Below, one piece after another: positions 1-52,864 of a DNA stretch of 52,864 bases. The stretch covers positions 1-52,864 of IMG/VR virus record IMGVR_UViG_3300030419_003351; one strand, written 5' to 3'. Numbering within the stretch: the stretch's first letter is position 1; the number at the start of each line of letters is the position of its first letter. This stretch comes from a virus. Taxonomy: Duplodnaviria > Caudoviricetes. The position numbers and the translations under genes are program-made. The notes under the pieces were generated by a model that ran no database searches, was not told where the DNA came from, and worked only from the letters and a program-made list of their open reading frames with translations.

Positions 1-358
1 GCACATGCCACCTTCAATGACTACTGTGATTTCGTGATGTCTGTCCACTACCATCTCATGCTTGCTTAAAGTTAATGTTCTATTCTCATATGACATGACT
101 AACTCCAATCTCCCAATCTAAATTATCATTTTCCATTAGCTCGTTTAGATATTCGTATACATCTATGTCATCAATATCGTCACGTTCAAAGTCTAAATAT
201 ATTACTACTGTACTACTCATCTTCAAGTTCTCCTACAACATTTGCTAAAATCATAGCGATATGGGTTGGAATTGGTGCTTCAACGATCATTATGTTTAGA
301 TCACTGATAACGTCCTCAACAGTTTTGTATTCTCCTACACTACTCATCTTCAATCTCC

Positions 359-766
359 TTACCACCAAGAATTATAAACTACTGTGTAACCTTGTTTGAT
401 TGCCGCACGAGCCTCACGGATAAACTCACGGTCTTGCTCTGCGTAGTGATCGTCAGAGTTTGCACCGAAGAAGAATCCTACTGTCTCTGGTAGTGCTGAC
501 TCGTCCAAACTCTGCTCAAGACAGTCCAAGTCACTCAGTGTCAACTCTAAGTCAACACAGTTGAAGTCACTACCAAACCCAGTGTTAGTGGTGTCAGGAT
601 TGCCGTCAGGACAACCCTTCTCATGCCAAAGGTTTTCCATCCACCCTTGCAGGTTAGGATGCTTACGCCAGTAGGCTAACTCCATGCTATCTTCGTAGTA
701 AGTGTAGCCATCTTCGTCCTTTGATGGTTCGCCCTTGCGGGCTGTTGCGTATTGATCTAGTCCCAT
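359..766 (-). CDS. conserved phage hypothetical protein
   Basis: 135-aa ORF (MGLDQY...YWRKHPNLQGWM), GAGGAG RBS, own promoter at 800-827. Confidence 0.75.
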   Translation of the reverse strand: MGLDQYATARKGEPSKDEDGYTYYEDSMELAYWRKHPNLQGWMENLWHEKGCPDGNPDTTNTGFGSDFNCVDLELTLSDLDCLEQSLDESALPETVGFFFGANSDDHYAEQDREFIREARAAIKQGYTVVYNSWW

Positions 767-850
767 TTTAATTCTCCTCGTTTGGTTGGTTGTCCTTTTA
801 TTATAACATCTATCGACCCAATGTCAAGAGGTGCTTTAATAAATTTTCAA

Positions 851-1207
851 TTATTTCCTAAGTCTTCCTAGTAAATCTTTATGTTTATCAACAGGTTCTT
901 CTGTCTTATTCACAATCATCTGTTCATCTGGATAGTAGAAAACAAAATATGAATGTATAATCTTAGTGTTAGGACAGAATTGCCCCATCTCATACGTTGT
1001 TTGCCACACGTTAATTCTATATCGTTGAATGTTACCCTTCTGCCATAAAAATCCAGCACGAATCATTGATATATCTTTTAGCGTACTTAATTTACATTGT
1101 TCCTCTAAAAAATCTCTTAATATTTTATCTGGAATTTGTGGTTTTTTAGGTTCTGGTTCTGGCATTTCTGGTTGTCTCTTTTTTCGTCTTTTAGTTTTGG
1201 TCTGCAT
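851..1207 (-). CDS. hypothetical protein
   Basis: 118-aa ORF overlapping the stop of the upstream rIIA-like gene. Confidence 0.65.
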   Translation of the reverse strand: MQTKTKRRKKRQPEMPEPEPKKPQIPDKILRDFLEEQCKLSTLKDISMIRAGFLWQKGNIQRYRINVWQTTYEMGQFCPNTKIIHSYFVFYYPDEQMIVNKTEEPVDKHKDLLGRLRK

Positions 1208-3128
1208 CTCTTACACATCCTCCAATGTAGTTTGCGATTTTTGTTTGGTATTCCTTATCAGTTGAAGTCATCTCCCAGTCTGACAGGAATGTGAGCATCT
1301 CGTACTTGACGTAAAACTCGTCCATCATGTCCTGAATCATGGTGTCCTTCTCCATCTCGGCTAGAGGCTCGACACGATCCTTGTTGAGAGCAGATACCCA
1401 GTCAGCTATCTCACTGTTGCTTTGTTCCTCTACAAGTGCCACCATGTCACTGATGTCGTCATGTTGCATGTGTTCGTGCATCTTCTTGAATACACCAAAC
1501 TCACGAACATTGTAGTCGTAGTAGGTCTTGGGTGAACGTGCAATTAGCTCACGCTCGACGTAATCTGCAAAGTCGATGAAGTTACCGTCCTTGAACTGCT
1601 TGGTCTTGAGAAACGCTGACTTCAGGGCAACAACTTTTGGTACGTCGATGCCACACTTCTCCAGACGATCCAATGCTCGCATAATGTCTCTGTTGGAGTA
1701 GTACACACGCTTGCCGCCCTGTGGTTGCCAACGGCTGATCTCGACGTACACTATCTCGTCGCCATCAATACTTAGCTCGGCCTCGTCGAAGTAGTCTTTG
1801 TCTGTCCAGCCAGAGTGGTTGCGGTCAAACATAAACGTCTTGACTGTGCTACCTGCTTTGGCGTAACTCTGACGCACAACTTTTGGCAAGTCCTCTAAGT
1901 CTAGCAATACATCCTCGTCGATCAAGCACTCTTTAATCTGCTGGTCTGTCAGGATGACCATTGTTAGCTTGTTCTGGTCTTTGAGGTACTCTCTGATACG
2001 AGTCTGCATACGGTCTTTGTGGCGGTAATATTGAATATTTTCACCTACAGGCACACGATGAGATGTTGCCTTATCTGTACTACGCCAGCTACGCTGGAAG
2101 TAGGTGAACTCTTTGCTTGTCTCTGGCAGATCGTACTGCTCAAGGTCTGCCTTGACATGCTTGCCAAGATTACCTTGACGTAGACGGTTAGCAAGAACGG
2201 CCTGCTTGAACGGAGTGTCCAACTCTGCAATTTGCTGACTCGCTTCGATTGCTAATTTATCTTTTACTTCTTGGAACTTATCCTTGATGGCCTGCTTGGT
2301 CTTGTCGTCCATAGCAAGGTTCTCACGGGCTGTGTCGAAGCTCAACTCACCCAGATTAAACTTTAGGTATCCCTTAGTGTTGAACTCATCTAGCTCATCG
2401 GGAATCTTGTAGGCAATGTTTCCCATGAGAGCGTACATGCTACCCCAACCAGCGGTCAGGCCAAAGTCATCACCCTTGAAGGCATATTCCTCACGGGTTT
2501 CCTCGATGGTTTCCATGACACTCTTATCGTTGATTTTTGGTACAGTACCTTCCCAGAACCGGAACACGTTAGCCGCTTCTTCCTGCCACTCCCAAACCTT
2601 GCCCTGTACAGAGAGACTGACCTTTAGACCATTCTCGCCACCCCAACCACACTCTGACAGAAGTGCAACCACTGGCTTTCGATCCTCGTCACGGTAACAG
2701 GTGTATGTACGACAAGTCCCGTCGATATAACTTTCTACGGTAAAACTATCTGTCATGGAGTAGGGCGATAGACTGCCAATGCCAAAGCAACCAATGACCT
2801 CGTTGCTGTCACGCTTGGTACTGATACCAATACCAGCAAAGATGTTACGCACCTCGTCGTCTGTAAGTCCAGTGCCATAATCACGAATGGAAAAGTATGG
2901 CTCTAGCTGTGTGGGTAGATGCACTTCAAACGGAATGTCTGTAGTGCCAGCCATAACCTGACTGTCATGTGCATTGCAAGATAGCTCACGGATAATCGCT
3001 CGCTCTTTGTGAGAGTACACCTTGTCAGCGAACATATCTACGATAAACGCAATGTCGCCAATAGCAAAGTCAGATGTCTCGAAATCGCCGTGTACTGCTA
3101 CGTCTTGATCTTCTGTGTAAAGTTTCAT
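1191..3128 (-). CDS. rIIA-like protein (N-terminal GHKL/HATPase domain)
   Basis: GHKL motifs IRELSCNAHDS, IRDYGTGL, KRDSNEVIGCFGIG; 645 aa, T4 rIIA-like architecture. Confidence 0.8.
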   Translation of the reverse strand: MKLYTEDQDVAVHGDFETSDFAIGDIAFIVDMFADKVYSHKERAIIRELSCNAHDSQVMAGTTDIPFEVHLPTQLEPYFSIRDYGTGLTDDEVRNIFAGIGISTKRDSNEVIGCFGIGSLSPYSMTDSFTVESYIDGTCRTYTCYRDEDRKPVVALLSECGWGGENGLKVSLSVQGKVWEWQEEAANVFRFWEGTVPKINDKSVMETIEETREEYAFKGDDFGLTAGWGSMYALMGNIAYKIPDELDEFNTKGYLKFNLGELSFDTARENLAMDDKTKQAIKDKFQEVKDKLAIEASQQIAELDTPFKQAVLANRLRQGNLGKHVKADLEQYDLPETSKEFTYFQRSWRSTDKATSHRVPVGENIQYYRHKDRMQTRIREYLKDQNKLTMVILTDQQIKECLIDEDVLLDLEDLPKVVRQSYAKAGSTVKTFMFDRNHSGWTDKDYFDEAELSIDGDEIVYVEISRWQPQGGKRVYYSNRDIMRALDRLEKCGIDVPKVVALKSAFLKTKQFKDGNFIDFADYVERELIARSPKTYYDYNVREFGVFKKMHEHMQHDDISDMVALVEEQSNSEIADWVSALNKDRVEPLAEMEKDTMIQDMMDEFYVKYEMLTFLSDWEMTSTDKEYQTKIANYIGGCVRDADQN

Positions 3129-3211
3129 GTCCTAATCTCCTGTGGTTGGTTGGTTTTGCCCGTCGATTGGGCGATACTTCGATTATACCATAGTTATCGG
3201 TATTGTCAAGT

Positions 3212-3712
3212 CTAAACTTTATATTTTTTTATTTTTTTTCCTGTCGGTGCTAAATCTATATTTCTTTCACAGTCATCGTAGTAATATATCTTGTCATAAG
3301 ATTCCATGATAGAAAGTAAAACTTTTCTTTTGTTCTTTGCTATACTTTCTTTATCTCCACCAACACAGAACACTGTCTTTGTCTTTATATTATACTCACT
3401 TAACCATAGATTGATCGAATCTGATACATCATTCTCTCTAGCTGTAAGTATGTAGACACTATGTCCCTCCGCATGTACCTCTTTAGCGAGGTCTATCAGG
3501 AACGTAGGCTTGGCAGTTCTAATAAACTCAGAATTTCTAAATTCATCAAAGTTAAAGTATTCAAAATCTCCTAGTCTATACGAATTAAATTCTTGTGGTG
3601 TAATTTTAGCTACGAGTTTATCATGAGGCGTATGTCTCTCATATACATTGATCTTGCATGTGGTTTTAGCAAGTGTATCGTCAAAGTCAAATACAAACGC
3701 CTTTTCCATCAA
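3212..3712 (-). CDS. HAD-superfamily phosphatase
   Basis: Motif I FDFDDT, motif II ILTAR, C-terminal YYDD. Confidence 0.75.
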   Translation of the reverse strand: MMEKAFVFDFDDTLAKTTCKINVYERHTPHDKLVAKITPQEFNSYRLGDFEYFNFDEFRNSEFIRTAKPTFLIDLAKEVHAEGHSVYILTARENDVSDSINLWLSEYNIKTKTVFCVGGDKESIAKNKRKVLLSIMESYDKIYYYDDCERNIDLAPTGKKIKKYKV

Positions 3713-3942
3713 TCACAGTCCTCGCAAATTGGTGCGAACAAGACTAAATATCCAACCACAATGGCTGATGCTATCCATCCTCCTATAATTATATTTAACA
3801 CTCGATCTCCTCGATTAACATTAGCTGATTAACTTGATCTATTTCAATTATCTCATAGGAATGAACACCAACCGTGATGATGTCTCCTATATCATAACCA
3901 TCTCTTAGACCGTAGTAATATCTTACTGGTTCGCACATTTTT

Positions 3943-4140
3943 CTAAATCGTAAAGGTATTGTCTAACCTACTCCAGAACTCCCTATCAATATACTTGGAT
4001 AGCTCCAGAGAAATATCTTCTACTGTCCAATCTTTAGCCATCTCAAACTTATCCAGATCATCAAAGTCTTCTGTCTCTGGGTTTTCCGATATGGTTTCGA
4101 GATTCAATCTCATAGCGTGTTTAATCTTTTCCTCAAACAT
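3943..4140 (-). CDS. hypothetical protein
   Basis: 65-aa acidic ORF coupled to the upstream gene. Confidence 0.55.
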   Translation of the reverse strand: MFEEKIKHAMRLNLETISENPETEDFDDLDKFEMAKDWTVEDISLELSKYIDREFWSRLDNTFTI

Positions 4141-4552
4141 TGTTTAATCCCACTTCCTTTTTTAATTTGGCGACATCCTCTATGGAAAAGTCAATAGCTA
4201 AATCCCATATTTCTTCAACGTAAGAAGCTCTCCAGAAAATATCGTATGTTTCCGTAGGTGAGTCACCCCAACTCATACCTCCTGTAACAAGAATTTCGTA
4301 CTCTTTTCCTTCGGGAGTATAGGCTGTATCTGGAGCTACTTCTCTACCATATGCGGAACCGTTGGCTTCCACTACCGAATCAAGTAAGGACTGCTTAATA
4401 TAGTTTTCATCTTCGTCATCAAAAAATAAATCCTCACGGAGTTCCTCATACTGCTCCTGCGAAATATTATCAATAGTTTCTCTAAATTTTGTCTCACGCT
4501 CGCTAGTCATAGTAAACGAGGGAAACTTCTGCATCGTAAAATCAGCACCCAT
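4133..4552 (-). CDS. hypothetical protein
   Basis: Start MGADF after GGAG RBS; promoter at 4592-4619. Confidence 0.65.
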   Translation of the reverse strand: MGADFTMQKFPSFTMTSERETKFRETIDNISQEQYEELREDLFFDDEDENYIKQSLLDSVVEANGSAYGREVAPDTAYTPEGKEYEILVTGGMSWGDSPTETYDIFWRASYVEEIWDLAIDFSIEDVAKLKKEVGLNNV

Positions 4553-4727
4553 ATCATTCTCCAAAAAGTGTTAGTCGGCGGTTATACTTTAATTATATAG
4601 TATATATCGTCAATGTCAAGTCAAAAGTTTAGAAAAAAAAGAAAAAATCGCAACATAAGTCAAGAATAATACTATGGCTGATAAGAATGGTATTTGAACC
4701 ACTATAAAAAACGATAAAACAAAGATG

Positions 4728-4931
4728 TCATGCTTCGTCATTTGCATCCTCTATTTTCTGCAACGTCATCATTATCAAGGCAAGATCATCTATTGCTTGA
4801 TTATACTGCTTATCAGACCATCCCCATACTCTTTTTTGCACCTCATACAATGCCGTTCCTTCCGATCTATCTAGCATGTCTAGTGCTATTTGGAGAGAAC
4901 GAATTATATCCTTATTTTCACGCTTCTTCAC
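4728..4931 (-). CDS. hypothetical protein
   Basis: 67-aa ORF in the minus-strand run downstream of promoter 5121-5149. Confidence 0.5.
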   Translation of the reverse strand: MKKRENKDIIRSLQIALDMLDRSEGTALYEVQKRVWGWSDKQYNQAIDDLALIMMTLQKIEDANDEA

Positions 4932-5157
4932 CCAATAATTCCTTGTATCTACTATTTAACCGTATAATCTGTTTTTCTGCCTCCTCCGCTTCAGACTTGG
5001 CAAAAGCGTCATTCATAACCCTTTCAAAATAACGAATTGCTAGGTCGATCTGTTCCATTTCGTACTCTTTTGTGATTTTAGGCATCCGATAACTCCTTGT
5101 TAAAAAGTAAACCGATACTGATTATAAACTATGTTTCGTCTATTGTCAATGGGAAGT

Positions 5158-5535
5158 TTAGTGTTTTTTTAGGATTTTCAATAGTTGTTCTTTGCTTTGC
5201 CCTCCAGTATACCGATCCGTAACTTTCTCATCTTTTTCAAATATAATTGTAGGAATATATTTTATCTTATATTTTTCCTTTTCTTTTTTATCTTCATCTA
5301 CATCATAATACACTACATCAAATCTGCTAAGTTCTGCCTTAACTTCCTTGCTCTGAAGATTCCTCTTTGTTATCTTACAAGGAGTACACCAAGTTGCCCC
5401 AAAATATAGAAGCCGTGTTTTTTTGCTCTCGTCTTGAGATGCCTCCAATTTAATTACAGTAACTTCTCTGTGGTTCTGTATATTAGTTAAGGAACAGAAC
5501 ATTAAAAAACCAACACAAAATAAAAAACCTTTCAT
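5158..5535 (-). CDS. thioredoxin-family protein with N-terminal signal/anchor
   Basis: WCTPC active site, cis-Pro motif IPT, hydrophobic N-terminus. Confidence 0.8.
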   Translation of the reverse strand: MKGFLFCVGFLMFCSLTNIQNHREVTVIKLEASQDESKKTRLLYFGATWCTPCKITKRNLQSKEVKAELSRFDVVYYDVDEDKKEKEKYKIKYIPTIIFEKDEKVTDRYTGGQSKEQLLKILKKH

Positions 5536-5577
5536 AGCCTCGCTCCGTGTAAAATATCAGGACAATATTTATACACA

Positions 5578-5790
5578 TTACTCGTCGTAGTAGTTTAAGT
5601 TCGTATTCCTTGAATGTGGATTTGGAAGCATACTATTTGATCTTACGAGTCTGGTCATCCATAGCTCATAGCACTTGGCACACTTAACTATATGGCCTTT
5701 ATTAGTAGAAATTTTGTAATAGTCAGTCGTTTTCTCATCACAGTCTATACAGATAAGAACCTCTTTCTTTTTTTTATCTTTTTTCTCCAT
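5578..5790 (-). CDS. small Zn-ribbon-like protein
   Basis: CIDC...CAKC motif pair. Confidence 0.55.
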   Translation of the reverse strand: MEKKDKKKKEVLICIDCDEKTTDYYKISTNKGHIVKCAKCYELWMTRLVRSNSMLPNPHSRNTNLNYYDE

Positions 5791-5960
5791 AAAAAACTTT
5801 TTTCTCCTTTTTTGTTTAGAATAGGGGTTTTTATTTCATTGTATAATAGACTCTAAGGGACTCATATTGCACAGTATTTTGAACCTTTTAGTAATATATA
5901 ACAGCACCAAATAGGTAAGACATTACATTAAGAAATAACCTTAAAAATATGGGGTTTTAC

Positions 5961-5989
5961 TTGACAAATACCTTTTAATACTATACAAT
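5961..5989 (+). promoter_or_regulatory. sigma70-type promoter
   Basis: TTGACA-N17-TACAAT in the AT-rich divergent intergenic region. Confidence 0.55.
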
Positions 5990-6309
5990 ATATATATAAC
6001 AACACATACAAAAACAATCAAGTTTAGATAGGACATTTACCGATATAGAATTTAGAGTTTAACCTCGTATACCCGCAATAAGTAATTAATGGGTCATTTC
6101 CCCACAAAGTTGTGTCTAAAAGATAATATAATGGGACAAAAAGGGAAGAAGTTAAATCTTTGTTGAGCCATTTGGGACATTTTTAGATAATATAAGGTGT
6201 ATATCCAACGGGTTCAATGGCCTTACGGCCTTAAAGCAAGAATATTAAATATAAATTAAAGTTTAGGTTAGACTAATTGTCCTACTCAAACCCCAAAAGG
6301 TAAATTAAA

Positions 6310-6708
6310 ATGCCAATACAAATAGATTCCGAACTTTTCCTGCCCAAAATTCATAAGAAGTGTGATTCTAGAATGATGGGAAACGAGAGTAAGAGATTAT
6401 CAAGTGCGGTATTAGAAATTGCACAGGGATGGTTTGATGATCCTCCATTTAAGCGTAACAAAGAAATAGATACTCAGGTCGAATGTAGAATAGACTTAAA
6501 GTATTATATACTTGAGAAGATAAAACTAAAAGATAGAAAAAGTAAATTTTTTATTCCAACTTTTGTCTGGGTATTCATCGCCCAACAAGTAATAAGTTAT
6601 ATTGTAAAGTTACTAATTGAACATTATTGGACTCATAGGGGAGCAGATGGAACATTAAATCTTCATGAGCAAATTCTATCTGAGATACATGACGTTGATA
6701 TTGAATGA
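6310..6708 (+). CDS. hypothetical protein, possible single membrane helix
   Basis: 132 aa, AAGG RBS, hydrophobic stretch FFIPTFVWVFIA. Confidence 0.6.
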   Translation: MPIQIDSELFLPKIHKKCDSRMMGNESKRLSSAVLEIAQGWFDDPPFKRNKEIDTQVECRIDLKYYILEKIKLKDRKSKFFIPTFVWVFIAQQVISYIVKLLIEHYWTHRGADGTLNLHEQILSEIHDVDIE

Positions 6709-6764
6709 ATAGATAATGTGTATAGTCCTTCATAGCAAGATAAATTCTATGGGGGGCGGCACAC

Positions 6765-7133
6765 ATGAAGTTATTTTCTTCAATAAAGAAATATCTAACA
6801 GATATGAGAACAGTAAAGTATGATAAATTTATATTATTAGGTTTTATTTGGATTTGGTTAGTTAGTATGCTAGACCATTATGCCACAATAAAATTACAGC
6901 AAACAATATTAGAAGAAGAAAGGAATCCTCTTGGTTCTTTTTTAATCAATATTGACTCTGGTTCTGTCGCTCTATTCATGACAGTTAAAATGATGTGCCT
7001 ATGGTTTATTGCCTGTATCATATTATCTATATATCAGGAAAACAAAATTAAATCATATCTTTGTATAGTTGCATTAGGTATATGCCAACTTCTCTTACTC
7101 TTTTACTTTATGTGGGGACACCATCTGCTATAA
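6765..7133 (+). CDS. membrane protein (3 predicted TM helices)
   Basis: TM segments flanking an E-x-NP motif; preceded by TGTGTATAG. Confidence 0.65.
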   Translation: MKLFSSIKKYLTDMRTVKYDKFILLGFIWIWLVSMLDHYATIKLQQTILEEERNPLGSFLINIDSGSVALFMTVKMMCLWFIACIILSIYQENKIKSYLCIVALGICQLLLLFYFMWGHHLL

Positions 7134-7140
7134 ATCTCAA

Positions 7141-7310
7141 AATGGCTGACTCCACTCAATGGCACGACTCTTAGAGTATAAGGTACGACAATGATACCAA
7201 AGTCGCTGACTGTCTCTCATGGCCCGACTCTTTATAGATAAGATACGACATACTTACCAAAGTCGCTGACTACCAGCATTGGGGCGAGTCGGGAGACATT
7301 AGATATGACA
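7141..7310. repeat. three imperfect tandem 60-bp repeats built from ~20-bp GAC-centred subunits
   Basis: Rows 7141, 7201 and 7261 align column for column (GCTGACT...GG..CGA(C/G)TC...AG.TA(C/T)GACA); related unit at 7635-7713. Confidence 0.8.
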
Positions 7311-7379
7311 ATATATAGTAATTATATATGTACATAAAGAAAGCCCATACATCAGAGGATGCAGGGCTATTCGAGGCCA

Positions 7380-7544
7380 TTAGCCTTTAACAGTAGTTTC
7401 TATCCAGTAGTGATCTTCGCCAAGAGTATTAACTAAATCTTCAGCATCAGATTGTTCGTAATAAATCTCTACTAGATCATCATTCTTATTTAATACTACA
7501 TAAACATAATTGTGTGATGGTGGTGGTTGGTTTTCATATACCAT
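7380..7544 (-). CDS. small hypothetical protein (54 aa, MVYENQPPP...)
   Basis: AGGAG RBS and promoter 7579-7607; below the ORF-track cutoff. Confidence 0.6.
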   Translation of the reverse strand: MVYENQPPPSHNYVYVVLNKNDDLVEIYYEQSDAEDLVNTLGEDHYWIETTVKG

Positions 7545-7809
7545 ATCATACTCCTAAGTGTGGTTGGTTTATATGTTAATTATACTATATACATCGTCAT
7601 TTGTCAACCCTTAACTTTAATAAAAATCCAAAATTGGCTGACTGGTGCTTATGGGGTGCGACTCTTTATTATTTAGGCACGACAAATTGGCTGACTCTAG
7701 GAAGTGGCTGACTCTAAGGCAATACCTAACTGCTCTGAAAAGAAGGGAAGAGACAAGAACAGGGAGGATGACGGAGGGGGAAGTTGCGGCGGTAAAAGCG
7801 AAAAAATAT

Positions 7810-7824
7810 TGGCACGTTGTTTGC
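7810..7824 (+). promoter_or_regulatory. sigma54 (-24/-12) consensus site
   Basis: TGGCACG-TTGT-TTGC. Confidence 0.5.
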
Positions 7825-8010
7825 GGGGGACAATTTTGTAGGCCGCCCGCATTTGCGGGTTTGTCAACCCCTATTCCCTAAAAACTTCAGAAAAAATACC
7901 AATAAAAAGAGCGACAATAAAAAGTAGAAGAAAAAACATATTTCACCCCATAAATAAAAAACCCCACCGGTAGACAAGTCCACCGGCAGGGATCTCGAAA
8001 GGGGTACTGA

Positions 8011-8937
8011 TTAAGCGGCCAATTCCAGTGCGAGCCTTTCAGCGTCCCGCACTTCTTTGGAATTAGAAGCCCGAAGGATTCTATCAAAGTCACCCTTGAA
8101 ACCTTCTTTGGCTTGTGCATCATGCTGGACAAATCCCTGAATGGCGTTATACGCTTCCCAAGCGGAAACAGTTTCAACCATAGCAGGACGGCCAGTGATG
8201 TTACGCTCTTTATTGAGACGCTTCCAGATTGCCTCAGTACGATTTTGGTGAGTCGTCACCGCCCGTACTGCTTGACCAGTTGCGGCTAACGCAAGCTGTT
8301 CTGGACTTGGTTGACCGTAAATCTGATTAAGAAAATCAGTCATGCGAACCTCAGTGGATTCGAGACGGTCAATAACGTCGGTCAGAGTTGACCAGCTATT
8401 TTTGAGAGTCTCAAACGTAGCGATTAATTCGTCCATGTTGGAACGCAAGCCGGAAGTGTGACGAATGGAAACGGTTGTACCGTTGACCATACGCATCATA
8501 GCAAGATTGCTACACGCATCACGGAAATAGCCCATAGTAGCGGTAAACGCTTTACCATCATAACCGGCGTTAATCATCACGCGAGGCCATACGTTATCCG
8601 TATCACGATCCTTATAGATCGACCGTCGCTGTTCAGCGGTCGGTTGAATAGAAACGTAATGCCCATTTCGGAAGTGAGTATTGCAAGCGATCTCACCGTC
8701 AAACGCTTCGCCAGCGGCATCGACTAACGCACAAACGTCATCAGTCGTATGGGGAACGTAGCGAGGTGAAACGGATTTCACGCCCTTGAGATAACCCGTA
8801 TCAGAACGGAACAAACCGTACTGATCGGTTGGCAAAACCTCCGTACCCATGACGGCGGATAGCGGATATTTTTCAACGTCGAAATTGAAGTCAGAACGAA
8901 CGGAAGCGGAAACGTCTTGTGCTTGAATGTTACTCAT
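8011..8937 (-). CDS. DUF932/DUF945-like phage protein
   Basis: LFRSDTG..L..VS.RY, N.YDG, RxxCxN (RDACSN), IRHT, SAWEAYNA motifs; start placed after GAAAGG RBS. Confidence 0.7.
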   Translation of the reverse strand: MSNIQAQDVSASVRSDFNFDVEKYPLSAVMGTEVLPTDQYGLFRSDTGYLKGVKSVSPRYVPHTTDDVCALVDAAGEAFDGEIACNTHFRNGHYVSIQPTAEQRRSIYKDRDTDNVWPRVMINAGYDGKAFTATMGYFRDACSNLAMMRMVNGTTVSIRHTSGLRSNMDELIATFETLKNSWSTLTDVIDRLESTEVRMTDFLNQIYGQPSPEQLALAATGQAVRAVTTHQNRTEAIWKRLNKERNITGRPAMVETVSAWEAYNAIQGFVQHDAQAKEGFKGDFDRILRASNSKEVRDAERLALELAA

Positions 8938-9118
8938 AGTAAACCCTTTCAAAATTGTGAAACTAAATCTTACACTCTCATTATACTATATATCGGCTAG
9001 ATGTCAAGCGATTCTTTAATCTTTTTTGGACTTTTTTTATTTTGGACTTTTTTGGCCGATTGTAGATTTTTCCTATTGACAAACCGGATTTTGCGGGCAG
9101 CCCCCAAAATATTTCCAA

Positions 9119-9251
9119 GGTCAACCGGCGACCCTCATGTTGGCGATGAGAGATCATTTATCTCCTGTTATCCCGCCGCCCTCTCTCACCTTACAGTTTA
9201 CCGCTGTTAGCGTAAGCGACGGGCAGGCAACCAACATAAAGGTCAACCGGC
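9119..9251 (-). ncRNA. candidate multibranched structured RNA
   Basis: 14-bp closing stem 9130-9143/9231-9244 plus inner stems; imperfect pairs are G-U only on the minus strand. Confidence 0.5.
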
Positions 9252-9268
9252 ATCTCTTGAAAGGAATA

Positions 9269-9499
9269 CTAGTCCTCGTGAGGCATCGTGCAATATACCT
9301 CGTAAGGTGTAGCGGCATAGGTCATTTGTGAATGGTCATCTTCCCACCATCCTACAAAGCCCTTTACCCCACCGGCAGAAGCAACTTCAAAACAGGCGAT
9401 GCGGTCGTTCGTTTGCTCCGCTAATTTACAGGTGCCTTCTTGACGAATCATTTTTTTTACAAAGCTATTAAATCTAGTAATACTTCCTACTTCGTCCAT
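9269..9499 (-). CDS. hypothetical protein
   Basis: 76-aa ORF with RBS, in operon with 9509..9976. Confidence 0.6.
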   Translation of the reverse strand: MDEVGSITRFNSFVKKMIRQEGTCKLAEQTNDRIACFEVASAGGVKGFVGWWEDDHSQMTYAATPYEVYCTMPHED

Positions 9500-9508
9500 G
9501 ATAATCCC

Positions 9509-9976
9509 CTAATGAAAAAATGGTGGTTTGTGACTGAAGGCCAACACCCTATTGTCAAGGATTGACAAGTCGGCATAGTCAGCGTTCTCTATTGGGCTTG
9601 CGTCATACTGCTTGATGAAGGTGTCGCAGGTGTATGGGTTGTAGTAGACTTGCTCCCATCGTGTTTCACCGTTTTCGATTTGCTGATCAGTGAGATGACC
9701 GTCAACCTTTTGGTCGGTCGTACGAGTATCAACCACATAGCCCTCAACAAACGCATGTACGTTCTTCTTCTGTTCATCCCTGACTCTCCTTTGTCCAGCC
9801 TTGGACACAATGAATTGACAACTTCTTAATGTAACATTTTCTGCATGACAGCGAACGATGCCGCCTTGCTTTACACTGTAGCAATCCCGATGCAGATTAC
9901 GATATACTCGCACCTTCTTTGTGGTGTCGATATGCTCTGCAATCTCAAAGCTCTTTTGTGTGCGTGGTTTCTTCAT
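9509..9976 (-). CDS. conserved phage hypothetical protein
   Basis: VYRNLH..CYSV, KNVHAFVEG, YNPY motifs; AAAGGA RBS; promoter 10003-10030. Confidence 0.75.
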   Translation of the reverse strand: MKKPRTQKSFEIAEHIDTTKKVRVYRNLHRDCYSVKQGGIVRCHAENVTLRSCQFIVSKAGQRRVRDEQKKNVHAFVEGYVVDTRTTDQKVDGHLTDQQIENGETRWEQVYYNPYTCDTFIKQYDASPIENADYADLSILDNRVLAFSHKPPFFH

Positions 9977-10082
9977 AACTTTTCCTTTCGTGTTATACTA
10001 CCATTATAATATATATATCGTCATTGTCAAATAAAATCTTCACATAAAACCATGTTTTTTGCCGGATTAATCTAAAAAGTTT

Positions 10083-10098
10083 TGGCACGACTTTTGCA
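10083..10098 (+). promoter_or_regulatory. sigma54 (-24/-12) consensus site
   Basis: TGGCACG-ACTT-TTGCA, full match to the consensus. Confidence 0.55.
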
Positions 10099-10217
10099 CC
10101 CCGCCCCCAAAATTTTATAAAACGAACAATACAATCTCAATACACAAAACCAAAACCGGCACGCAAATAAGATTCCATAATAATATTTTATATTCTAAAG
10201 ACATAACCAACACCTAT

Positions 10218-10251
10218 AAAAAACCGGCGACCCCCGGAGGGGTCAACCGGC
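10218..10251 (-). terminator. intrinsic terminator
   Basis: Minus strand: GACCCC-TCCG-GGGGTC hairpin, extended by flanking CCGG pairs, followed by a T-tract. Confidence 0.7.
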
Positions 10252-10268
10252 ACACACAACACGAATGA

Positions 10269-10547
10269 CTAAGCCGGTAGGAACGGCGAAACCAGAGAAC
10301 CCACAAACGGGATTTTGATTCCCCAATTCTGACGCTCTTTGTAGAACGCCTTCATACCGTCACGGGTTTGCACCGTGTCAAGGTCTCTCGACCGTTTGAA
10401 CTCGGGGTCATGCTTGCGGTATGCTCCCGTGATGGTTTCCCAACTGAGCGGGTGCTTGTTGGTATTGCGTCGGGATTGTAAAACACCCCAACGAAACTTT
10501 GCACCATCAACCGGCTGTTTGTAACTAAATAAAACTAAACTTTTCAT
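10269..10547 (-). CDS. hypothetical protein
   Basis: 92 aa, AGGAG RBS. Confidence 0.6.
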   Translation of the reverse strand: MKSLVLFSYKQPVDGAKFRWGVLQSRRNTNKHPLSWETITGAYRKHDPEFKRSRDLDTVQTRDGMKAFYKERQNWGIKIPFVGSLVSPFLPA

Positions 10548-10620
10548 CTTTGATTCGCTCCTGCAATTAAAAAACTTAAACCACTAAATAACGCTGCTAT
10601 TAGAAATAGATATAAATATA

Positions 10621-11403
10621 TCAACTCATCTTCACCTTTCTGCTATAGGAATGTTTAACCTTATCTCGTTTGAGAACCTTTAACGCTTCCGCTGCTCTTG
10701 AATCTTTTGGCTGTGTGCCATGAAGCAATAAAGCAAAATCGTTGTTTCGTAATGATGGACGGGCTGCGTGACTATCATCATGGTCGATGTCTAACCCTAA
10801 CGCTACCGCTTCCGCTTCGCTATATACTACCTTGCTTGAACGTAAATCAAACTCTTCGATTAAGTGGTCATGTGTTCCACCGTATGAAGCAGTTAAAACA
10901 AAGTTATGCAAAACAGGAAACTCGTTGATTGCAAGCCAGAACCTTAGCGATTTGGTATAGGCGTAGAATAGCGTATTAGGATTGAGTAGGGCGATTGTAT
11001 ACCACGCTTCCATGTACTGCTGATTGAAGAAATCACCCGCAACATGAATCCGAACAATACCGGCATTGGCGGGTAATGATTGATTGATAACGTCAACCAT
11101 CTCACCGCATGATAGTTTACGCAACACGTCAAAATTATGCTTGCGTAAATTGTAAACGCCGTTATACTGTACTTCCTGAGAAGCTGAGAAGCAACGGAAC
11201 TCTGTATCTTTTCCGTCTTTGATTTTACGTTTGCCGTTCGGTTGGACTACTGCCTTTGATAGGCATTGTTTGGCAAAGGGGCAAGAGAAGCCACTGAGAA
11301 GGTCAAGAGAATAAACTTTTTTCTTGTCGGTCAAATATTCCGATAGTTCGGAAACTTGTTTTAGTGCTTCGATTTTAGCATTGGCATTTGAGAATTTTAG
11401 CAT
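10621..11403 (-). CDS. GP88-like phage protein (Cys-containing)
   Basis: SCPFAKQC, RIHVAGDFF, FYAYTKS motifs typical of the GP88 family. Confidence 0.7.
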   Translation of the reverse strand: MLKFSNANAKIEALKQVSELSEYLTDKKKVYSLDLLSGFSCPFAKQCLSKAVVQPNGKRKIKDGKDTEFRCFSASQEVQYNGVYNLRKHNFDVLRKLSCGEMVDVINQSLPANAGIVRIHVAGDFFNQQYMEAWYTIALLNPNTLFYAYTKSLRFWLAINEFPVLHNFVLTASYGGTHDHLIEEFDLRSSKVVYSEAEAVALGLDIDHDDSHAARPSLRNNDFALLLHGTQPKDSRAAEALKVLKRDKVKHSYSRKVKMS

Positions 11404-11500
11404 TGTGATTCGCTCCGTGTGTTGTGTGATACTTCTCTATTATACTATATATTATCGGAATGTCAAGAGGTAATCTTTAACTTTTTTCCGTTTTTTTGTA

Positions 11501-11655
11501 TGGCGGACGGGGTGGGGAATCGAACCCCACACATGTAGGCACTGAGTCGGATTAGGTCTGAGCAACCCCGCAACTTTCTCGCCCATCGCGTCCGATAGCC
11601 TTTACTCGTTGTCAATCCTGTCAGTGTCTCATCCTACAAGACCACTTCCCGAACA
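11501..11655 (-). ncRNA. tRNA-like structured RNA with 3' CCA, no canonical anticodon arm
   Basis: 3' end GTGGGG-TTCGATT-CCCCAC-CCCGTCC-GCCA; long interrupted helix; dedicated promoter 11661-11688; no ORF. Confidence 0.7.
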
Positions 11656-11786
11656 CTTCCATTATATATTATATCGGCTATTTGTCAAGGGGAACTTCAG
11701 TATTTTCTCAAAAAAAAGCAAAAAAAAATTTTGCGGCCCGCCCACAAAACCTGCTTTGTCAACCCCAAAACCTTAAAAAAATCGTG

Positions 11787-11820
11787 AAAAAGGGAAAGGG
11801 GCATTGCTGCCCCGATCCCC
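11787..11820 (-). terminator. intrinsic terminator
   Basis: GGGGCA-GCAA-TGCCCC hairpin followed by TTTCCCTTTTT. Confidence 0.7.
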
Positions 11821-11844
11821 CACAACACGAAAGGTTAGCTTTGT

Positions 11845-12048
11845 TTAGAGTGAAGCCACACACTTTGCAATGGACAATGAGCGAATTTGCCCATTATTTT
11901 CCTGAACGGTGATACCCCGTCCACTCGGCCCTGTAAAGCTGGCGAGCTTTTTGCCCTCAACTTTTCGCAGGACATTCTTTTTTCCTCCTACAGGATAGAG
12001 GAAAGAAACTTTGCGTTCGTTACGCTTACTATAGAGATCGTTCAACAT
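11845..12048 (-). CDS. hypothetical protein
   Basis: 67-aa basic ORF, last gene before the terminator. Confidence 0.6.
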   Translation of the reverse strand: MLNDLYSKRNERKVSFLYPVGGKKNVLRKVEGKKLASFTGPSGRGITVQENNGQIRSLSIAKCVASL

Positions 12049-12193
12049 TGATAAACCTTTCTACTTGTGAAAAAGAAAACTGTTTGACACCTTCCGCAGT
12101 GTCGATCAAAACATGGTCGCTCTTTATGGCAACAACCGTTCCAGCGGGAAATTTAGTACCGATTCCCACAATCGGCTTTTGACTACTACTCAT
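12029..12193 (-). CDS. small hypothetical protein
   Basis: Start MSSSQKP overlapping the upstream stop. Confidence 0.55.
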   Translation of the reverse strand: MSSSQKPIVGIGTKFPAGTVVAIKSDHVLIDTAEGVKQFSFSQVERFINVERSL

Positions 12194-12422
12194 CTTCTGA
12201 TGACTCCTCTTGTGCAAGTTTATGAGCTTCCTCGACTCGTGAAGCCGCAAGTTCTGTCAGCTTATCGCCCAACTTCTTGTGAAGCTGTTTCATGACTTCC
12301 TCTGACATCGTGAAGACAACCTTGTCTTCTCCTGCGTAAAGCTCTACTTCGTTGTCGGACTTCCAAGTGGAAACATAGCTGTGTGAGATCTGTCCAAAAT
12401 CTACTGTTTGTGAAATCTTCAT
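12186..12422 (-). CDS. hypothetical protein
   Basis: 78 aa, AAGGAG RBS. Confidence 0.65.
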   Translation of the reverse strand: MKISQTVDFGQISHSYVSTWKSDNEVELYAGEDKVVFTMSEEVMKQLHKKLGDKLTELAASRVEEAHKLAQEESSEDE

Positions 12423-12444
12423 AAGACTTCTCCTTTCAAAAATG

Positions 12445-12530
12445 TTGCGGATGCAGTGGCTCTTAACCCTAACTCACTTGCTTGATATTATTCGCCTCAA
12501 GACGGGCGGGTGAGTTCCAGTTCCGTGTCG
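12445..12530 (-). ncRNA. candidate pseudoknotted 5' leader RNA
   Basis: Helix 12471-77/12510-16 enclosing crossed pairs 12481-85/12497-501 and 12493-96/12505-08. Confidence 0.4.
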
Positions 12531-12566
12531 TGTTACACTACCATTATACTATAATTATCGTCAATG

Positions 12567-12734
12567 TCAAGCGGTTTCTTTAGCAATTTCCAGAATAATT
12601 TTAGATTCTTTTGCAAGTTCTGAATCTTTGTCGATATACAGAGAACCTGCTACTCCCTGTTGAGCAGCACCTACGCTTGCCGCATAACGAATTTTACTTT
12701 TAGTTTCTTTGTCTTTGAGGAATGTTAAACTCAT
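12567..12734 (-). CDS. small hypothetical protein (55 aa, MSLTFLKDKE...)
   Basis: AAAGG RBS, open frame; not in ORF track. Confidence 0.55.
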   Translation of the reverse strand: MSLTFLKDKETKSKIRYAASVGAAQQGVAGSLYIDKDSELAKESKIILEIAKETA

Positions 12735-12753
12735 AACTTTCTACCTTTCAATG

Positions 12754-12906
12754 TTAAACATCTGCTTGCCACGCACGACGTTGTGCTTGGCGTGTACGGA
12801 TTCGCTTAGGCCGGTTGTCATGCACTTGATGCGTGTTGGCCTGATGGCCGACTGACGGTTTCCCGACCTTAATCTTGAGCGTTATTGTTTTCTTGTTGTT
12901 TCTCAT
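12754..12906 (-). CDS. small basic protein (50 aa, MRNNKKTITLKIK...), probably leaderless
   Basis: ATG 6 nt downstream of the -10 box at 12913-12918. Confidence 0.55.
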   Translation of the reverse strand: MRNNKKTITLKIKVGKPSVGHQANTHQVHDNRPKRIRTRQAQRRAWQADV

Positions 12907-12989
12907 ACTCTTATTATACTATATATATCGTCGTTGTCAAGTCTTTTCTTTAATCTTTTTTGAATTTTTTGCTGACTTTGGCTGACTGG

Positions 12990-13268
12990 TCTATATCTGG
13001 CGGTTCTCGGGAGAGATAGGATAAGACAAGCATCACGATGGCAGGCCATTCCATCTGCACCGTAGTTTGCTGCGTCCCTTTTTAAGTTCACTAGGAACCG
13101 GAGTTGACTTACGCCTCGATGCACCCCTAAATCGTCTTACCGATCCTGTCCTTACGTAATGGCTACAAAGGCCTTAAAGGGGTTGTGATGTTGTCTCTGT
13201 GTAAGACGCCTCTTTCGAGGAACCAATTCCAGCGGCGTAGTTCCAACTGGGTTGTAGCTGACTTACTC
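12990..13268 (-). ncRNA. candidate large structured ncRNA
   Basis: Own promoter 13273-13300, no credible ORF, several 6-8 bp complementary blocks and a CCTC-GAAA-GAGG hairpin. Confidence 0.55.
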
Positions 13269-13421
13269 CTCCATTATAATATATATCGGCCAAATGTCAA
13301 GGGTATCTTTACAAAATTCTCTAAAAAAAAGAAAAATTCTTTGCGTCGTAAGTCCTTTAATAGCAAGGGTTTACAGCAAATTGCGGGCAGCCCCCATTTT
13401 TTGACTGGCTACCGATAGGAG

Positions 13422-13580
13422 CTAATTACGTTCACGGCGAACCAAACCCAACCGGCGGATAAGACGAACCATAAAACTGATTTTAGTCTGTCGTTCATTT
13501 TCCAATCTCCTTTTTTCAATATTTTCTAATCGTTGATAGTAACGTGATAATTCTACTGCGTGTGCTTTTCTCATTCTCAT
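13422..13580 (-). CDS. small basic hypothetical protein
   Basis: Start MRMRKAH after a G-rich RBS. Confidence 0.45.
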   Translation of the reverse strand: MRMRKAHAVELSRYYQRLENIEKRRLENERQTKISFMVRLIRRLGLVRRERN

Positions 13581-13652
13581 ATTAACCCCGACACTATACA
13601 ACCGGCAACGAAAGCCAACAAACAAAACCATAACGCATTCATCTGCTCTTTA

Positions 13653-13940
13653 TTATATTTCATTTTTCCATTCCTTATAATCTTCAACTGTCATAAAGGT
13701 CATCTGTCCGGCGTGATTCAACAACCACGGAAAACCAAATTCATCTTCAACCCATAGGTCTAACAATTCTAAATTTCCACTCGCTGCGGTTTCTTCCATA
13801 ACCTCACTAGGCACGGCAACCTTCATAGAGCTAATCGGCCCAGAACTTTTACCTTCCCATTCTTCTTGAGGTTTTAGAATTCTTGCAAGCGTAACCATCA
13901 TCACGCCCATACCATAAACAGGACTATAATCATCGTGCAT
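13653..13940 (-). CDS. hypothetical protein
   Basis: Start MHDDY after GGAGG RBS. Confidence 0.6.
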   Translation of the reverse strand: MHDDYSPVYGMGVMMVTLARILKPQEEWEGKSSGPISSMKVAVPSEVMEETAASGNLELLDLWVEDEFGFPWLLNHAGQMTFMTVEDYKEWKNEI

Positions 13941-13941
13941 C

Positions 13942-14307
13942 TTATTCTTCCTCCAAGTCATCAGCGTCAATCATACCACTATTAACCATACCGCCAACGA
14001 AAGCCATCATATTTTTATGAAGCTGGATTTCATCCTTCTCGTTTTCGCTATAGTCTAATTCACAATCAATATCACGACCATTAACCTGTTTGCGTAATCG
14101 TTCAATATTACGAGCCTTTAACGCTTTAAGTTTTTGGTGTGCGGTTTCCGTATCCGCTTCATCTTCGCACATCTCATTTAATCGTGCAAGCGTGCGACCA
14201 CCACGAACATCATCATGGAACTTTTTGGGAAGCCACTCATTAGGCACGACAATCATTTCCTGAGTAGCGACTTCCAACTCTTTCAACATTTCTTCAACGC
14301 TTTTCAT
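13942..14307 (-). CDS. hypothetical protein
   Basis: Start MKSVEE after AAGGA RBS; promoter 14336-14364. Confidence 0.65.
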   Translation of the reverse strand: MKSVEEMLKELEVATQEMIVVPNEWLPKKFHDDVRGGRTLARLNEMCEDEADTETAHQKLKALKARNIERLRKQVNGRDIDCELDYSENEKDEIQLHKNMMAFVGGMVNSGMIDADDLEEE

Positions 14308-14839
14308 AATCAATTTCCTTTGTGTTATGCTTCCCATTATAATATATATCGGCACATTTGTCAAGAGGTCTTAAACTCTTTTTCAATTTTTTCCAATCTT
14401 TTTTCTATGTCGTTCCATATGAACAAACCACCGAGGAAACCACCCATGAAGCAAATGCAAACTGTAACCATAATTAAACCTTTCATTAATTGTTATACTA
14501 AGAGTATACCATAATCATCGGCATTTGTCAAGGGGTATCTTAACTAATTTTCATAAATTTTTAGTATTTTTGAAACAGCCCAGCCGACTGGCAAAAGCAA
14601 CGCCGGAACGACCACGAACATCATAAACTCATCATTTTCAAATAAACTCATTTCTTCACCTTTGCAAATTTAGATTGTGCTAGTTTTTTGTGTGTCTGTT
14701 TGAGAGTACCCTTTGCAAGGCATCCCGTGAATATATCCGCGTGCCGCTTGAGACTCGCGTTGTGTTTGGCTATCGCTATTTTTTTATTGTTTAGCATGTC
14801 TTATCCTTTCCTGCTATATATATATTATCGCACATGGGT

Positions 14840-14858
14840 GTGACACGTTAGGTCACTG
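14840..14858. promoter_or_regulatory. palindromic operator-like site GTGAC-N7-GTCAC, copy 1
   Basis: 19-bp identity with 16838-16856. Confidence 0.55.
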
Positions 14859-14938
14859 CCGACTGATTTTTTCAAAAAAAAGGGAAAAACTTTTTGCGGG
14901 CCGCCCGCAATTTTGTCAAGCCCCCTAGAAGGGGGAGG

Positions 14939-15127
14939 TTAGCAGAAAGCACACTCGTCTAATGTCGGCGTGTACTCTCCGCCTTGCTTGCCGCACTTGG
15001 GACAGATGTCGCTTTCATCTAGGACGATGAACAAATCATCCTCTAGCTCCATCTCCTCCTCGCACCACATCCAGTACTGCAAGGAACCGTCATCTTCGGG
15101 TTGAAAATTTTCGTCGTGATCGTTCAT
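14939..15127 (-). CDS. small acidic Zn-finger-like protein
   Basis: CPKC...CAFC with acidic N-terminus. Confidence 0.55.
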   Translation of the reverse strand: MNDHDENFQPEDDGSLQYWMWCEEEMELEDDLFIVLDESDICPKCGKQGGEYTPTLDECAFC

Positions 15128-15217
15128 GAATCCACTCATCAAACAAGCCAAGTAAAACGGGAAAGGTGACGGCGGCAACCGTCGCCCATTCCCAAAAGGT
15201 AATCATTTCGCTGCTCA

Positions 15218-15502
15218 TCAGTCCCAATCCCTCAAAGCGTAGTTTTCCCATTCGGCGGCGTACATATCCACCGGATCGTAGTCCGTGTAATCGTCGTCCC
15301 ACGGCTCCTGTGGGTACAGACTCGGATCTTCATCCATCTCCGCATAGAAGTCACGATGCGGATCGAAGTCCGAAGGCTCAAGCTCAGGCTCCGCAGCCTC
15401 TTGCTCCTCAAGCCAAGCGGAGTACTCCTCCCAATCGGCCTGTGTAGGCTCGTAGGAAGCAAGTTCGTCGGACTGGATAGAAGTGTCAAATTTAGAGAAC
15501 AT
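15218..15502 (-). CDS. highly acidic hypothetical protein
   Basis: 94 aa, about one third D/E; GAAAGG RBS; promoter 15543-15570. Confidence 0.7.
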   Translation of the reverse strand: MFSKFDTSIQSDELASYEPTQADWEEYSAWLEEQEAAEPELEPSDFDPHRDFYAEMDEDPSLYPQEPWDDDYTDYDPVDMYAAEWENYALRDWD

Positions 15503-15666
15503 AGAAAAACCTTTCAAAAAGTGATGTGTTTTGTATAACCCCATTATACATAATATCGGCAGAATGTCAAGGGGTTCTTTAGAAAAAAATCAAAGTTTTT
15601 GGTAATTGAGTGATTTCGACAGAGCTTACCAAACTCCACACCCCCGAAGGGGGACGGTGCGATCAA

Positions 15667-15882
15667 CTATTCCTCTTCAGGAAACATAGCGTCGAAGCAA
15701 GTATCGCAGGTTTCGGAGATTAACATCTCTCGATCCTCTGCACTCAGGTACGGCATAGCCGCCTGAATTAACTCGCCCTCTTGCCAGCGTTGCCAATCGT
15801 TAGCATTGAAGCTAATCTTTTGACACTCGCCGCACAAGCGACACTGAGCGTTGACCGTCACGTTCAATCGTGTTGCGATCAT
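15667..15882 (-). CDS. Zn-finger-like protein, probably leaderless
   Basis: CRLC...CDTC; ATG 6 nt downstream of the -10 box at 15889-15894. Confidence 0.65.
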   Translation of the reverse strand: MIATRLNVTVNAQCRLCGECQKISFNANDWQRWQEGELIQAAMPYLSAEDREMLISETCDTCFDAMFPEEE

Positions 15883-16163
15883 GTCTACATTATACCACAA
15901 AAAGTTAATCTTGTCAAGGGTAAAACAAAAGAATTTCAAAAAATTATTGTAAAACTTCTGCACCCAAAAAACCAACAAAACAAGCCATCAACAGTAAAAC
16001 AAAAAACGTCATATCAACTTCCTCCTTTATATAATATATATCGGCACAAGTCAATAGCGATCTTGAGAAAAAATCAAAAAAACAGCAAAAAAATTTTTGC
16101 GGGCGGGGCACAATTTTGTCAAGCCCCCTATAAGAGGGCCTGAGCTATGTCGGAATTCTTAGG

Positions 16164-16445
16164 CTACGACGGCAGGCATCCGTCAAGGATACCGCCGTGA
16201 GCGTCAAGCTCTGCCTGTACTACTTCAACCGGCACCCAACCATAAACGGTTTCGGTGTAGTCGTGATCGCCAAAGCATTCTGCATAGCTGCGTAGCTCTG
16301 CTGTCTTGGGCGTAGTAGATGGAAAGCCACACTCTACCGTAACAGGTACGCCATCGGTGTTACGCTGTGAGTATGCACCTTCGTGAGCCTGTACGCTAAT
16401 GTTGAAGCCATCGGTGCAAGTGATTCTAGGATTGTGAGAGAACAT
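16164..16445 (-). CDS. conserved phage hypothetical protein
   Basis: C.DGF.ISVQA...VECGFPS...VYGWVP...HGG; start after GAAAGG RBS. Confidence 0.7.
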   Translation of the reverse strand: MFSHNPRITCTDGFNISVQAHEGAYSQRNTDGVPVTVECGFPSTTPKTAELRSYAECFGDHDYTETVYGWVPVEVVQAELDAHGGILDGCLPS

Positions 16446-16542
16446 ATTAAAACCTTTCAAGTTAAAAGAAAAACCGGAATCTTGAATAGCCTTAACCGGC
16501 GGGCTATGCTTGCGACTAGGGCAAGGCTTGCGGGTTAAACCC

Positions 16543-16782
16543 TTAACCACCTGAATCAACTCGGTAGGTGATACCGCACTCGTTACAAGTGTGTTGATTG
16601 TAACACGTACCAAGATTGGTACGAGTCATATTGTAATCTCTTACAATTTCCGGCGTACGAGTAATGACACCGTTCACAGTACTGCTCATGATAGTCTCAC
16701 GTTCAGTACCACACTCGGCCAAGTGCCTAGTGTATTCTTTTGGCTGTTCTTTCCAGCCATTCATAGTTCCTAAATCAATCAT
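16543..16782 (-). CDS. hypothetical protein with C-terminal CxxC
   Basis: Start MIDLG after AAGGA RBS. Confidence 0.55.
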   Translation of the reverse strand: MIDLGTMNGWKEQPKEYTRHLAECGTERETIMSSTVNGVITRTPEIVRDYNMTRTNLGTCYNQHTCNECGITYRVDSGG

Positions 16783-16837
16783 AACAATTCCTTTCTTTTG
16801 TGTTGTGTTTGTCATATTATTATTATCGTCTATGGTC

Positions 16838-16856
16838 GTGACACGTTAGGTCACTG
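16838..16856. promoter_or_regulatory. palindromic operator-like site GTGAC-N7-GTCAC, copy 2
   Basis: 19-bp identity with 14840-14858. Confidence 0.55.
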
Positions 16857-17067
16857 GAACGTACTTTCCTACAATTTTTTTCCACTTTTTCATAACGTAG
16901 TCATATTGGCCGGTTGTCTCTGGATTGCTGATGCAGTTGCCAGCTTCGTTGACACTACTGCAAATGATGTATTTGCCGTAGGTGTTATGACGCACCAAGT
17001 ACCGCATACCGGTTGGGGTGTCTTTGATCATTCGGATCTCGTAGGGTTTCATTCCGCGTAGTAACAT
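16846..17067 (-). CDS. hypothetical protein
   Basis: 73 aa, AAGGA RBS, promoter 17093-17121. Confidence 0.6.
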   Translation of the reverse strand: MLLRGMKPYEIRMIKDTPTGMRYLVRHNTYGKYIICSSVNEAGNCISNPETTGQYDYVMKKWKKIVGKYVPVT

Positions 17068-17130
17068 TTTATTTCCTTTGTGTTATATTTTAAGTATACC
17101 ATATAAATCGGCTTTTGTCAAGCCCAATCT

Positions 17131-17307
17131 TTATTTATTTATGGTATTTTGTAAGGTTTTTTTTCTGCCCCACAATCGTTGCAGGTCATTCATTAGACAG
17201 TTTTTATTCCACTGTCCTAATTCCTTATTGTAACGAATCAAAGTTTTTTCGATTCGTCGGTCAATTTTGAACAGTTCTAGTTTAGCGTTTTGTTTTGTAA
17301 GAGTCAT
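17131..17307 (-). CDS. small helical protein, paralogue A
   Basis: MTLTKQNAKLELFK...ELGQWNKNC...LQRLW; promoter 17333-17361. Confidence 0.7.
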   Translation of the reverse strand: MTLTKQNAKLELFKIDRRIEKTLIRYNKELGQWNKNCLMNDLQRLWGRKKTLQNTINK

Positions 17308-17652
17308 TTTATTTCCTTTCGTTGTGCTTTTCATTATACTATACTTATCGGCTTTTGTCAAGGGTATTCTTTAATTATTCTTAAAGTTTTTTTAATTTAT
17401 TTTTTATTGCCGATTGTTATTTCCTTATTAATTATATCGACATTATACCATAAAACCTTTAACCTGTCAAGGCCGATTGAGCAATTTTTTATAAAAAAGA
17501 CAAGATTTTTTTTTGCGGGCGGGGCACAATTTTGCTGTGTATACATACCCCCATAGCCCCTATCAGGTTTCTTAGGCTGTGACACACCATGTGGCCTAGT
17601 CACTCGCTCCCTAAATAGCCTAGACACTCGTGTTAGATAGGCTAAGACAAGC

Positions 17653-17880
17653 CTACTCATTAGCTGTGCCGTACTTCTCGAAGTACCGAGCCATCGCATC
17701 CATCTTAGATTGTGGTACTTCCACCACACTGATAACCTCACAGCTATCATGGAAATCGTTATAGCGGAACACTGTTTCACCGCTATCATTCTGACGCAAG
17801 CTGTCGCGGCTTACGTGCTTGTGTGTAACTTCATTGCCTCTGATTGGACAAACGATTGTAACGTCAAAGTGTTTAGTCAT
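17653..17880 (-). CDS. hypothetical protein
   Basis: 75 aa, AAAGGG RBS. Confidence 0.6.
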   Translation of the reverse strand: MTKHFDVTIVCPIRGNEVTHKHVSRDSLRQNDSGETVFRYNDFHDSCEVISVVEVPQSKMDAMARYFEKYGTANE

Positions 17881-17917
17881 GTATTCCCTTTCGTTGGAAT
17901 GTTGTTTAGTTAGTTAG

Positions 17918-18115
17918 TTAGTTAAAGATAAATACGATACTATCATCACTGTGTATGATACGAAGTAAAGCATTCTTTACTTTCCATAAGTGTTCAAGTT
18001 CACCTTGAACGATTGACTTATTCCAATCGCCCAATTCATTCTTGTGTTCAACAATCTTATCTTCGATTGCTTTATCAGTTTTAGTAAGTTCGATTTGAGC
18101 CTGTGCTTTAGTCAT
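17918..18115 (-). CDS. small helical protein, paralogue B
   Basis: MTKAQAQIELTK...NELGDWNKS...LEHLW; promoter 18159-18187. Confidence 0.7.
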   Translation of the reverse strand: MTKAQAQIELTKTDKAIEDKIVEHKNELGDWNKSIVQGELEHLWKVKNALLRIIHSDDSIVFIFN

Positions 18116-18428
18116 GTTGTGTTCCTTTCAAGAACTTTTGTTTAATTGTTATACTAGTAGTATATACTAAGTATCGTCATTTGTCAAGAGCAATCTTTAA
18201 CTTTTTACAAAGTTTTTTTAGATAGCTCCAAGTAGCCAAAGCATACCATACAAGTAGCCAAGCATACCAAGCACAGCCATTGGTGAGATAACCACCAACA
18301 TAATAACCCAGTTAATAATAACATCTTTGATTGAGTTTCTTTCGCGTAACATCTTATTACCTTTTGTTTGTGTTAACTTCTTATGTCTTAAGTATATATT
18401 GTATATCGGCTATTGTCAAGGGGAATCT

Positions 18429-18599
18429 TTAACCATTGATGATATTTGTTAAAGTTTTTTTCCTATCCCATAACCGTTGCAGTTCATTGAATACGCAGTT
18501 CTTATTGAACTGTCCTAATTCGTTAGCGTGTTCAGCAACCTTTTTTTCGATGTTGCGATTTACTTTGAACAGTTCTAGTTTAGCTTCGTTGCGAGTCAT
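18429..18599 (-). CDS. small helical protein, paralogue C (56 aa)
   Basis: MTRNEAKLELFK...NELGQFNKNC...LQRLW; promoter 18642-18670; not in ORF track. Confidence 0.7.
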   Translation of the reverse strand: MTRNEAKLELFKVNRNIEKKVAEHANELGQFNKNCVFNELQRLWDRKKTLTNIING

Positions 18600-18994
18600 G
18601 TTGTGTTCCTTTCGAGAACGTTGTTTGATTGTTATGTCTTAAGTATACTATAGTTATCGTCTTGTGTCAACAGTAAACTTAAATTTATTTTAAAAAACTT
18701 TTAACTTTTGTTCTTAACTTCTTATTCTCTTATTATACATAGTATCGTCAAAAAGTCAAGGGTAAAAACAGCAAATCACAGAAAATTGTCAAAAAAAGGG
18801 GGTATTTTTCTGTTCGTTTTTTTTTACTCTCCCCTATTGACGAAAGACTGGGGTGGTTCAAACAAAATTGACCAAAAATATCTGTAAATGTCTTACCTAA
18901 ACCGCACCGATTGGCCCCTATATTGTGCATTTCGTTACTAAATTGTGTATATTTCTCCGCCCAACATTATAATACCGGTAGGAGGATAATAAAA

Positions 18995-19258
18995 ATGCCC
19001 AAAAAGAAAAAACCAAACAGAAAACAAATCGAATCTTTATTGACCGCTAAATCCAGCGAGCAACTAAAAAGAGAGATAGAAGAAGAACTCGCCCAAGAGA
19101 TAACCGACCCAGTAAAGTCCCTAGCTGATCTTATTGCTGAAGAAGAAGAGCGAAAGAAGGAAGACAAGATTATCGCCAAACAACGCTACAGAGAGCAGGA
19201 ATTAGAGACGATTAACTTGATGGACAGAGATGAACCAAAAGAAAGGTTTAGATTTTAA
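18995..19258 (+). CDS. charged hypothetical protein
   Basis: Start MPKKKK after AGGAGG RBS; first gene of the right arm. Confidence 0.65.
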   Translation: MPKKKKPNRKQIESLLTAKSSEQLKREIEEELAQEITDPVKSLADLIAEEEERKKEDKIIAKQRYREQELETINLMDRDEPKERFRF

Positions 19259-19779
19259 TGGATTTCCCAGAAGGAGTAGATAAAGATGAGGCCATAGCCA
19301 CAATCATGAAAATTTCTAAGAGATTGGCCCCTAAATATGTCTTTGCCTCATATGACGTAGAAGATATAGAACAGGAAGCCTTTTTAATTGGAGTTTCAGG
19401 ACTTAAGAAATATGACCCTACTCGCCCCCTAGAAAACTTCATGTACACTCATATCAGTAATAGATTAAAGACTTTTAAACGAGATAATTATTACAGACTA
19501 GACTATGGCACCGCAGCACAGAAAATACAAGACCAAAAGAGAAAACTCCTAGAACCCATAGACATTGATGCTCTATATAATATCTGTACTACAGACCACA
19601 CACATAATGACGCTCAAATAAATGAAATGCTCACCCTAATTGATCATAAACTACCAGCACATTTACGACGTGACTATCTCAAACTTCAATCAAACGCTTC
19701 TTTGCCAAAAGGCCGTAAGGCTATTATTATTGAAGCTATAGAAAAAATTATCAACGGAGAGTATGATGAAGAAGGGTAG
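19258..19779 (+). CDS. phage sigma70-family sigma factor (region 2, reduced region 4)
   Basis: DVEDIEQEAF...GLKKYDP...ENFMYTHISNRL resembles sigma region 2; only 173 aa. Confidence 0.7.
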   Translation: MDFPEGVDKDEAIATIMKISKRLAPKYVFASYDVEDIEQEAFLIGVSGLKKYDPTRPLENFMYTHISNRLKTFKRDNYYRLDYGTAAQKIQDQKRKLLEPIDIDALYNICTTDHTHNDAQINEMLTLIDHKLPAHLRRDYLKLQSNASLPKGRKAIIIEAIEKIINGEYDEEG

Positions 19780-20563
19780 ACTATCTAAAGAGGAGATGGC
19801 ATTTATCGAGGCGAATGCCGAGGTTCTTTCTCCAGACGATATAGCATCAGAATTGGATAGAGATCCAAATAGCATCCGTGATTGGATAGGTGAAAAAATT
19901 GGTTTCTCTGCGAAGCAAAAAAAGGAAGCTGCTGTAGCTAATGAACTTAAGTCTAAACCATACTATAGAGAGTTAATTCACCAGTTTAATCCTGAAGAGC
20001 TAGAAATGTTTGAGTTCCATTTCAAGAAAATGTGGAGCCAATTTAAAGATGATGTGTTCCATACAGAAGAGATGCAAATAATTGACACTATCAAACTCGA
20101 AATTCTTATGAATCGTATCTTAAAGAGCCAACAAGACAATCAGGGGCAGATTTCTACATATGAAGCATTGGTGCGAGAAGAAAAGGCGGTGGACAAGGAT
20201 CAAAGAGACATGGAATATATTATACAACTGGAGCGTCAGGTAGCCGTTTTAAGAGCCTCTCAGGAAACCCTATCCAAAGACTATAAAGATCTCCAAGCTC
20301 GTAAGGCGACGATGCTGAAGGATCTCAAGGGCACCAGAGAGCAACGTATCAAAGCGATTGAAGACAGTAAGCAAACTTTTGCTTCATTAGTGAAACAAAT
20401 CGCAACAGATGAATCTTTTCGTCTTCAAATAGGCATTGACATGGAAAAGATGCGATTAGCTATGGAAAAAGAGAAAGAACGTTTGTCGGAATACCATAAA
20501 TACGAAGACGGTGCTGTAGACCAACCGTTTTTAACGCCAGACACCTTAATCGAAGGGGAATAA
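19763..20563 (+). CDS. HTH plus coiled-coil protein, possible terminase small subunit
   Basis: N-terminal HTH-like segment (DIASELDRDPNSIRDW), long coiled coil, upstream of TerL. Confidence 0.45.
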   Translation: MMKKGRLSKEEMAFIEANAEVLSPDDIASELDRDPNSIRDWIGEKIGFSAKQKKEAAVANELKSKPYYRELIHQFNPEELEMFEFHFKKMWSQFKDDVFHTEEMQIIDTIKLEILMNRILKSQQDNQGQISTYEALVREEKAVDKDQRDMEYIIQLERQVAVLRASQETLSKDYKDLQARKATMLKDLKGTREQRIKAIEDSKQTFASLVKQIATDESFRLQIGIDMEKMRLAMEKEKERLSEYHKYEDGAVDQPFLTPDTLIEGE

Positions 20564-21019
20564 ATGCTTGAATTTTCTGCTTGGCTAGCAGTATGGATGT
20601 TTGTAATGGCTTTGATGGAATATTTAATCCACAGATACACTATGCACCGTAAGAGATGGTGGTTACCTAAATGGGTATGGTGGGATCATGCTATAGAACA
20701 TCATAAAAACGACAGAGACGATCTCAATATAGATCTACCACTGTATAACCATCTGATAGTTGGAAGTCCTCTTATTGTAGGGGCATACTTTATCGGATTA
20801 CCTTGTTTGTTAGCGTTACTAAGTACATTTATATTTCACTCGTACACTTGGACGAAATTACATCGAGGTATTCATGGCTTAGAACAAAACTGGCTAATGA
20901 AAACAAAATATTACGAAAAAGCAAAAAGACACCATGAACTACATCATCGAAGACCAGCTAAAAACTTTGGTGTTGTGTTCTTGTTCACTGACAATTTTTT
21001 TAGGACAAAAATGAAATGA
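20564..21019 (+). CDS. fatty acid hydroxylase/sterol desaturase-family membrane protein
   Basis: His boxes EYLIHRYTMH, HAIEHH, HRGIH, HHELHH...NFGV. Confidence 0.8.
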   Translation: MLEFSAWLAVWMFVMALMEYLIHRYTMHRKRWWLPKWVWWDHAIEHHKNDRDDLNIDLPLYNHLIVGSPLIVGAYFIGLPCLLALLSTFIFHSYTWTKLHRGIHGLEQNWLMKTKYYEKAKRHHELHHRRPAKNFGVVFLFTDNFFRTKMK

Positions 21020-22170
21020 AAGCACTTATATTTGGAATAACCGGACAGGACGGAAGTTACTTGGCCGAGCTTTTATTAAATAAAGGATATGAAGTAACAG
21101 GAGTGACTAGACGAGTAAGTGTCAGCACTACTTCTCGAATCGAACACATCCTGCATAAAATTAAAATTGTAGAGGGCGATATAACTGATGGTTTTAATGT
21201 CAGTAAAATAATAGAAGACTCAGAGCCAGATGAGATATATAATCTTGCAGCACAATCTCATGTAGGTACAAGTTTCAAGCAGCCTAGCTTAACGTGGGAC
21301 ATTACAGCAGGAGGAGTTCTTAATATACTGGAGGCAATTAGATATAGCTCTAGAAAAGACAGTATTAAGTTTTATCAAGCTAGTAGCAGTGAAATGTTTG
21401 GAAAAAACTATACAGTCAGCAAAGACGCTTCCTTGATGCTAGATAATATACTTGGAACTGTTGTGGTTGACGATCCGGGTGGTAAGGGACTATACGACTA
21501 TAAAAAATATCAAGACGAAGAGACTCCGTTTATCCCTCAGAGTCCATATGCTATCGCTAAACTCGCAGCACATCATTTAGTGCGTAACTATAGAGAGGGA
21601 TATGGTATTCACGGAAGCTGTGGTATTTTATTTAACCACGAGAGCGAAAGACGTGGGGAAAATTTTGTAACTAGAAAGATAACAAAGTGGATTGGTGAAT
21701 TTTATAACTGGTGTGAATATCAGGGGCTGGATGCAGATCCTAGACACTTTACAGTTGAAGACGATCACATATATAGCAACAGAGATGCTATCCCATGTCT
21801 TAGGCTTGGAAATCTAGACGCTAGACGTGACTGGGGACATGCAGAGGACTACGTTGAGGCTATGTGGCTTATGTTACAACAGGAAGACCCAGACGACTAC
21901 GTAGTAGCGACAGGCAAGACCGCAAGCGTAAGAGAATTTTTAGATTTAGCTTTTGGGTTCATTGGCGTTTCTGATTGGGAAAAATATGTAGTCATAGACC
22001 CTAAATTTTACAGAGCGGCTGAAGTAGACTATTTACTAGGAATACCAGATAAGGCAAAAGAAAAATTAAACTGGAGACCCAAGATAGACCTTAAACTCCT
22101 CGCAGAAAGAATGGTAGACTACGATGTCAAGAAAGAGAGATTACAGCGATCCAGCCTACAAACGCTTTAG
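21016..22170 (+). CDS. gmd: GDP-mannose 4,6-dehydratase
   Basis: GITGQDGSYLAE, YNLAAQSHV, QASSSE, SPYAIAK, NHESERRG, RDWGHA. Confidence 0.95.
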   Translation: MKALIFGITGQDGSYLAELLLNKGYEVTGVTRRVSVSTTSRIEHILHKIKIVEGDITDGFNVSKIIEDSEPDEIYNLAAQSHVGTSFKQPSLTWDITAGGVLNILEAIRYSSRKDSIKFYQASSSEMFGKNYTVSKDASLMLDNILGTVVVDDPGGKGLYDYKKYQDEETPFIPQSPYAIAKLAAHHLVRNYREGYGIHGSCGILFNHESERRGENFVTRKITKWIGEFYNWCEYQGLDADPRHFTVEDDHIYSNRDAIPCLRLGNLDARRDWGHAEDYVEAMWLMLQQEDPDDYVVATGKTASVREFLDLAFGFIGVSDWEKYVVIDPKFYRAAEVDYLLGIPDKAKEKLNWRPKIDLKLLAERMVDYDVKKERLQRSSLQTL

Positions 22171-22399
22171 GTCGGCTGTTCTTAAAAGAGATAAATATAC
22201 CTGCCAAATGTGTAATAAAAAAGGAAAGCGGGTTTGGCTGAATGTCCACCATATTATGAAGTGGAGTTCTGCTAGTACTTTAAGATACGATCCTGATAAT
22301 GGAATAACGTTATGTCGTGACTGCCATAAAGAGGTTACCGGCAAAGAAACACACTACATGTCATATTTTACTGAAAAAGTAAGGAGAAATAAAAAATGA
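22124..22399 (+). CDS. HNH endonuclease
   Basis: RDKYTCQMC...VHHI...NGITLCRDCH. Confidence 0.85.
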   Translation: MSRKRDYSDPAYKRFRSAVLKRDKYTCQMCNKKGKRVWLNVHHIMKWSSASTLRYDPDNGITLCRDCHKEVTGKETHYMSYFTEKVRRNKK

Positions 22400-22707
22400 G
22401 TTTAAAAGATCAAATTATTGATGCGGGTAAGGAGCTTGCATCTAGTGGAGAAAGTGCTTCCCAAATCGTGCCAGTAGGCAGTACCAACCCGTCTAGGGAG
22501 ATTACTGCTGCGAACGCAGAACTTGCGGCACTTGGTGTATCTTCATCTTGGGGTACTGACGAAGACGGCTTTGTTGTGAACTTGGTTAAGGGTGCAGTTC
22601 CCCCTGCTCCTGCTCCTGAGCCTGCTCCTGAGCCAGAACCAGAACCATCTGATGAAACTCCCGAAGATCCAAAACCTTCTAAATGGTCTTTTGGTGACAC
22701 TCACTAG
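22396..22707 (+). CDS. Pro/Glu-rich hypothetical protein
   Basis: 103 aa with PAPEPAPEPEPEP tract, in operon orientation. Confidence 0.6.
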   Translation: MSLKDQIIDAGKELASSGESASQIVPVGSTNPSREITAANAELAALGVSSSWGTDEDGFVVNLVKGAVPPAPAPEPAPEPEPEPSDETPEDPKPSKWSFGDTH

Positions 22708-23280
22708 ATGAGCAAGTATAAAGTTATAAAAGATACCAGAGAACAAGACGGTTGGTTTTTCTCTGAGTACGACAGATGCGAAGGCATGGAAGTGGGCACT
22801 CTCCATACCGGCGACTATACCTTAAAGGGATTTGAGGATGTTGTCTGTGTGGAGAGAAAAGCTTCTGTTTCTGAAATAGCAACGAACTTGGGGAAAAAGA
22901 AGAAAGCATTTTATAACGAAATGGAGCGAATGAAAGACTTTCATTTTCGTTATATGTTGTTAGAGTTTTCCGCTTCAGATGTTATAGACTATCCACTTAG
23001 CCTATTAAGTGACGAAGAGCGAAAACTATACGAATCATATAAGGCCGGAGAAGTAAACAGGCTTCCAGATTTCAAAAGATTTAAAATAGTGGAGCAAACA
23101 AGAATAACGGGAAAGTATTTAGTAAAATCCTTAATGGAGATTAGTATACGATATGATATAAATGTTATTTTTTGTGACAACAAGAACAATGCGTTTTTGA
23201 TTTGTAATAGTATTTTCAAGCGGCTGAATGATCTTTTTAGAGAGGGTTCAGATGACAAAGGAAACCGACCGAATAGGTGA
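22708..23280 (+). CDS. ERCC4-domain nuclease
   Basis: DTREQ, GDY, VERK motifs. Confidence 0.8.
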   Translation: MSKYKVIKDTREQDGWFFSEYDRCEGMEVGTLHTGDYTLKGFEDVVCVERKASVSEIATNLGKKKKAFYNEMERMKDFHFRYMLLEFSASDVIDYPLSLLSDEERKLYESYKAGEVNRLPDFKRFKIVEQTRITGKYLVKSLMEISIRYDINVIFCDNKNNAFLICNSIFKRLNDLFREGSDDKGNRPNR

Positions 23281-23878
23281 CATCCACTCTTACGGGTTGG
23301 ATGAGAAGAATAGGGAAATATTCCTACAAAACAAGGAAGAAACAGAAAATCCGGGCGTTGATTATAGGATGTCTCAGACGTTCTTAAAAAATATAAGAAT
23401 ATTAGAGCAGAATAGCAACGAACCGATAACTATATACATGCAGAGCGAAGGTGGATGCTGGTATGCGGGTATGGGAATTTATGATGCTATAAAGCAATGT
23501 CGATGCAAGATCACTATAGTGGCTTACAATCAAGTAGAGTCGATGAGCAGTATCATAATTCAGGCTGCTGATAAACGTATACTTATGCCTAACTGTATTT
23601 TTATGTGTCACTTTGGTAGTAGTGAGCTGTCTGGAGACTTCTTAAGTGCTCAAAACTTTGCTATGGTAGACAAAACAAATATGCAAAATATGGTAAATAT
23701 ATATGCAGAAAGATGTCATAAGTCAGGAGAATTCTTTAAGCAGAGGAAAGACTCTTTGTCTAAAGTTAAAACATATATAAAAAGAAAGATGAAAGATGGA
23801 GACTGGTATCTCACAGCAGAGCAGGCCGTACATTATGGATTTGTTGACGCTGTGTTTTCAAGGTCGTTAAAAATATGA
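23252..23878 (+). CDS. ClpP-like serine protease
   Basis: SEGG, SMSSII (Ser), FMCH (His), DWYLTAEQAVHYGFVD. Confidence 0.8.
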   Translation: MTKETDRIGDIHSYGLDEKNREIFLQNKEETENPGVDYRMSQTFLKNIRILEQNSNEPITIYMQSEGGCWYAGMGIYDAIKQCRCKITIVAYNQVESMSSIIIQAADKRILMPNCIFMCHFGSSELSGDFLSAQNFAMVDKTNMQNMVNIYAERCHKSGEFFKQRKDSLSKVKTYIKRKMKDGDWYLTAEQAVHYGFVDAVFSRSLKI

Positions 23879-25851
23879 AGGACAATAAACAAATTCTAGA
23901 AGACGCTTGGTTAGGAATTGACGTTGATGAATCTTCGTTGTTTAATCCTATGGATTTCGTGATGCAGGATTCTGACAATGACAAGCTACTGAAAAGACTA
24001 TCATGGCTTCTTATGCGTCCAGAGTACTTTTCGTTTGCGTGCAAGTATATCCTTAATGTTGAGCTTTCTCCCTTCCAGTCTTTATTGTTATACGAGTTAT
24101 GGAATAGAAAATTTCCAATGCTCATCGGTAGTCGTGGTATGGGTAAGTCTTTTATGCTTTCGGTATATCCTCTCTTGCGGGCGTTATTTATGCCACGACG
24201 ACAAATTATTATTGTGGGTGCTGCCTTTAGACAGTCTAAGGTCTTGTTTGAGTATATGGACACCATTTGGAAAAATGCTCCTGTACTCAGAGACTTGTGT
24301 GCTACTAATAGCGGCCCAAGGAGAGATGTGGACAGATGTGTTATGCATATAGGTCAAAGCCGCATAACATGCCTGCCACTTGGCGATGGCTCAAAAATTA
24401 GAGGCCAGCGTGCTAATGACATCATAGCCGACGAATTTGCGTCAATACCCCGTGACATTTTTGAAAACGTTGTTGCTGGTTTTGCTGCTGTCGCCTCCTC
24501 TCCTATTGAAAAAGTCAAACAAAAGGCCAAGGAAAAACGTGCCGAAGAACTAGGAATTCCTGTCAGCAAACCAGAACAAACTATGACAGACAAGTCTAAC
24601 CAAATAATTCTTTCCGGTACTGCTTACTACGATTTTAATCATTTTGCGGAATACTGGAAAAGATATCATGCAATCGCTTCTAGCGGTGGAAATATAACTA
24701 AATTACAGGAGGTTTTTGGAGGTTCTGTTCCCGAGGACTTTGATTGGACTGAGTATTCTGTAATAAGAATGCCAGTAGATAAATTGCCCGATGGCTTCAT
24801 GGATAGCGGTCAGATAGCTAGAGCTAAGGCCACAGTACACACGGGTATATATAATATGGAGTACGGTGCTATTTTTACCACAGACAGTCAAGGTTTCTTT
24901 AAGAGAAGTCTTCTTGAGTCTTGTACAACTTCTCCAACAGATCCTGCAAAGTTTCCCTCTGGCGAAGTGTGGTTTGAAGCGTCTTTAAAAGGGCAAGCCA
25001 ATAAAAAATATGTATTTGGAGTTGACCCTGCTTCCGAAGTTGATAATTTTAGTATAGTTGTTATGGAAGTTAATCCAGACCATAGAAAAATAGTACACTG
25101 CTGGACTACTACCAGACAACAACATAAAGATAAATTAAAGTCAAACATGGTTGACGAAGATGACTTTTATTCATATTGTGCTAAGAAGATCAGGAGTCTC
25201 ATGAAGGCTTATCCATGTGCAGAGATAGCATTAGACGCACAAGGCGGAGGTATAGCTGTTATGGAAGCTTTGCATGATAAAGACAAGATACCAGAAGGAG
25301 AGCTACCAATTTGGCCTGTGGTTGAAGAAAAGGCTAAAGACACAGATGATAACGCTGGTTTACATATACTGAGAATGTGTCAATTTGCTAGGGCTGACTG
25401 GTTAGCAGAGGCTAATCACGGACTAAGAAAAGATCTTGAGGATAAAATTGTACTATTTCCATATTTTGATTCAGCCAGTTTAGGAATTGCTCTAGAAACA
25501 GACAAGTCTTCAGGCAAAAAATATGACACGCTAGAAGACTGCGTGATGGAGATAGAGGAGCTAAAGGACGAACTATCTATGATTGTAATGACGCAAACAT
25601 CAACGGGTAGAGAAAGGTGGGATACACCGGAAGTTAAGACTGGTGCAGGAAGAAAAAGTAGGCTCAGAAAAGACCGTTACTCTGCTCTAATAATGGCAAA
25701 CATGTCGGCAAGACATATCTTAGTTGTAAAGGAAATGCCAGAGTACGGTGCGTTTGGTGGATTTGCTGGTGAGACCGGCTCTAGATTTAGTAGTGAGAAA
25801 TTGTTCCAAGGCCCATCTTGGTTTACAGAAAAAATGGACAATATTTACTAG
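23875..25851 (+). CDS. terL: terminase large subunit
   Basis: Walker A GSRGMGKS, Walker B IIADEF, nuclease FGVDPA, C-terminal KDRYSA. Confidence 0.85.
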   Translation: MKDNKQILEDAWLGIDVDESSLFNPMDFVMQDSDNDKLLKRLSWLLMRPEYFSFACKYILNVELSPFQSLLLYELWNRKFPMLIGSRGMGKSFMLSVYPLLRALFMPRRQIIIVGAAFRQSKVLFEYMDTIWKNAPVLRDLCATNSGPRRDVDRCVMHIGQSRITCLPLGDGSKIRGQRANDIIADEFASIPRDIFENVVAGFAAVASSPIEKVKQKAKEKRAEELGIPVSKPEQTMTDKSNQIILSGTAYYDFNHFAEYWKRYHAIASSGGNITKLQEVFGGSVPEDFDWTEYSVIRMPVDKLPDGFMDSGQIARAKATVHTGIYNMEYGAIFTTDSQGFFKRSLLESCTTSPTDPAKFPSGEVWFEASLKGQANKKYVFGVDPASEVDNFSIVVMEVNPDHRKIVHCWTTTRQQHKDKLKSNMVDEDDFYSYCAKKIRSLMKAYPCAEIALDAQGGGIAVMEALHDKDKIPEGELPIWPVVEEKAKDTDDNAGLHILRMCQFARADWLAEANHGLRKDLEDKIVLFPYFDSASLGIALETDKSSGKKYDTLEDCVMEIEELKDELSMIVMTQTSTGRERWDTPEVKTGAGRKSRLRKDRYSALIMANMSARHILVVKEMPEYGAFGGFAGETGSRFSSEKLFQGPSWFTEKMDNIY

Positions 25852-25913
25852 GTTGTGTATAACAATACAATCACCAATATAATTAGTAATGTTATTGATG
25901 GACATTAATCATA

Positions 25914-26618
25914 ATGAAAAAGATAGTTAGCTTTTCACTATATGGCAATAAGCCCTGTTATCAAGTTGGAGCTGTATTGAATGTTATAGAGGCTGCTAGG
26001 CTTTTACCGGATTGGAAGTGCAGATTTTATACCACAGACAATGATACTATGTGCAGACAATTACAGTATCTTGGTGCTGAGATTGTAAGAATGGATGACT
26101 GGCCAAGAGGCAACATGTTCTGGAGATTTTTAGCTGTCGATGATGCAGACATTGCGATCATTAGAGACACAGACTCAATAGTTAGCGAAAGAGAAAATGA
26201 ATGTCTAAAGCAGTGGTTAAAAAGTGACTGCCAATGGCATGTAATGAGAGATCATCGTTTTCATAACTGCGTTCCTATTCTTGGTGGAATGTGGGGATTT
26301 AGACGTATAGAGCATAACGATCCAAACAGAATAGACTTCCGCAAAAGGCAAATGTCCGATTATATAGCGGAATGGAGAACGGGTTATAATTGTTCAACAG
26401 CTAGACATGGAAAAGATCAGTACTTTTTAAAATGGCTATATGAAAACCATATAAGAGCGGATTACGGCGATGTTTTTAGACATGGCTATCAGGGGCACCC
26501 GTTTCCCGAACATAAACAAAATAGATATACTACACATATTGGCTGTAGTTCCTTCAAGGGTAACACTTGGAACTCAGGCTGTATACAAAAAATAGAACCA
26601 CCACTGGAGTTAAAATAA
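25914..26618 (+). CDS. putative glycosyltransferase-like protein
   Basis: SFSLYG, MFWRFL, RDTDS, HVMRDH, ILGGMWG, DQ motifs. Confidence 0.55.
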   Translation: MKKIVSFSLYGNKPCYQVGAVLNVIEAARLLPDWKCRFYTTDNDTMCRQLQYLGAEIVRMDDWPRGNMFWRFLAVDDADIAIIRDTDSIVSERENECLKQWLKSDCQWHVMRDHRFHNCVPILGGMWGFRRIEHNDPNRIDFRKRQMSDYIAEWRTGYNCSTARHGKDQYFLKWLYENHIRADYGDVFRHGYQGHPFPEHKQNRYTTHIGCSSFKGNTWNSGCIQKIEPPLELK

Positions 26619-28747
26619 TGTCAGATCCTCTATTTCAAACATGGGCAAGTGATGCAGAAAAAAATAAGGTTTATGACCTTAACAATCTAGATGGCTATGA
26701 TGGTGCGGTTTACCGTTCTCAGGCACACTACCCCACAAACTACAGTAGGCAAACATATATAGACATAGAGCCTAATCGTTCTGTAAGGCCTAGTTTTTCT
26801 CGTTCTGACTACGATTCTTTTCGTCCGGGCGAGGCTATCCCAACAAAACAAAAGCGTATCATGGGAATGTGCATGAGTGCTTATGATCGGGTTGGTATCA
26901 TTAGAAACGTGATTGATCTAATGAGTGATTTTGCTAGCCAAGGATTAGTTTTAGTACACCCTAATAAAAATATTGAAAAGTTCTATAGAAAATGGTTTAA
27001 TCAGGTCAGAGGGACTGATCGCTCAGAAAGATTTTTAAATTATTTGTATAGAACAGGTAATGTAGTAGTTAAACGTAGAACAGCTAAACTAAACAAAAAG
27101 AAGGAAGCAGATTTACGTCGTGCTGCTGGGGCTGATGTCGAAATCGAAAGCATGACTACAAAACGTAGAGAGGTTCCTTGGATATATGACTTTTTAAACC
27201 CCTTAGCGGTCGATGTTAAAGATCCGGGGATGTACGCCATTGGAAAGCCTAGTTTTGTACTAAAAATTTCCAAGTATACTTATCAATCATTACTTAAGAG
27301 TTCTCAAAACAATAAAAGTGCTTTTAAAACACTTCCCTCCGACATACAGAGAAGAGTTGAGTCCGGAGATAGAACAATACCCTTAGATCCTGAGTCTACA
27401 TTCTTCTATCATTACAAAAAAGATGATTGGCTATTGTGGGCAAATCCTATGATCTATGCTATTCTAGATGATATCAGTATGCTAGAAAAAATGAAGCTGG
27501 CAGATTTAGCAGCTTTGGATGGAGCTATCTCCAGTGTGAGACTTTGGACTCTTGGTGATTTTGACCAGAAGATTGTTCCCACGAAAGCAGGGCTTAATAA
27601 AGTTAGAGATATTCTTGCTAGTAACGTTGGTGGCGGTACTATGGATTTGGTTTGGGGGCCAGAGTTGAGGTTTACAGAAAGTCAATCTCAAGTTTACAAG
27701 TTCTTAGGATCAGAAAAATACCAACCGGTTCTCACTAGTATATACGCAGGTTTAGGTATACCGCCTACTCTAACCGGTGCGTCTGGTGCTAGCGGAGGAT
27801 ACACAAACAACTATGTCTCTCTAAAAACCCTGATTGAGAGATTGGAATATGGACGCGAAGTTCTAGCTCAGTTCTGGAGACAGGAAATAGAATATGTTCG
27901 ACGTGCTATGGGCTTTAGGTTGCCAGCAGAGATACATTTTGATTCAATCGTTTTATCTGATGAGGCAGCTCAGAAAAACCTACTTATTCAGCTAGCCGAC
28001 AGAGATATTATATCTCAAGAAACCCTACTTGAAAGGTTCAGAGAAATTCCTAATATCGAAAAAGTTCGAGTTCGTAGGGAGGAGAGAACAAGGATGAACG
28101 ATTCTTCCGCACCTAAAAAGGCTGGGCCATATCACAATCCGCAGCATAGGGAAGATGTTGTTAAAATCGGTCTTACCAAAGACAAGATAGACACTGAAGA
28201 GTATTTTGAAAGACTCGATATTCCTCATGTTCCAGAAGAAGAACCCGTAGAGCCGCCAAAAGAAGATCCTAACAACCAAGTTGAGGAGGAGGTAGAAAAA
28301 GAACAGGAAAGAGTTGAAGAACCCGGAAGACCTCCTTTATCAAGAGATGTTGGGCCAAGAAAACAGAAGCGTGTTTTACCAAGAAGCGGCGAGGCTACAA
28401 GTGCTACTTTATGGGCTATCAGTGCTCAGAAGAAGATATCTGACATCATGACACCTATAGCATGTTCTCATTTTAAAAAGAAAGACGCTAGAGCATTAAG
28501 TAAAGCAGAAGTCACCCAGTTGGAATATTTGAAACTATGTATACTAACCGGAATGAAGCCATTCGTAGAAGTTACCCCTGAGCTAGTTAAAGAACTTGTA
28601 GAACAAGGCACAAAACCAAGCAAAACCTTTAATTCTTTAGCAGAAAACAATATAGAAAACTTCTCTACAGTAAACAGCAGGAAACCGAATACCTCAGAAC
28701 TTAGACATATACACGCCTCCGTGTACGCACAGTTGTCCTGTTTTTAA
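26618..28747 (+). CDS. portal protein
   Basis: Position after TerL, ~700 aa, IYAGLGIPPTLTG segment typical of portals; start MSDPLF overlaps the upstream stop. Confidence 0.75.
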   Translation: MSDPLFQTWASDAEKNKVYDLNNLDGYDGAVYRSQAHYPTNYSRQTYIDIEPNRSVRPSFSRSDYDSFRPGEAIPTKQKRIMGMCMSAYDRVGIIRNVIDLMSDFASQGLVLVHPNKNIEKFYRKWFNQVRGTDRSERFLNYLYRTGNVVVKRRTAKLNKKKEADLRRAAGADVEIESMTTKRREVPWIYDFLNPLAVDVKDPGMYAIGKPSFVLKISKYTYQSLLKSSQNNKSAFKTLPSDIQRRVESGDRTIPLDPESTFFYHYKKDDWLLWANPMIYAILDDISMLEKMKLADLAALDGAISSVRLWTLGDFDQKIVPTKAGLNKVRDILASNVGGGTMDLVWGPELRFTESQSQVYKFLGSEKYQPVLTSIYAGLGIPPTLTGASGASGGYTNNYVSLKTLIERLEYGREVLAQFWRQEIEYVRRAMGFRLPAEIHFDSIVLSDEAAQKNLLIQLADRDIISQETLLERFREIPNIEKVRVRREERTRMNDSSAPKKAGPYHNPQHREDVVKIGLTKDKIDTEEYFERLDIPHVPEEEPVEPPKEDPNNQVEEEVEKEQERVEEPGRPPLSRDVGPRKQKRVLPRSGEATSATLWAISAQKKISDIMTPIACSHFKKKDARALSKAEVTQLEYLKLCILTGMKPFVEVTPELVKELVEQGTKPSKTFNSLAENNIENFSTVNSRKPNTSELRHIHASVYAQLSCF

Positions 28748-28808
28748 GTAAGTTTAACCTATAGTTTGCGTTTTTTGTGTAATAATTTCTACGGAGGAAT
28801 ATTTACCT

Positions 28809-30308
28809 ATGAGAGTATATGATCAAGAAGTACGAGATGGCATTGGCGATCTTGTAAAAAGTAATAATACCATTGCTTGCTGTGCTGTGGCGGAGACAAA
28901 CGCTACACCATCAGCTGAAGATATAGAAAAACTTCAGAGGATGATAGCATCCGCCAAGGAGGGCGAAGACTTAGCCACCGCTGAAAATAAAAACCAAATA
29001 GACTTATATTACATTAAGTCAATTCTAGTTAGTACCGGTTGGAACAAAAATGATGACGTTTTTGACCCAAAAGAATTGTGGGAAGCTAGAAACACTCCAG
29101 AGGACAAACCTTTCAACTTCATGCATGATGAAAAGGATATCATTGGCCACATAACCGCTAATGAGGTTGTCAATTTTGATGGACAGCCTATCGCAGAAGA
29201 AGATTCTGAGGTACCCAGTCAGTTTAACATATTAACTTCGGCTGTGGTCTACACGGAGTGGTCTGATCCAGAACAAAGAGAACGGATGCACAAGATTGTG
29301 TCCGAAATAGAAGATGGAAAATGGTTCGTTTCGATGGAGTGTCTTTTCCCAGAATTTGACTATGCTTTAGCCAAAGAGAACGGTGAGACCAAAGTAATCA
29401 AGCGTAACCAAGCTTCCGCATTTTTAACAAAACACTTAAGATCCTATGGAGGAGACGGAAAATACGAAGATTACCGGGTAGGCAGGCTGTTAAGAAACTT
29501 ATCGTTCTCTGGTAAAGGCTTAGTTTCAAAACCTGCTAATCCACGAAGTGTAATTTTGGAAGGAAATGATTTTTTTGATGAATCACAGGCACAAGTTTTA
29601 ACAATATCTTCATTAAAGGAGAAAGATATGTCAGATAACTACGAAAAGCAGGTCCATGACTTGCGTGCTGAATTAGCAGAGTCTAAAGCTGCTAACGAAG
29701 CTCTAAAGGAAAAGGTTATTGCTGAACAGCAAGCCGAATTCGAGACTCAGATTGAAGCACTTCAGGCTACGATTGCAGAGCAAGCTGAAAAGATTGCCCA
29801 GCAAGAAGAGGCTGCTAAGTCTTTAGCCGAGACTATTACTGCGAAGGAAGAAGCTTTAGTGGAAGCCGCAGCTGCTACTAAGGAAAAAGAAGAAGAGCTT
29901 GCAGTAATGAAAAAGAAAGAAGCTATGATGAAGCGTAAAGCACAGCTTGAAGAAGCTGGGTTTGATGCTGAAGAAGCTGTCGCTACTGTTGAAGATTTCA
30001 ATCATCTTGATGATGAAACTTTTGACAAAATTGTAGCTGCAATGAAAAAGAAAGCTCAGTTCCCTCCTAAAAAGGATGAGGAAGAAGAGAAAGAGGAAAA
30101 AGAAGAAAAGGCTGTTATGAAAAAGAAGGCTGAACTCGAAGAAGAAGTAGATTCTGCTGAAGCGAGTGAAGAAGTTCTGGACACAGCAGAAGAACCAACT
30201 GAGGTTGCCGTAGCTGAGGCTATGGGGGAAGATGATCCCGCCGAAAGCCTTCGTACAGTCGCTAGTGAGTGGCTAGGTTCTGTTTTACAAACTAACAAAA
30301 AATCTTAA
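28809..30308 (+). CDS. prohead protease / scaffold fusion
   Basis: GWNKNDD, MHD, VSMEC, FSGKGLV..PA protease-like domain followed by an acidic coiled coil; between portal and capsid. Confidence 0.7.
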   Translation: MRVYDQEVRDGIGDLVKSNNTIACCAVAETNATPSAEDIEKLQRMIASAKEGEDLATAENKNQIDLYYIKSILVSTGWNKNDDVFDPKELWEARNTPEDKPFNFMHDEKDIIGHITANEVVNFDGQPIAEEDSEVPSQFNILTSAVVYTEWSDPEQRERMHKIVSEIEDGKWFVSMECLFPEFDYALAKENGETKVIKRNQASAFLTKHLRSYGGDGKYEDYRVGRLLRNLSFSGKGLVSKPANPRSVILEGNDFFDESQAQVLTISSLKEKDMSDNYEKQVHDLRAELAESKAANEALKEKVIAEQQAEFETQIEALQATIAEQAEKIAQQEEAAKSLAETITAKEEALVEAAAATKEKEEELAVMKKKEAMMKRKAQLEEAGFDAEEAVATVEDFNHLDDETFDKIVAAMKKKAQFPPKKDEEEEKEEKEEKAVMKKKAELEEEVDSAEASEEVLDTAEEPTEVAVAEAMGEDDPAESLRTVASEWLGSVLQTNKKS

Positions 30309-30326
30309 GCTAAAGGAGAATTCATA

Positions 30327-30821
30327 ATGGCTCTTAAATCAGATAGAAGTACGCTTCAAACCGACATTTCGTTCTTCATGAACGAAGCTGCTACCAGAGG
30401 TGGCGTGGTTGTGCAAAGCACGGCTGGCTCTGGAGCATCTATGGACAATGGTAATGCTGTTGTTACATACGTGACTGATCCTTCGGGTAAAGTGCCCGTA
30501 GGTCTGTTGTTGAACGATATGGTCAATATTGACTTGACTCGCCAACATCTAAATCAGCACAAAGATGAAGTCCAAAAGGGCGGTAAAGTTACATTGCTCC
30601 AAAAGGGTTATGTTGTAACTAACAGTCTGGAAGGAACAGATCCAAACGGTGGCGACACTGCTTACCTTGGACACAGTGGCAACATTGCTGCTTCGCAGAT
30701 TATCGACGATGATAGCGGTACAAACGGCAATAAAGGTCTTATTGTAGGACGGTTCTTGTCGGATGTAGACCAAAACGGTTACGCTAAAGTTTATATCGAC
30801 CTTCCTAACACCAACGAATAA
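30327..30821 (+). CDS. head decoration / capsid cement protein (putative)
   Basis: Gly-rich 164 aa between scaffold and major capsid; strong RBS. Confidence 0.6.
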   Translation: MALKSDRSTLQTDISFFMNEAATRGGVVVQSTAGSGASMDNGNAVVTYVTDPSGKVPVGLLLNDMVNIDLTRQHLNQHKDEVQKGGKVTLLQKGYVVTNSLEGTDPNGGDTAYLGHSGNIAASQIIDDDSGTNGNKGLIVGRFLSDVDQNGYAKVYIDLPNTNE

Positions 30822-30844
30822 ACCTTTAAAAGGAGAATAGAATA

Positions 30845-31852
30845 ATGTCAATGAAAGATAGACCCACGCCAGAATTCATCGAATTGCTTAAGCGATCTGG
30901 TGATTCTGATAAAGCAATCGCTATCCAAGCACAGCGAGAAATCGCAAAAGCTCTAGAACTTCCTTTGCGTAAAGGTGTTCTGTTTGGCGATATCGTTACT
31001 AATATCTTTGAGGCAATGCCTCTAGAACCCGGTGCAACCCCTGAGTTCCCATTGGATCTCTTGGCACCCGGCACTGAAACTGATCATGTAGCATTCACCA
31101 ATCCCGGCAATGGACGTATCCCAGAACGTCATGTCGAAGGTGACTACGTCATGATCAATACTTATGGCATCACAAGTTCAATCGACTTCTTGCTTAAGTA
31201 TGCTCGTGAAGCTAACTGGAACATTGTTGCAAGAGCTATGCAGGTTCTTGAATCTTCATTCGTGAAGAAGATCAACGATGACGGTTGGCACACACTTTTG
31301 GCCGCTGCTGTAGACCGAAATATTTTGGTCTTCGATGGCGATGCTGCTGCTGGCCAGTTTACTAAACGACTGGTTAGTCTCATGAAGACCGTTATGCGTC
31401 GAAACGGTGGTGGTAACAGTGTTACTGCTCCGGGCCGATTGACGGATCTTTACTGTTCGCCTGAAGCAGTTGAAGACATCCGCAACTGGGGTGTTGATCA
31501 ACTTGACGAAGTTTCACGTAGAGAAATCTACACGGCTTCTGATGATGGCGGTCCGTTGACCAGAATCTTTGGGGTTAACCTTCACGACCTCTTTGAGTTT
31601 GGTGACAACCAAGAGTATCAAACCTATTTCACTAGCGACCTCGGAGGCTCTTTAGCCAGTGGTGGTGACGTTGAACTCGTTATCGGTCTTGATCAAGGTG
31701 CTAACGATAGCTTCGTTATGCCTGTTAAGAAAGAAGTTGAAATCTTTGAAGACGAAGCTCTTCATCGTCATCAACGACAGGGTTACTACGGCTGGGCTGA
31801 AATCGGCTTTGGTGTTCTTGATAACCGAAGAGTTATTGCTGGTTCTTTCTAA
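30845..31852 (+). CDS. major capsid protein
   Basis: 335 aa, canonical position, strong RBS, followed by a terminator. Confidence 0.8.
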   Translation: MSMKDRPTPEFIELLKRSGDSDKAIAIQAQREIAKALELPLRKGVLFGDIVTNIFEAMPLEPGATPEFPLDLLAPGTETDHVAFTNPGNGRIPERHVEGDYVMINTYGITSSIDFLLKYAREANWNIVARAMQVLESSFVKKINDDGWHTLLAAAVDRNILVFDGDAAAGQFTKRLVSLMKTVMRRNGGGNSVTAPGRLTDLYCSPEAVEDIRNWGVDQLDEVSRREIYTASDDGGPLTRIFGVNLHDLFEFGDNQEYQTYFTSDLGGSLASGGDVELVIGLDQGANDSFVMPVKKEVEIFEDEALHRHQRQGYYGWAEIGFGVLDNRRVIAGSF

Positions 31853-31874
31853 GAAAGAAAAGCATTATCGCTCG

Positions 31875-31903
31875 AAAGCCGCTCCGAAAGGGGCGGCTTT
31901 TTT
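31875..31903 (+). terminator. intrinsic terminator
   Basis: AAAGCCGCTCC-GAAA-GGGGCGGCTTT plus T tract. Confidence 0.9.
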
Positions 31904-31938
31904 GCTATATTGTGTATATATTTTGAGGAGATATAAAT

Positions 31939-32232
31939 ATGACTTTTGGTGCTAGTTCATTCGCAGAAACTTGCTTTGCTGAGGTAGGGGGAGCTGATGT
32001 AACTGTTGTTTCTGGCAGATTTGTCATATTCCCGCTAAATGCGAGTACACTAAAAAAACCCATAAGAATAAATACGCTGTCAGATTTTAGTCTAAATTTT
32101 AGCACAACGCAGGAGTTTTTGTCTCTTCCTTTAAAGATAAATACGTTATCAGATTTTAATTTAACTGTAAATCTAGAGCAAGACCACACGGTTAAGATTA
32201 ACAAAGTTACAGAATATAATTTAAGGAGATAA
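31939..32232 (+). CDS. hypothetical virion-associated protein
   Basis: GAGGAG RBS; internal repeat INTLSDF. Confidence 0.55.
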   Translation: MTFGASSFAETCFAEVGGADVTVVSGRFVIFPLNASTLKKPIRINTLSDFSLNFSTTQEFLSLPLKINTLSDFNLTVNLEQDHTVKINKVTEYNLRR

Positions 32233-32234
32233 AA

Positions 32235-32525
32235 ATGGCTCAGTTTTGTGTTATAATTGCAGATGCTGATGTTGATCGCGTAATTACAGCTATGTGTGCT
32301 AACTACAACTACGAAGCAGAGGTCGCAAATCCTAGTTTTGACCCAAGTCAGCCTTCTGATCCGATTCATAATCCGGCAAAAATTCCCAACCCAGAAACAA
32401 GAAATCAGTTTGCAAACAGGATGACTCGTGACTTCTTGATCAATAACACAACCGCTTATGAATTGAAAAAGGAGAAAGAGGCCGTGCCTACACCGACTCC
32501 GCCGGTAATTAATGACGATAACTAA
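32235..32525 (+). CDS. hypothetical protein
   Basis: AAGGAG RBS, in late operon. Confidence 0.65.
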   Translation: MAQFCVIIADADVDRVITAMCANYNYEAEVANPSFDPSQPSDPIHNPAKIPNPETRNQFANRMTRDFLINNTTAYELKKEKEAVPTPTPPVINDDN

Positions 32526-32538
32526 CAGGGGTCTTTAG

Positions 32539-33387
32539 ATGGCTTTTAAATTAGCAGATAGAGTTAAACAAACAACCTCAACTACAGGCACCTCCGGTGT
32601 TAGCCTGAATTCTACCGTTAATGGTTTTCGGAGTTTTTCTTCTGTGTTGGCTAGTGGTGATACCACTTTTTATGTCATAGAAGAAAATGACAAGTTTGAA
32701 GTAGGGTTGGGTACCTATGGTTCTGATAATCTTGAGAGAACTTCCATATTCAGCAGTACCAATAGTGGTGCTAAGATAACTCTTGGTGGTAGTGGAATAG
32801 TTTCAATAACACAACCTGCTAATAACGCTGTTTATCTTAATACGGAATTTAACACGGTTGCTACGTCTGGTATTGCTTTCGATGGCACTACCGATCTCTT
32901 GAAACCGGTTAGCGGATCTTTATATTGGGGCGACACCAAGATAGGACAGGCCTATACTGCTGGAAGTGGTCTTACTCTTGTTGACCGCCAATTCAATGTT
33001 CATGGTGGTAGTGGTCATTTTATAAATCTAGAGGTCAATGGTGCTTTCACAGCAACGACCAAGTCTTTTCTCATTGACCATCCTAGTCACCCCGGAATGA
33101 AGCTACAATACGGATCTTTAGAGGGTCCGGAAAACGGAGTATATGTACGAGGAATAACAAGCGGAAACATTATTGAACTTCCTGACTATTGGCCCGATTT
33201 AGTAGACAGACAAAGTATAACCGTAAATCTAACTCCTCAAAGTCACCCGCAACCCAATCTTTATGTGGAATCTCATGATGATAATCGCGTACTAATTAAG
33301 AGCGATAGGGAAATAATGGCTCACTACACTATCTTTGCAGAAAGAAAGGACGTAGAAAAATTGGAGGTCGAACACGATGAGTCATAA
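32539..33387 (+). CDS. tail-fibre-related protein with conserved C-terminal domain
   Basis: ADRVKQT N-terminus; KSFLIDHP...SLEGPENGVYVRG...LPDYW C-terminal domain seen in phage fibre proteins. Confidence 0.6.
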   Translation: MAFKLADRVKQTTSTTGTSGVSLNSTVNGFRSFSSVLASGDTTFYVIEENDKFEVGLGTYGSDNLERTSIFSSTNSGAKITLGGSGIVSITQPANNAVYLNTEFNTVATSGIAFDGTTDLLKPVSGSLYWGDTKIGQAYTAGSGLTLVDRQFNVHGGSGHFINLEVNGAFTATTKSFLIDHPSHPGMKLQYGSLEGPENGVYVRGITSGNIIELPDYWPDLVDRQSITVNLTPQSHPQPNLYVESHDDNRVLIKSDREIMAHYTIFAERKDVEKLEVEHDES

Positions 33388-33649
33388 TGATTTTGACCAT
33401 AGACATTACGTGATAATATCTTCTTTAGAGATAGATGAAATTGTGTTTGATCAGGTTCTTGAAAACTCTGTGGAAACTTTAAGAACAAGCGTAGACGGAA
33501 CTCAGACGTTTATAAAATATAGCGGAGATGAACCTAGCTTTTTGTCTAACTGCACCACTAAAAGCGAAGCTTACTCCCATGATGATTTCTTAGAGATCGT
33601 TTCAACTGCTACTTGGTCGAAGGGGTTACATGATGTCGATACACTATAA
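33377..33649 (+). CDS. hypothetical protein
   Basis: 90 aa, coupled to flanking genes. Confidence 0.6.
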   Translation: MSHNDFDHRHYVIISSLEIDEIVFDQVLENSVETLRTSVDGTQTFIKYSGDEPSFLSNCTTKSEAYSHDDFLEIVSTATWSKGLHDVDTL

Positions 33650-34367
33650 TCCTACAATAAGCAACGTTGGTCTTGTTTTTGCTCAGGATGCAGCGTCCAA
33701 GTTTAGTTATCCGGGAACTGGATCTAACATATCCGGCCTTGCTTTAGGTACTGACGCTTCACTTGTCAACAATGTCTCCTTCTCCTCTAATAATTATGGG
33801 TATTTTTCATTAGATGGTGCTGATGATTATATAGGGACCAATAAAGTAGATCTCTCCGGCACTAAGCAGTTTACCGCCTGTATGATGCTAAAAGCAGGCT
33901 CTGTTACTTCTGCACAGGTTTTAATGGAGTTTTCTACAAATTACAATTTGGTTACTGATGGTTTTTTTGCTACTTATTACGATAATCTTTTTGGGTATTC
34001 TTCAGCGATCTTGATTGGCAGAAAGGGTGATGTAGGTAGAAACATTAGGGCATTTAACAATAACATACTTAGCGGTCAGGCTTGGAAATATCTATCAATC
34101 ATATATGATGGCAATGAACAAATAGCGGATAGATGTCAATTACATGTGAATGGTATAAAGCAGGTACCAAGTCAATCCCATAGCGGAAACTGGGACGATG
34201 ATAATACAAACAACTTAGGAAATCACAGTTTTTATTTTGGTGCCCGATCTGGTGCGGTGGCTCCTTTTTCTGGTAATATAGCGTGTTGTCATGTGTATAA
34301 CAGAGTATTGTCGGAAAGAGAGATGCAATCAAATTTTTTAGCAATCAAAACAAGGTTTGGACTGTAA
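33630..34367 (+). CDS. LamG/concanavalin A-like lectin-domain protein
   Basis: DAAS..SYPG.G, FSLDGADDY, W.Y...YDG, VYNRVLSE motifs. Confidence 0.75.
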   Translation: MMSIHYNPTISNVGLVFAQDAASKFSYPGTGSNISGLALGTDASLVNNVSFSSNNYGYFSLDGADDYIGTNKVDLSGTKQFTACMMLKAGSVTSAQVLMEFSTNYNLVTDGFFATYYDNLFGYSSAILIGRKGDVGRNIRAFNNNILSGQAWKYLSIIYDGNEQIADRCQLHVNGIKQVPSQSHSGNWDDDNTNNLGNHSFYFGARSGAVAPFSGNIACCHVYNRVLSEREMQSNFLAIKTRFGL

Positions 34368-34380
34368 ACTGGAGAAATAA

Positions 34381-37300
34381 ATGGCACAAGACATACTAAT
34401 AACCCCCGGAAGCGGAGAACCACAGATTTTATTTCGTGGTTCCGGTGTTAATGATACTCCAGTAGAGCTGAACACACTGTCTCATTTTAGTGAAGCCCAC
34501 GCTTCTGGAACATCTTTAATGTTCAAAGGTAATGAGGGCACATTACTTACCATAGCCGACAATGTTTCTAGCGGTACGATCTTTTCTGTTGCCGATATTT
34601 CCGGACTGCCTGTTATAGAAGTCGATGCTAGTGGTTTTGCTAGAATAGGTAGACACGGAAACAAAACTGCATTTGGAAGCACATCCCAAGATCCTGAACA
34701 TACTTTTGATGTATTTGGTAGTGGTAATTTTAGACAGGGACTAATTATACCTTCGCAGCAACCGGCCACCACAGGAAATGCGGTATATAATATTGACGGA
34801 ACTCTTTATTTTAACGGAGCTGCCATTGCTGCTTATGATGACACTTATGTTTCTGGTGTTGCGACCTATGCTTCTGGACAAACTATTGCCAATGAAATAG
34901 ATATTGTTGCTAGTTCTGGTATAGCTAACTATGCTAGTGGTCAAGCTATAGCTAATGAAATAGATATCGTTGCCGTATCAGGAATAGCTAACTATGCGTC
35001 CGGACTTGCTATTACAAATGAGGCTAACGTTGCTTACGCTTCTGGTCAAGCCATAGCAAACGAAGTAGATATAGTTGCGGTATCTGGGATTGCTAATTAC
35101 GCTTCTGGACAGGCGATTGCCAATGAAACAGATATAGTCGCTGTATCGGGAATTGCGAACTACGCTTCCGGATTAGCTATAACAAATGAGACCGATATTG
35201 TAGCCACATCAGGCATTGCCAATTACGCATCGGGTCAGGCTATAGCGAATGAGACCGATATTGTGGCTACATCTGGAATTGCTAACTACGCATCTGGTCA
35301 GGCGATTTCTAATGAAACCGATATTGTTGCGACTTCAGGTATTGCTAATTACGCCTCTGGACAAGCCATAACGAATAAGTCTAACATCGCAACAAATACG
35401 TCCAACATATCTACAAACACATCCAACATATCGACCAATACTACAAATATAGCGACAAATACCAGCAGCATAAATTATGTTTCTGGGGTTGCTACTTATG
35501 CATCCGGTTTGGCTATAACTAATGAAGGCAACATTGCGTCTAATGTGTCTAATGTATCATACGTCTCTGGTGTGGCCACATACGCATCTGGTCAAGCTAT
35601 AGAGAATGAAATTGTTTCCGTGTATGCTTCTGGTCAGGTTGATGCTAGTAATCTTCAAAAGGTTACCGATAGGGGTGCGACCACCACTAATAATATAACC
35701 GCCAACAACCTCATAGTTTCAAATGGGGGTAAGGTTGGATCTGCATCAAAGACTGATGCCATTACAATAGCTTCAGATGGTAGTGTTACATTTGTTTCGG
35801 GTGTTGTTGTTGATGGTAACTTGGTCGTTAATGGTGCGGAAGTTATTATTGATGTTGAAAAAATAGAAGTAGAAGACAACATTATCCTGCTTAATAAAAA
35901 TGTTACAGGCACACCGTCATTAAACGCTGGAATTGAGGTCGAGCGTGGATCATCTCCCAATACAATAATTAGATGGAATGAAGCCAGTGATATATGGGAC
36001 TTTACTGAAGATGGAACTACTTATCACGAAATAGGAAAACATGACAATATTGTTTTAGTTTCTGGTATCGCTAATTATGCTTCTGGTCATGTAGAAACAA
36101 ATATAACGAATATAAACTATGTATCGGGCATTGCCGCATACGCATCTGGTCAGGCGATAGAAAATCAAGGGGTTGCTAATTATGCCTCCGGTCAAGCGAT
36201 TGCCAATGAAACAGATATTGTAGCCGTTTCCGGAATCGCAAATTACGCTTCCGGTCAAGCAATAGCTAATGAAACAGACATCGTAGCCGTCTCCGGAATC
36301 GCAAACTACGCTTCTGGTCAAGCAATAGCTAACGAAACAGACATTGTGGCCACATCGGGCATAGCCAATTATGCTAGTGGTCAAGCGATAGAGAATGAGG
36401 GTGATATTCTGTCGCTTATGGCTGCGTCTGGTCAAGCCGTCTATGCTTCCGGACAAGCGGTCGAAAATGAAACCGATATTGTGTATGTTTCGGGAATAGC
36501 CGTATATGCCTCTGGCGAAGCCGAAAGTAAGGCTTCGGTATTGAACGATCTTACTGACGTTTCTTATGGTGGGACTAATCTAACGGACACGCTTCTTATA
36601 AATAACAGACCCGGATTGACTCCACAGCACGGATCTCTTACCGCAGATTCAACGGACAATATAGGTATTGGTTATCATGCGTTGTCAAATATTAGAGATG
36701 CAAATGATAATATTGCATTAGGGATGCAGTCTCAAATGTTTAATTCTGGCGGTAGTAATAATATATCCCTTGGGACTATGTCTCTAGGTAAGCTTACGGA
36801 TGGTGACAAAAACGTAGCTATAGGATATCGAAGCCTAGATGACGCCACCATTGGAACAGCTAATGTTTCAGTGGGACACGACAGTTTAAAGGATCTTACT
36901 GAAGGTAACTACAATATTGCAATAGGGCACCGTGCTGGGTGGGCCTTGACCGATGATGATAGCATGTTGTATATTGCTGATGATGCACCTACCTATGATG
37001 GTACTTTAATTAAAGGCGATATGGCCAATAAGTACTTGGCTGTTGGTAAGGCTGATGTTACACTTTCGAGTGATCCCGCTACGCTTCAGGTCTACGCGAA
37101 AATTTCTACACACAAGGGTACAATCGTCAGGGGTGCCGCATCTCAATCAGCAAATCTACAAGAATGGCAAGCAAATAACGGTATAGCAGTTGCTTTAGTT
37201 ACTGCGGACGGTAGTATTGCCAGCAGTGGAGACATTAGTACTAGCGGTAGTCTTATTGCTGGTTCTCACAATATATCCAGTATTGTTACGGCTGGTACTG

Positions 37301-40300
37301 CTTCTGGTGTTGCATATTATGGTTCCAACGGTGTACTAACCCACGATTCAAATCTAAGATATAACTTTACTGGCGACATCTTGGAAGTTAATGGGGCAAC
37401 ACCCGAAATACAGCTATATGATAGCGAAGGCTCGGAGACCAGAATTTCATTAGGGACTACGGGTACAAACGCTGGAGACCCTTCTCTCGCTATTAAGATT
37501 ACCAACGACGGAAACGGCGAAAATATTGACGAGGCGGAAGTACATGTATATCCGGGAACCACAGCACAAAAAACCACTAGACTAGATGTTGCTACAAACG
37601 GTGGTGCGTCTAGTGCAACCAAAAAAATGGGTATAGAGACTAGAATTGATGCTGTTCAAGCCACCGGTGTTCTATATACAGCAATAGCTGATTTGAGTAC
37701 TGGCGATATCCCTATGTTAATTACGACAAAGGGAAAACATTCTGATCATCATGGAATTTTTATTGATAAGCCTGCTAATTATGGTCGTGTGGGCGTAGGA
37801 AACGATGCACCTAGTGCTCAACTTCATGTTACCAGCAGACAGTCAGCACAAGAGGGAATAATAGTACAAGGTGCCGTGTCCCAGTCTGCTAATTTACAAG
37901 AGTGGCAAGCTAACAATGGTATTACTGTTGCCCATGTTGCAGGGGACGGTAGTATAGCTACTAGCGGAAATGTGAGTGTTAGTGGTGATATAACTAGCAA
38001 TGGTAGAATTTTTCTTCCAGCAGGATCTGTTGGTTCCCCCAGTATTACTTTTACAGGAGGTGCAAGTAACCGAGTTGGGATTTATGAACCTGTTGCCGAT
38101 ACTACCATTGGGTTTGTCACTGGGGGTGGAACTAGGTTTGCGATCAGAACAAAGATAATGACCGCCACCTCAGCTGGTGGCTTCGCTTTTACCGATAGCA
38201 GTAGCAACCCTCATTCTTCTACAATAGATACTTACCTAAAACGTTATGCTGCTGGTCAAGTTGGAATATACGATGACAATGGAACAACACTTGGAGACTT
38301 AGTGGCTAGCGGCGTTTACGCAAGTGGCGTTACTCTTGCTAATCACGTCCCAGCTAGTACGACTAACGCCCTCTACAACGACGGAGGAACCCTTAAATTC
38401 AATGGCTCTGCTGTTGGTGGTGGTGGTGGTGGTGGAGACGTAACTACTGCACAGCTTAATTATGTTTCCGGTATTGCTGTTTATAGCTCTGGTGTAGTTA
38501 GCGATGTAGACGTTATTATTGGTCAGCAGTCAACCACTGCTGGAACAGGTATAGCGATAGGCTATGGAGCCGGTCTTGACTCCTCACTCGATAATACCAG
38601 TGTATCTAATGGATATCAAGCCTCTGATGTTCTTATTGGACATTTTGCTGGTTCTGGATATATTCATAAAACTCCGGGAGTAGCTTTTGCTAGTGCTCAA
38701 CTGAACACGATGATTGGCTACAAGGCTGGAGCCAGCTCTATTGATTATCTAACAGGTACCCAGTCGATTGGTTATAACGTGTTTGTGGGACATCAGGCTG
38801 GGCATAGTGCATCTGGTTATCAGAATACATTTATCGGAGAATCGGCAGGTTATCAAGGTAGTGGCATAAGAAATATCGGCTTAGGACATGATGCTCGTAA
38901 GCGTTCTTCCGGTGAAGACAACATTGCTATTGGAAGTAACGCTGGCTACGATCACTACGGTAATCATTCTATATATATAGGATACCTTGCAGGAGATGAA
39001 AGTGTTGGCAACAACAATATAGAGATAGTTACGGAAGGTTCTAGCCCTAGCAGCATAGGCAGCAATAGTAACAAGCTGAACATTGAGCACACTATTATCG
39101 GTGATACCTCCGCTAAAAAACTAGCTATCGGTAACGTTACTTCTAGCGATCTGACTCCAGATGCCACGCTTGAAATCAAGCCAAAGGTTGCAACTGATAT
39201 TGGTGCTATAGTTCAAGGTGCAGCCGCCCACTCAGCTAGCCTGCAAGAATGGCAGTCTTCCAGTGAAATTCCGGTAGCAACAATCTCTCCCGATGGAAGT
39301 ATTGCTAGCAGCGGCACAATATCGGCAAGTGGCGGTATTCTACTTGACAATATCGTGCCATCAGTAACCACAAATAAATTGTACAACGAAGGCGGAACTC
39401 TTAAGTTTAACGGTTCTGCCGTAGGTGGTGGTGGTGGTAGTGGAGATATTGAAGGTGTAACGGCTGGTAATGGTCTTAGTGGAGGAGGTACTTCCGGTAC
39501 TGTTACACTAAATGTAGAAGCAGCACAGACTGTAATCACGTCACTCTTTGCTACCGATATTAAAATCGGTGAAGATAACGAGACAAAGATTGACTTTGAA
39601 GACGCTGACACCATTAACTTTTATGCGGGAAATGAAAAACAATTAATACTTACTGACGGGGCTTTAACACCGGGGGCTGATAACATTTTAGACCTTGGTA
39701 GTAGTAGCGTGGAGTTTAAGGATGCGTACTTTGATGGTACTGTAACTTCCGATGCTTTTGCTGGGCCATTGACCGGCGACGTAACTGGTAATGCTGATAC
39801 CGCTACGGCATTAGCAACAGGAAGAACCATTGGTATGACCGGGGATGTCGTATGGACATCTGCCAGCTTTACTGGTGCGGGTAATGTAACTGGCACATCT
39901 ACTATACAGGCAGATGCTATTGAAACAGCTATGATAGAAGATGATGCTGTTACTTACGCCAAAATTCAAAACGTCACCGACGCCAGAATGTTGGGTAATA
40001 ATGCTGGGTCAGACGGTGTTGTTACAGAAATGACAAAAGCCAATGTTTTATCGTTCCTGAATGTTGCCGATGGTGCAGACGTAACCACTTTTACTCTAGC
40101 TGGAGACGGTGGCTCAAATCAAACAATTACGGCTGGAAACACATTAACGGTGGCCGGTGGAAATGGTATCACCACTACTGGAGCGGCTACTGATACTGTT
40201 AGTATAGCTGTGGACGCAGCACAAACCACAATAACATCTATCTTCGCAACCGATCTTAAAATTGGTGAAGACGACCAAACCAAAATAGATTTTGAAACCG

Positions 40301-41883
40301 AGAATGAAATACATTTTTATGCTGATAATGCAGAACAAGTGTATGTTGCTGATGGCGTGTTTGGCCCACAAACAGATAGCGATGTTGACTTGGGTACTTC
40401 TAGTGTACGCTTTAAGACTGCTTATTTTGATAACTTAGATTTGTCAACAATGAACCCCTCCGGTTTATCGTTTTTCGCTGGAGATGCGAATAGGGGTCAA
40501 TTAACTAGTCTTTCAGAACTTATTATAGAAAGTGGTCAAAATAGAATCTATCAGTTTCCCAAGGGCGGCAGTGCAGAACTAGTCAAGCTTGGCTGGAATG
40601 CTGCTGGTGATGAATATTTAATCAACACTGTGGCCAATGGCGGAACCGCTAGAAACGTCTCTTTCGCAGTTGGTGGAACCTCAGTGTTTACGTTGAACGC
40701 AGCTAACTCCAGAATGGTAATTGCTGGGGATATGTATCCTGACAATGACGCTGGCAGAGAACTGGGGTCTAGCACAAAAAGATGGGAAAACATATACACT
40801 GACCAGCTTAACGCTCACTGCCACACAGGGACTGATGTTTGTATTCAAGTAAAAGCTCATTCATCCCAATCTGCCAATGTTCAATCTTGGCGAACTAATG
40901 GTGGAACCGAGTTTGTGGGTATTGGTCCAGATGGCGGAGTGGTCTTACCAGATAATGCTCCTAACTCTACTACAAACAAGCTGTACAACGATGGAGGCAC
41001 GCTGAAGTTTAATGGCTCCGCAGTTGGGGGTGGGGGTGGTGTTTCGGGTGACACCTTTGCAACAGACTTAAAAATAGGTAGAGACTCTCAAAATCTAGTT
41101 GACTTTGCTACTACAGACAATAAGATTATATTAAGGGCGAACAACGTTAATCAAGTTAGCTTAATTGATAATGTGTTTGGGCCAGAAGCGGACAGCGATG
41201 TTGATCTAGGTACTACTAGTCTTCGCTGGAAAGACGCATATGTTGACTCAATTACAGTAACCGGAGAAATTGATGGTGATTCGCTAGATATAGAAGGTGA
41301 TGCCGACATCAACGGTACAACAAATCTAGATGCTGTAGACATTGACGGTAATGTTCAGTTAGATGGAACCCTTACTGTGGGCGTTGACGATACTGGACAA
41401 GATGTTAAATTCTTTGGTGCTAGAAGTGGCTCTTATGTAGAATGGGATGAAAGCGAAAACAGACTCCACTTAGTACAAGGAGCATATGTTAATCAGCCAG
41501 TTCCAGCTACCGGAACCACAACAGAAGACGCTACATTGCAGATAGACCTAAGCAAAGGTAATTACTTCAACATACTCTTAGGTCAGGATATCTCAGCTGT
41601 GCAGTTTGAAAATGCCACAATAGGGCAAAAGTTTATTATCCGATTTACCCAAGCTACTAGTGGTACTGGACACGGAATAAGTTGGTCAACAGTGAGAATA
41701 GATGGAAGTACTGACGCTGAGTTAAAATGGGCTGGAAATATTGCACCAACGATGACTGGAAACGACGGAACTTCCCATCAGGGGCATAAAGATGTATATG
41801 GATTTTTATGCACGGCTACCGGAGGTAGTGACAATGATACTAAATTTGATGGCTTCATCATAGGACAAGATATACCAAACTAA
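34381..41883 (+). CDS. giant repeat-rich tail fibre / adhesin (2,500 aa)
   Basis: G/S/T/A/N-rich, tandem 20-aa repeats, NIAIG-type repeats, repeated modules, in the structural operon. Confidence 0.75.
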   Translation: MAQDILITPGSGEPQILFRGSGVNDTPVELNTLSHFSEAHASGTSLMFKGNEGTLLTIADNVSSGTIFSVADISGLPVIEVDASGFARIGRHGNKTAFGSTSQDPEHTFDVFGSGNFRQGLIIPSQQPATTGNAVYNIDGTLYFNGAAIAAYDDTYVSGVATYASGQTIANEIDIVASSGIANYASGQAIANEIDIVAVSGIANYASGLAITNEANVAYASGQAIANEVDIVAVSGIANYASGQAIANETDIVAVSGIANYASGLAITNETDIVATSGIANYASGQAIANETDIVATSGIANYASGQAISNETDIVATSGIANYASGQAITNKSNIATNTSNISTNTSNISTNTTNIATNTSSINYVSGVATYASGLAITNEGNIASNVSNVSYVSGVATYASGQAIENEIVSVYASGQVDASNLQKVTDRGATTTNNITANNLIVSNGGKVGSASKTDAITIASDGSVTFVSGVVVDGNLVVNGAEVIIDVEKIEVEDNIILLNKNVTGTPSLNAGIEVERGSSPNTIIRWNEASDIWDFTEDGTTYHEIGKHDNIVLVSGIANYASGHVETNITNINYVSGIAAYASGQAIENQGVANYASGQAIANETDIVAVSGIANYASGQAIANETDIVAVSGIANYASGQAIANETDIVATSGIANYASGQAIENEGDILSLMAASGQAVYASGQAVENETDIVYVSGIAVYASGEAESKASVLNDLTDVSYGGTNLTDTLLINNRPGLTPQHGSLTADSTDNIGIGYHALSNIRDANDNIALGMQSQMFNSGGSNNISLGTMSLGKLTDGDKNVAIGYRSLDDATIGTANVSVGHDSLKDLTEGNYNIAIGHRAGWALTDDDSMLYIADDAPTYDGTLIKGDMANKYLAVGKADVTLSSDPATLQVYAKISTHKGTIVRGAASQSANLQEWQANNGIAVALVTADGSIASSGDISTSGSLIAGSHNISSIVTAGTASGVAYYGSNGVLTHDSNLRYNFTGDILEVNGATPEIQLYDSEGSETRISLGTTGTNAGDPSLAIKITNDGNGENIDEAEVHVYPGTTAQKTTRLDVATNGGASSATKKMGIETRIDAVQATGVLYTAIADLSTGDIPMLITTKGKHSDHHGIFIDKPANYGRVGVGNDAPSAQLHVTSRQSAQEGIIVQGAVSQSANLQEWQANNGITVAHVAGDGSIATSGNVSVSGDITSNGRIFLPAGSVGSPSITFTGGASNRVGIYEPVADTTIGFVTGGGTRFAIRTKIMTATSAGGFAFTDSSSNPHSSTIDTYLKRYAAGQVGIYDDNGTTLGDLVASGVYASGVTLANHVPASTTNALYNDGGTLKFNGSAVGGGGGGGDVTTAQLNYVSGIAVYSSGVVSDVDVIIGQQSTTAGTGIAIGYGAGLDSSLDNTSVSNGYQASDVLIGHFAGSGYIHKTPGVAFASAQLNTMIGYKAGASSIDYLTGTQSIGYNVFVGHQAGHSASGYQNTFIGESAGYQGSGIRNIGLGHDARKRSSGEDNIAIGSNAGYDHYGNHSIYIGYLAGDESVGNNNIEIVTEGSSPSSIGSNSNKLNIEHTIIGDTSAKKLAIGNVTSSDLTPDATLEIKPKVATDIGAIVQGAAAHSASLQEWQSSSEIPVATISPDGSIASSGTISASGGILLDNIVPSVTTNKLYNEGGTLKFNGSAVGGGGGSGDIEGVTAGNGLSGGGTSGTVTLNVEAAQTVITSLFATDIKIGEDNETKIDFEDADTINFYAGNEKQLILTDGALTPGADNILDLGSSSVEFKDAYFDGTVTSDAFAGPLTGDVTGNADTATALATGRTIGMTGDVVWTSASFTGAGNVTGTSTIQADAIETAMIEDDAVTYAKIQNVTDARMLGNNAGSDGVVTEMTKANVLSFLNVADGADVTTFTLAGDGGSNQTITAGNTLTVAGGNGITTTGAATDTVSIAVDAAQTTITSIFATDLKIGEDDQTKIDFETENEIHFYADNAEQVYVADGVFGPQTDSDVDLGTSSVRFKTAYFDNLDLSTMNPSGLSFFAGDANRGQLTSLSELIIESGQNRIYQFPKGGSAELVKLGWNAAGDEYLINTVANGGTARNVSFAVGGTSVFTLNAANSRMVIAGDMYPDNDAGRELGSSTKRWENIYTDQLNAHCHTGTDVCIQVKAHSSQSANVQSWRTNGGTEFVGIGPDGGVVLPDNAPNSTTNKLYNDGGTLKFNGSAVGGGGGVSGDTFATDLKIGRDSQNLVDFATTDNKIILRANNVNQVSLIDNVFGPEADSDVDLGTTSLRWKDAYVDSITVTGEIDGDSLDIEGDADINGTTNLDAVDIDGNVQLDGTLTVGVDDTGQDVKFFGARSGSYVEWDESENRLHLVQGAYVNQPVPATGTTTEDATLQIDLSKGNYFNILLGQDISAVQFENATIGQKFIIRFTQATSGTGHGISWSTVRIDGSTDAELKWAGNIAPTMTGNDGTSHQGHKDVYGFLCTATGGSDNDTKFDGFIIGQDIPN
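34843..36520 (+). repeat. coding tandem repeats SGIANYASGQAIANETDIVA(V/T), two blocks
   Basis: Blocks ~34843-35640 and ~36055-36520; ~60-bp period with strong synonymous divergence. Confidence 0.85.
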
Positions 41884-42305
41884 TGGCTAATTTAAGAAAT
41901 CACATTGTTGTAATAAGCTCGTTAAGCTGTGCCAATGACGGATCGGTTAGCGGTTCTGGTCCTAGCTATACAGTTACGTATGATACCGGTGAAGATGTTT
42001 CTGATGCTAAGATAGGACAATTTGTTTATATAGAAAAAAGAGAAGCCGGAGGAGGAACTGGTAGCTCTGTACTGTCTACATATGTTTACCTTATAACGGC
42101 AGTTGTTTCTGGCAGTGGGGGAGGTGGACCGGGGATGGGCGGGAATGATCAATTAACGATGAAATATATATATGACACAGCAGGGACTGGCGACGACTCT
42201 CCCGCCGACTTACCTAGCGGAGGTGGTAGTTCTGGCTCTCCAGAACGAGCCACCCATAAGGTCGTGGCGGTATTAGGATCGGCGTTTGAAATGTTTGCGG
42301 AGTAA
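41883..42305 (+). CDS. Gly/Ser-rich hypothetical structural protein
   Basis: Coupled to the fibre gene (TAATG). Confidence 0.6.
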   Translation: MANLRNHIVVISSLSCANDGSVSGSGPSYTVTYDTGEDVSDAKIGQFVYIEKREAGGGTGSSVLSTYVYLITAVVSGSGGGGPGMGGNDQLTMKYIYDTAGTGDDSPADLPSGGGSSGSPERATHKVVAVLGSAFEMFAE

Positions 42306-42308
42306 ATA

Positions 42309-43340
42309 ATGGAAGCTAAGGAATGCATATGCCCGCAAGCAGGATTTTGCGAGCTTTTTAGACAGGAAATGACATACGACCCACCCAACTGGCAATGGTG
42401 TCAAAATGCAACGCCAGAGGATAGAGAGTGGTATGTAAGACAATGCGAAAAGAAAAAAGACAGAAAAGAGCAGGAGAGGAGATTTTTTTTGGCCGGTGAA
42501 TACATAACTACCTCTAGAATGATAAAAGATTGTAAAGACCTACTCCTGCCACAAGTTGCGAATCTTAATTTAAAGGGTGTCCTCGGTATTCCCAGATCCG
42601 GTATGCTTCCAGCAAGCGTGTTAGCCATGTGGTTAAATCTTCCACTGTATGGTATAGATAGCTCAGGCAAAGTTGGTATACTTTCGGCTGCTACTGAATT
42701 TGGTGGCATAAGAATGAAAAGCTATACAAATAATAAGGATGCTTTATTGGTAGTAGATGACACCATCTACGCCGGAACAGCCATAGATGATATGAAAAAA
42801 AAGATAGACGGAGAAGCGTTTTATGCCGTTGTTTACGCAAAGCCGTCTGCTAGATATAAAGCTGATTTTTTTGGTAGACAGCTTCCACCCCCTCATTTAC
42901 TAGAGTGGAATCTTTTTAACTGTACGTACATAGAACATGCACTTTTAGATTTTGATGGAATTTTTTCCCCGAACGTTCCTTACGAAGCATGTCAGGATGA
43001 AAATAAATATATAGACTATATTAAAAATGTAAAACCCTTTTACCATAGAATACCAAAAACTTTTTGTAAAGGTATTGTAACCGCTAGACTTGAAAAATAC
43101 AGAGACATTACAGAAGAATGGCTAAAAAAACATGGAATAAATTATGGATTCTTAAAAATGTACCCAACAGAAGATGAACAAAAGAGGAACAATAATCACG
43201 TAGAAGAAGCTTCTACCTTTAAGGCTAATGCGTTTATTGATTCTAGTGCCAAGTTTTTTATTGAAAGCGAAATAGCTGAAGCTATTTTAATAAGACAAAA
43301 GAGTGGCAAGTTTGTCATCTGTCCACAGGAGGACGAATAA
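42309..43340 (+). CDS. phosphoribosyltransferase-HAD phosphatase fusion
   Basis: GIPRSG and LLVVDDTIYAG (PRPP loop), then LLDFDG and IVTAR (HAD). Confidence 0.75.
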   Translation: MEAKECICPQAGFCELFRQEMTYDPPNWQWCQNATPEDREWYVRQCEKKKDRKEQERRFFLAGEYITTSRMIKDCKDLLLPQVANLNLKGVLGIPRSGMLPASVLAMWLNLPLYGIDSSGKVGILSAATEFGGIRMKSYTNNKDALLVVDDTIYAGTAIDDMKKKIDGEAFYAVVYAKPSARYKADFFGRQLPPPHLLEWNLFNCTYIEHALLDFDGIFSPNVPYEACQDENKYIDYIKNVKPFYHRIPKTFCKGIVTARLEKYRDITEEWLKKHGINYGFLKMYPTEDEQKRNNNHVEEASTFKANAFIDSSAKFFIESEIAEAILIRQKSGKFVICPQEDE

Positions 43341-44315
43341 ATGAAAATAGAAATGTATATAAACGATACACTTCACGAAAGACCGCCTATGGGACACATA
43401 GAAGCCAATGTGAATGCGTGGGGTAAAATTTCCAAAAAACGAATGAAAAAGTATTGCGAAAACTATGATATTAAACTTTCTTACCATAATGAGGAAGATT
43501 CTTATCACGGAATCTTAGATAGTTTTTATTACAAGTTTTACCAAGACGAGCTTTTACGTTTTAGATCAAACGAGTGGTATCAGTCCCTTTCTGGATTTAC
43601 ATACTGGTGCTGTGCTACACTTAAGAAAATCGTTAGATGGTATCGCTTCGCTGAGAGCGACAACGATACAGCACTATTTGTTGATTTAGATATACTGCCC
43701 CTTAAATTTGTAGATATAAGAGATTACATTAAACCAGACCAATTAGGAATTTCCTACGCCCCAAAAAACGCTAGTAATCGCGTTTACGGCTGGTACGACG
43801 AAAACTGGTATGACAATCAATGGTTAATGGCTTCCGCAAAACACCTGTCTACCAAAAATAATAATATAATACAATCGTCTTCTATGGCGATAGTAAATAA
43901 AGAACATGCCATCAAGATGTTAAAGATTCTTGAAAAGGAAAAACTAAACCCGCTTACGGAAGCAGGGTATAAGAATATTATAGAGTTTTCTAGAAATTCG
44001 CCTCCGTCTGTAGCGGAGGTAGAAGATTATGTAGGTCTTCCATATGACGAACTACTCTTGAATATGGCTATGAATAGCGATGAGTTTACAAAACCACAAG
44101 CTAAGGCAGGGCATGTTGGAGTAGACACATCAGACAATCCATCTATATACAATCTAAATAAAGATCTTTTGTTTGACATATGTTTTCAGCAAGTATTTTC
44201 TCCTGACCACGCTGCGGAAATAGTGGATGTTCATGACATGCCCTTCTGTCATTTTGGCGGTGCTCCTGCTAAACAGTACATACAACATTTAGATGAGCTA
44301 TATCCATATGAATAA
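43341..44315 (+). CDS. putative GT-A glycosyltransferase
   Basis: KYCENYDI, LFVDLD (DxD), DE..LN, HFGG motifs. Confidence 0.55.
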   Translation: MKIEMYINDTLHERPPMGHIEANVNAWGKISKKRMKKYCENYDIKLSYHNEEDSYHGILDSFYYKFYQDELLRFRSNEWYQSLSGFTYWCCATLKKIVRWYRFAESDNDTALFVDLDILPLKFVDIRDYIKPDQLGISYAPKNASNRVYGWYDENWYDNQWLMASAKHLSTKNNNIIQSSSMAIVNKEHAIKMLKILEKEKLNPLTEAGYKNIIEFSRNSPPSVAEVEDYVGLPYDELLLNMAMNSDEFTKPQAKAGHVGVDTSDNPSIYNLNKDLLFDICFQQVFSPDHAAEIVDVHDMPFCHFGGAPAKQYIQHLDELYPYE

Positions 44316-44739
44316 AGTTTTATATACCGGTGGAACTTTTGACATTTTTCACTCTGGACATGTTAATTTCTTAAAAATGTGTTCTAGGCTTGCTGACGAA
44401 GTGGTAGTATGCTTGAACACAGACGAGTTTATAAATACCTTCAAAGGAGCAATGCCGGTTATTAGCTATGAGGATAGAAAAACCTGTCTAGAGTCGTGTA
44501 AATATGTGGATAGGGTAATTAAAAACACAGGCGATCAGGACAGCAAATCCTGCATTTTATCTATTAATCCAGATATACTGGCTATTGGAAGCGACTGGTG
44601 CTCAAAAAATTACTATCAACAGATGGGCTTCACTCAGGATTGGCTGGACGATAATAATATCGTTTTGGTCTATCTGCCGTACACGCAAGGTATTAGCTCC
44701 TCAAAAATCAAACAGGATATTTTTCAAAAAAGCACTTAA
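44308..44739 (+). CDS. cytidylyltransferase (TagD/glycerol-3-phosphate CT-like)
   Basis: GGTFDIFHSGH, GSDW, YTQGISSS. Confidence 0.85.
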   Translation: MNKVLYTGGTFDIFHSGHVNFLKMCSRLADEVVVCLNTDEFINTFKGAMPVISYEDRKTCLESCKYVDRVIKNTGDQDSKSCILSINPDILAIGSDWCSKNYYQQMGFTQDWLDDNNIVLVYLPYTQGISSSKIKQDIFQKST

Positions 44740-44790
44740 CTTGCGTATAGTTAATAGATATGTACGTTATTAGCAAATTAGGAAAAAAAT

Positions 44791-45120
44791 ATGGCATTTG
44801 TAGAACAAGCACACGTTAATGACATAGGTACCGTTTTTCGGGTTACTGTTTATGATACTACCTCTACAGGTGGATCTGAAGTTGCAGATATAAGCGGTGC
44901 AACTACAAAAACGATAATATTTGGAAGACCTGACGGCACTACGTTCACAAAAAGTGCAGTTTTTACAACTGATGGAACCGATGGAAAAATAGAGTATGCA
45001 TCGGTAGACGGGGATCTTGATAAAGCGGGGACTTGGTCTATTCAGGCGTATGTAGTTACTTCCGCTGGAAATTGGAATAGCTCAATAGGTAACTTTCGTG
45101 TGTTTGAAAATTTATTATAG
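44791..45120 (+). CDS. BppU N-terminal-like structural protein
   Basis: D.GT.F.VT, RPDGT, G.I.Y....GDLDKAG.W motifs. Confidence 0.55.
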   Translation: MAFVEQAHVNDIGTVFRVTVYDTTSTGGSEVADISGATTKTIIFGRPDGTTFTKSAVFTTDGTDGKIEYASVDGDLDKAGTWSIQAYVVTSAGNWNSSIGNFRVFENLL

Positions 45121-45130
45121 GTGATACATT

Positions 45131-45634
45131 ATGGCTTGGAACATAGATTTAGTATTAATGCTTAGATCCCTAATAGGGGATTTAGACAAATCAAAATACA
45201 CCAATGAAAGACTAAAGCAAATTCTATCTATTGGTGCATACAATGTAAATAATGAAGCCAGCTTCGTAAATACATACACAATAGATGTTGGTGAAGTTAC
45301 AATTAGCCCAGATCCGCTAGTCAACGATCCTGACTTTTGTACCCTGACAGTTTATAAGTCTGCCTGCATACTTTTAGGTAGCGAGGTTAAAACCGAGTCT
45401 GCTAATGCTATAGCTATTAAAGATGGGCCGTCTTCTATAGACTTGCGTGGTGTAAGCAGTAGCTTATCTTCTATGTATCAAGATCTATGTACCAAGTATG
45501 AAGAAATGATGACAAAATACAGATATGAAAAAGGAAGCGGAAGCGGCACTCCTACTGGTGCTGCCGTACTTAGCCCCTACAGTCCTGCGAGTTGGGGCGT
45601 TGGCTTTAACGATGGTGGACACAGAAACTTCTAA
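45131..45634 (+). CDS. head-tail adaptor (putative)
   Basis: LRSLIGD N-terminus, helical, neck position. Confidence 0.55.
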   Translation: MAWNIDLVLMLRSLIGDLDKSKYTNERLKQILSIGAYNVNNEASFVNTYTIDVGEVTISPDPLVNDPDFCTLTVYKSACILLGSEVKTESANAIAIKDGPSSIDLRGVSSSLSSMYQDLCTKYEEMMTKYRYEKGSGSGTPTGAAVLSPYSPASWGVGFNDGGHRNF

Positions 45635-45663
45635 TTAAATAAAATTTAACTGGAGAAAGTAAA

Positions 45664-45903
45664 ATGGCAGTCGTACAAAAAATAAAATCCGGAAATTCTC
45701 AACCCGCTGGTGGGCGTGCTATTACCAGTATCGCCGGTGCTAGAGGATTAGCCGCTACTGAATGGAATACTTCTAAGAACACTCAAGAACCTTGGCTTAG
45801 TACACCGGTTCCTTCTAGCATTATTGATCAGCCAATCGCTGATATAAATGGAAAACTGGACGCTAGATTCGACAGCCCAGATCCAAGTATCTGCTGTAGC
45901 TAG
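45664..45903 (+). CDS. hypothetical protein
   Basis: GGAG RBS, 79 aa. Confidence 0.55.
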   Translation: MAVVQKIKSGNSQPAGGRAITSIAGARGLAATEWNTSKNTQEPWLSTPVPSSIIDQPIADINGKLDARFDSPDPSICCS

Positions 45904-45912
45904 GAGCTTTAG

Positions 45913-46428
45913 ATGGCTATCAACATACCTAGTAGCGTTTTCACCACATACAACGAAGCTGTTCTTTTGTTTACGAGAACGGCTACGTTAGTTTATCCCG
46001 AGAAAAAAGAAGATTGCCCTAACTGTATCTTAGATACAATGGGTACTAGAACAAGGTCTATTAGTAGATATCAGCCCGGAGGCCCGTACCCTTTTGAGCG
46101 TGGAATGCCTTGTCCGTATTGTAATGGACAAGGGTATAAGGCAATAGAGACTACAGAGGATATAACCCTAAGAATATACTGGGATAGAAAGTTCTGGGTT
46201 GATATAGGTGCGTCCATAGACATTCCAGATGGTGGTATACAAACTATATCTTACATGACAGATCTAGATAAGATTAAAAAATGTAAGTATATGATACCAA
46301 AATACGATGGCATTGAAAACTATGATACTAGTGCTAAGTATGAAAAAGCAGGTTCTTCATATCCACAGGGCTTTAAGCAAAATGAAACAAAATATGTGGT
46401 TACCTTTTGGAAGAGAATGAATGGTTAA
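45913..46428 (+). CDS. head-closure protein (putative, CxxC pairs)
   Basis: CPNC...CPYC, neck position. Confidence 0.5.
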   Translation: MAINIPSSVFTTYNEAVLLFTRTATLVYPEKKEDCPNCILDTMGTRTRSISRYQPGGPYPFERGMPCPYCNGQGYKAIETTEDITLRIYWDRKFWVDIGASIDIPDGGIQTISYMTDLDKIKKCKYMIPKYDGIENYDTSAKYEKAGSSYPQGFKQNETKYVVTFWKRMNG

Positions 46429-47026
46429 GATAACACTAGTAGATAGCATTAGAGAAGTCCAAGAGAAGGTAACAAAAGCCTTAGCTAAGGATATGAATCA
46501 GAGACTAAACCGGGCCGCTAAGAATTTAGAACAAAGAATTAAGCCAATTTTAGAGGGTGCATTATACTCCAGCCCAGAAATAGGCTCGCTTTCCGGAGGA
46601 ACTCTAGCGGCTGAATTTGGTTTAGAGTCCGATCCTACCGGCAGCTTGGTGCGAGCTATTGTTGCGTCTATAGAAGTTAGGGTTAGTAAAGCCACCCCTA
46701 AAAGTCTCGGTGGATTCGAGTTGGTGATGCAGCCTACTAACTTTAACAATTTATTAGGATTAAGCGTAGCCGAACAGCCAGTAAGGGGAGGCTCGATACC
46801 TTGGCTAAGATGGTTACTAACCGCAGGGGATACGGTCATTATTAGAAATTTCGGTGTGGAGTATGGCCCATACGGTAGAACTGGAGAAGCTAGAATGGTG
46901 CCAGATTTTGCACCATATAAGGTGAATAGCATGTACTCAGGGACTGCGGAAAATAATTTTATAACTAGAGCAGCCAGTAGAGTTAGCAGTCAAATTGAAT
47001 ATGAAATGAAGAAGGCAATCCAATAA
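46421..47026 (+). CDS. tail-completion/neck protein (putative)
   Basis: PWLRWLL, GT..NNFITRA, position in the neck cluster. Confidence 0.5.
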   Translation: MVKITLVDSIREVQEKVTKALAKDMNQRLNRAAKNLEQRIKPILEGALYSSPEIGSLSGGTLAAEFGLESDPTGSLVRAIVASIEVRVSKATPKSLGGFELVMQPTNFNNLLGLSVAEQPVRGGSIPWLRWLLTAGDTVIIRNFGVEYGPYGRTGEARMVPDFAPYKVNSMYSGTAENNFITRAASRVSSQIEYEMKKAIQ

Positions 47027-47041
47027 CAAGGAATACTAAAT

Positions 47042-48013
47042 ATGGTAGGTAAACCTAATACAAAATTAAGATTCCCTTCTGGCGTCAAGGCTAGTGACGC
47101 TAGTCTAACAGAAATATTGATGGAAAACTTTGTTGGCTTCTATGATTGGGGCTTGTTGGATGCTGGTCAATACTACAATATACACGCACCACAATCAGGC
47201 ATATACGGAGGAGATAGGCATAAGTTAAGAATCGTTGATGATCCTAATTATTCTTCGGGGCAGATTTGGGAGGGGTATCGTCAGAATTGGGTTTGGGAAG
47301 GTAGTGGTAATATAGATGGCACTACAGAGCAACCTATTGATATCTCTGGCGTTTATGTAGACAGCACATTCTATGCAACAGGAAATGTAACAAAGCCGTT
47401 TTATATAGATTATACTAATGGTAGGGTTATATTTGACTCATCTGTCCCATCTACGAGTTCTGTTCATTTAGAATATAGCCATAAGGCCGTTCAGGTTGTA
47501 CCAGCAAAAGGCGTTCCTTGGTTTAGACAGATACAGCAAGGATCTTTTAGAAGCGACAAGGGTTTCCAAGTTGCCGCATCAGGTGGTTGGGCACAGCTTG
47601 GACAGACCAGAGTACAACTCCCCGCTCTGGCCGTAGAGGTTGTTCCTGCTACATCGTTAAAACCATATGCGTTAGGCGGTGGTCAATGGGTCCATAGTGA
47701 TATAGTATTTTACGTCCTTGCCGAACAACATTGGGAATGTACGAATTTAATGGATATAGTTATCCATCAAAACGACAGAAGCCTTGATTTATTTGACCCT
47801 ACTCAGGTAGGATTATCCGGTGCTTTTCCATTTAACTATAGAAATGAACTAGTTGGACACGCTAATCCTAGTGGTTTATACCCTAATTTAGTGGCTAATT
47901 ATCATTATAAAAGATGTTGGGTTTTTGACTCTAAAGGTGCTGGTGTTACACAATTAACCCCAGAATTATATATTGGAACAGCACGCTGTACAACCGAAGT
48001 TAAACCCATATAA
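47042..48013 (+). CDS. tail terminator-like structural protein (putative)
   Basis: LPA.AVE...LGGG motif, directly before the tail tube gene. Confidence 0.5.
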   Translation: MVGKPNTKLRFPSGVKASDASLTEILMENFVGFYDWGLLDAGQYYNIHAPQSGIYGGDRHKLRIVDDPNYSSGQIWEGYRQNWVWEGSGNIDGTTEQPIDISGVYVDSTFYATGNVTKPFYIDYTNGRVIFDSSVPSTSSVHLEYSHKAVQVVPAKGVPWFRQIQQGSFRSDKGFQVAASGGWAQLGQTRVQLPALAVEVVPATSLKPYALGGGQWVHSDIVFYVLAEQHWECTNLMDIVIHQNDRSLDLFDPTQVGLSGAFPFNYRNELVGHANPSGLYPNLVANYHYKRCWVFDSKGAGVTQLTPELYIGTARCTTEVKPI

Positions 48014-48075
48014 TGCTATTTTTGTGTATAAGATAACGCCCTTTACCAGAGGACAATCATACTAGGAGAATTTCA

Positions 48076-49107
48076 ATGGCAAGAAATAATAGAATATTTT
48101 ATGCCTGTCAAGCTGTGATCATTATGAAAACCGGCCACACTGTTTCAAGTGATGGATCGAATATCGTACGTGGTCTACAGAGTATAGGCATGAATTCAAA
48201 TTTCACGCTTGACCAAGTGTTTGAAATTGGCCAGTTGGAGATTTATGAAAATATCGAAGACGTTGCCGATATCGAAGTTTCGCTTGAGAAAGTTATCGAC
48301 GGTGAAAAGCTTATTTACAACCTAGCTAGTAATGGCACCTGTAAAACCAGCATTGTTGCCGCATCTAAAAACAGAAGTGATGTCTACGTTGCTATCTTTG
48401 ATGATAGTCAAGACAACGCTACTGGTATTCCTCTCAACGTATGCTGGAACTCGGGGATGTATACATCTTCCGTTTCCTATAGCTACAGTGTAGATGGAAG
48501 TGCTACAGAATCTGTTACCCTTGTTGGTAATGACCGGTTCTGGAACGCTGACCCTGCAAGAGGTGCTGGCGATGGTACTGCAAAAGACAGATGGGGTACG
48601 ACGCCCGGAACTGCACCTACCACAGGTAAATTCGACGGTACCGACTCACCAAGCTCTGGTGTTGTTCGACGTGTAGACGTTGACCTTGAAGGTTCAAGTC
48701 TACCAAGTATCGTTAAGTCTCAACTTGGAGATGACGCTACTGGTCTTGGTGGTGGTTACCATGTTCAAAGTATCAGCGTTAGTGCTGACTTTGGTCAGGA
48801 AAACATTACAGAACTGGGTCGATTCTCACCTTATGCTCGTTATGCTACCTTCCCAATCGAAGTTACTTGCGAGTTTGAAGTGATGGCTACGTCTGGTGAC
48901 CTGCAAACTGTTTCTGGTGTTGGTACTAACCTATCAAACGAAACTATCCTAATCAAGGATACTGCCGGTACTCAGCTTGACCTTAAGGCTAAGAACAAGC
49001 TTTCTTCTGTTTCTTACTCTGGTGGAGACACTGGTGGTGGAAACGCAACTGTCACTTATTCATATAGTAACTTTAACGGTCTGACCGTTATTGATGGTGG
49101 TGGTTAA
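48076..49107 (+). CDS. major tail tube protein
   Basis: Own late motif and AGGAG RBS; internally duplicated beta-rich domain (QSI....F...V/I.E.G twice). Confidence 0.7.
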   Translation: MARNNRIFYACQAVIIMKTGHTVSSDGSNIVRGLQSIGMNSNFTLDQVFEIGQLEIYENIEDVADIEVSLEKVIDGEKLIYNLASNGTCKTSIVAASKNRSDVYVAIFDDSQDNATGIPLNVCWNSGMYTSSVSYSYSVDGSATESVTLVGNDRFWNADPARGAGDGTAKDRWGTTPGTAPTTGKFDGTDSPSSGVVRRVDVDLEGSSLPSIVKSQLGDDATGLGGGYHVQSISVSADFGQENITELGRFSPYARYATFPIEVTCEFEVMATSGDLQTVSGVGTNLSNETILIKDTAGTQLDLKAKNKLSSVSYSGGDTGGGNATVTYSYSNFNGLTVIDGGG

Positions 49108-49133
49108 TAGATAACTTTTTCGGGAACTAGGAT

Positions 49134-50186
49134 TTGGACGATATTTATTATGAAAAAGTTCTGAATAGAATAATACAAGGTCGTCTTCGCATTAAGCTGG
49201 GCGATCTTGTTTTATATATTTACGAACCTTCTAACGACTTAAAAGAAGAATCATTTGATGTTTATGATGAGGCACTAAAAATTGCCTACTTCAACGGATG
49301 TTATGTGCAAAGAGAAGTCGATGAGCTTTTAATAGATTTTGATTTCTGGAATCCTATTGATGAGCAAAGGCTAAAAGATCTAGAAGATAATCAACTTGAG
49401 GACGCCAAAGTAGAGGCGTATAGAAACTTTTTTGATAAAAGAAAACTGTCAACAATAAAAAGAAAGATTAGACGCATAGAGTCAGATATATACGGACTAA
49501 GAGCTAAAAAGAAACAACTCGATCATTTGACTTGCGATAGTATAGCCGCTTTTACGAGAAGGGTGTGGTTATTTGAACGGTGTACAAAAAACAAAGATAA
49601 TGAACCTTATGATTTTAAACAGATCTCTGTGAGTAGGGTATTGGACCTATATGCTGAAAATCAGATACCTGTAGACGTTCTAAGAAAAATAGCCAGATCA
49701 GAACCTTGGAGATCTATGTGGGCAACATCAAGAAAAAGAGGAAATGCTTTTAAAGGTAATTCTTGTGATTTTAATGACCTACAGCTAGGATTATCTTCTT
49801 GGACAATAATGTACGAAAACCTATCTGAAAACCCAGATCAACCTAAAGACGAAATAATAGAAGATGACGATTGTTTAGACGGTTGGTTTATATTAGAGAA
49901 ACGAAAACGAGAAAAAGAAAAGAAAGAAAAAGAAGTTGAGGATCTTTTGCAAAATCCCAAGATAGCTAATTCACAAGAAGTATTTTTAATGGCTAACAAT
50001 CAACAACAAGCGAAGGATATTATGTCACTTAATGATGTGCATGGACAAAATATCATACGACAACGTAATCAACAGATAGCGAACCACGAGGGGGATATGC
50101 ACTTTAAAGATCTAAAGGATGTCCATCAGGACAGAATGATTAACGCTGCCCAATCTAATATAGCAGCAACAAAAAGGAGGAATTAG
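49134..50186 (+). CDS. hypothetical protein, possible tail assembly chaperone
   Basis: 350 aa, TTG start, between tube and tape measure. Confidence 0.55.
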   Translation: MDDIYYEKVLNRIIQGRLRIKLGDLVLYIYEPSNDLKEESFDVYDEALKIAYFNGCYVQREVDELLIDFDFWNPIDEQRLKDLEDNQLEDAKVEAYRNFFDKRKLSTIKRKIRRIESDIYGLRAKKKQLDHLTCDSIAAFTRRVWLFERCTKNKDNEPYDFKQISVSRVLDLYAENQIPVDVLRKIARSEPWRSMWATSRKRGNAFKGNSCDFNDLQLGLSSWTIMYENLSENPDQPKDEIIEDDDCLDGWFILEKRKREKEKKEKEVEDLLQNPKIANSQEVFLMANNQQQAKDIMSLNDVHGQNIIRQRNQQIANHEGDMHFKDLKDVHQDRMINAAQSNIAATKRRN

Positions 50187-50191
50187 GAAAA

Positions 50192-50593
50192 ATGACAGAA
50201 GACGAAAACTATAACGCTTTTCTTCAAAAGTCTCTAAGCTTAAAACGGGTTAGGGAAGAAAGAAGTAAGGAAGTATCTAAGGATACTTTGTTTAGGGCTG
50301 CAAAAAAGAAAATTCAAACCACTATGATAGGTGCTTTATCTACATTAGAAGAGGGGTTCGGTTTCTTGTGGGGCTTTAACGAAAGTGGCGAGGAGTTATC
50401 TCAGGAGCAACAGCACCTTAAAGATATTTATGATGAAGTGCGTGCAAAAATACTAGATAGAGGCAACACGCAAATTAGGAACTTAGAAGCTGAGTTCGCT
50501 CAGTACGAAATAACATCTAAAAGACATAATTACAGCATTCCGGTTAAAAGTACCGACAATTCTTTAAAAGGAGAAGAAAAAAATGACGGATAG
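50192..50593 (+). CDS. hypothetical protein
   Basis: 133 aa with RBS. Confidence 0.65.
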   Translation: MTEDENYNAFLQKSLSLKRVREERSKEVSKDTLFRAAKKKIQTTMIGALSTLEEGFGFLWGFNESGEELSQEQQHLKDIYDEVRAKILDRGNTQIRNLEAEFAQYEITSKRHNYSIPVKSTDNSLKGEEKNDG

Positions 50594-51578
50594 AATTATC
50601 GAAAGTAAAAACACAGATGGAAAAGAAGTTAAGGTTAAGCTCAAAACTCCCGGACCATCAGAATATAGAGACTCTCAAGTAGAGTATAACAAAGCATTTA
50701 GATCGGCCCTAGATTCTGGTGCTCTTCTCAGGCAGAAACTTTCTGATTATATGACAGAGCAGGGAATATGGAGCGAAGAAAAGCAAAAAAAGAATGACGA
50801 ATTTGTGGAAAAAATTAATGCTAAAGAGGAAATGCTAAAAATTGGCGGTATTAAATTAAGTGAAGCGAAAGAAATAGCACTGGAGCTTAGGGGTTTACGT
50901 GTTCGGTTTAGAGATTTTCTTGCTGAAAGAAATGCGTTAGATCAGAATTCCGCTGAAGGTCAGGCTGATAACGCCAGATTTAGCGAGCTTGTTAGACTTT
51001 GTATGCTTAATCCAAATACCAATAAACCCTATTTTCCCACGCAGGAAGATTACGATAAATCAGCAGATCAACCTTGGGTTGTAGAGGCTGCTGGTGAGTT
51101 GGCTGGTATGATTTATGGTTTAGATCCTAATTACGACAACAAGCTTGAAGAGAATAAGTTTCTCAAAGAATTTGAGTTTGTAAATGATGATCTTCGTCTT
51201 GTCAATGATGATGGGCATCTGGTTGACACCGAAGGAAAGCTGATTGATGAAGACCATAGATTTGTTGCTTATCACACGGATGAAGGCTACAAAAATCAGG
51301 ATGTTGAAGATCGTTACTATGTGAATAGGGATGGTGAAGAGGTTATCAAAATAGAGGATGAAGACGGCTCTGTTACTTGGGTCAAGAAGTCTATGGCCGA
51401 AAGAAAGCCTTTCTTGGACGATAGTGGAAAGCCTGTAATAGTGGCAAAGAAAGAAGATGCCGAAGATGAAAAAGACTTAGTTTCTGAAGATAAAGCTGCG
51501 GCTGAGGAAAAAACTGCCTCAAAGCCTAAAAGAAGGAGAAAAAGTACTAAGACAGAAACTGACTCAGAAACCACTTAA
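50583..51578 (+). CDS. hypothetical protein, possible tail assembly chaperone
   Basis: 331 aa, AAGGAG RBS, directly before the tape measure. Confidence 0.6.
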   Translation: MTDRIIESKNTDGKEVKVKLKTPGPSEYRDSQVEYNKAFRSALDSGALLRQKLSDYMTEQGIWSEEKQKKNDEFVEKINAKEEMLKIGGIKLSEAKEIALELRGLRVRFRDFLAERNALDQNSAEGQADNARFSELVRLCMLNPNTNKPYFPTQEDYDKSADQPWVVEAAGELAGMIYGLDPNYDNKLEENKFLKEFEFVNDDLRLVNDDGHLVDTEGKLIDEDHRFVAYHTDEGYKNQDVEDRYYVNRDGEEVIKIEDEDGSVTWVKKSMAERKPFLDDSGKPVIVAKKEDAEDEKDLVSEDKAAAEEKTASKPKRRRKSTKTETDSETT

Positions 51579-51647
51579 TTGTGTATAAAGATGGGGAAAT
51601 TCCTTGGGGTGGGTTTCCCTATTCTTTAGATCAAAAGAAGGTAGACA

Positions 51648-52864
51648 ATGGCAGGTTTTAATTTAACGGCACAGTTACAGCTTCAGGCACCTACAAATAC
51701 ACAACAGGTAGTATCTCAGATACAAAAAAGCCTAAAAAACGTAAATGTTAATCTGAATATTCAGGCTAATAATCGTGCTATCGCTGCTGCCAATAAGCAG
51801 CTTAGTGGTGTAAATAAAGCCGCCCAAAACTCCTCCAGATCTATAAGTACCCTAAACAGAAACCTCAGTGAAGCTGCCCGTAGATTTAGTGTTATAACTA
51901 TAGCTACGGGTACTTTCATTTCTCTAGCTAGAGCGATTAAAAATTCTATTGGTGCCGCAATCCAGTTTGAAAGAGAGCTTGTTAAGATATCTCAGGTTAC
52001 TGGAACTTCTGTTGGTCAGCTAGGTGGCTTATCAAAAGAAGTAACTAAACTATCTACAAATCTAGGCGTTGCTAACCAAAGCCTTTTAGAAACAGCCAGA
52101 GTTCTTTCTCAGGCCGGTTTATCTGCTGTTAAAACCAAACAGGCACTTGAGGTTCTGGCTAATACTACTTTAGCACCTAGTTTTGATAATATCATCGACA
52201 CGACAGAGGGTGCTATTGCTATTCTTAATCAGTTTGGTCGAGAAGCCGCCAAGACTGGTCAAGACATTAAATTCTTGGAGCAAAGCTTAGATGCCATCAA
52301 TGCTGTTTCTAAGAACTTTGCGGTTGAGTCTGCTGACTTAATTGCTACGATTAGACGTACTGGTGGTGTGTTCCAAGCTGCTGGTGGTAATCTTAAAGAA
52401 CTGATAGCGTTGTTCACATCTGTTAGACAGACAACTCGTGAATCTGCTGAGACTATTGCTACTGGTTTTAGAACCATCTTTACCAGATTACAAAGAGCAG
52501 AAACTATCGACGCTCTTAAAGAGCTTGGTATAGCCTTGACCGATGCCGAGGGCAAGTTTGTTGGGCCAATGAAAGCTATCGAAGCACTTTCTGTTGGTTT
52601 GGCGGGGTTAGATCCGAAAGATGTTAGATTTAATGAGATCGTGGAACAGCTTGGTGGTTTCCGTCAAATTGGTAAAGTGATTCCTCTTCTCAAGCAGTAC
52701 AGTGTCGCACAACAGGCGTTAGCTATTGCAAATAACTCTGCTGGATCTACAGCTAAAGACGCTCAAACAGCCCAGCAGTCACTTGCGGTACAGTTCTCCA
52801 AAGTTAGAGAACAGTTCGACGCTTTAATGCGTAAGTTTGCAGATAGTGAGACATTTAGAAGTCT
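51648..52864 (+). CDS. tail tape measure protein (5' part, runs off the window)
   Basis: Open from ATG 51648 to the window end (MAGFNLTAQLQL...AIQFERELVKISQVTG...); TP901-like helical Ala/Gln-rich sequence; not in ORF track. Confidence 0.85.
   Translation, partial: MAGFNLTAQLQLQAPTNTQQVVSQIQKSLKNVNVNLNIQANNRAIAAANKQLSGVNKAAQNSSRSISTLNRNLSEAARRFSVITIATGTFISLARAIKNSIGAAIQFERELVKISQVTGTSVGQLGGLSKEVTKLSTNLGVANQSLLETARVLSQAGLSAVKTKQALEVLANTTLAPSFDNIIDTTEGAIAILNQFGREAAKTGQDIKFLEQSLDAINAVSKNFAVESADLIATIRRTGGVFQAAGGNLKELIALFTSVRQTTRESAETIATGFRTIFTRLQRAETIDALKELGIALTDAEGKFVGPMKAIEALSVGLAGLDPKDVRFNEIVEQLGGFRQIGKVIPLLKQYSVAQQALAIANNSAGSTAKDAQTAQQSLAVQFSKVREQFDALMRKFADSETFRS

What the first reader, a model, noticed from the sequence alone, without database searches (positions are those of the whole stretch)
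9119..13300. Cluster of four unrelated structured RNAs among immediate-early cassettes: candidate RNA-based host-takeover or anti-defence module
Within ~4 kb lie a multibranch RNA, a CCA-ended tRNA mimic, a pseudoknotted leader and a ~280-nt knotted RNA. Two of them occupy whole promoter cassettes, as the small proteins do. Inference: this phage deploys RNAs as early effectors, for example decoys for tRNA-cleaving or RNA-sensing defences or modulators of translation. I do not recognise any of them as a named family. This is my best candidate for an undescribed system in the window.
Basis: inference. Interest (0 to 1): 0.78.

Follow-up and report, generated by a model that had tools for sequence, protein, structure and literature searches.

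The report
Conserved structured RNAs in phage early region
A large uncultured marine phage carries, among its early genes, several conserved folded RNAs that match no catalogued family, including a tRNA look-alike built like the tRNA end of tmRNA; what they do is still unknown.

Summary
All genes in 800-18000 lie on the minus strand, behind 18 perfect TTGACA-16/17-TATAAT promoters. Four non-coding elements lie in 9119-13300.

- R2 (11500-11654) has its own promoter. It is a ~155-nt tRNA-like RNA with an acceptor stem, T arm, stemless D-loop, a long helix replacing the anticodon arm, and a bulge-loop pseudoknot. On 30 homologues 96% of cells pair, and 29 of 42 pairs show compensatory change.
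- R4 (13015-13268) also has its own promoter. It is a 5' add-on module plus a ~185-nt core closed by a terminal helix, with loop-loop pairing. 11 of 47 pairs are compensatory against 3.2 in shuffles.
- R1 (9119-9262) is a very stable, terminator-like branched hairpin (z -5.6). It is 92-97% conserved but shows no covariation.
- R3 (12440-12540) is a small conserved leader motif with a covarying closing helix.

None reaches an Rfam or ARAGORN threshold. R2 is not a tRNA or a tmRNA: it has no anticodon arm, no G3-U70 and no conserved tag frame.

The decoy/anti-defence reading is untested and has no direct support. Expression evidence is weak. I read them as new structured-RNA families, probably trans-acting early RNAs, function open.

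The parts
13273..13300 (-). Consensus sigma-70 promoter (TTGACA-16-TATAAT) driving R4
13201..13268 (-). R4 add-on module (modA): small multi-hairpin RNA with a GNRA-capped hairpin. The hairpin reads CCUC-GAAA-GAGG here, and CCCC-GAAA-GGGG or CCCC-GCAA-GGGG in relatives.
   Evidence: Alignment. nhmmer finds it in 10 loci plus the window; in L073, L074 and L075 it lies away from the core.
13015..13200 (-). R4 core. A terminal helix formed by the 5' and 3' ends closes a multi-helix junction. Loop-loop pairing joins AGGCC (P1 loop) to GGCCU (P3 hairpin loop). One hairpin carries a GUAAGA loop.
   Evidence: 47 pairs, 95.7% of cells paired, 11 compensatory pairs against 3.2 +/- 1.4 in shuffles (0 of 500); wider family and loop-loop covariation. 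90-95% nt identity in about 20 loci.
12971..13014 (-). R4 3' tail: a small variable hairpin, then two AGTCAGC repeats and an A-run before the next promoter. There is no hairpin-plus-U-run terminator.
12543..12570 (-). Consensus promoter driving the R3 leader and the operon of three small ORFs
12440..12540 (-). R3: a conserved leader motif, NGGAACUGGA(G/A)C - variable hairpin - G(C/U)UAGGGUUAAGAGCCACUGCAUCCN'. This copy carries a long hairpin insert.
   Evidence: The closing pair covaries: GGGA/UCCC, CGGA/UCCG (window) and AGGA/UCCU (L083). The inserted hairpin varies in sequence and length.
11845..12422 (-). Three small ORFs served by the R3 leader: 78 aa at 12186-12422, about 54 aa at 12028-12192, and 67 aa at 11845-12048. 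No family match.
   Evidence: the 78-aa and 67-aa ORFs were scanned; 0 PHROG families.
11661..11688 (-). Consensus promoter driving R2. The predicted start, 7 nt after the -10, coincides with the first base of the acceptor stem.
   Evidence: The start position is inferred.
11500..11654 (-). R2: a tRNA-like RNA. It has an acceptor stem (two conserved mismatches in this subtype), a D-loop-like UGGUC, and a long helix P2a-P2b-P2c with bulge AUGAGA pairing to the hairpin loop GCUCA. It also has an internal hairpin with a GACG loop, a 6-bp T stem with loop UUCGAUU, discriminator G, and CCA.
   Evidence: 14 of 37 pairs compensatory on a MAFFT alignment; 42 pairs, 96.0% paired, 29 compensatory against 14.9 +/- 1.8 (0 of 500).
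10621..11403 (-). GP88-family protein (PF17338), the next cassette downstream of R2. It was used as the anchor to fetch related loci.
9119..9262 (-). R1: a long branched hairpin in the 3' UTR of the 76-aa ORF. Its outer stem CCGG-UU-GACC.../...GGUC-G-CCGG matches that of the plain terminator at 10228-10262.
   Evidence: z -5.61; in L022 the same stem is followed by U8; 0 of 50 pairs compensatory.
9269..9499 (-). 76-aa ORF upstream of R1, no family match

Best explanation
The stretch holds four (counting the R4 add-on, five) separate, unrelated, evolutionarily conserved structured-RNA modules. They are encoded on the minus strand in the host-RNA-polymerase-driven early region of a large (about 160-170 kb) uncultured marine phage.

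Shown:
- The RNAs fold as described, and selection keeps the pairings.
- R2 and R4 sit alone behind consensus sigma-70 promoters.
- None matches a catalogued family.

Inferred:
- They are made right after infection.
- R2 is a stable tRNA mimic with the architecture of tmRNA's tRNA-like domain: acceptor and T-arm minihelix, stemless D-loop, and a long helix where the anticodon stem would be. Host tRNA-end enzymes (RNase P where a leader exists, 3' trimming, CCA addition) mature it. It does not decode. It acts in trans by occupying a host factor that recognises the acceptor/T-arm 'elbow' of tRNA or tmRNA.
- The R4 core is a compact RNA with a terminal helix, a junction and kissing loops. It acts as a protein- or ligand-binding RNA.
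- R1 is an elaborated terminator / 3'-end stabiliser.
- R3 is a 5' leader operator that can also stand alone.
For: Cassette layout: 18 perfect promoters on the minus strand and 0 on the plus strand. A phage sigma-factor gene (Sigma70_r2) sits at the strand switch, 19258-19779.

R2:
- 14 of 37 pairs are compensatory on an unfitted alignment of 12 sequences.
- On 30 model-fitted homologues 96.0% of cells pair, and 29 of 42 pairs are compensatory against 14.9 +/- 1.8 in shuffles. Slid controls give 2-12.
- Acceptor stems differ completely between subtypes yet still pair: GGCGGGA/UCCCGUC, ACUGGAG/CUCCAGU, GGCUUG/CAAGCC.
- The bulge-loop pairing switches G-C to A-U in all 5 subfamily-2 sequences.

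R4 core:
- 95.7% of cells pair; 11 pairs are compensatory against 3.2 +/- 1.4 (0 of 500).
- Loop-loop pairs are AGGCC/GGCCU in 5 sequences, AGGCC/GGCUU in 2 and AAGCC/GGCUU in 13. The other 8 of 28 cannot be aligned there.
- The core is 90-95% nt identical in loci whose neighbouring GP88 protein is only 73-81% identical.

Strand and coding:
- Many G-U pairs would be A-C mismatches on the other strand.
- Indels of 1-2 nt inside the conserved core argue against coding.

Other points:
- R1 has z -5.61.
- The R3 closing helix covaries.
- R2 and R4 are single copy in a complete relative.
- In 6 of 81 non-redundant loci a genuine tRNA-Asp(GUC) sits in R2's slot behind the same kind of promoter.
- Precedents: T4 makes two small RNAs of unknown role from its tRNA region (PMC3014915, passage). 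Marine phages often carry tmRNA genes behind early promoters (PMC9004378, passages).
Against: - No transcription data of value. The metatranscriptome contigs are from relatives, do not cover R2, and one reaches into the promoter.
- No intrinsic terminator follows R2 or R4. They may be read through into the next cassette and act in cis.
- Single-sequence fold energies of R2 and full R4 equal shuffles.
- R1 shows no covariation, 0 of 50 pairs.
- The 3' CCA of R2 is kept in only 17 of 30 homologues.
- In the window's own subtype the acceptor stem has two conserved mismatches (2-71 and 3-70).
- Subfamily 2 has a non-canonical T loop (UGCAAAU and the like).
- No phage gene for a tRNA- or tmRNA-binding partner was found: SmpB, Ro60/TROVE and RtcB are each in 0 of 5 records.
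- The partner, and therefore the mechanism, is pure inference.
- The pair statistics are not independent tests. Searches use alignments fitted to the model. The structure was drawn from the same alignment it is counted on: the tool's consensus plus a terminal helix and a loop-loop pairing that I added by eye. Only (R2) and the 8 of 33 compensatory pairs of the tool's own consensus (R4 core) lack this bias.
Confidence: 0.55

Rival explanations
1. These are cis-acting elements of a tightly packed early region, not trans-acting effectors. R2 is a tRNA-like 'punctuation' site where RNase P or RNase Z cuts read-through transcripts. R4 is a structured 5' block that protects or regulates the downstream cassette. 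R1 is a terminator and R3 a translational operator.
For: No terminator lies between R2 or R4 and the next promoter. R1's outer stem equals that of a plain terminator, and in L022 it is followed by U8. R3 lies about 12 nt before the Shine-Dalgarno site of a conserved ORF in most loci.
Against: R2 and R4 have strong promoters of their own, while the downstream gene has another. A cleavage site would not need a 155-nt fold with a conserved pseudoknot and invariant loops. R3-like elements also stand alone, before R2b in L035 and L048 and before the next promoter in L083. The R4 core moves about independently of its neighbours.
Confidence: 0.25
2. One reading: the RNAs are decoys or inhibitors of host defences. 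For example, R2 could absorb toxins that attack tRNA, or an RNA could block an RNA-sensing system.
For: The RNAs have early, strong promoters and lie among small early ORFs. R2 keeps exactly the acceptor/T-arm part and a 3' CC (30 of 30 homologues, my count on the rows printed). A real tRNA-Asp can occupy the same slot. RNA use in counter-defence has a precedent: AcrIIIA1 works with tRNA and tmRNA fragments (PMC11662646, passages).
Against: Nothing links these RNAs to a defence system. R2 has no anticodon loop, so the anticodon nucleases, the best-known tRNA-directed defences, are excluded as targets. No defence or anti-defence gene was identified next to them.
Confidence: 0.12
3. R2 is a working, very small tmRNA, or the remnant of one that still rescues ribosomes.
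For: It has the same architecture as tmRNA's tRNA-like domain. Marine phages often carry tmRNA genes behind early promoters (PMC9004378). Short frames exist in some copies: GAC AAC GAG UAA here, and GCU CAG ACC UAA.
Against: - No G3-U70 pair occurs in any subtype.
- Neither short frame is conserved. The first runs on without a stop in L003-type copies. The UAA of the second becomes UUA in L009 through a compensatory change in helix P2c (read on the rows printed).
- ARAGORN finds no tmRNA.
- The best Rfam tmRNA score is 10.2 bits against a threshold of 47.
Confidence: 0.04
4. R2 is a leftover of an attachment site (the 3' end of a host tRNA or tmRNA gene), or a decaying tRNA pseudogene. The other elements would be DNA-level repeats or shuffling scars without an RNA function.
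For: Phage attachment sites often copy the T arm and acceptor 3' strand of a tRNA or tmRNA gene (established knowledge). The cassettes are mosaic and are reshuffled between relatives.
Against: The 5' strand of the acceptor stem covaries with the 3' strand, so the whole domain is maintained. No tyrosine integrase is found in 0 of 5 related records, two of them rated complete. G-U pairs are strand-specific. The elements are better conserved than the neighbouring genes.
Confidence: 0.03

Closest known systems
tRNA-like domain of tmRNA (SsrA)
   Same: The 5' and 3' ends pair into an acceptor stem stacked on a T arm with a UUCGAUU loop. A D-loop without a stem keeps a GG. A long irregular helix leaves from where the anticodon stem would be. 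The 3' end is G-CC(A). Phage tmRNA genes behind early promoters are known in marine phages (PMC9004378).
   Different: About 155 nt in place of the larger sizes I recall for tmRNA. No G3-U70 alanine identity pair, no conserved tag reading frame, none of the usual pseudoknot series. The T stem plus acceptor stem is 13 bp in subfamily 1. Neither ARAGORN nor the Rfam tmRNA models detect it.
Phage T4 small RNAs RNAC and RNAD (species 1 and 2)
   Same: Small stable phage RNAs of unknown role, made in the phage's tRNA context (PMC3014915 passage; PMC9697503 passages). That they have tRNA-like ends is my recollection, not a call.
   Different: The T4 RNAs were classed as late (PMC9697503), whereas R2 sits behind an early-type promoter about 12 kb from the tRNA cluster in the complete relative G001.
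Bacterial Y-RNA-like YrlA (tRNA-like module plus Ro-binding stem)
   Same: A non-coding RNA that mimics the tRNA elbow (recalled from the literature, not read here).
   Different: The topology is inverted. In YrlA the tRNA-like part is internal and the ends form the Ro-binding stem. In R2 the ends form the acceptor stem. No Ro60/TROVE gene is found in 0 of 5 related records, and there is no Rfam match.
phi29 prohead RNA (pRNA), and three-way-junction riboswitches with kissing loops (purine class)
   Same: The R4 kernel has a terminal helix made by the two ends, a junction, and two hairpins whose loops are complementary over 5 nt and covary.
   Different: No Rfam match to pRNA or to any riboswitch. 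The phage has a normal large terminase. Whether the loops pair within one molecule or between molecules is unknown. No expression platform (terminator or start-site hairpin) follows R4.
Promoter/stem-loop early cassettes of T4-type phages (PeSL modular shuffling; recalled, not read here)
   Same: Many small early units each have their own near-identical promoter and are reshuffled between relatives. The RNA modules move as cassettes.
   Different: Here some cassettes carry only RNA. Promoter sequence and phage lineage are unrelated to T4: the best terminase match to any cultured phage is 26% identity.

Membership tests
tRNA | Cloverleaf with D arm and anticodon arm, detected by ARAGORN or Rfam RF00005 | tested here: not met
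   ARAGORN finds 0 genes in the window. RF00005 gives 0 matches in G000, with 7 candidates scored. The covariation-supported fold has a long helix and no 7-nt anticodon loop.
tRNA | Acceptor stem stacked on a T arm with a T-loop, a discriminator base, and 3' CCA | tested here: met
   The T stem and acceptor stem covary (helices 1 and 8). The loop is UUCGAUU. G-CCA lies at 11500-11503. CC is present in 30 of 30 homologues and CCA in 17 of 30 (my count on the rows printed).
tmRNA | tRNA-like domain architecture: acceptor stem, T arm, stemless D-loop, helix 2 | tested here: met
tmRNA | G3-U70 pair (alanine identity) | tested here: not met
   Position 3-70 is U-U in the window subtype, C-G in the L002 subtype, U-A in L004 and C-G in subfamily 2 (sequences).
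tmRNA | Conserved tag reading frame with a resume codon and a stop | tested here: not met
   Candidate frames are not conserved across the 30 homologues (read on the rows printed).
tmRNA | Detection by ARAGORN or the Rfam tmRNA models | tested here: not met
   none; tmRNA_permuted scores 10.2 bits against a threshold of 47.
tRNA-Sec | Rfam RF01852 gathering score | tested here: not met
   17.0 bits against 47, E 0.44. ARAGORN calls a 'tRNA-SeC' inside 1 of 9 subfamily-2 copies (L041), in a different register from the supported fold.
Y RNA / YrlA with Ro60 | Ro60 (TROVE) partner gene, and a Ro-binding terminal stem | tested here: inconclusive
   TROVE is found in 0 of 5 related phage records. 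A host-encoded Ro60 cannot be tested because the host is unknown.
phi29-type pRNA | Rfam model match; intermolecular loop-loop pairing; role in packaging | tested here: inconclusive
   No Rfam match. Complementary loops are present and covary. Pairing within or between molecules cannot be told from sequence.
Known riboswitch classes | Match to any Rfam riboswitch model | tested here: not met
Intrinsic terminator (for R1) | GC-rich stem followed by a U-run | tested here: inconclusive
   The stem is present and very stable. The tail in the window is UUGACCUUGG, not a U-run. The homologue in L022 has U8.

The most novel reading that the evidence does not exclude
This abundant marine phage lineage runs part of its early host takeover with RNAs, not proteins. 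R2 would be a tmRNA descendant that kept only the tRNA-like domain. It can no longer be charged or translated. It would jam a host factor that reads the tRNA/tmRNA elbow and 3' end, such as SmpB and ribosome rescue, or toxins that attack the acceptor end. The R4 kernel would be a new ligand- or protein-binding fold, or one that assembles into multimers through its complementary loops as phi29 pRNA does.
Probability: 0.15. Interest if true: 0.85.

Novelty: new variant of a known kind. Interest (0 to 1): 0.6.

Why it matters
Phage non-coding RNAs with a proven role are few. T4's RNAC and RNAD still had no assigned role in the two papers I read passages of, from 2010 and 2022.

Here at least two RNA families have solid comparative support. 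Both have their own strong early promoters. They occur in dozens of marine metagenome contigs: the R4 core in 32 and R2 in 39 of the 111 loci fetched through the neighbouring gene.

R2 shows that the tRNA-like half of the tmRNA design can exist on its own in a phage. It gives a concrete test object for asking which host factors read the tRNA elbow during infection.

The R4 kernel is compact (87-185 nt), and its modular inserts show which parts can be dispensed with. That makes it suitable for structure probing and for binding screens.

If either RNA proves to be an early effector, it would add an RNA layer to phage takeover in the ocean. If they are cis elements, they are still useful markers for annotating this uncultured lineage.

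Tried and rejected
- Rfam at gathering score on the whole window, and at E<=10 on the region and on each element alone: nothing usable.
- ARAGORN on the window and the first five loci: none.
- Megablast and blastn against cultured phages with the region and with R4: no match.
- Exact 28-nt R2 3'-end pattern in viral contigs: 0 hits.
- A loose R2 pattern in viral contigs returned at least 119 stretches, of which 79 were listed. The model found one real R2 among those 79 (L154). The other three of the 4 hits in the 89 loci searched came from the R4-pattern loci.
- Expression: three runs with small shares. The RNA run covers R3 and the R4 core only through contigs of relatives and gives nothing over R2. 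This is not evidence either way.
- Host:
  - psbA is in 0 of 4 related records.
  - The closest cultured relatives of GP88 are Synechococcus phages, at 37-42% identity.
  - The only bacterial-genome hit to the R4 core is a 152.7-kb contig (L239) in a MAG titled SAR202. It is itself a syntenic phage region, so it is a lead at most.
- Functional link of R2 to GP88: dropped. R2 lies directly upstream of GP88 in only 24 of 81 non-redundant loci.
- Attachment-site idea: no integrase.
- Partner genes SmpB, TROVE and RtcB: none in 5 records.
- A tag frame in R2: rejected (see the rival explanations).
- The motif CGTAAGTC seemed repeated but is not enriched: 2 matches against 1.2 expected.
- Prior description in print:
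  - Six literature searches were answered. None listed a paper that names these RNAs.
  - PMC10690425 reports 8,495 candidate structured RNAs from IMG/VR. I read passages only, and its supplements are closed, so these motifs may be on its list.

Full report
**Setting**

The window is a virus record of 52,864 bases, rated 33% complete. Two syntenic relatives rated complete are 166.8 and 173.8 kb. The window is therefore about a third of a large phage genome.

Relatives come from marine metagenomes. No cultured phage is close. The terminase reaches at most 26% identity to any cultured phage. GP88 reaches 37-42% identity to Synechococcus phages. psbA is absent from 4 of 4 related records. The host is unknown.

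From 827 to 17470 there are 18 perfect TTGACA-16/17-TATAAT promoters, all on the minus strand and none on the plus strand. Within 7000-16000 the scan finds 32 promoter-like sites against 16.9 +/- 4.9 expected. A sigma-factor gene opens the plus-strand block at 19258. Calling this an early region read by host RNA polymerase is an inference from that layout.

**The four elements (minus strand)**

*R2, 11500-11654.* R2 starts 7 nt after the -10 of promoter 11688 and ends in G-CCA.
- Folding the single sequence gives no thermodynamic signal (z -0.25). The minimum-energy fold already shows the 5' and 3' ends pairing next to a T arm, plus a long-range helix.
- I fetched related loci through the neighbouring GP88 gene: 5, then 80, then 27 loci.
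- A MAFFT alignment of 12 homologues gave 37 consensus pairs, 14 of them with compensatory changes.
- A covariance model built from that alignment found strong copies and a divergent subfamily (R2b) scoring 25-32 bits.
- On 30 model-fitted sequences 96.0% of cells pair. 29 of 42 pairs show changes on both sides, against 14.9 +/- 1.8 in shuffles (0 of 500). Slid controls give 2-12. That alignment is fitted to the model, which favours pairing. The unfitted result points the same way.
- The acceptor stem is rebuilt from different letters in each subtype.
- A bulge in the long helix (UGAG) pairs with an invariant hairpin loop (CUCA). In all 5 subfamily-2 sequences the two sides read UAAGC and GCUUA. 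This is one concerted change, so the pseudoknot rests on one evolutionary event plus invariance.

The design is that of tmRNA's tRNA-like domain. R2 fails the tests for tRNA: there is no anticodon arm, ARAGORN calls nothing, and RF00005 finds nothing. It also fails the tests for tmRNA:
- it has no G3-U70 pair;
- it has no conserved tag frame;
- its best tmRNA model score is 10.2 bits against a threshold of 47.

Its best sub-threshold Rfam matches are tRNA-Sec (17 bits) and mascRNA (15.6 bits). Both are carried by the T arm.

The 3' end is CCA in 17, CCU in 12 and CCG in 1 of 30 homologues (my count on the rows printed).

Among 81 non-redundant loci with enough flank, the slot directly upstream of GP88 holds R2 in 24, a genuine tRNA-Asp(GUC) in 6, R2b in 1, and none of these in 50. 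R2 and a real tRNA are thus alternative occupants of one promoter cassette. R2 is not tied to GP88.

*R4, 12975-13268.* R4 has two parts.
- A 68-nt module with a GNRA-capped hairpin occurs in 10 loci, and in three of them it lies away from the core.
- A ~185-nt core is 90-95% identical in about 20 loci whose GP88 proteins are only 73-81% identical.
- On 19 sequences the tool's consensus had 33 pairs, 8 of them compensatory.
- I added by eye a terminal helix made by the two ends and a loop-loop pairing. With these, 47 pairs are 95.7% paired, and 11 are compensatory against 3.2 +/- 1.4 in shuffles (0 of 500). Slid controls give 1-6. This structure was drawn from the same alignment it is counted on, so the slid controls are a weaker check here.
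- A second model found 32 hits in 90 sources, many only 87-143 nt long.
- Aligned together, these show a kernel: the terminal helix, a hairpin whose loop carries AAAGCC, optional inserted domains, and a hairpin with loop UAUGGCUUC.
- The two loops pair as AGGCC/GGCCU in 5 sequences, AGGCC/GGCUU in 2 and AAGCC/GGCUU in 13. The other 8 of 28 could not be aligned there.
- Indels of 1-2 nt inside the core rule out a coding reading.
- Frequent G-U pairs place the RNA on the minus strand.
- Nothing in Rfam resembles it.

*R1, 9119-9262.* R1 follows the stop codon of a 76-aa ORF. It folds into a long branched hairpin of -61.2 kcal/mol (z -5.61; 0 of 200 shuffles as stable). Ten homologues are 92-97% identical. 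None of 50 predicted pairs could show a compensatory change. Its outer stem equals that of the plain terminator at 10228-10262, and in L022 it is followed by U8. I read it as an elaborated terminator or 3'-end element. The near-invariant interior remains unexplained.

*R3, 12440-12540.* R3 is the leader of a three-ORF operon. The single-sequence fold is no better than shuffles (z +0.89). A 45-50-nt core recurs in 15 loci. Its closing pair changes on both sides in three variants, and its inserted hairpin varies in length and sequence. In L035, L048 and L083 it stands alone, so it is not only a leader.

**What they do**

Nothing here shows function. The best-supported statement is structural: these are new families of selected RNA folds, two of them independent early transcription units.

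For R2 the architecture suggests a non-decoding mimic of the tRNA/tmRNA elbow and 3' end. The partner is unknown, and no phage-encoded candidate was found.

Decoy roles against anticodon nucleases are excluded by the anatomy. Toxins aimed at the acceptor end remain conceivable but untested.

A cis role (processing, stability, read-through control) is the main rival, because no terminator separates R2 or R4 from the next cassette.

Expression data are too weak to use.

**Literature**
- T4's RNAC and RNAD are small RNAs from its tRNA region with unknown roles (PMC3014915 and PMC9697503, passages).
- Marine phages often carry two-piece tmRNA genes behind early promoters (PMC9004378, passages).
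- A phage anti-CRISPR protein works with tRNA and tmRNA fragments (PMC11662646, passages).
- A survey lists 8,495 candidate structured RNAs from IMG/VR (PMC10690425, passages). Its supplements are closed, so prior listing of these motifs cannot be excluded.

**Verdict**

These are new variants of known kinds: a tRNA-like phage RNA and structured phage non-coding RNAs. Interest 0.6.

Noticed in passing
window 10621-11403 (-): The GP88-family protein (PF17338) gives a confident model (pLDDT 88). 13 of its 16 best structural neighbours are radical-SAM enzymes, including spore photoproduct lyase (Z 7.0), viperin (6.4), QueE (6.3) and TYW1 (5.8). All Z values are under 8, so this is a lead only. 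Three Cys (C41, C47, C71) are invariant in 22 homologues, and the first two follow the first strand, where radical-SAM clusters bind. Foldseek alone gave only weak TIM-barrel rows.
   Followed up: partly
L089, L090, L091, L094, L095, L096 near 4736-4868; L041 1830-1904: A genuine tRNA-Asp(GUC) with its own early-type promoter sits in R2's slot in some relatives, and directly after R2b in L041. Related records carry 3-19 canonical tRNAs elsewhere, while the window has none.
   Followed up: partly
window 7145-7713, 12971-12987, 13257 (-): The heptamer AGTCAGC occurs 20 times against 5.5 +/- 2.4 expected (0 of 100 shuffles reach 20), mostly on the minus strand of the early region. Two copies lie at the end of R4. 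A 60-nt tandem repeat (1.9 copies, 83% matches) that contains it lies at 7159-7271. Its meaning is unknown.
   Followed up: partly
L239 (contig of 152,655 bases): The only bacterial-genome hit to the R4 core is a contig in a MAG titled SAR202 cluster bacterium. Its 8-kb locus is syntenic with the window's early region: the R4 add-on module, the R4 core, R3, R2 and 9 consensus promoters. It is probably a phage contig binned with that MAG. It is a weak lead to the host.
   Followed up: partly
window 9095-9115, 11726-11752, 13375-13396, 14894-14910: Similar GC-rich hairpins flanked by U- and A-runs (UUUUGGGGGCUGCCCGCAAAA and variants) recur upstream of several early promoters. With the promoter they make cassette borders reminiscent of the promoter/stem-loop units of T4-type phages. 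The T4 comparison is recalled, not read.
   Followed up: no
L035 1026-1232, L048 397-600, L083 3425-3762: An R3-like core lies about 20 nt before the subfamily-2 tRNA-like RNA in L035 and L048. In L083 an R3-like core lies about 150 nt before it, with a consensus promoter in between. The RNA modules are recombined in different orders in different relatives.
   Followed up: partly
L041 1745-1818: ARAGORN calls a 'tRNA-SeC(tca)' inside one subfamily-2 copy (1 of 9). The call uses a different register from the covariation-supported fold and is probably false.
   Followed up: partly
window 19258-19779 (+), 21016-22170 (+), 5158-5535 (-), 34381-41883 (+): These ORFs are a phage sigma factor (Sigma70_r2) at the strand switch, a GDP-mannose 4,6-dehydratase, a thioredoxin, and a 2,500-aa ORF in the structural block.
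   Followed up: no

What the first reader, a model, noticed from the sequence alone, without database searches (positions are those of the whole stretch)
12990..13300. ~280-nt promoter-driven, ORF-free RNA with interlocking helices
Seen: complementary blocks a 13252-58/13162-68 (GCTACAA), b 13201-08/13133-40 (CGTCTTAC) and c 13178-83/13123-28 (ACCCCT), in the order a-b-c-a'-b'-c'. There is also a CCTC-GAAA-GAGG GNRA hairpin (13209-20), 3' hairpins such as GATGG/CCATC, and a direct repeat GTAAGTCA(G/A)CT (13256-66, 13102-12). It is GC-richer than its flanks. Inference: a multiply pseudoknotted or switching ncRNA.
Basis: partly seen in the sequence, partly recalled or inferred. Interest (0 to 1): 0.72.

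Follow-up and report, generated by a model that had tools for sequence, protein, structure and literature searches.

The report
New pseudoknotted RNA of marine phages
This stretch encodes a previously undescribed, tightly folded non-coding RNA made from a strong early promoter of an uncultured marine phage; it is real and conserved, but its job is still unknown.

Summary
Taken alone, complementary blocks of this size are no more than chance gives.

Comparison with related sequences shows a real RNA gene on the minus strand.
- A perfect TTGACA-N16-TATAAT promoter (13300-13273) drives an ORF-free transcript.
- Its ~150-nt core (13183-13037) is 91% identical across 39 distinct homologues from marine viral and metagenome contigs. 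The immediate flanks are 47-54% identical.
- Seven helices plus one pseudoknot (a junction segment pairing with the P7 loop) are supported: 98.1% of cells pair, against 36-41% in slid controls, and seven pairs show compensatory changes.
- Helices a and b tie the core to a 65-nt 5' module that only 9 of 39 homologues carry. That module closes on itself, so the a-b-c interlock is not supported.

The RNA has no Rfam match, no conserved reading frame, and is single-copy per genome.

Function is inferred only. The most likely role is a trans-acting early RNA that binds a protein. The rivals are cis antitermination, a ribozyme or a riboswitch. It is a new RNA family.

The parts
13273..13300 (-). Sigma-70 consensus promoter, TTGACA-N16-TATAAT. 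The inferred transcription start is near 13266.
   Evidence: It scores 12/12. A consensus promoter stands upstream of the core in 31 of 39 distinct homologues, and L051 has a degenerate -35. The start site is inferred from spacing and has not been measured.
13201..13266 (-). Accessory 5' module, present only in the long form of the RNA. It has a closing stem GUAAG (13266-13262) with CUUAC (13205-13201), a CCAG/CUGG stem, and a GNRA-capped hairpin CCUC-GAAA-GAGG (13220-13209).
   Evidence: Present in 9 of 39 distinct homologues. One RNA-library contig skips exactly 13198-13262. The hairpin covaries CCUC/GAGG to CCCC/GGGG. The closing stem covaries C-G to U-A, is 9 bp long in L047, and the module stands alone between two ORFs in L019, L056 and L059.
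13184..13200 (-). Unpaired, CA-rich 5' leader (ACAGAGACAACAUCACA).
   Evidence: Conserved in alignment A2. It resembles the leaders of other early transcripts of this phage group.
13123..13183 (-). These are the 5' strand of the pseudoknot (AGGCC, 13174-13170), hairpin P2 (13169-13152, loop GCCAU) and hairpin P3 (13146-13129, invariant loop GUAAGA).
   Evidence: P1 is 97.9% paired. P2 is 95.7% paired with 4 pairs that vary on one side. P3 is 100% paired, with the forms A-U, G-C and G-U.
13057..13122 (-). Domain 2: a long arm made of P4 (13122-13117 with 13062-13057), P5 (13114-13112 and 13102-13100 with 13077-13072) and P6 (13098-13086). It carries an invariant bulge UAAGUCAA and an A-rich internal loop.
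   Evidence: P4 is 100% paired. In P5 the segment UCC/GGA becomes UAC/GUA in 2 sequences. In P6, GUUC/GAAC becomes GCCC/GGGC, with 8 and 6 sequences showing changes on both sides.
13037..13055 (-). P7 hairpin (GAUGG/CCAUC). Its loop GGCCU (13047-13043) forms the pseudoknot with 13174-13170.
   Evidence: The pseudoknot is 100% paired across 39 sequences. One pair takes the forms G-C (32), A-U (3), C-G (2) and G-U (1).
13005..13036 (-). 3' tail: the conserved UGUCUUAUC (13028-13020) followed by a small variable hairpin P8 (13016-13005). No run of U follows it.
   Evidence: Pairing between the tail and the P3 loop is 92.3% paired but has no change on both sides and is broken in the UCUCAUC variants. 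No terminator-like site follows on the minus strand.
12913..12985 (-). Conserved A-rich stretch followed by the next consensus promoter (12940-12913). That promoter drives a leaderless small basic ORF (ATG at 12906). This marks the outer limit of the RNA.

Best explanation
**Shown.** The minus strand of about 13266-13005 is a stand-alone gene for a structured non-coding RNA of a new family. A consensus early promoter of an uncultured marine tailed phage transcribes it. The conserved core (13183-13037, about 150 nt) folds into two domains:
- a three-way junction, P1-P2-P3;
- a long arm, P4-P5-P6.

A pseudoknot between the P1/P2 junction and the loop of a terminal hairpin (P7) locks these together. 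The window's copy also has an optional, self-contained 65-nt 5' module ending in a GNRA tetraloop.

**Inferred.** The RNA is made in quantity early in infection and acts in trans as a pre-folded ligand for a protein, as decoy, inhibitor or scaffold. The partner would be either a host factor during takeover or defence evasion, or one of the small arginine-rich phage proteins encoded just downstream. The invariant unpaired nucleotides (the P3 loop GUAAGA, the bulge UAAGUCAA and the A-rich loop) would build the tertiary fold and the binding surface.
For: **Gene and strand**
- Perfect promoter on the minus strand, kept at a fixed distance from the core in 31 of 39 distinct homologues.
- 171 G.U cells. 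98.9% of cells pair on the minus strand against 88.9% if read on the plus strand.

**Not coding**
- No frame is open in more than 6 of 39 homologues.
- Variable columns fall 25/23/21 by codon position.
- A 1-nt indel is present in 14 of 39.

**Structure**
- 98.1% of 1905 cells pair, against 36.5-40.7% when partners are slid.
- 7 pairs show changes on both sides. 0 of 500 shuffles reach any of the five measures.

**Selection**
- The core is 91% identical on average. The adjacent 5' and 3' parts are 54% and 47%.

**Stand-alone, trans-acting character**
- The next gene has its own consensus promoter and a leaderless ATG 6 nt after the -10 element in 45 of 63 loci. The RNA therefore cannot be that gene's translational leader.
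- The RNA occurs in several gene neighbourhoods.
- It is single-copy: 1 in the window, 1 in a relative rated 100% complete, and 1 in a relative rated 88% complete.
- It is absent from some syntenic relatives, as accessory early genes often are.

**Optional module.** An optional peripheral module with a GNRA loop is typical of RNAs with an elaborate tertiary fold. This point is general knowledge and was not tested here.
Against: - No partner has been identified, and no binding was tested.
- No transcript ends are known. No intrinsic terminator follows the RNA in the window, so a discrete RNA species is an assumption.
- Contigs from RNA libraries cover the core but are short and of low depth. 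Some include promoter sequence, so they do not prove transcription.
- The single-sequence fold is not unusually stable.
- The neighbouring small basic protein also occurs without the RNA, in L076 and L079.
- The alignment is shallow in divergence (effective sequence number 1.01). Most pairs never vary.
Confidence: 0.45

Rival explanations
1. The RNA is a cis-acting transcription element of the early operon, in the manner of put or nut sites. The nascent RNA, alone or with the small arginine-rich protein encoded downstream, would modify the RNA polymerase that made it. That polymerase would then read through the downstream terminators.
For: - The RNA is promoter-proximal and has no terminator of its own.
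- Terminator-like sites lie downstream in the same unit, at 11813 and 11752 on the minus strand.
- Small leaderless ORFs with arginine-rich stretches followed by W or F come next in 45 of 63 loci.
- The conserved tail is followed by a hairpin of variable sequence.
- The type-1 protein was not found in the three syntenic loci that lack the RNA.
Against: - This is one of at least 17 perfect promoters in the early region and is not the first of them. Each downstream gene has its own promoter.
- The core is far larger and more intricate than known elements of this kind (recalled).
- In 7 of 39 homologues the RNA has no promoter of its own and follows an ORF.
- The downstream gene differs among loci.
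- The type-1 gene occurs without the RNA in L076 and L079.
- A short recalled boxA-like motif is not enriched in the window: 11 found against 8.3 expected.
Confidence: 0.17
2. The RNA is a catalytic RNA, for example a self-cleaving or processing ribozyme that sets transcript ends in a promoter-dense region with few terminators.
For: - The fold is compact and locked by a pseudoknot, and many unpaired nucleotides are invariant.
- It carries an optional peripheral module with a GNRA loop.
- It lacks a terminator.
- It occurs both after a promoter and between cistrons.
Against: - No match to any ribozyme family in Rfam, even at E up to 10.
- No cleavage site can be read from the data. The ends of the RNA-library contigs do not coincide.
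- The RNA is larger than the common small self-cleavers (recalled).
Confidence: 0.12
3. The RNA is a riboswitch-like sensor. The core would bind a metabolite or ion and control read-through into the genes downstream.
For: - The junction and pseudoknot are conserved and the unpaired positions invariant.
- In 4 of the 7 variants without a promoter (L028, L032, L017, L053) the core ends in P7 followed by a T-rich stretch.
- A possible minimal variant in L080 is followed by a terminator hairpin.
Against: - The downstream gene has its own promoter and is leaderless.
- The downstream genes vary and none has a metabolic function.
- No expression platform is conserved.
- No riboswitch family in Rfam matches.
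Confidence: 0.07
4. This is the reader's model: a multiply interlocked or switching RNA in which blocks a, b and c (order a-b-c-a'-b'-c') form alternative or simultaneous pseudoknots.
For: - The blocks exist.
- Block c is conserved as P1.
- The 3' strand of the 5' module can pair either with its own 5' end or with the P3 loop. The conserved tail UGUCUUAUC is also complementary to that loop, with 92.3% of cells paired. Competition for the P3 loop is therefore conceivable in long-form members.
Against: - Blocks of this size are at chance level.
- Blocks a and b need a module that 30 of 39 homologues lack.
- Neither a nor b shows compensatory change. Block a is weakened in L008 and L047.
- The change in b is compensated in the module's own closing stem instead.
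- Block a excludes P2, which is supported.
Confidence: 0.06
5. The region encodes a small protein or a DNA-level signal such as an operator, an origin or a palindrome.
For: - Small ORFs overlap the region.
- Two 8-nt palindromes lie in the core. In three homologues the second is replaced by another palindrome.
Against: - No frame is conserved, there is no 3-nt periodicity, and there are 1-nt indels.
- 171 G.U pairs hold on one strand only.
- The compensatory changes fit RNA helices.
Confidence: 0.03

Closest known systems
HK022 put RNAs and lambdoid nut sites with N protein (processive antitermination)
   Same: A structured, ORF-free RNA just downstream of an early phage promoter, with no terminator of its own. 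Small arginine-rich proteins are encoded next to it, and terminators lie further down the unit.
   Different: - About 150-260 nt with seven or eight helices and a pseudoknot, against one or two hairpins (recalled).
- One of at least 17 promoters, and downstream genes have their own promoters.
- No enrichment of a boxA-like motif.
- Activity was not tested.
phi29-type packaging RNA (pRNA)
   Same: A phage-encoded ncRNA of similar size made from an early promoter. A short loop pairing (here GGCC with GGCC) covaries between phages. Covariation cannot tell whether that pairing is within one molecule or between molecules.
   Different: - pRNA belongs to small podoviruses with protein-primed replication (recalled).
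- This phage is a contig of a genome estimated at about 160 kb, with a terminase, a portal and a 2500-aa tail protein.
- No sequence or Rfam similarity.
- The architecture is different.
P1/P7 c4 and P4 CI antisense RNAs (Rfam C4 family)
   Different: - No match to the C4 family.
- Blocks a and b are neither conserved nor compensated.
- The complement of the P3 loop is not enriched in the window: 16 found against 15.2 expected.
Orphan complex-folded bacterial and phage RNAs (GOLLD, ROOL, raiA, OLE, HEARO)
   Same: Conserved, intricate folds with many invariant unpaired nucleotides and no known biochemical function when they were discovered. GOLLD and ROOL are linked to phages. For the cryo-EM paper, 10.1101/2024.12.08.627333, only the search listing and the start of the abstract were seen.
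   Different: Much smaller. No Rfam hit to any of them. Restricted, so far, to one group of marine phage contigs.

Membership tests
Any Rfam 15 family (4227 models) | The covariance-model score reaches the family's gathering threshold. | tested here: not met
   No matches in the whole window at gathering thresholds. In 12700-13500 at E up to 10 there were only four chance-level hits, with best E = 3.1, to unrelated eukaryotic and viral families.
C4 antisense RNA (P1/P7 c4, P4 CI) | Loops of the RNA pair with two conserved target blocks in the same operon. | tested here: not met
   Blocks a and b lie in a module absent from 30 of 39 homologues. They show no compensatory change. GTCTTAY is not enriched.
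put-type cis antiterminator RNA | A promoter-proximal structured RNA in an early operon, upstream of terminators. | tested here: inconclusive
   Promoter-proximal in 31 of 39 homologues, and terminator-like sites lie at 11813 and 11752. However, 7 of 39 lack a promoter of their own, and downstream genes have their own promoters.
put-type cis antiterminator RNA | Suppresses termination in cis by binding RNA polymerase. | not testable with these tools
   This needs transcription assays.
lambda-type nut site with N protein | boxA followed by a boxB hairpin with a GNRA-like loop, bound by an arginine-rich peptide. | tested here: inconclusive
   The conserved tail is followed by a hairpin, P8, but the P8 loops vary (UCCC, UAAC, GGCA, AGAC). 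A recalled boxA-like motif is not enriched. Arginine-rich small ORFs lie downstream. Binding was not tested.
phi29-type pRNA | Intermolecular loop-to-loop pairing that builds a ring on the portal of a phi29-like phage. | not testable with these tools
   A covarying 5-bp loop pairing exists, but whether it is within or between molecules cannot be told. The phage type differs.
Retron or defence-associated reverse transcriptase ncRNA | A reverse transcriptase gene partnered with the RNA. | tested here: not met
   PF00078 was found in 0 of 3 records, including a relative rated 100% complete. The controls were positive.
Y RNA / YrlA | A Ro (TROVE) protein partner. | tested here: not met
   PF05731 was found in 0 of 3 records. 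The controls were positive. No Rfam match.
tRNA / tmRNA | Cloverleaf or tRNA-like domain detectable by ARAGORN. | tested here: not met
   ARAGORN finds no tRNA or tmRNA genes in the window.
Small protein-coding gene | A conserved open frame, substitution pattern with a period of three, and indels in multiples of three. | tested here: not met
   The best frame is open in only 6 of 39 homologues. Variable columns fall 25/23/21 by codon position. A 1-nt indel is present in 14 of 39.

The most novel reading that the evidence does not exclude
The core is a new class of self-folding functional RNA carried by marine phages. It would be either a ribozyme that processes the promoter-dense, terminator-poor early transcripts, or an RNA that assembles into multimers through its palindromic GGCC loop pairing. 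It would work alongside the second, tRNA-like early RNA of the same phages.
Probability: 0.12. Interest if true: 0.9.

Novelty: categorically new. Interest (0 to 1): 0.63.

Why it matters
Complex, pseudoknotted RNAs with many invariant unpaired nucleotides are rare. When their functions are eventually solved, they have usually turned out to be ribozymes, riboswitches or the cores of RNA-protein machines.

This one is a compact example (a core of about 150 nt) with three useful properties:
- a clear promoter;
- a natural set of variants: a short form, a long form with an add-on module, and possibly a minimal form;
- a single covarying pseudoknot pair that can be tested by compensatory mutation.

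It sits in the early, host-takeover region of an abundant but uncultured group of marine phages of roughly 140-170 kb. A second structured RNA, tRNA-like, lies about 1.4 kb downstream. If the RNA binds a host factor or a defence protein, it would add an RNA-based tool to the takeover repertoire of phages. If it is catalytic, it would be a new ribozyme class.

"New" here means a new RNA family with no detectable relative. Whether its mechanism is new is unknown.

Tried and rejected
- **Rfam.** Whole window at gathering thresholds, and two regions at E up to 10: nothing relevant.
- **ARAGORN.** No tRNA or tmRNA.
- **Similarity searches.** No match among cultured phages, E. coli genomes or plasmids.
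- **Thermodynamic stability.** No signal.
- **Single-sequence complementary blocks.** At chance level.
- **Coding.** Rejected.
- **Pairing of the P3 loop with the 3' tail.** Left open. 92.3% of cells pair, but there is no change on both sides and the pairing is broken in the UCUCAUC variants.
- **Antisense targets of the P3 loop elsewhere in the window.** GTCTTAY is not enriched.
- **boxA-like motif (recalled).** Not enriched.
- **Expression.** 16 marine RNA-library runs hold a small share of the words. Four were laid and show short, low-depth contigs of relatives over the core. Some contigs extend into promoter sequence and their ends do not coincide, so neither transcription nor RNA ends can be claimed.
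- **More distant homologues.** The covariance model found none in the syntenic loci L006, L009 and L010, nor in G003.
- **Possible minimal variant.** One candidate lacking the P4-P6 arm was found in L080 (18.3 bits, E about 5e-4). A loose pattern scan for more gave 80 loci, of which only L140, from the same contig, matched. It remains a single unconfirmed case.
- **Reverse transcriptase and Ro partners.** Absent from 3 of 3 records.
- **Literature.** Three searches found no description of this RNA. One further search was rejected for a malformed term.
- **Fremin et al. 2023 (PMC10690425).** The outline and section 2.1 were read. I cannot tell whether parts of this RNA are among them.

Full report
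**Setting.** The window is a 52,864-base viral contig rated about 33% complete. It encodes a large terminase, a portal, a head protein, a 2500-aa tail protein and rIIA. Its terminase is at most about 30% identical to that of any cultured phage. Bases 1 to about 17,500 are read on the minus strand and hold at least 17 perfect TTGACA-N16/17-TATAAT promoters. Most of the genes there are small and of unknown function: GP88, the L5 gp82 family and DUF932. The finding lies inside this early-type region.

**The observation.** These are blocks a, b and c, the CCUC-GAAA-GAGG hairpin, the GATGG/CCATC hairpin, the direct repeat, the higher GC content (0.50 against 0.34-0.42) and a perfect promoter at 13300-13273 on the minus strand.

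On their own the blocks mean little. In 500 dinucleotide shuffles of 12990-13300, exact complementary 8-mers, 7-mers and 6-mers occur about as often as observed: 1 against 0.60, 3 against 2.59 and 16 against 10.3. The minimum-free-energy fold is ordinary too, with z = -0.27 on the minus strand and +1.28 on the plus strand.

**Homologues.**
- A neighbouring protein (GP88) and three short DNA patterns brought in related marine viral and metagenome contigs, plus one 152-kb contig filed under a bacterial MAG.
- nhmmer found the element in 63 places including the window. Two pattern hits, L057 and L061, were chance matches inside coding sequence.
- 39 distinct full-length cores were aligned (A2; core only, A3).
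- The core is 91% identical on average. The 13 columns before it and the 23 columns after it are 54% and 47% identical.
- A covariance model built from A3 finds one copy in the window, one each in relatives rated 100% and 88% complete, and none in a relative rated 75% complete. It also finds none in the syntenic loci L006, L009 and L010.
- There is no match in Rfam, cultured phages, E. coli genomes or plasmids.

**Not coding, and on the minus strand.**
- No reading frame of either strand is open in more than 6 of 39 homologues.
- The 69 variable columns fall 25/23/21 by codon position.
- A single-base indel splits the set 14 to 25.
- The promoter points leftward. 171 of 1671 paired cells are G.U, so 98.9% of cells pair on the minus strand against 88.9% on the plus strand.

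**The fold.** RNAalifold on ten sequences, followed by inspection of the 39, gave this model (positions in window coordinates, minus strand):

| Element | Position | Notes |
|---|---|---|
| P2 | 13169-13152 | hairpin |
| P3 | 13146-13129 | loop GUAAGA invariant |
| P4 | 13122-13117 with 13062-13057 | |
| P5 | 13114-13112 and 13102-13100 with 13077-13072 | |
| P6 | 13098-13086 | |
| P7 | 13055-13037 | |
| Pseudoknot | AGGCC 13174-13170 with GGCCU 13047-13043 | 3' strand lies in the P7 loop |

Counting on A2 (the 49 pairs counted also include the trial P3-loop/tail pairing covered under "The 3' side" below):
- 98.1% of 1905 cells pair, against 36.5-40.7% when partners are slid by 1-3 columns.
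- 7 pairs change on both sides.
- 0 of 500 shuffles reach any of the five measures.

Examples of supporting changes:
- P6 changes from GUUC/GAAC to GCCC/GGGC.
- P5 changes from UCC/GGA to UAC/GUA.
- P3 shows A-U, G-C and G-U at one pair.
- One pseudoknot pair takes the forms G-C (32 sequences), A-U (3), C-G (2) and G-U (1).
- In three homologues, six consecutive transitions on the 3' strand of P2 keep four of its pairs through wobble pairing.

Two caveats apply. The model was derived from these same sequences. The set is shallow (effective sequence number 1.01), so most pairs never vary.

- In 22 of 39 homologues the promoter stands 8-19 nt before the core. In 9, including the window, a 65-nt module lies in between.
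- One RNA-library contig of a relative skips exactly 13198-13262.
- The module has a covarying GNRA-capped hairpin: CCUC/GAGG in 3 sequences and CCCC/GGGG in 7, with loops GAAA or GCAA.
- Its ends pair with each other as GUAAG with CUUAC. The next pair is C-G in four sequences and U-A in four. L047 has nine continuous pairs there.
- In L019, L056 and L059 the module stands alone between two ORFs, closed by AAGACG/CGUCUU.
- The same G-to-A change leaves an A.C mismatch with the invariant P3 loop, which argues against helix b.
- Helix a uses the 5' strand of P2, which is supported. It is weakened without compensation in L008 and L047.
- The interlocked a-b-c design is therefore not supported. 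Competition for the P3 loop in long-form members cannot be excluded.

**The 3' side.**
- After P7 come a conserved tail (UGUCUUAUC, 13028-13020) and a small hairpin of variable sequence (13016-13005). No run of U follows, and no terminator-like site was found.
- The tail is complementary to the P3 loop (92.3% of cells pair), but this pairing has no change on both sides and is broken in five variants.
- A conserved A-rich stretch and the next consensus promoter (12940-12913) follow. The RNA is therefore at most about 320 nt long, and its true 3' end is unknown.

**Neighbourhood.**
- Among the 63 loci, 45 have a promoter 76-103 nt after the core followed by an ATG 6 nt after the -10 element. Seven have a promoter but no such ATG. 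Five have no promoter within 500 nt. Six end too soon to tell. Many of these loci are near-duplicates.
- The leaderless ORFs are small and basic, with an arginine-rich stretch followed by W or F.
- This 50-aa protein was not found in the three loci that lack the RNA. It does occur without the RNA in L076 and L079.
- In 7 of 39 homologues the RNA has no promoter of its own and directly follows an ORF.
- In L080 a possible minimal form lacks P4-P6 but keeps a matching pseudoknot. It follows a different gene and is followed by a terminator hairpin. It scores 18.3 bits, is a single case and is unconfirmed.

**Expression.** Sixteen marine RNA-library runs hold a small share of the words. In the four runs that were laid, short low-depth contigs of relatives cover the core. 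Some extend into promoter sequence and their ends do not coincide. This is not evidence of transcription or of RNA ends.

**What it most likely does.** The following is shown:
- It is a conserved, pseudoknotted, non-coding RNA gene with its own early-type promoter.
- It is single-copy and accessory within its phage group.
- It is independent of any one neighbouring gene.

From this I infer a trans-acting RNA that offers a pre-folded surface to a protein. The partner would be a host factor during takeover or defence evasion, or one of the small basic phage proteins. I put this at about 0.45.

| Rival | Confidence | Main points |
|---|---|---|
| Cis antitermination | 0.17 | For: the position, the absence of a terminator, downstream terminators at 11813/11752 and the arginine-rich neighbours. 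Against: the many independent promoters and the varied contexts. |
| Ribozyme | 0.12 | |
| Riboswitch | 0.07 | |
| Coding or DNA-level signal | 0.03 | |

No reverse transcriptase or Ro protein is encoded in three related records.

**Novelty.** No family in Rfam 15 matches, and three literature searches found no description. A 2023 screen of IMG/VR intergenic regions (PMC10690425; outline and section 2.1 read) lists 8495 unnamed candidates of 29-151 nt in supplements I could not open. Parts of this RNA may be listed there without characterisation. I class it as a new RNA family. Whether its mechanism is new is open.

Noticed in passing
window 11490-11660 (minus strand); promoter 11688-11661: A second ORF-free RNA driven by its own promoter. 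Its 5' and 3' ends form an acceptor-like stem next to a T-arm (GGGGUUCGAUUCCCC), and it ends in GCCA. About 110 nt of other helices take the place of the D and anticodon arms. Across 18 distinct homologues, 17 of 37 predicted pairs show compensatory changes. ARAGORN calls no tRNA and Rfam gives only a weak tRNA-Sec hit at E = 3. It is also present in L006, which lacks the main RNA.
   Followed up: partly
window 800-17470, minus strand: At least 17 perfect 12/12 TTGACA-N16/17-TATAAT promoters, all pointing the same way. For the N16 form there are 11, against 0.05 expected by chance. The spacers are similar (CGATATATA...). Only a few terminator-like sites occur, at 14910, 11813, 11752, 10245 and 7991.
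   Followed up: partly
window 12754-12906 (minus strand) and homologues: A leaderless small gene whose ATG lies 6 nt after the -10 element. It encodes a 50-aa basic protein with an arginine-rich C-terminus ending in RRAWQ. In L016-type loci another short leaderless ORF with a similar arginine-rich stretch followed by W or F precedes it. Pfam has no match.
   Followed up: partly
L019 3735-3810 (minus strand); also L056 and L059: The 65-nt 5' module of the long-form RNA also occurs on its own between two ORFs in relatives whose main RNA is the short form. This suggests a small structured cassette that can move independently.
   Followed up: partly
L080 2840-2942 (same contig as L140): A possible minimal variant of the RNA. 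The 66-nt P4-P6 arm is replaced by 11 nt. The pseudoknot partners (AAAGCC and GGCUU) are kept, and a terminator hairpin follows. It scores 18.3 bits and is a single case.
   Followed up: partly
window 13152-13159 and 13168-13175 (minus strand): Two 8-nt palindromes in the core, UUACGUAA and AAGGCCUU. In L033, L024 and L069 the first is replaced by another perfect palindrome, UCGUACGA, through six transitions. L035 has UUGCAA there. Whether this reflects dimerisation or only the P2 wobble pairs is unresolved.
   Followed up: no
window 12425-12536 (minus strand): An untranslated leader of about 110 nt lies between the consensus promoter at 12570-12543 and the 78-aa gene that starts at 12422. I did not examine it for structure or conservation.
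   Followed up: no
L073 (genome contigs record VFHP01000007.1): A 152,655-base contig filed under a SAR202 MAG carries a core identical to that of the 166-kb viral contig holding L016. It is probably a phage contig binned with a bacterial genome, so it is not evidence of the host.
   Followed up: no
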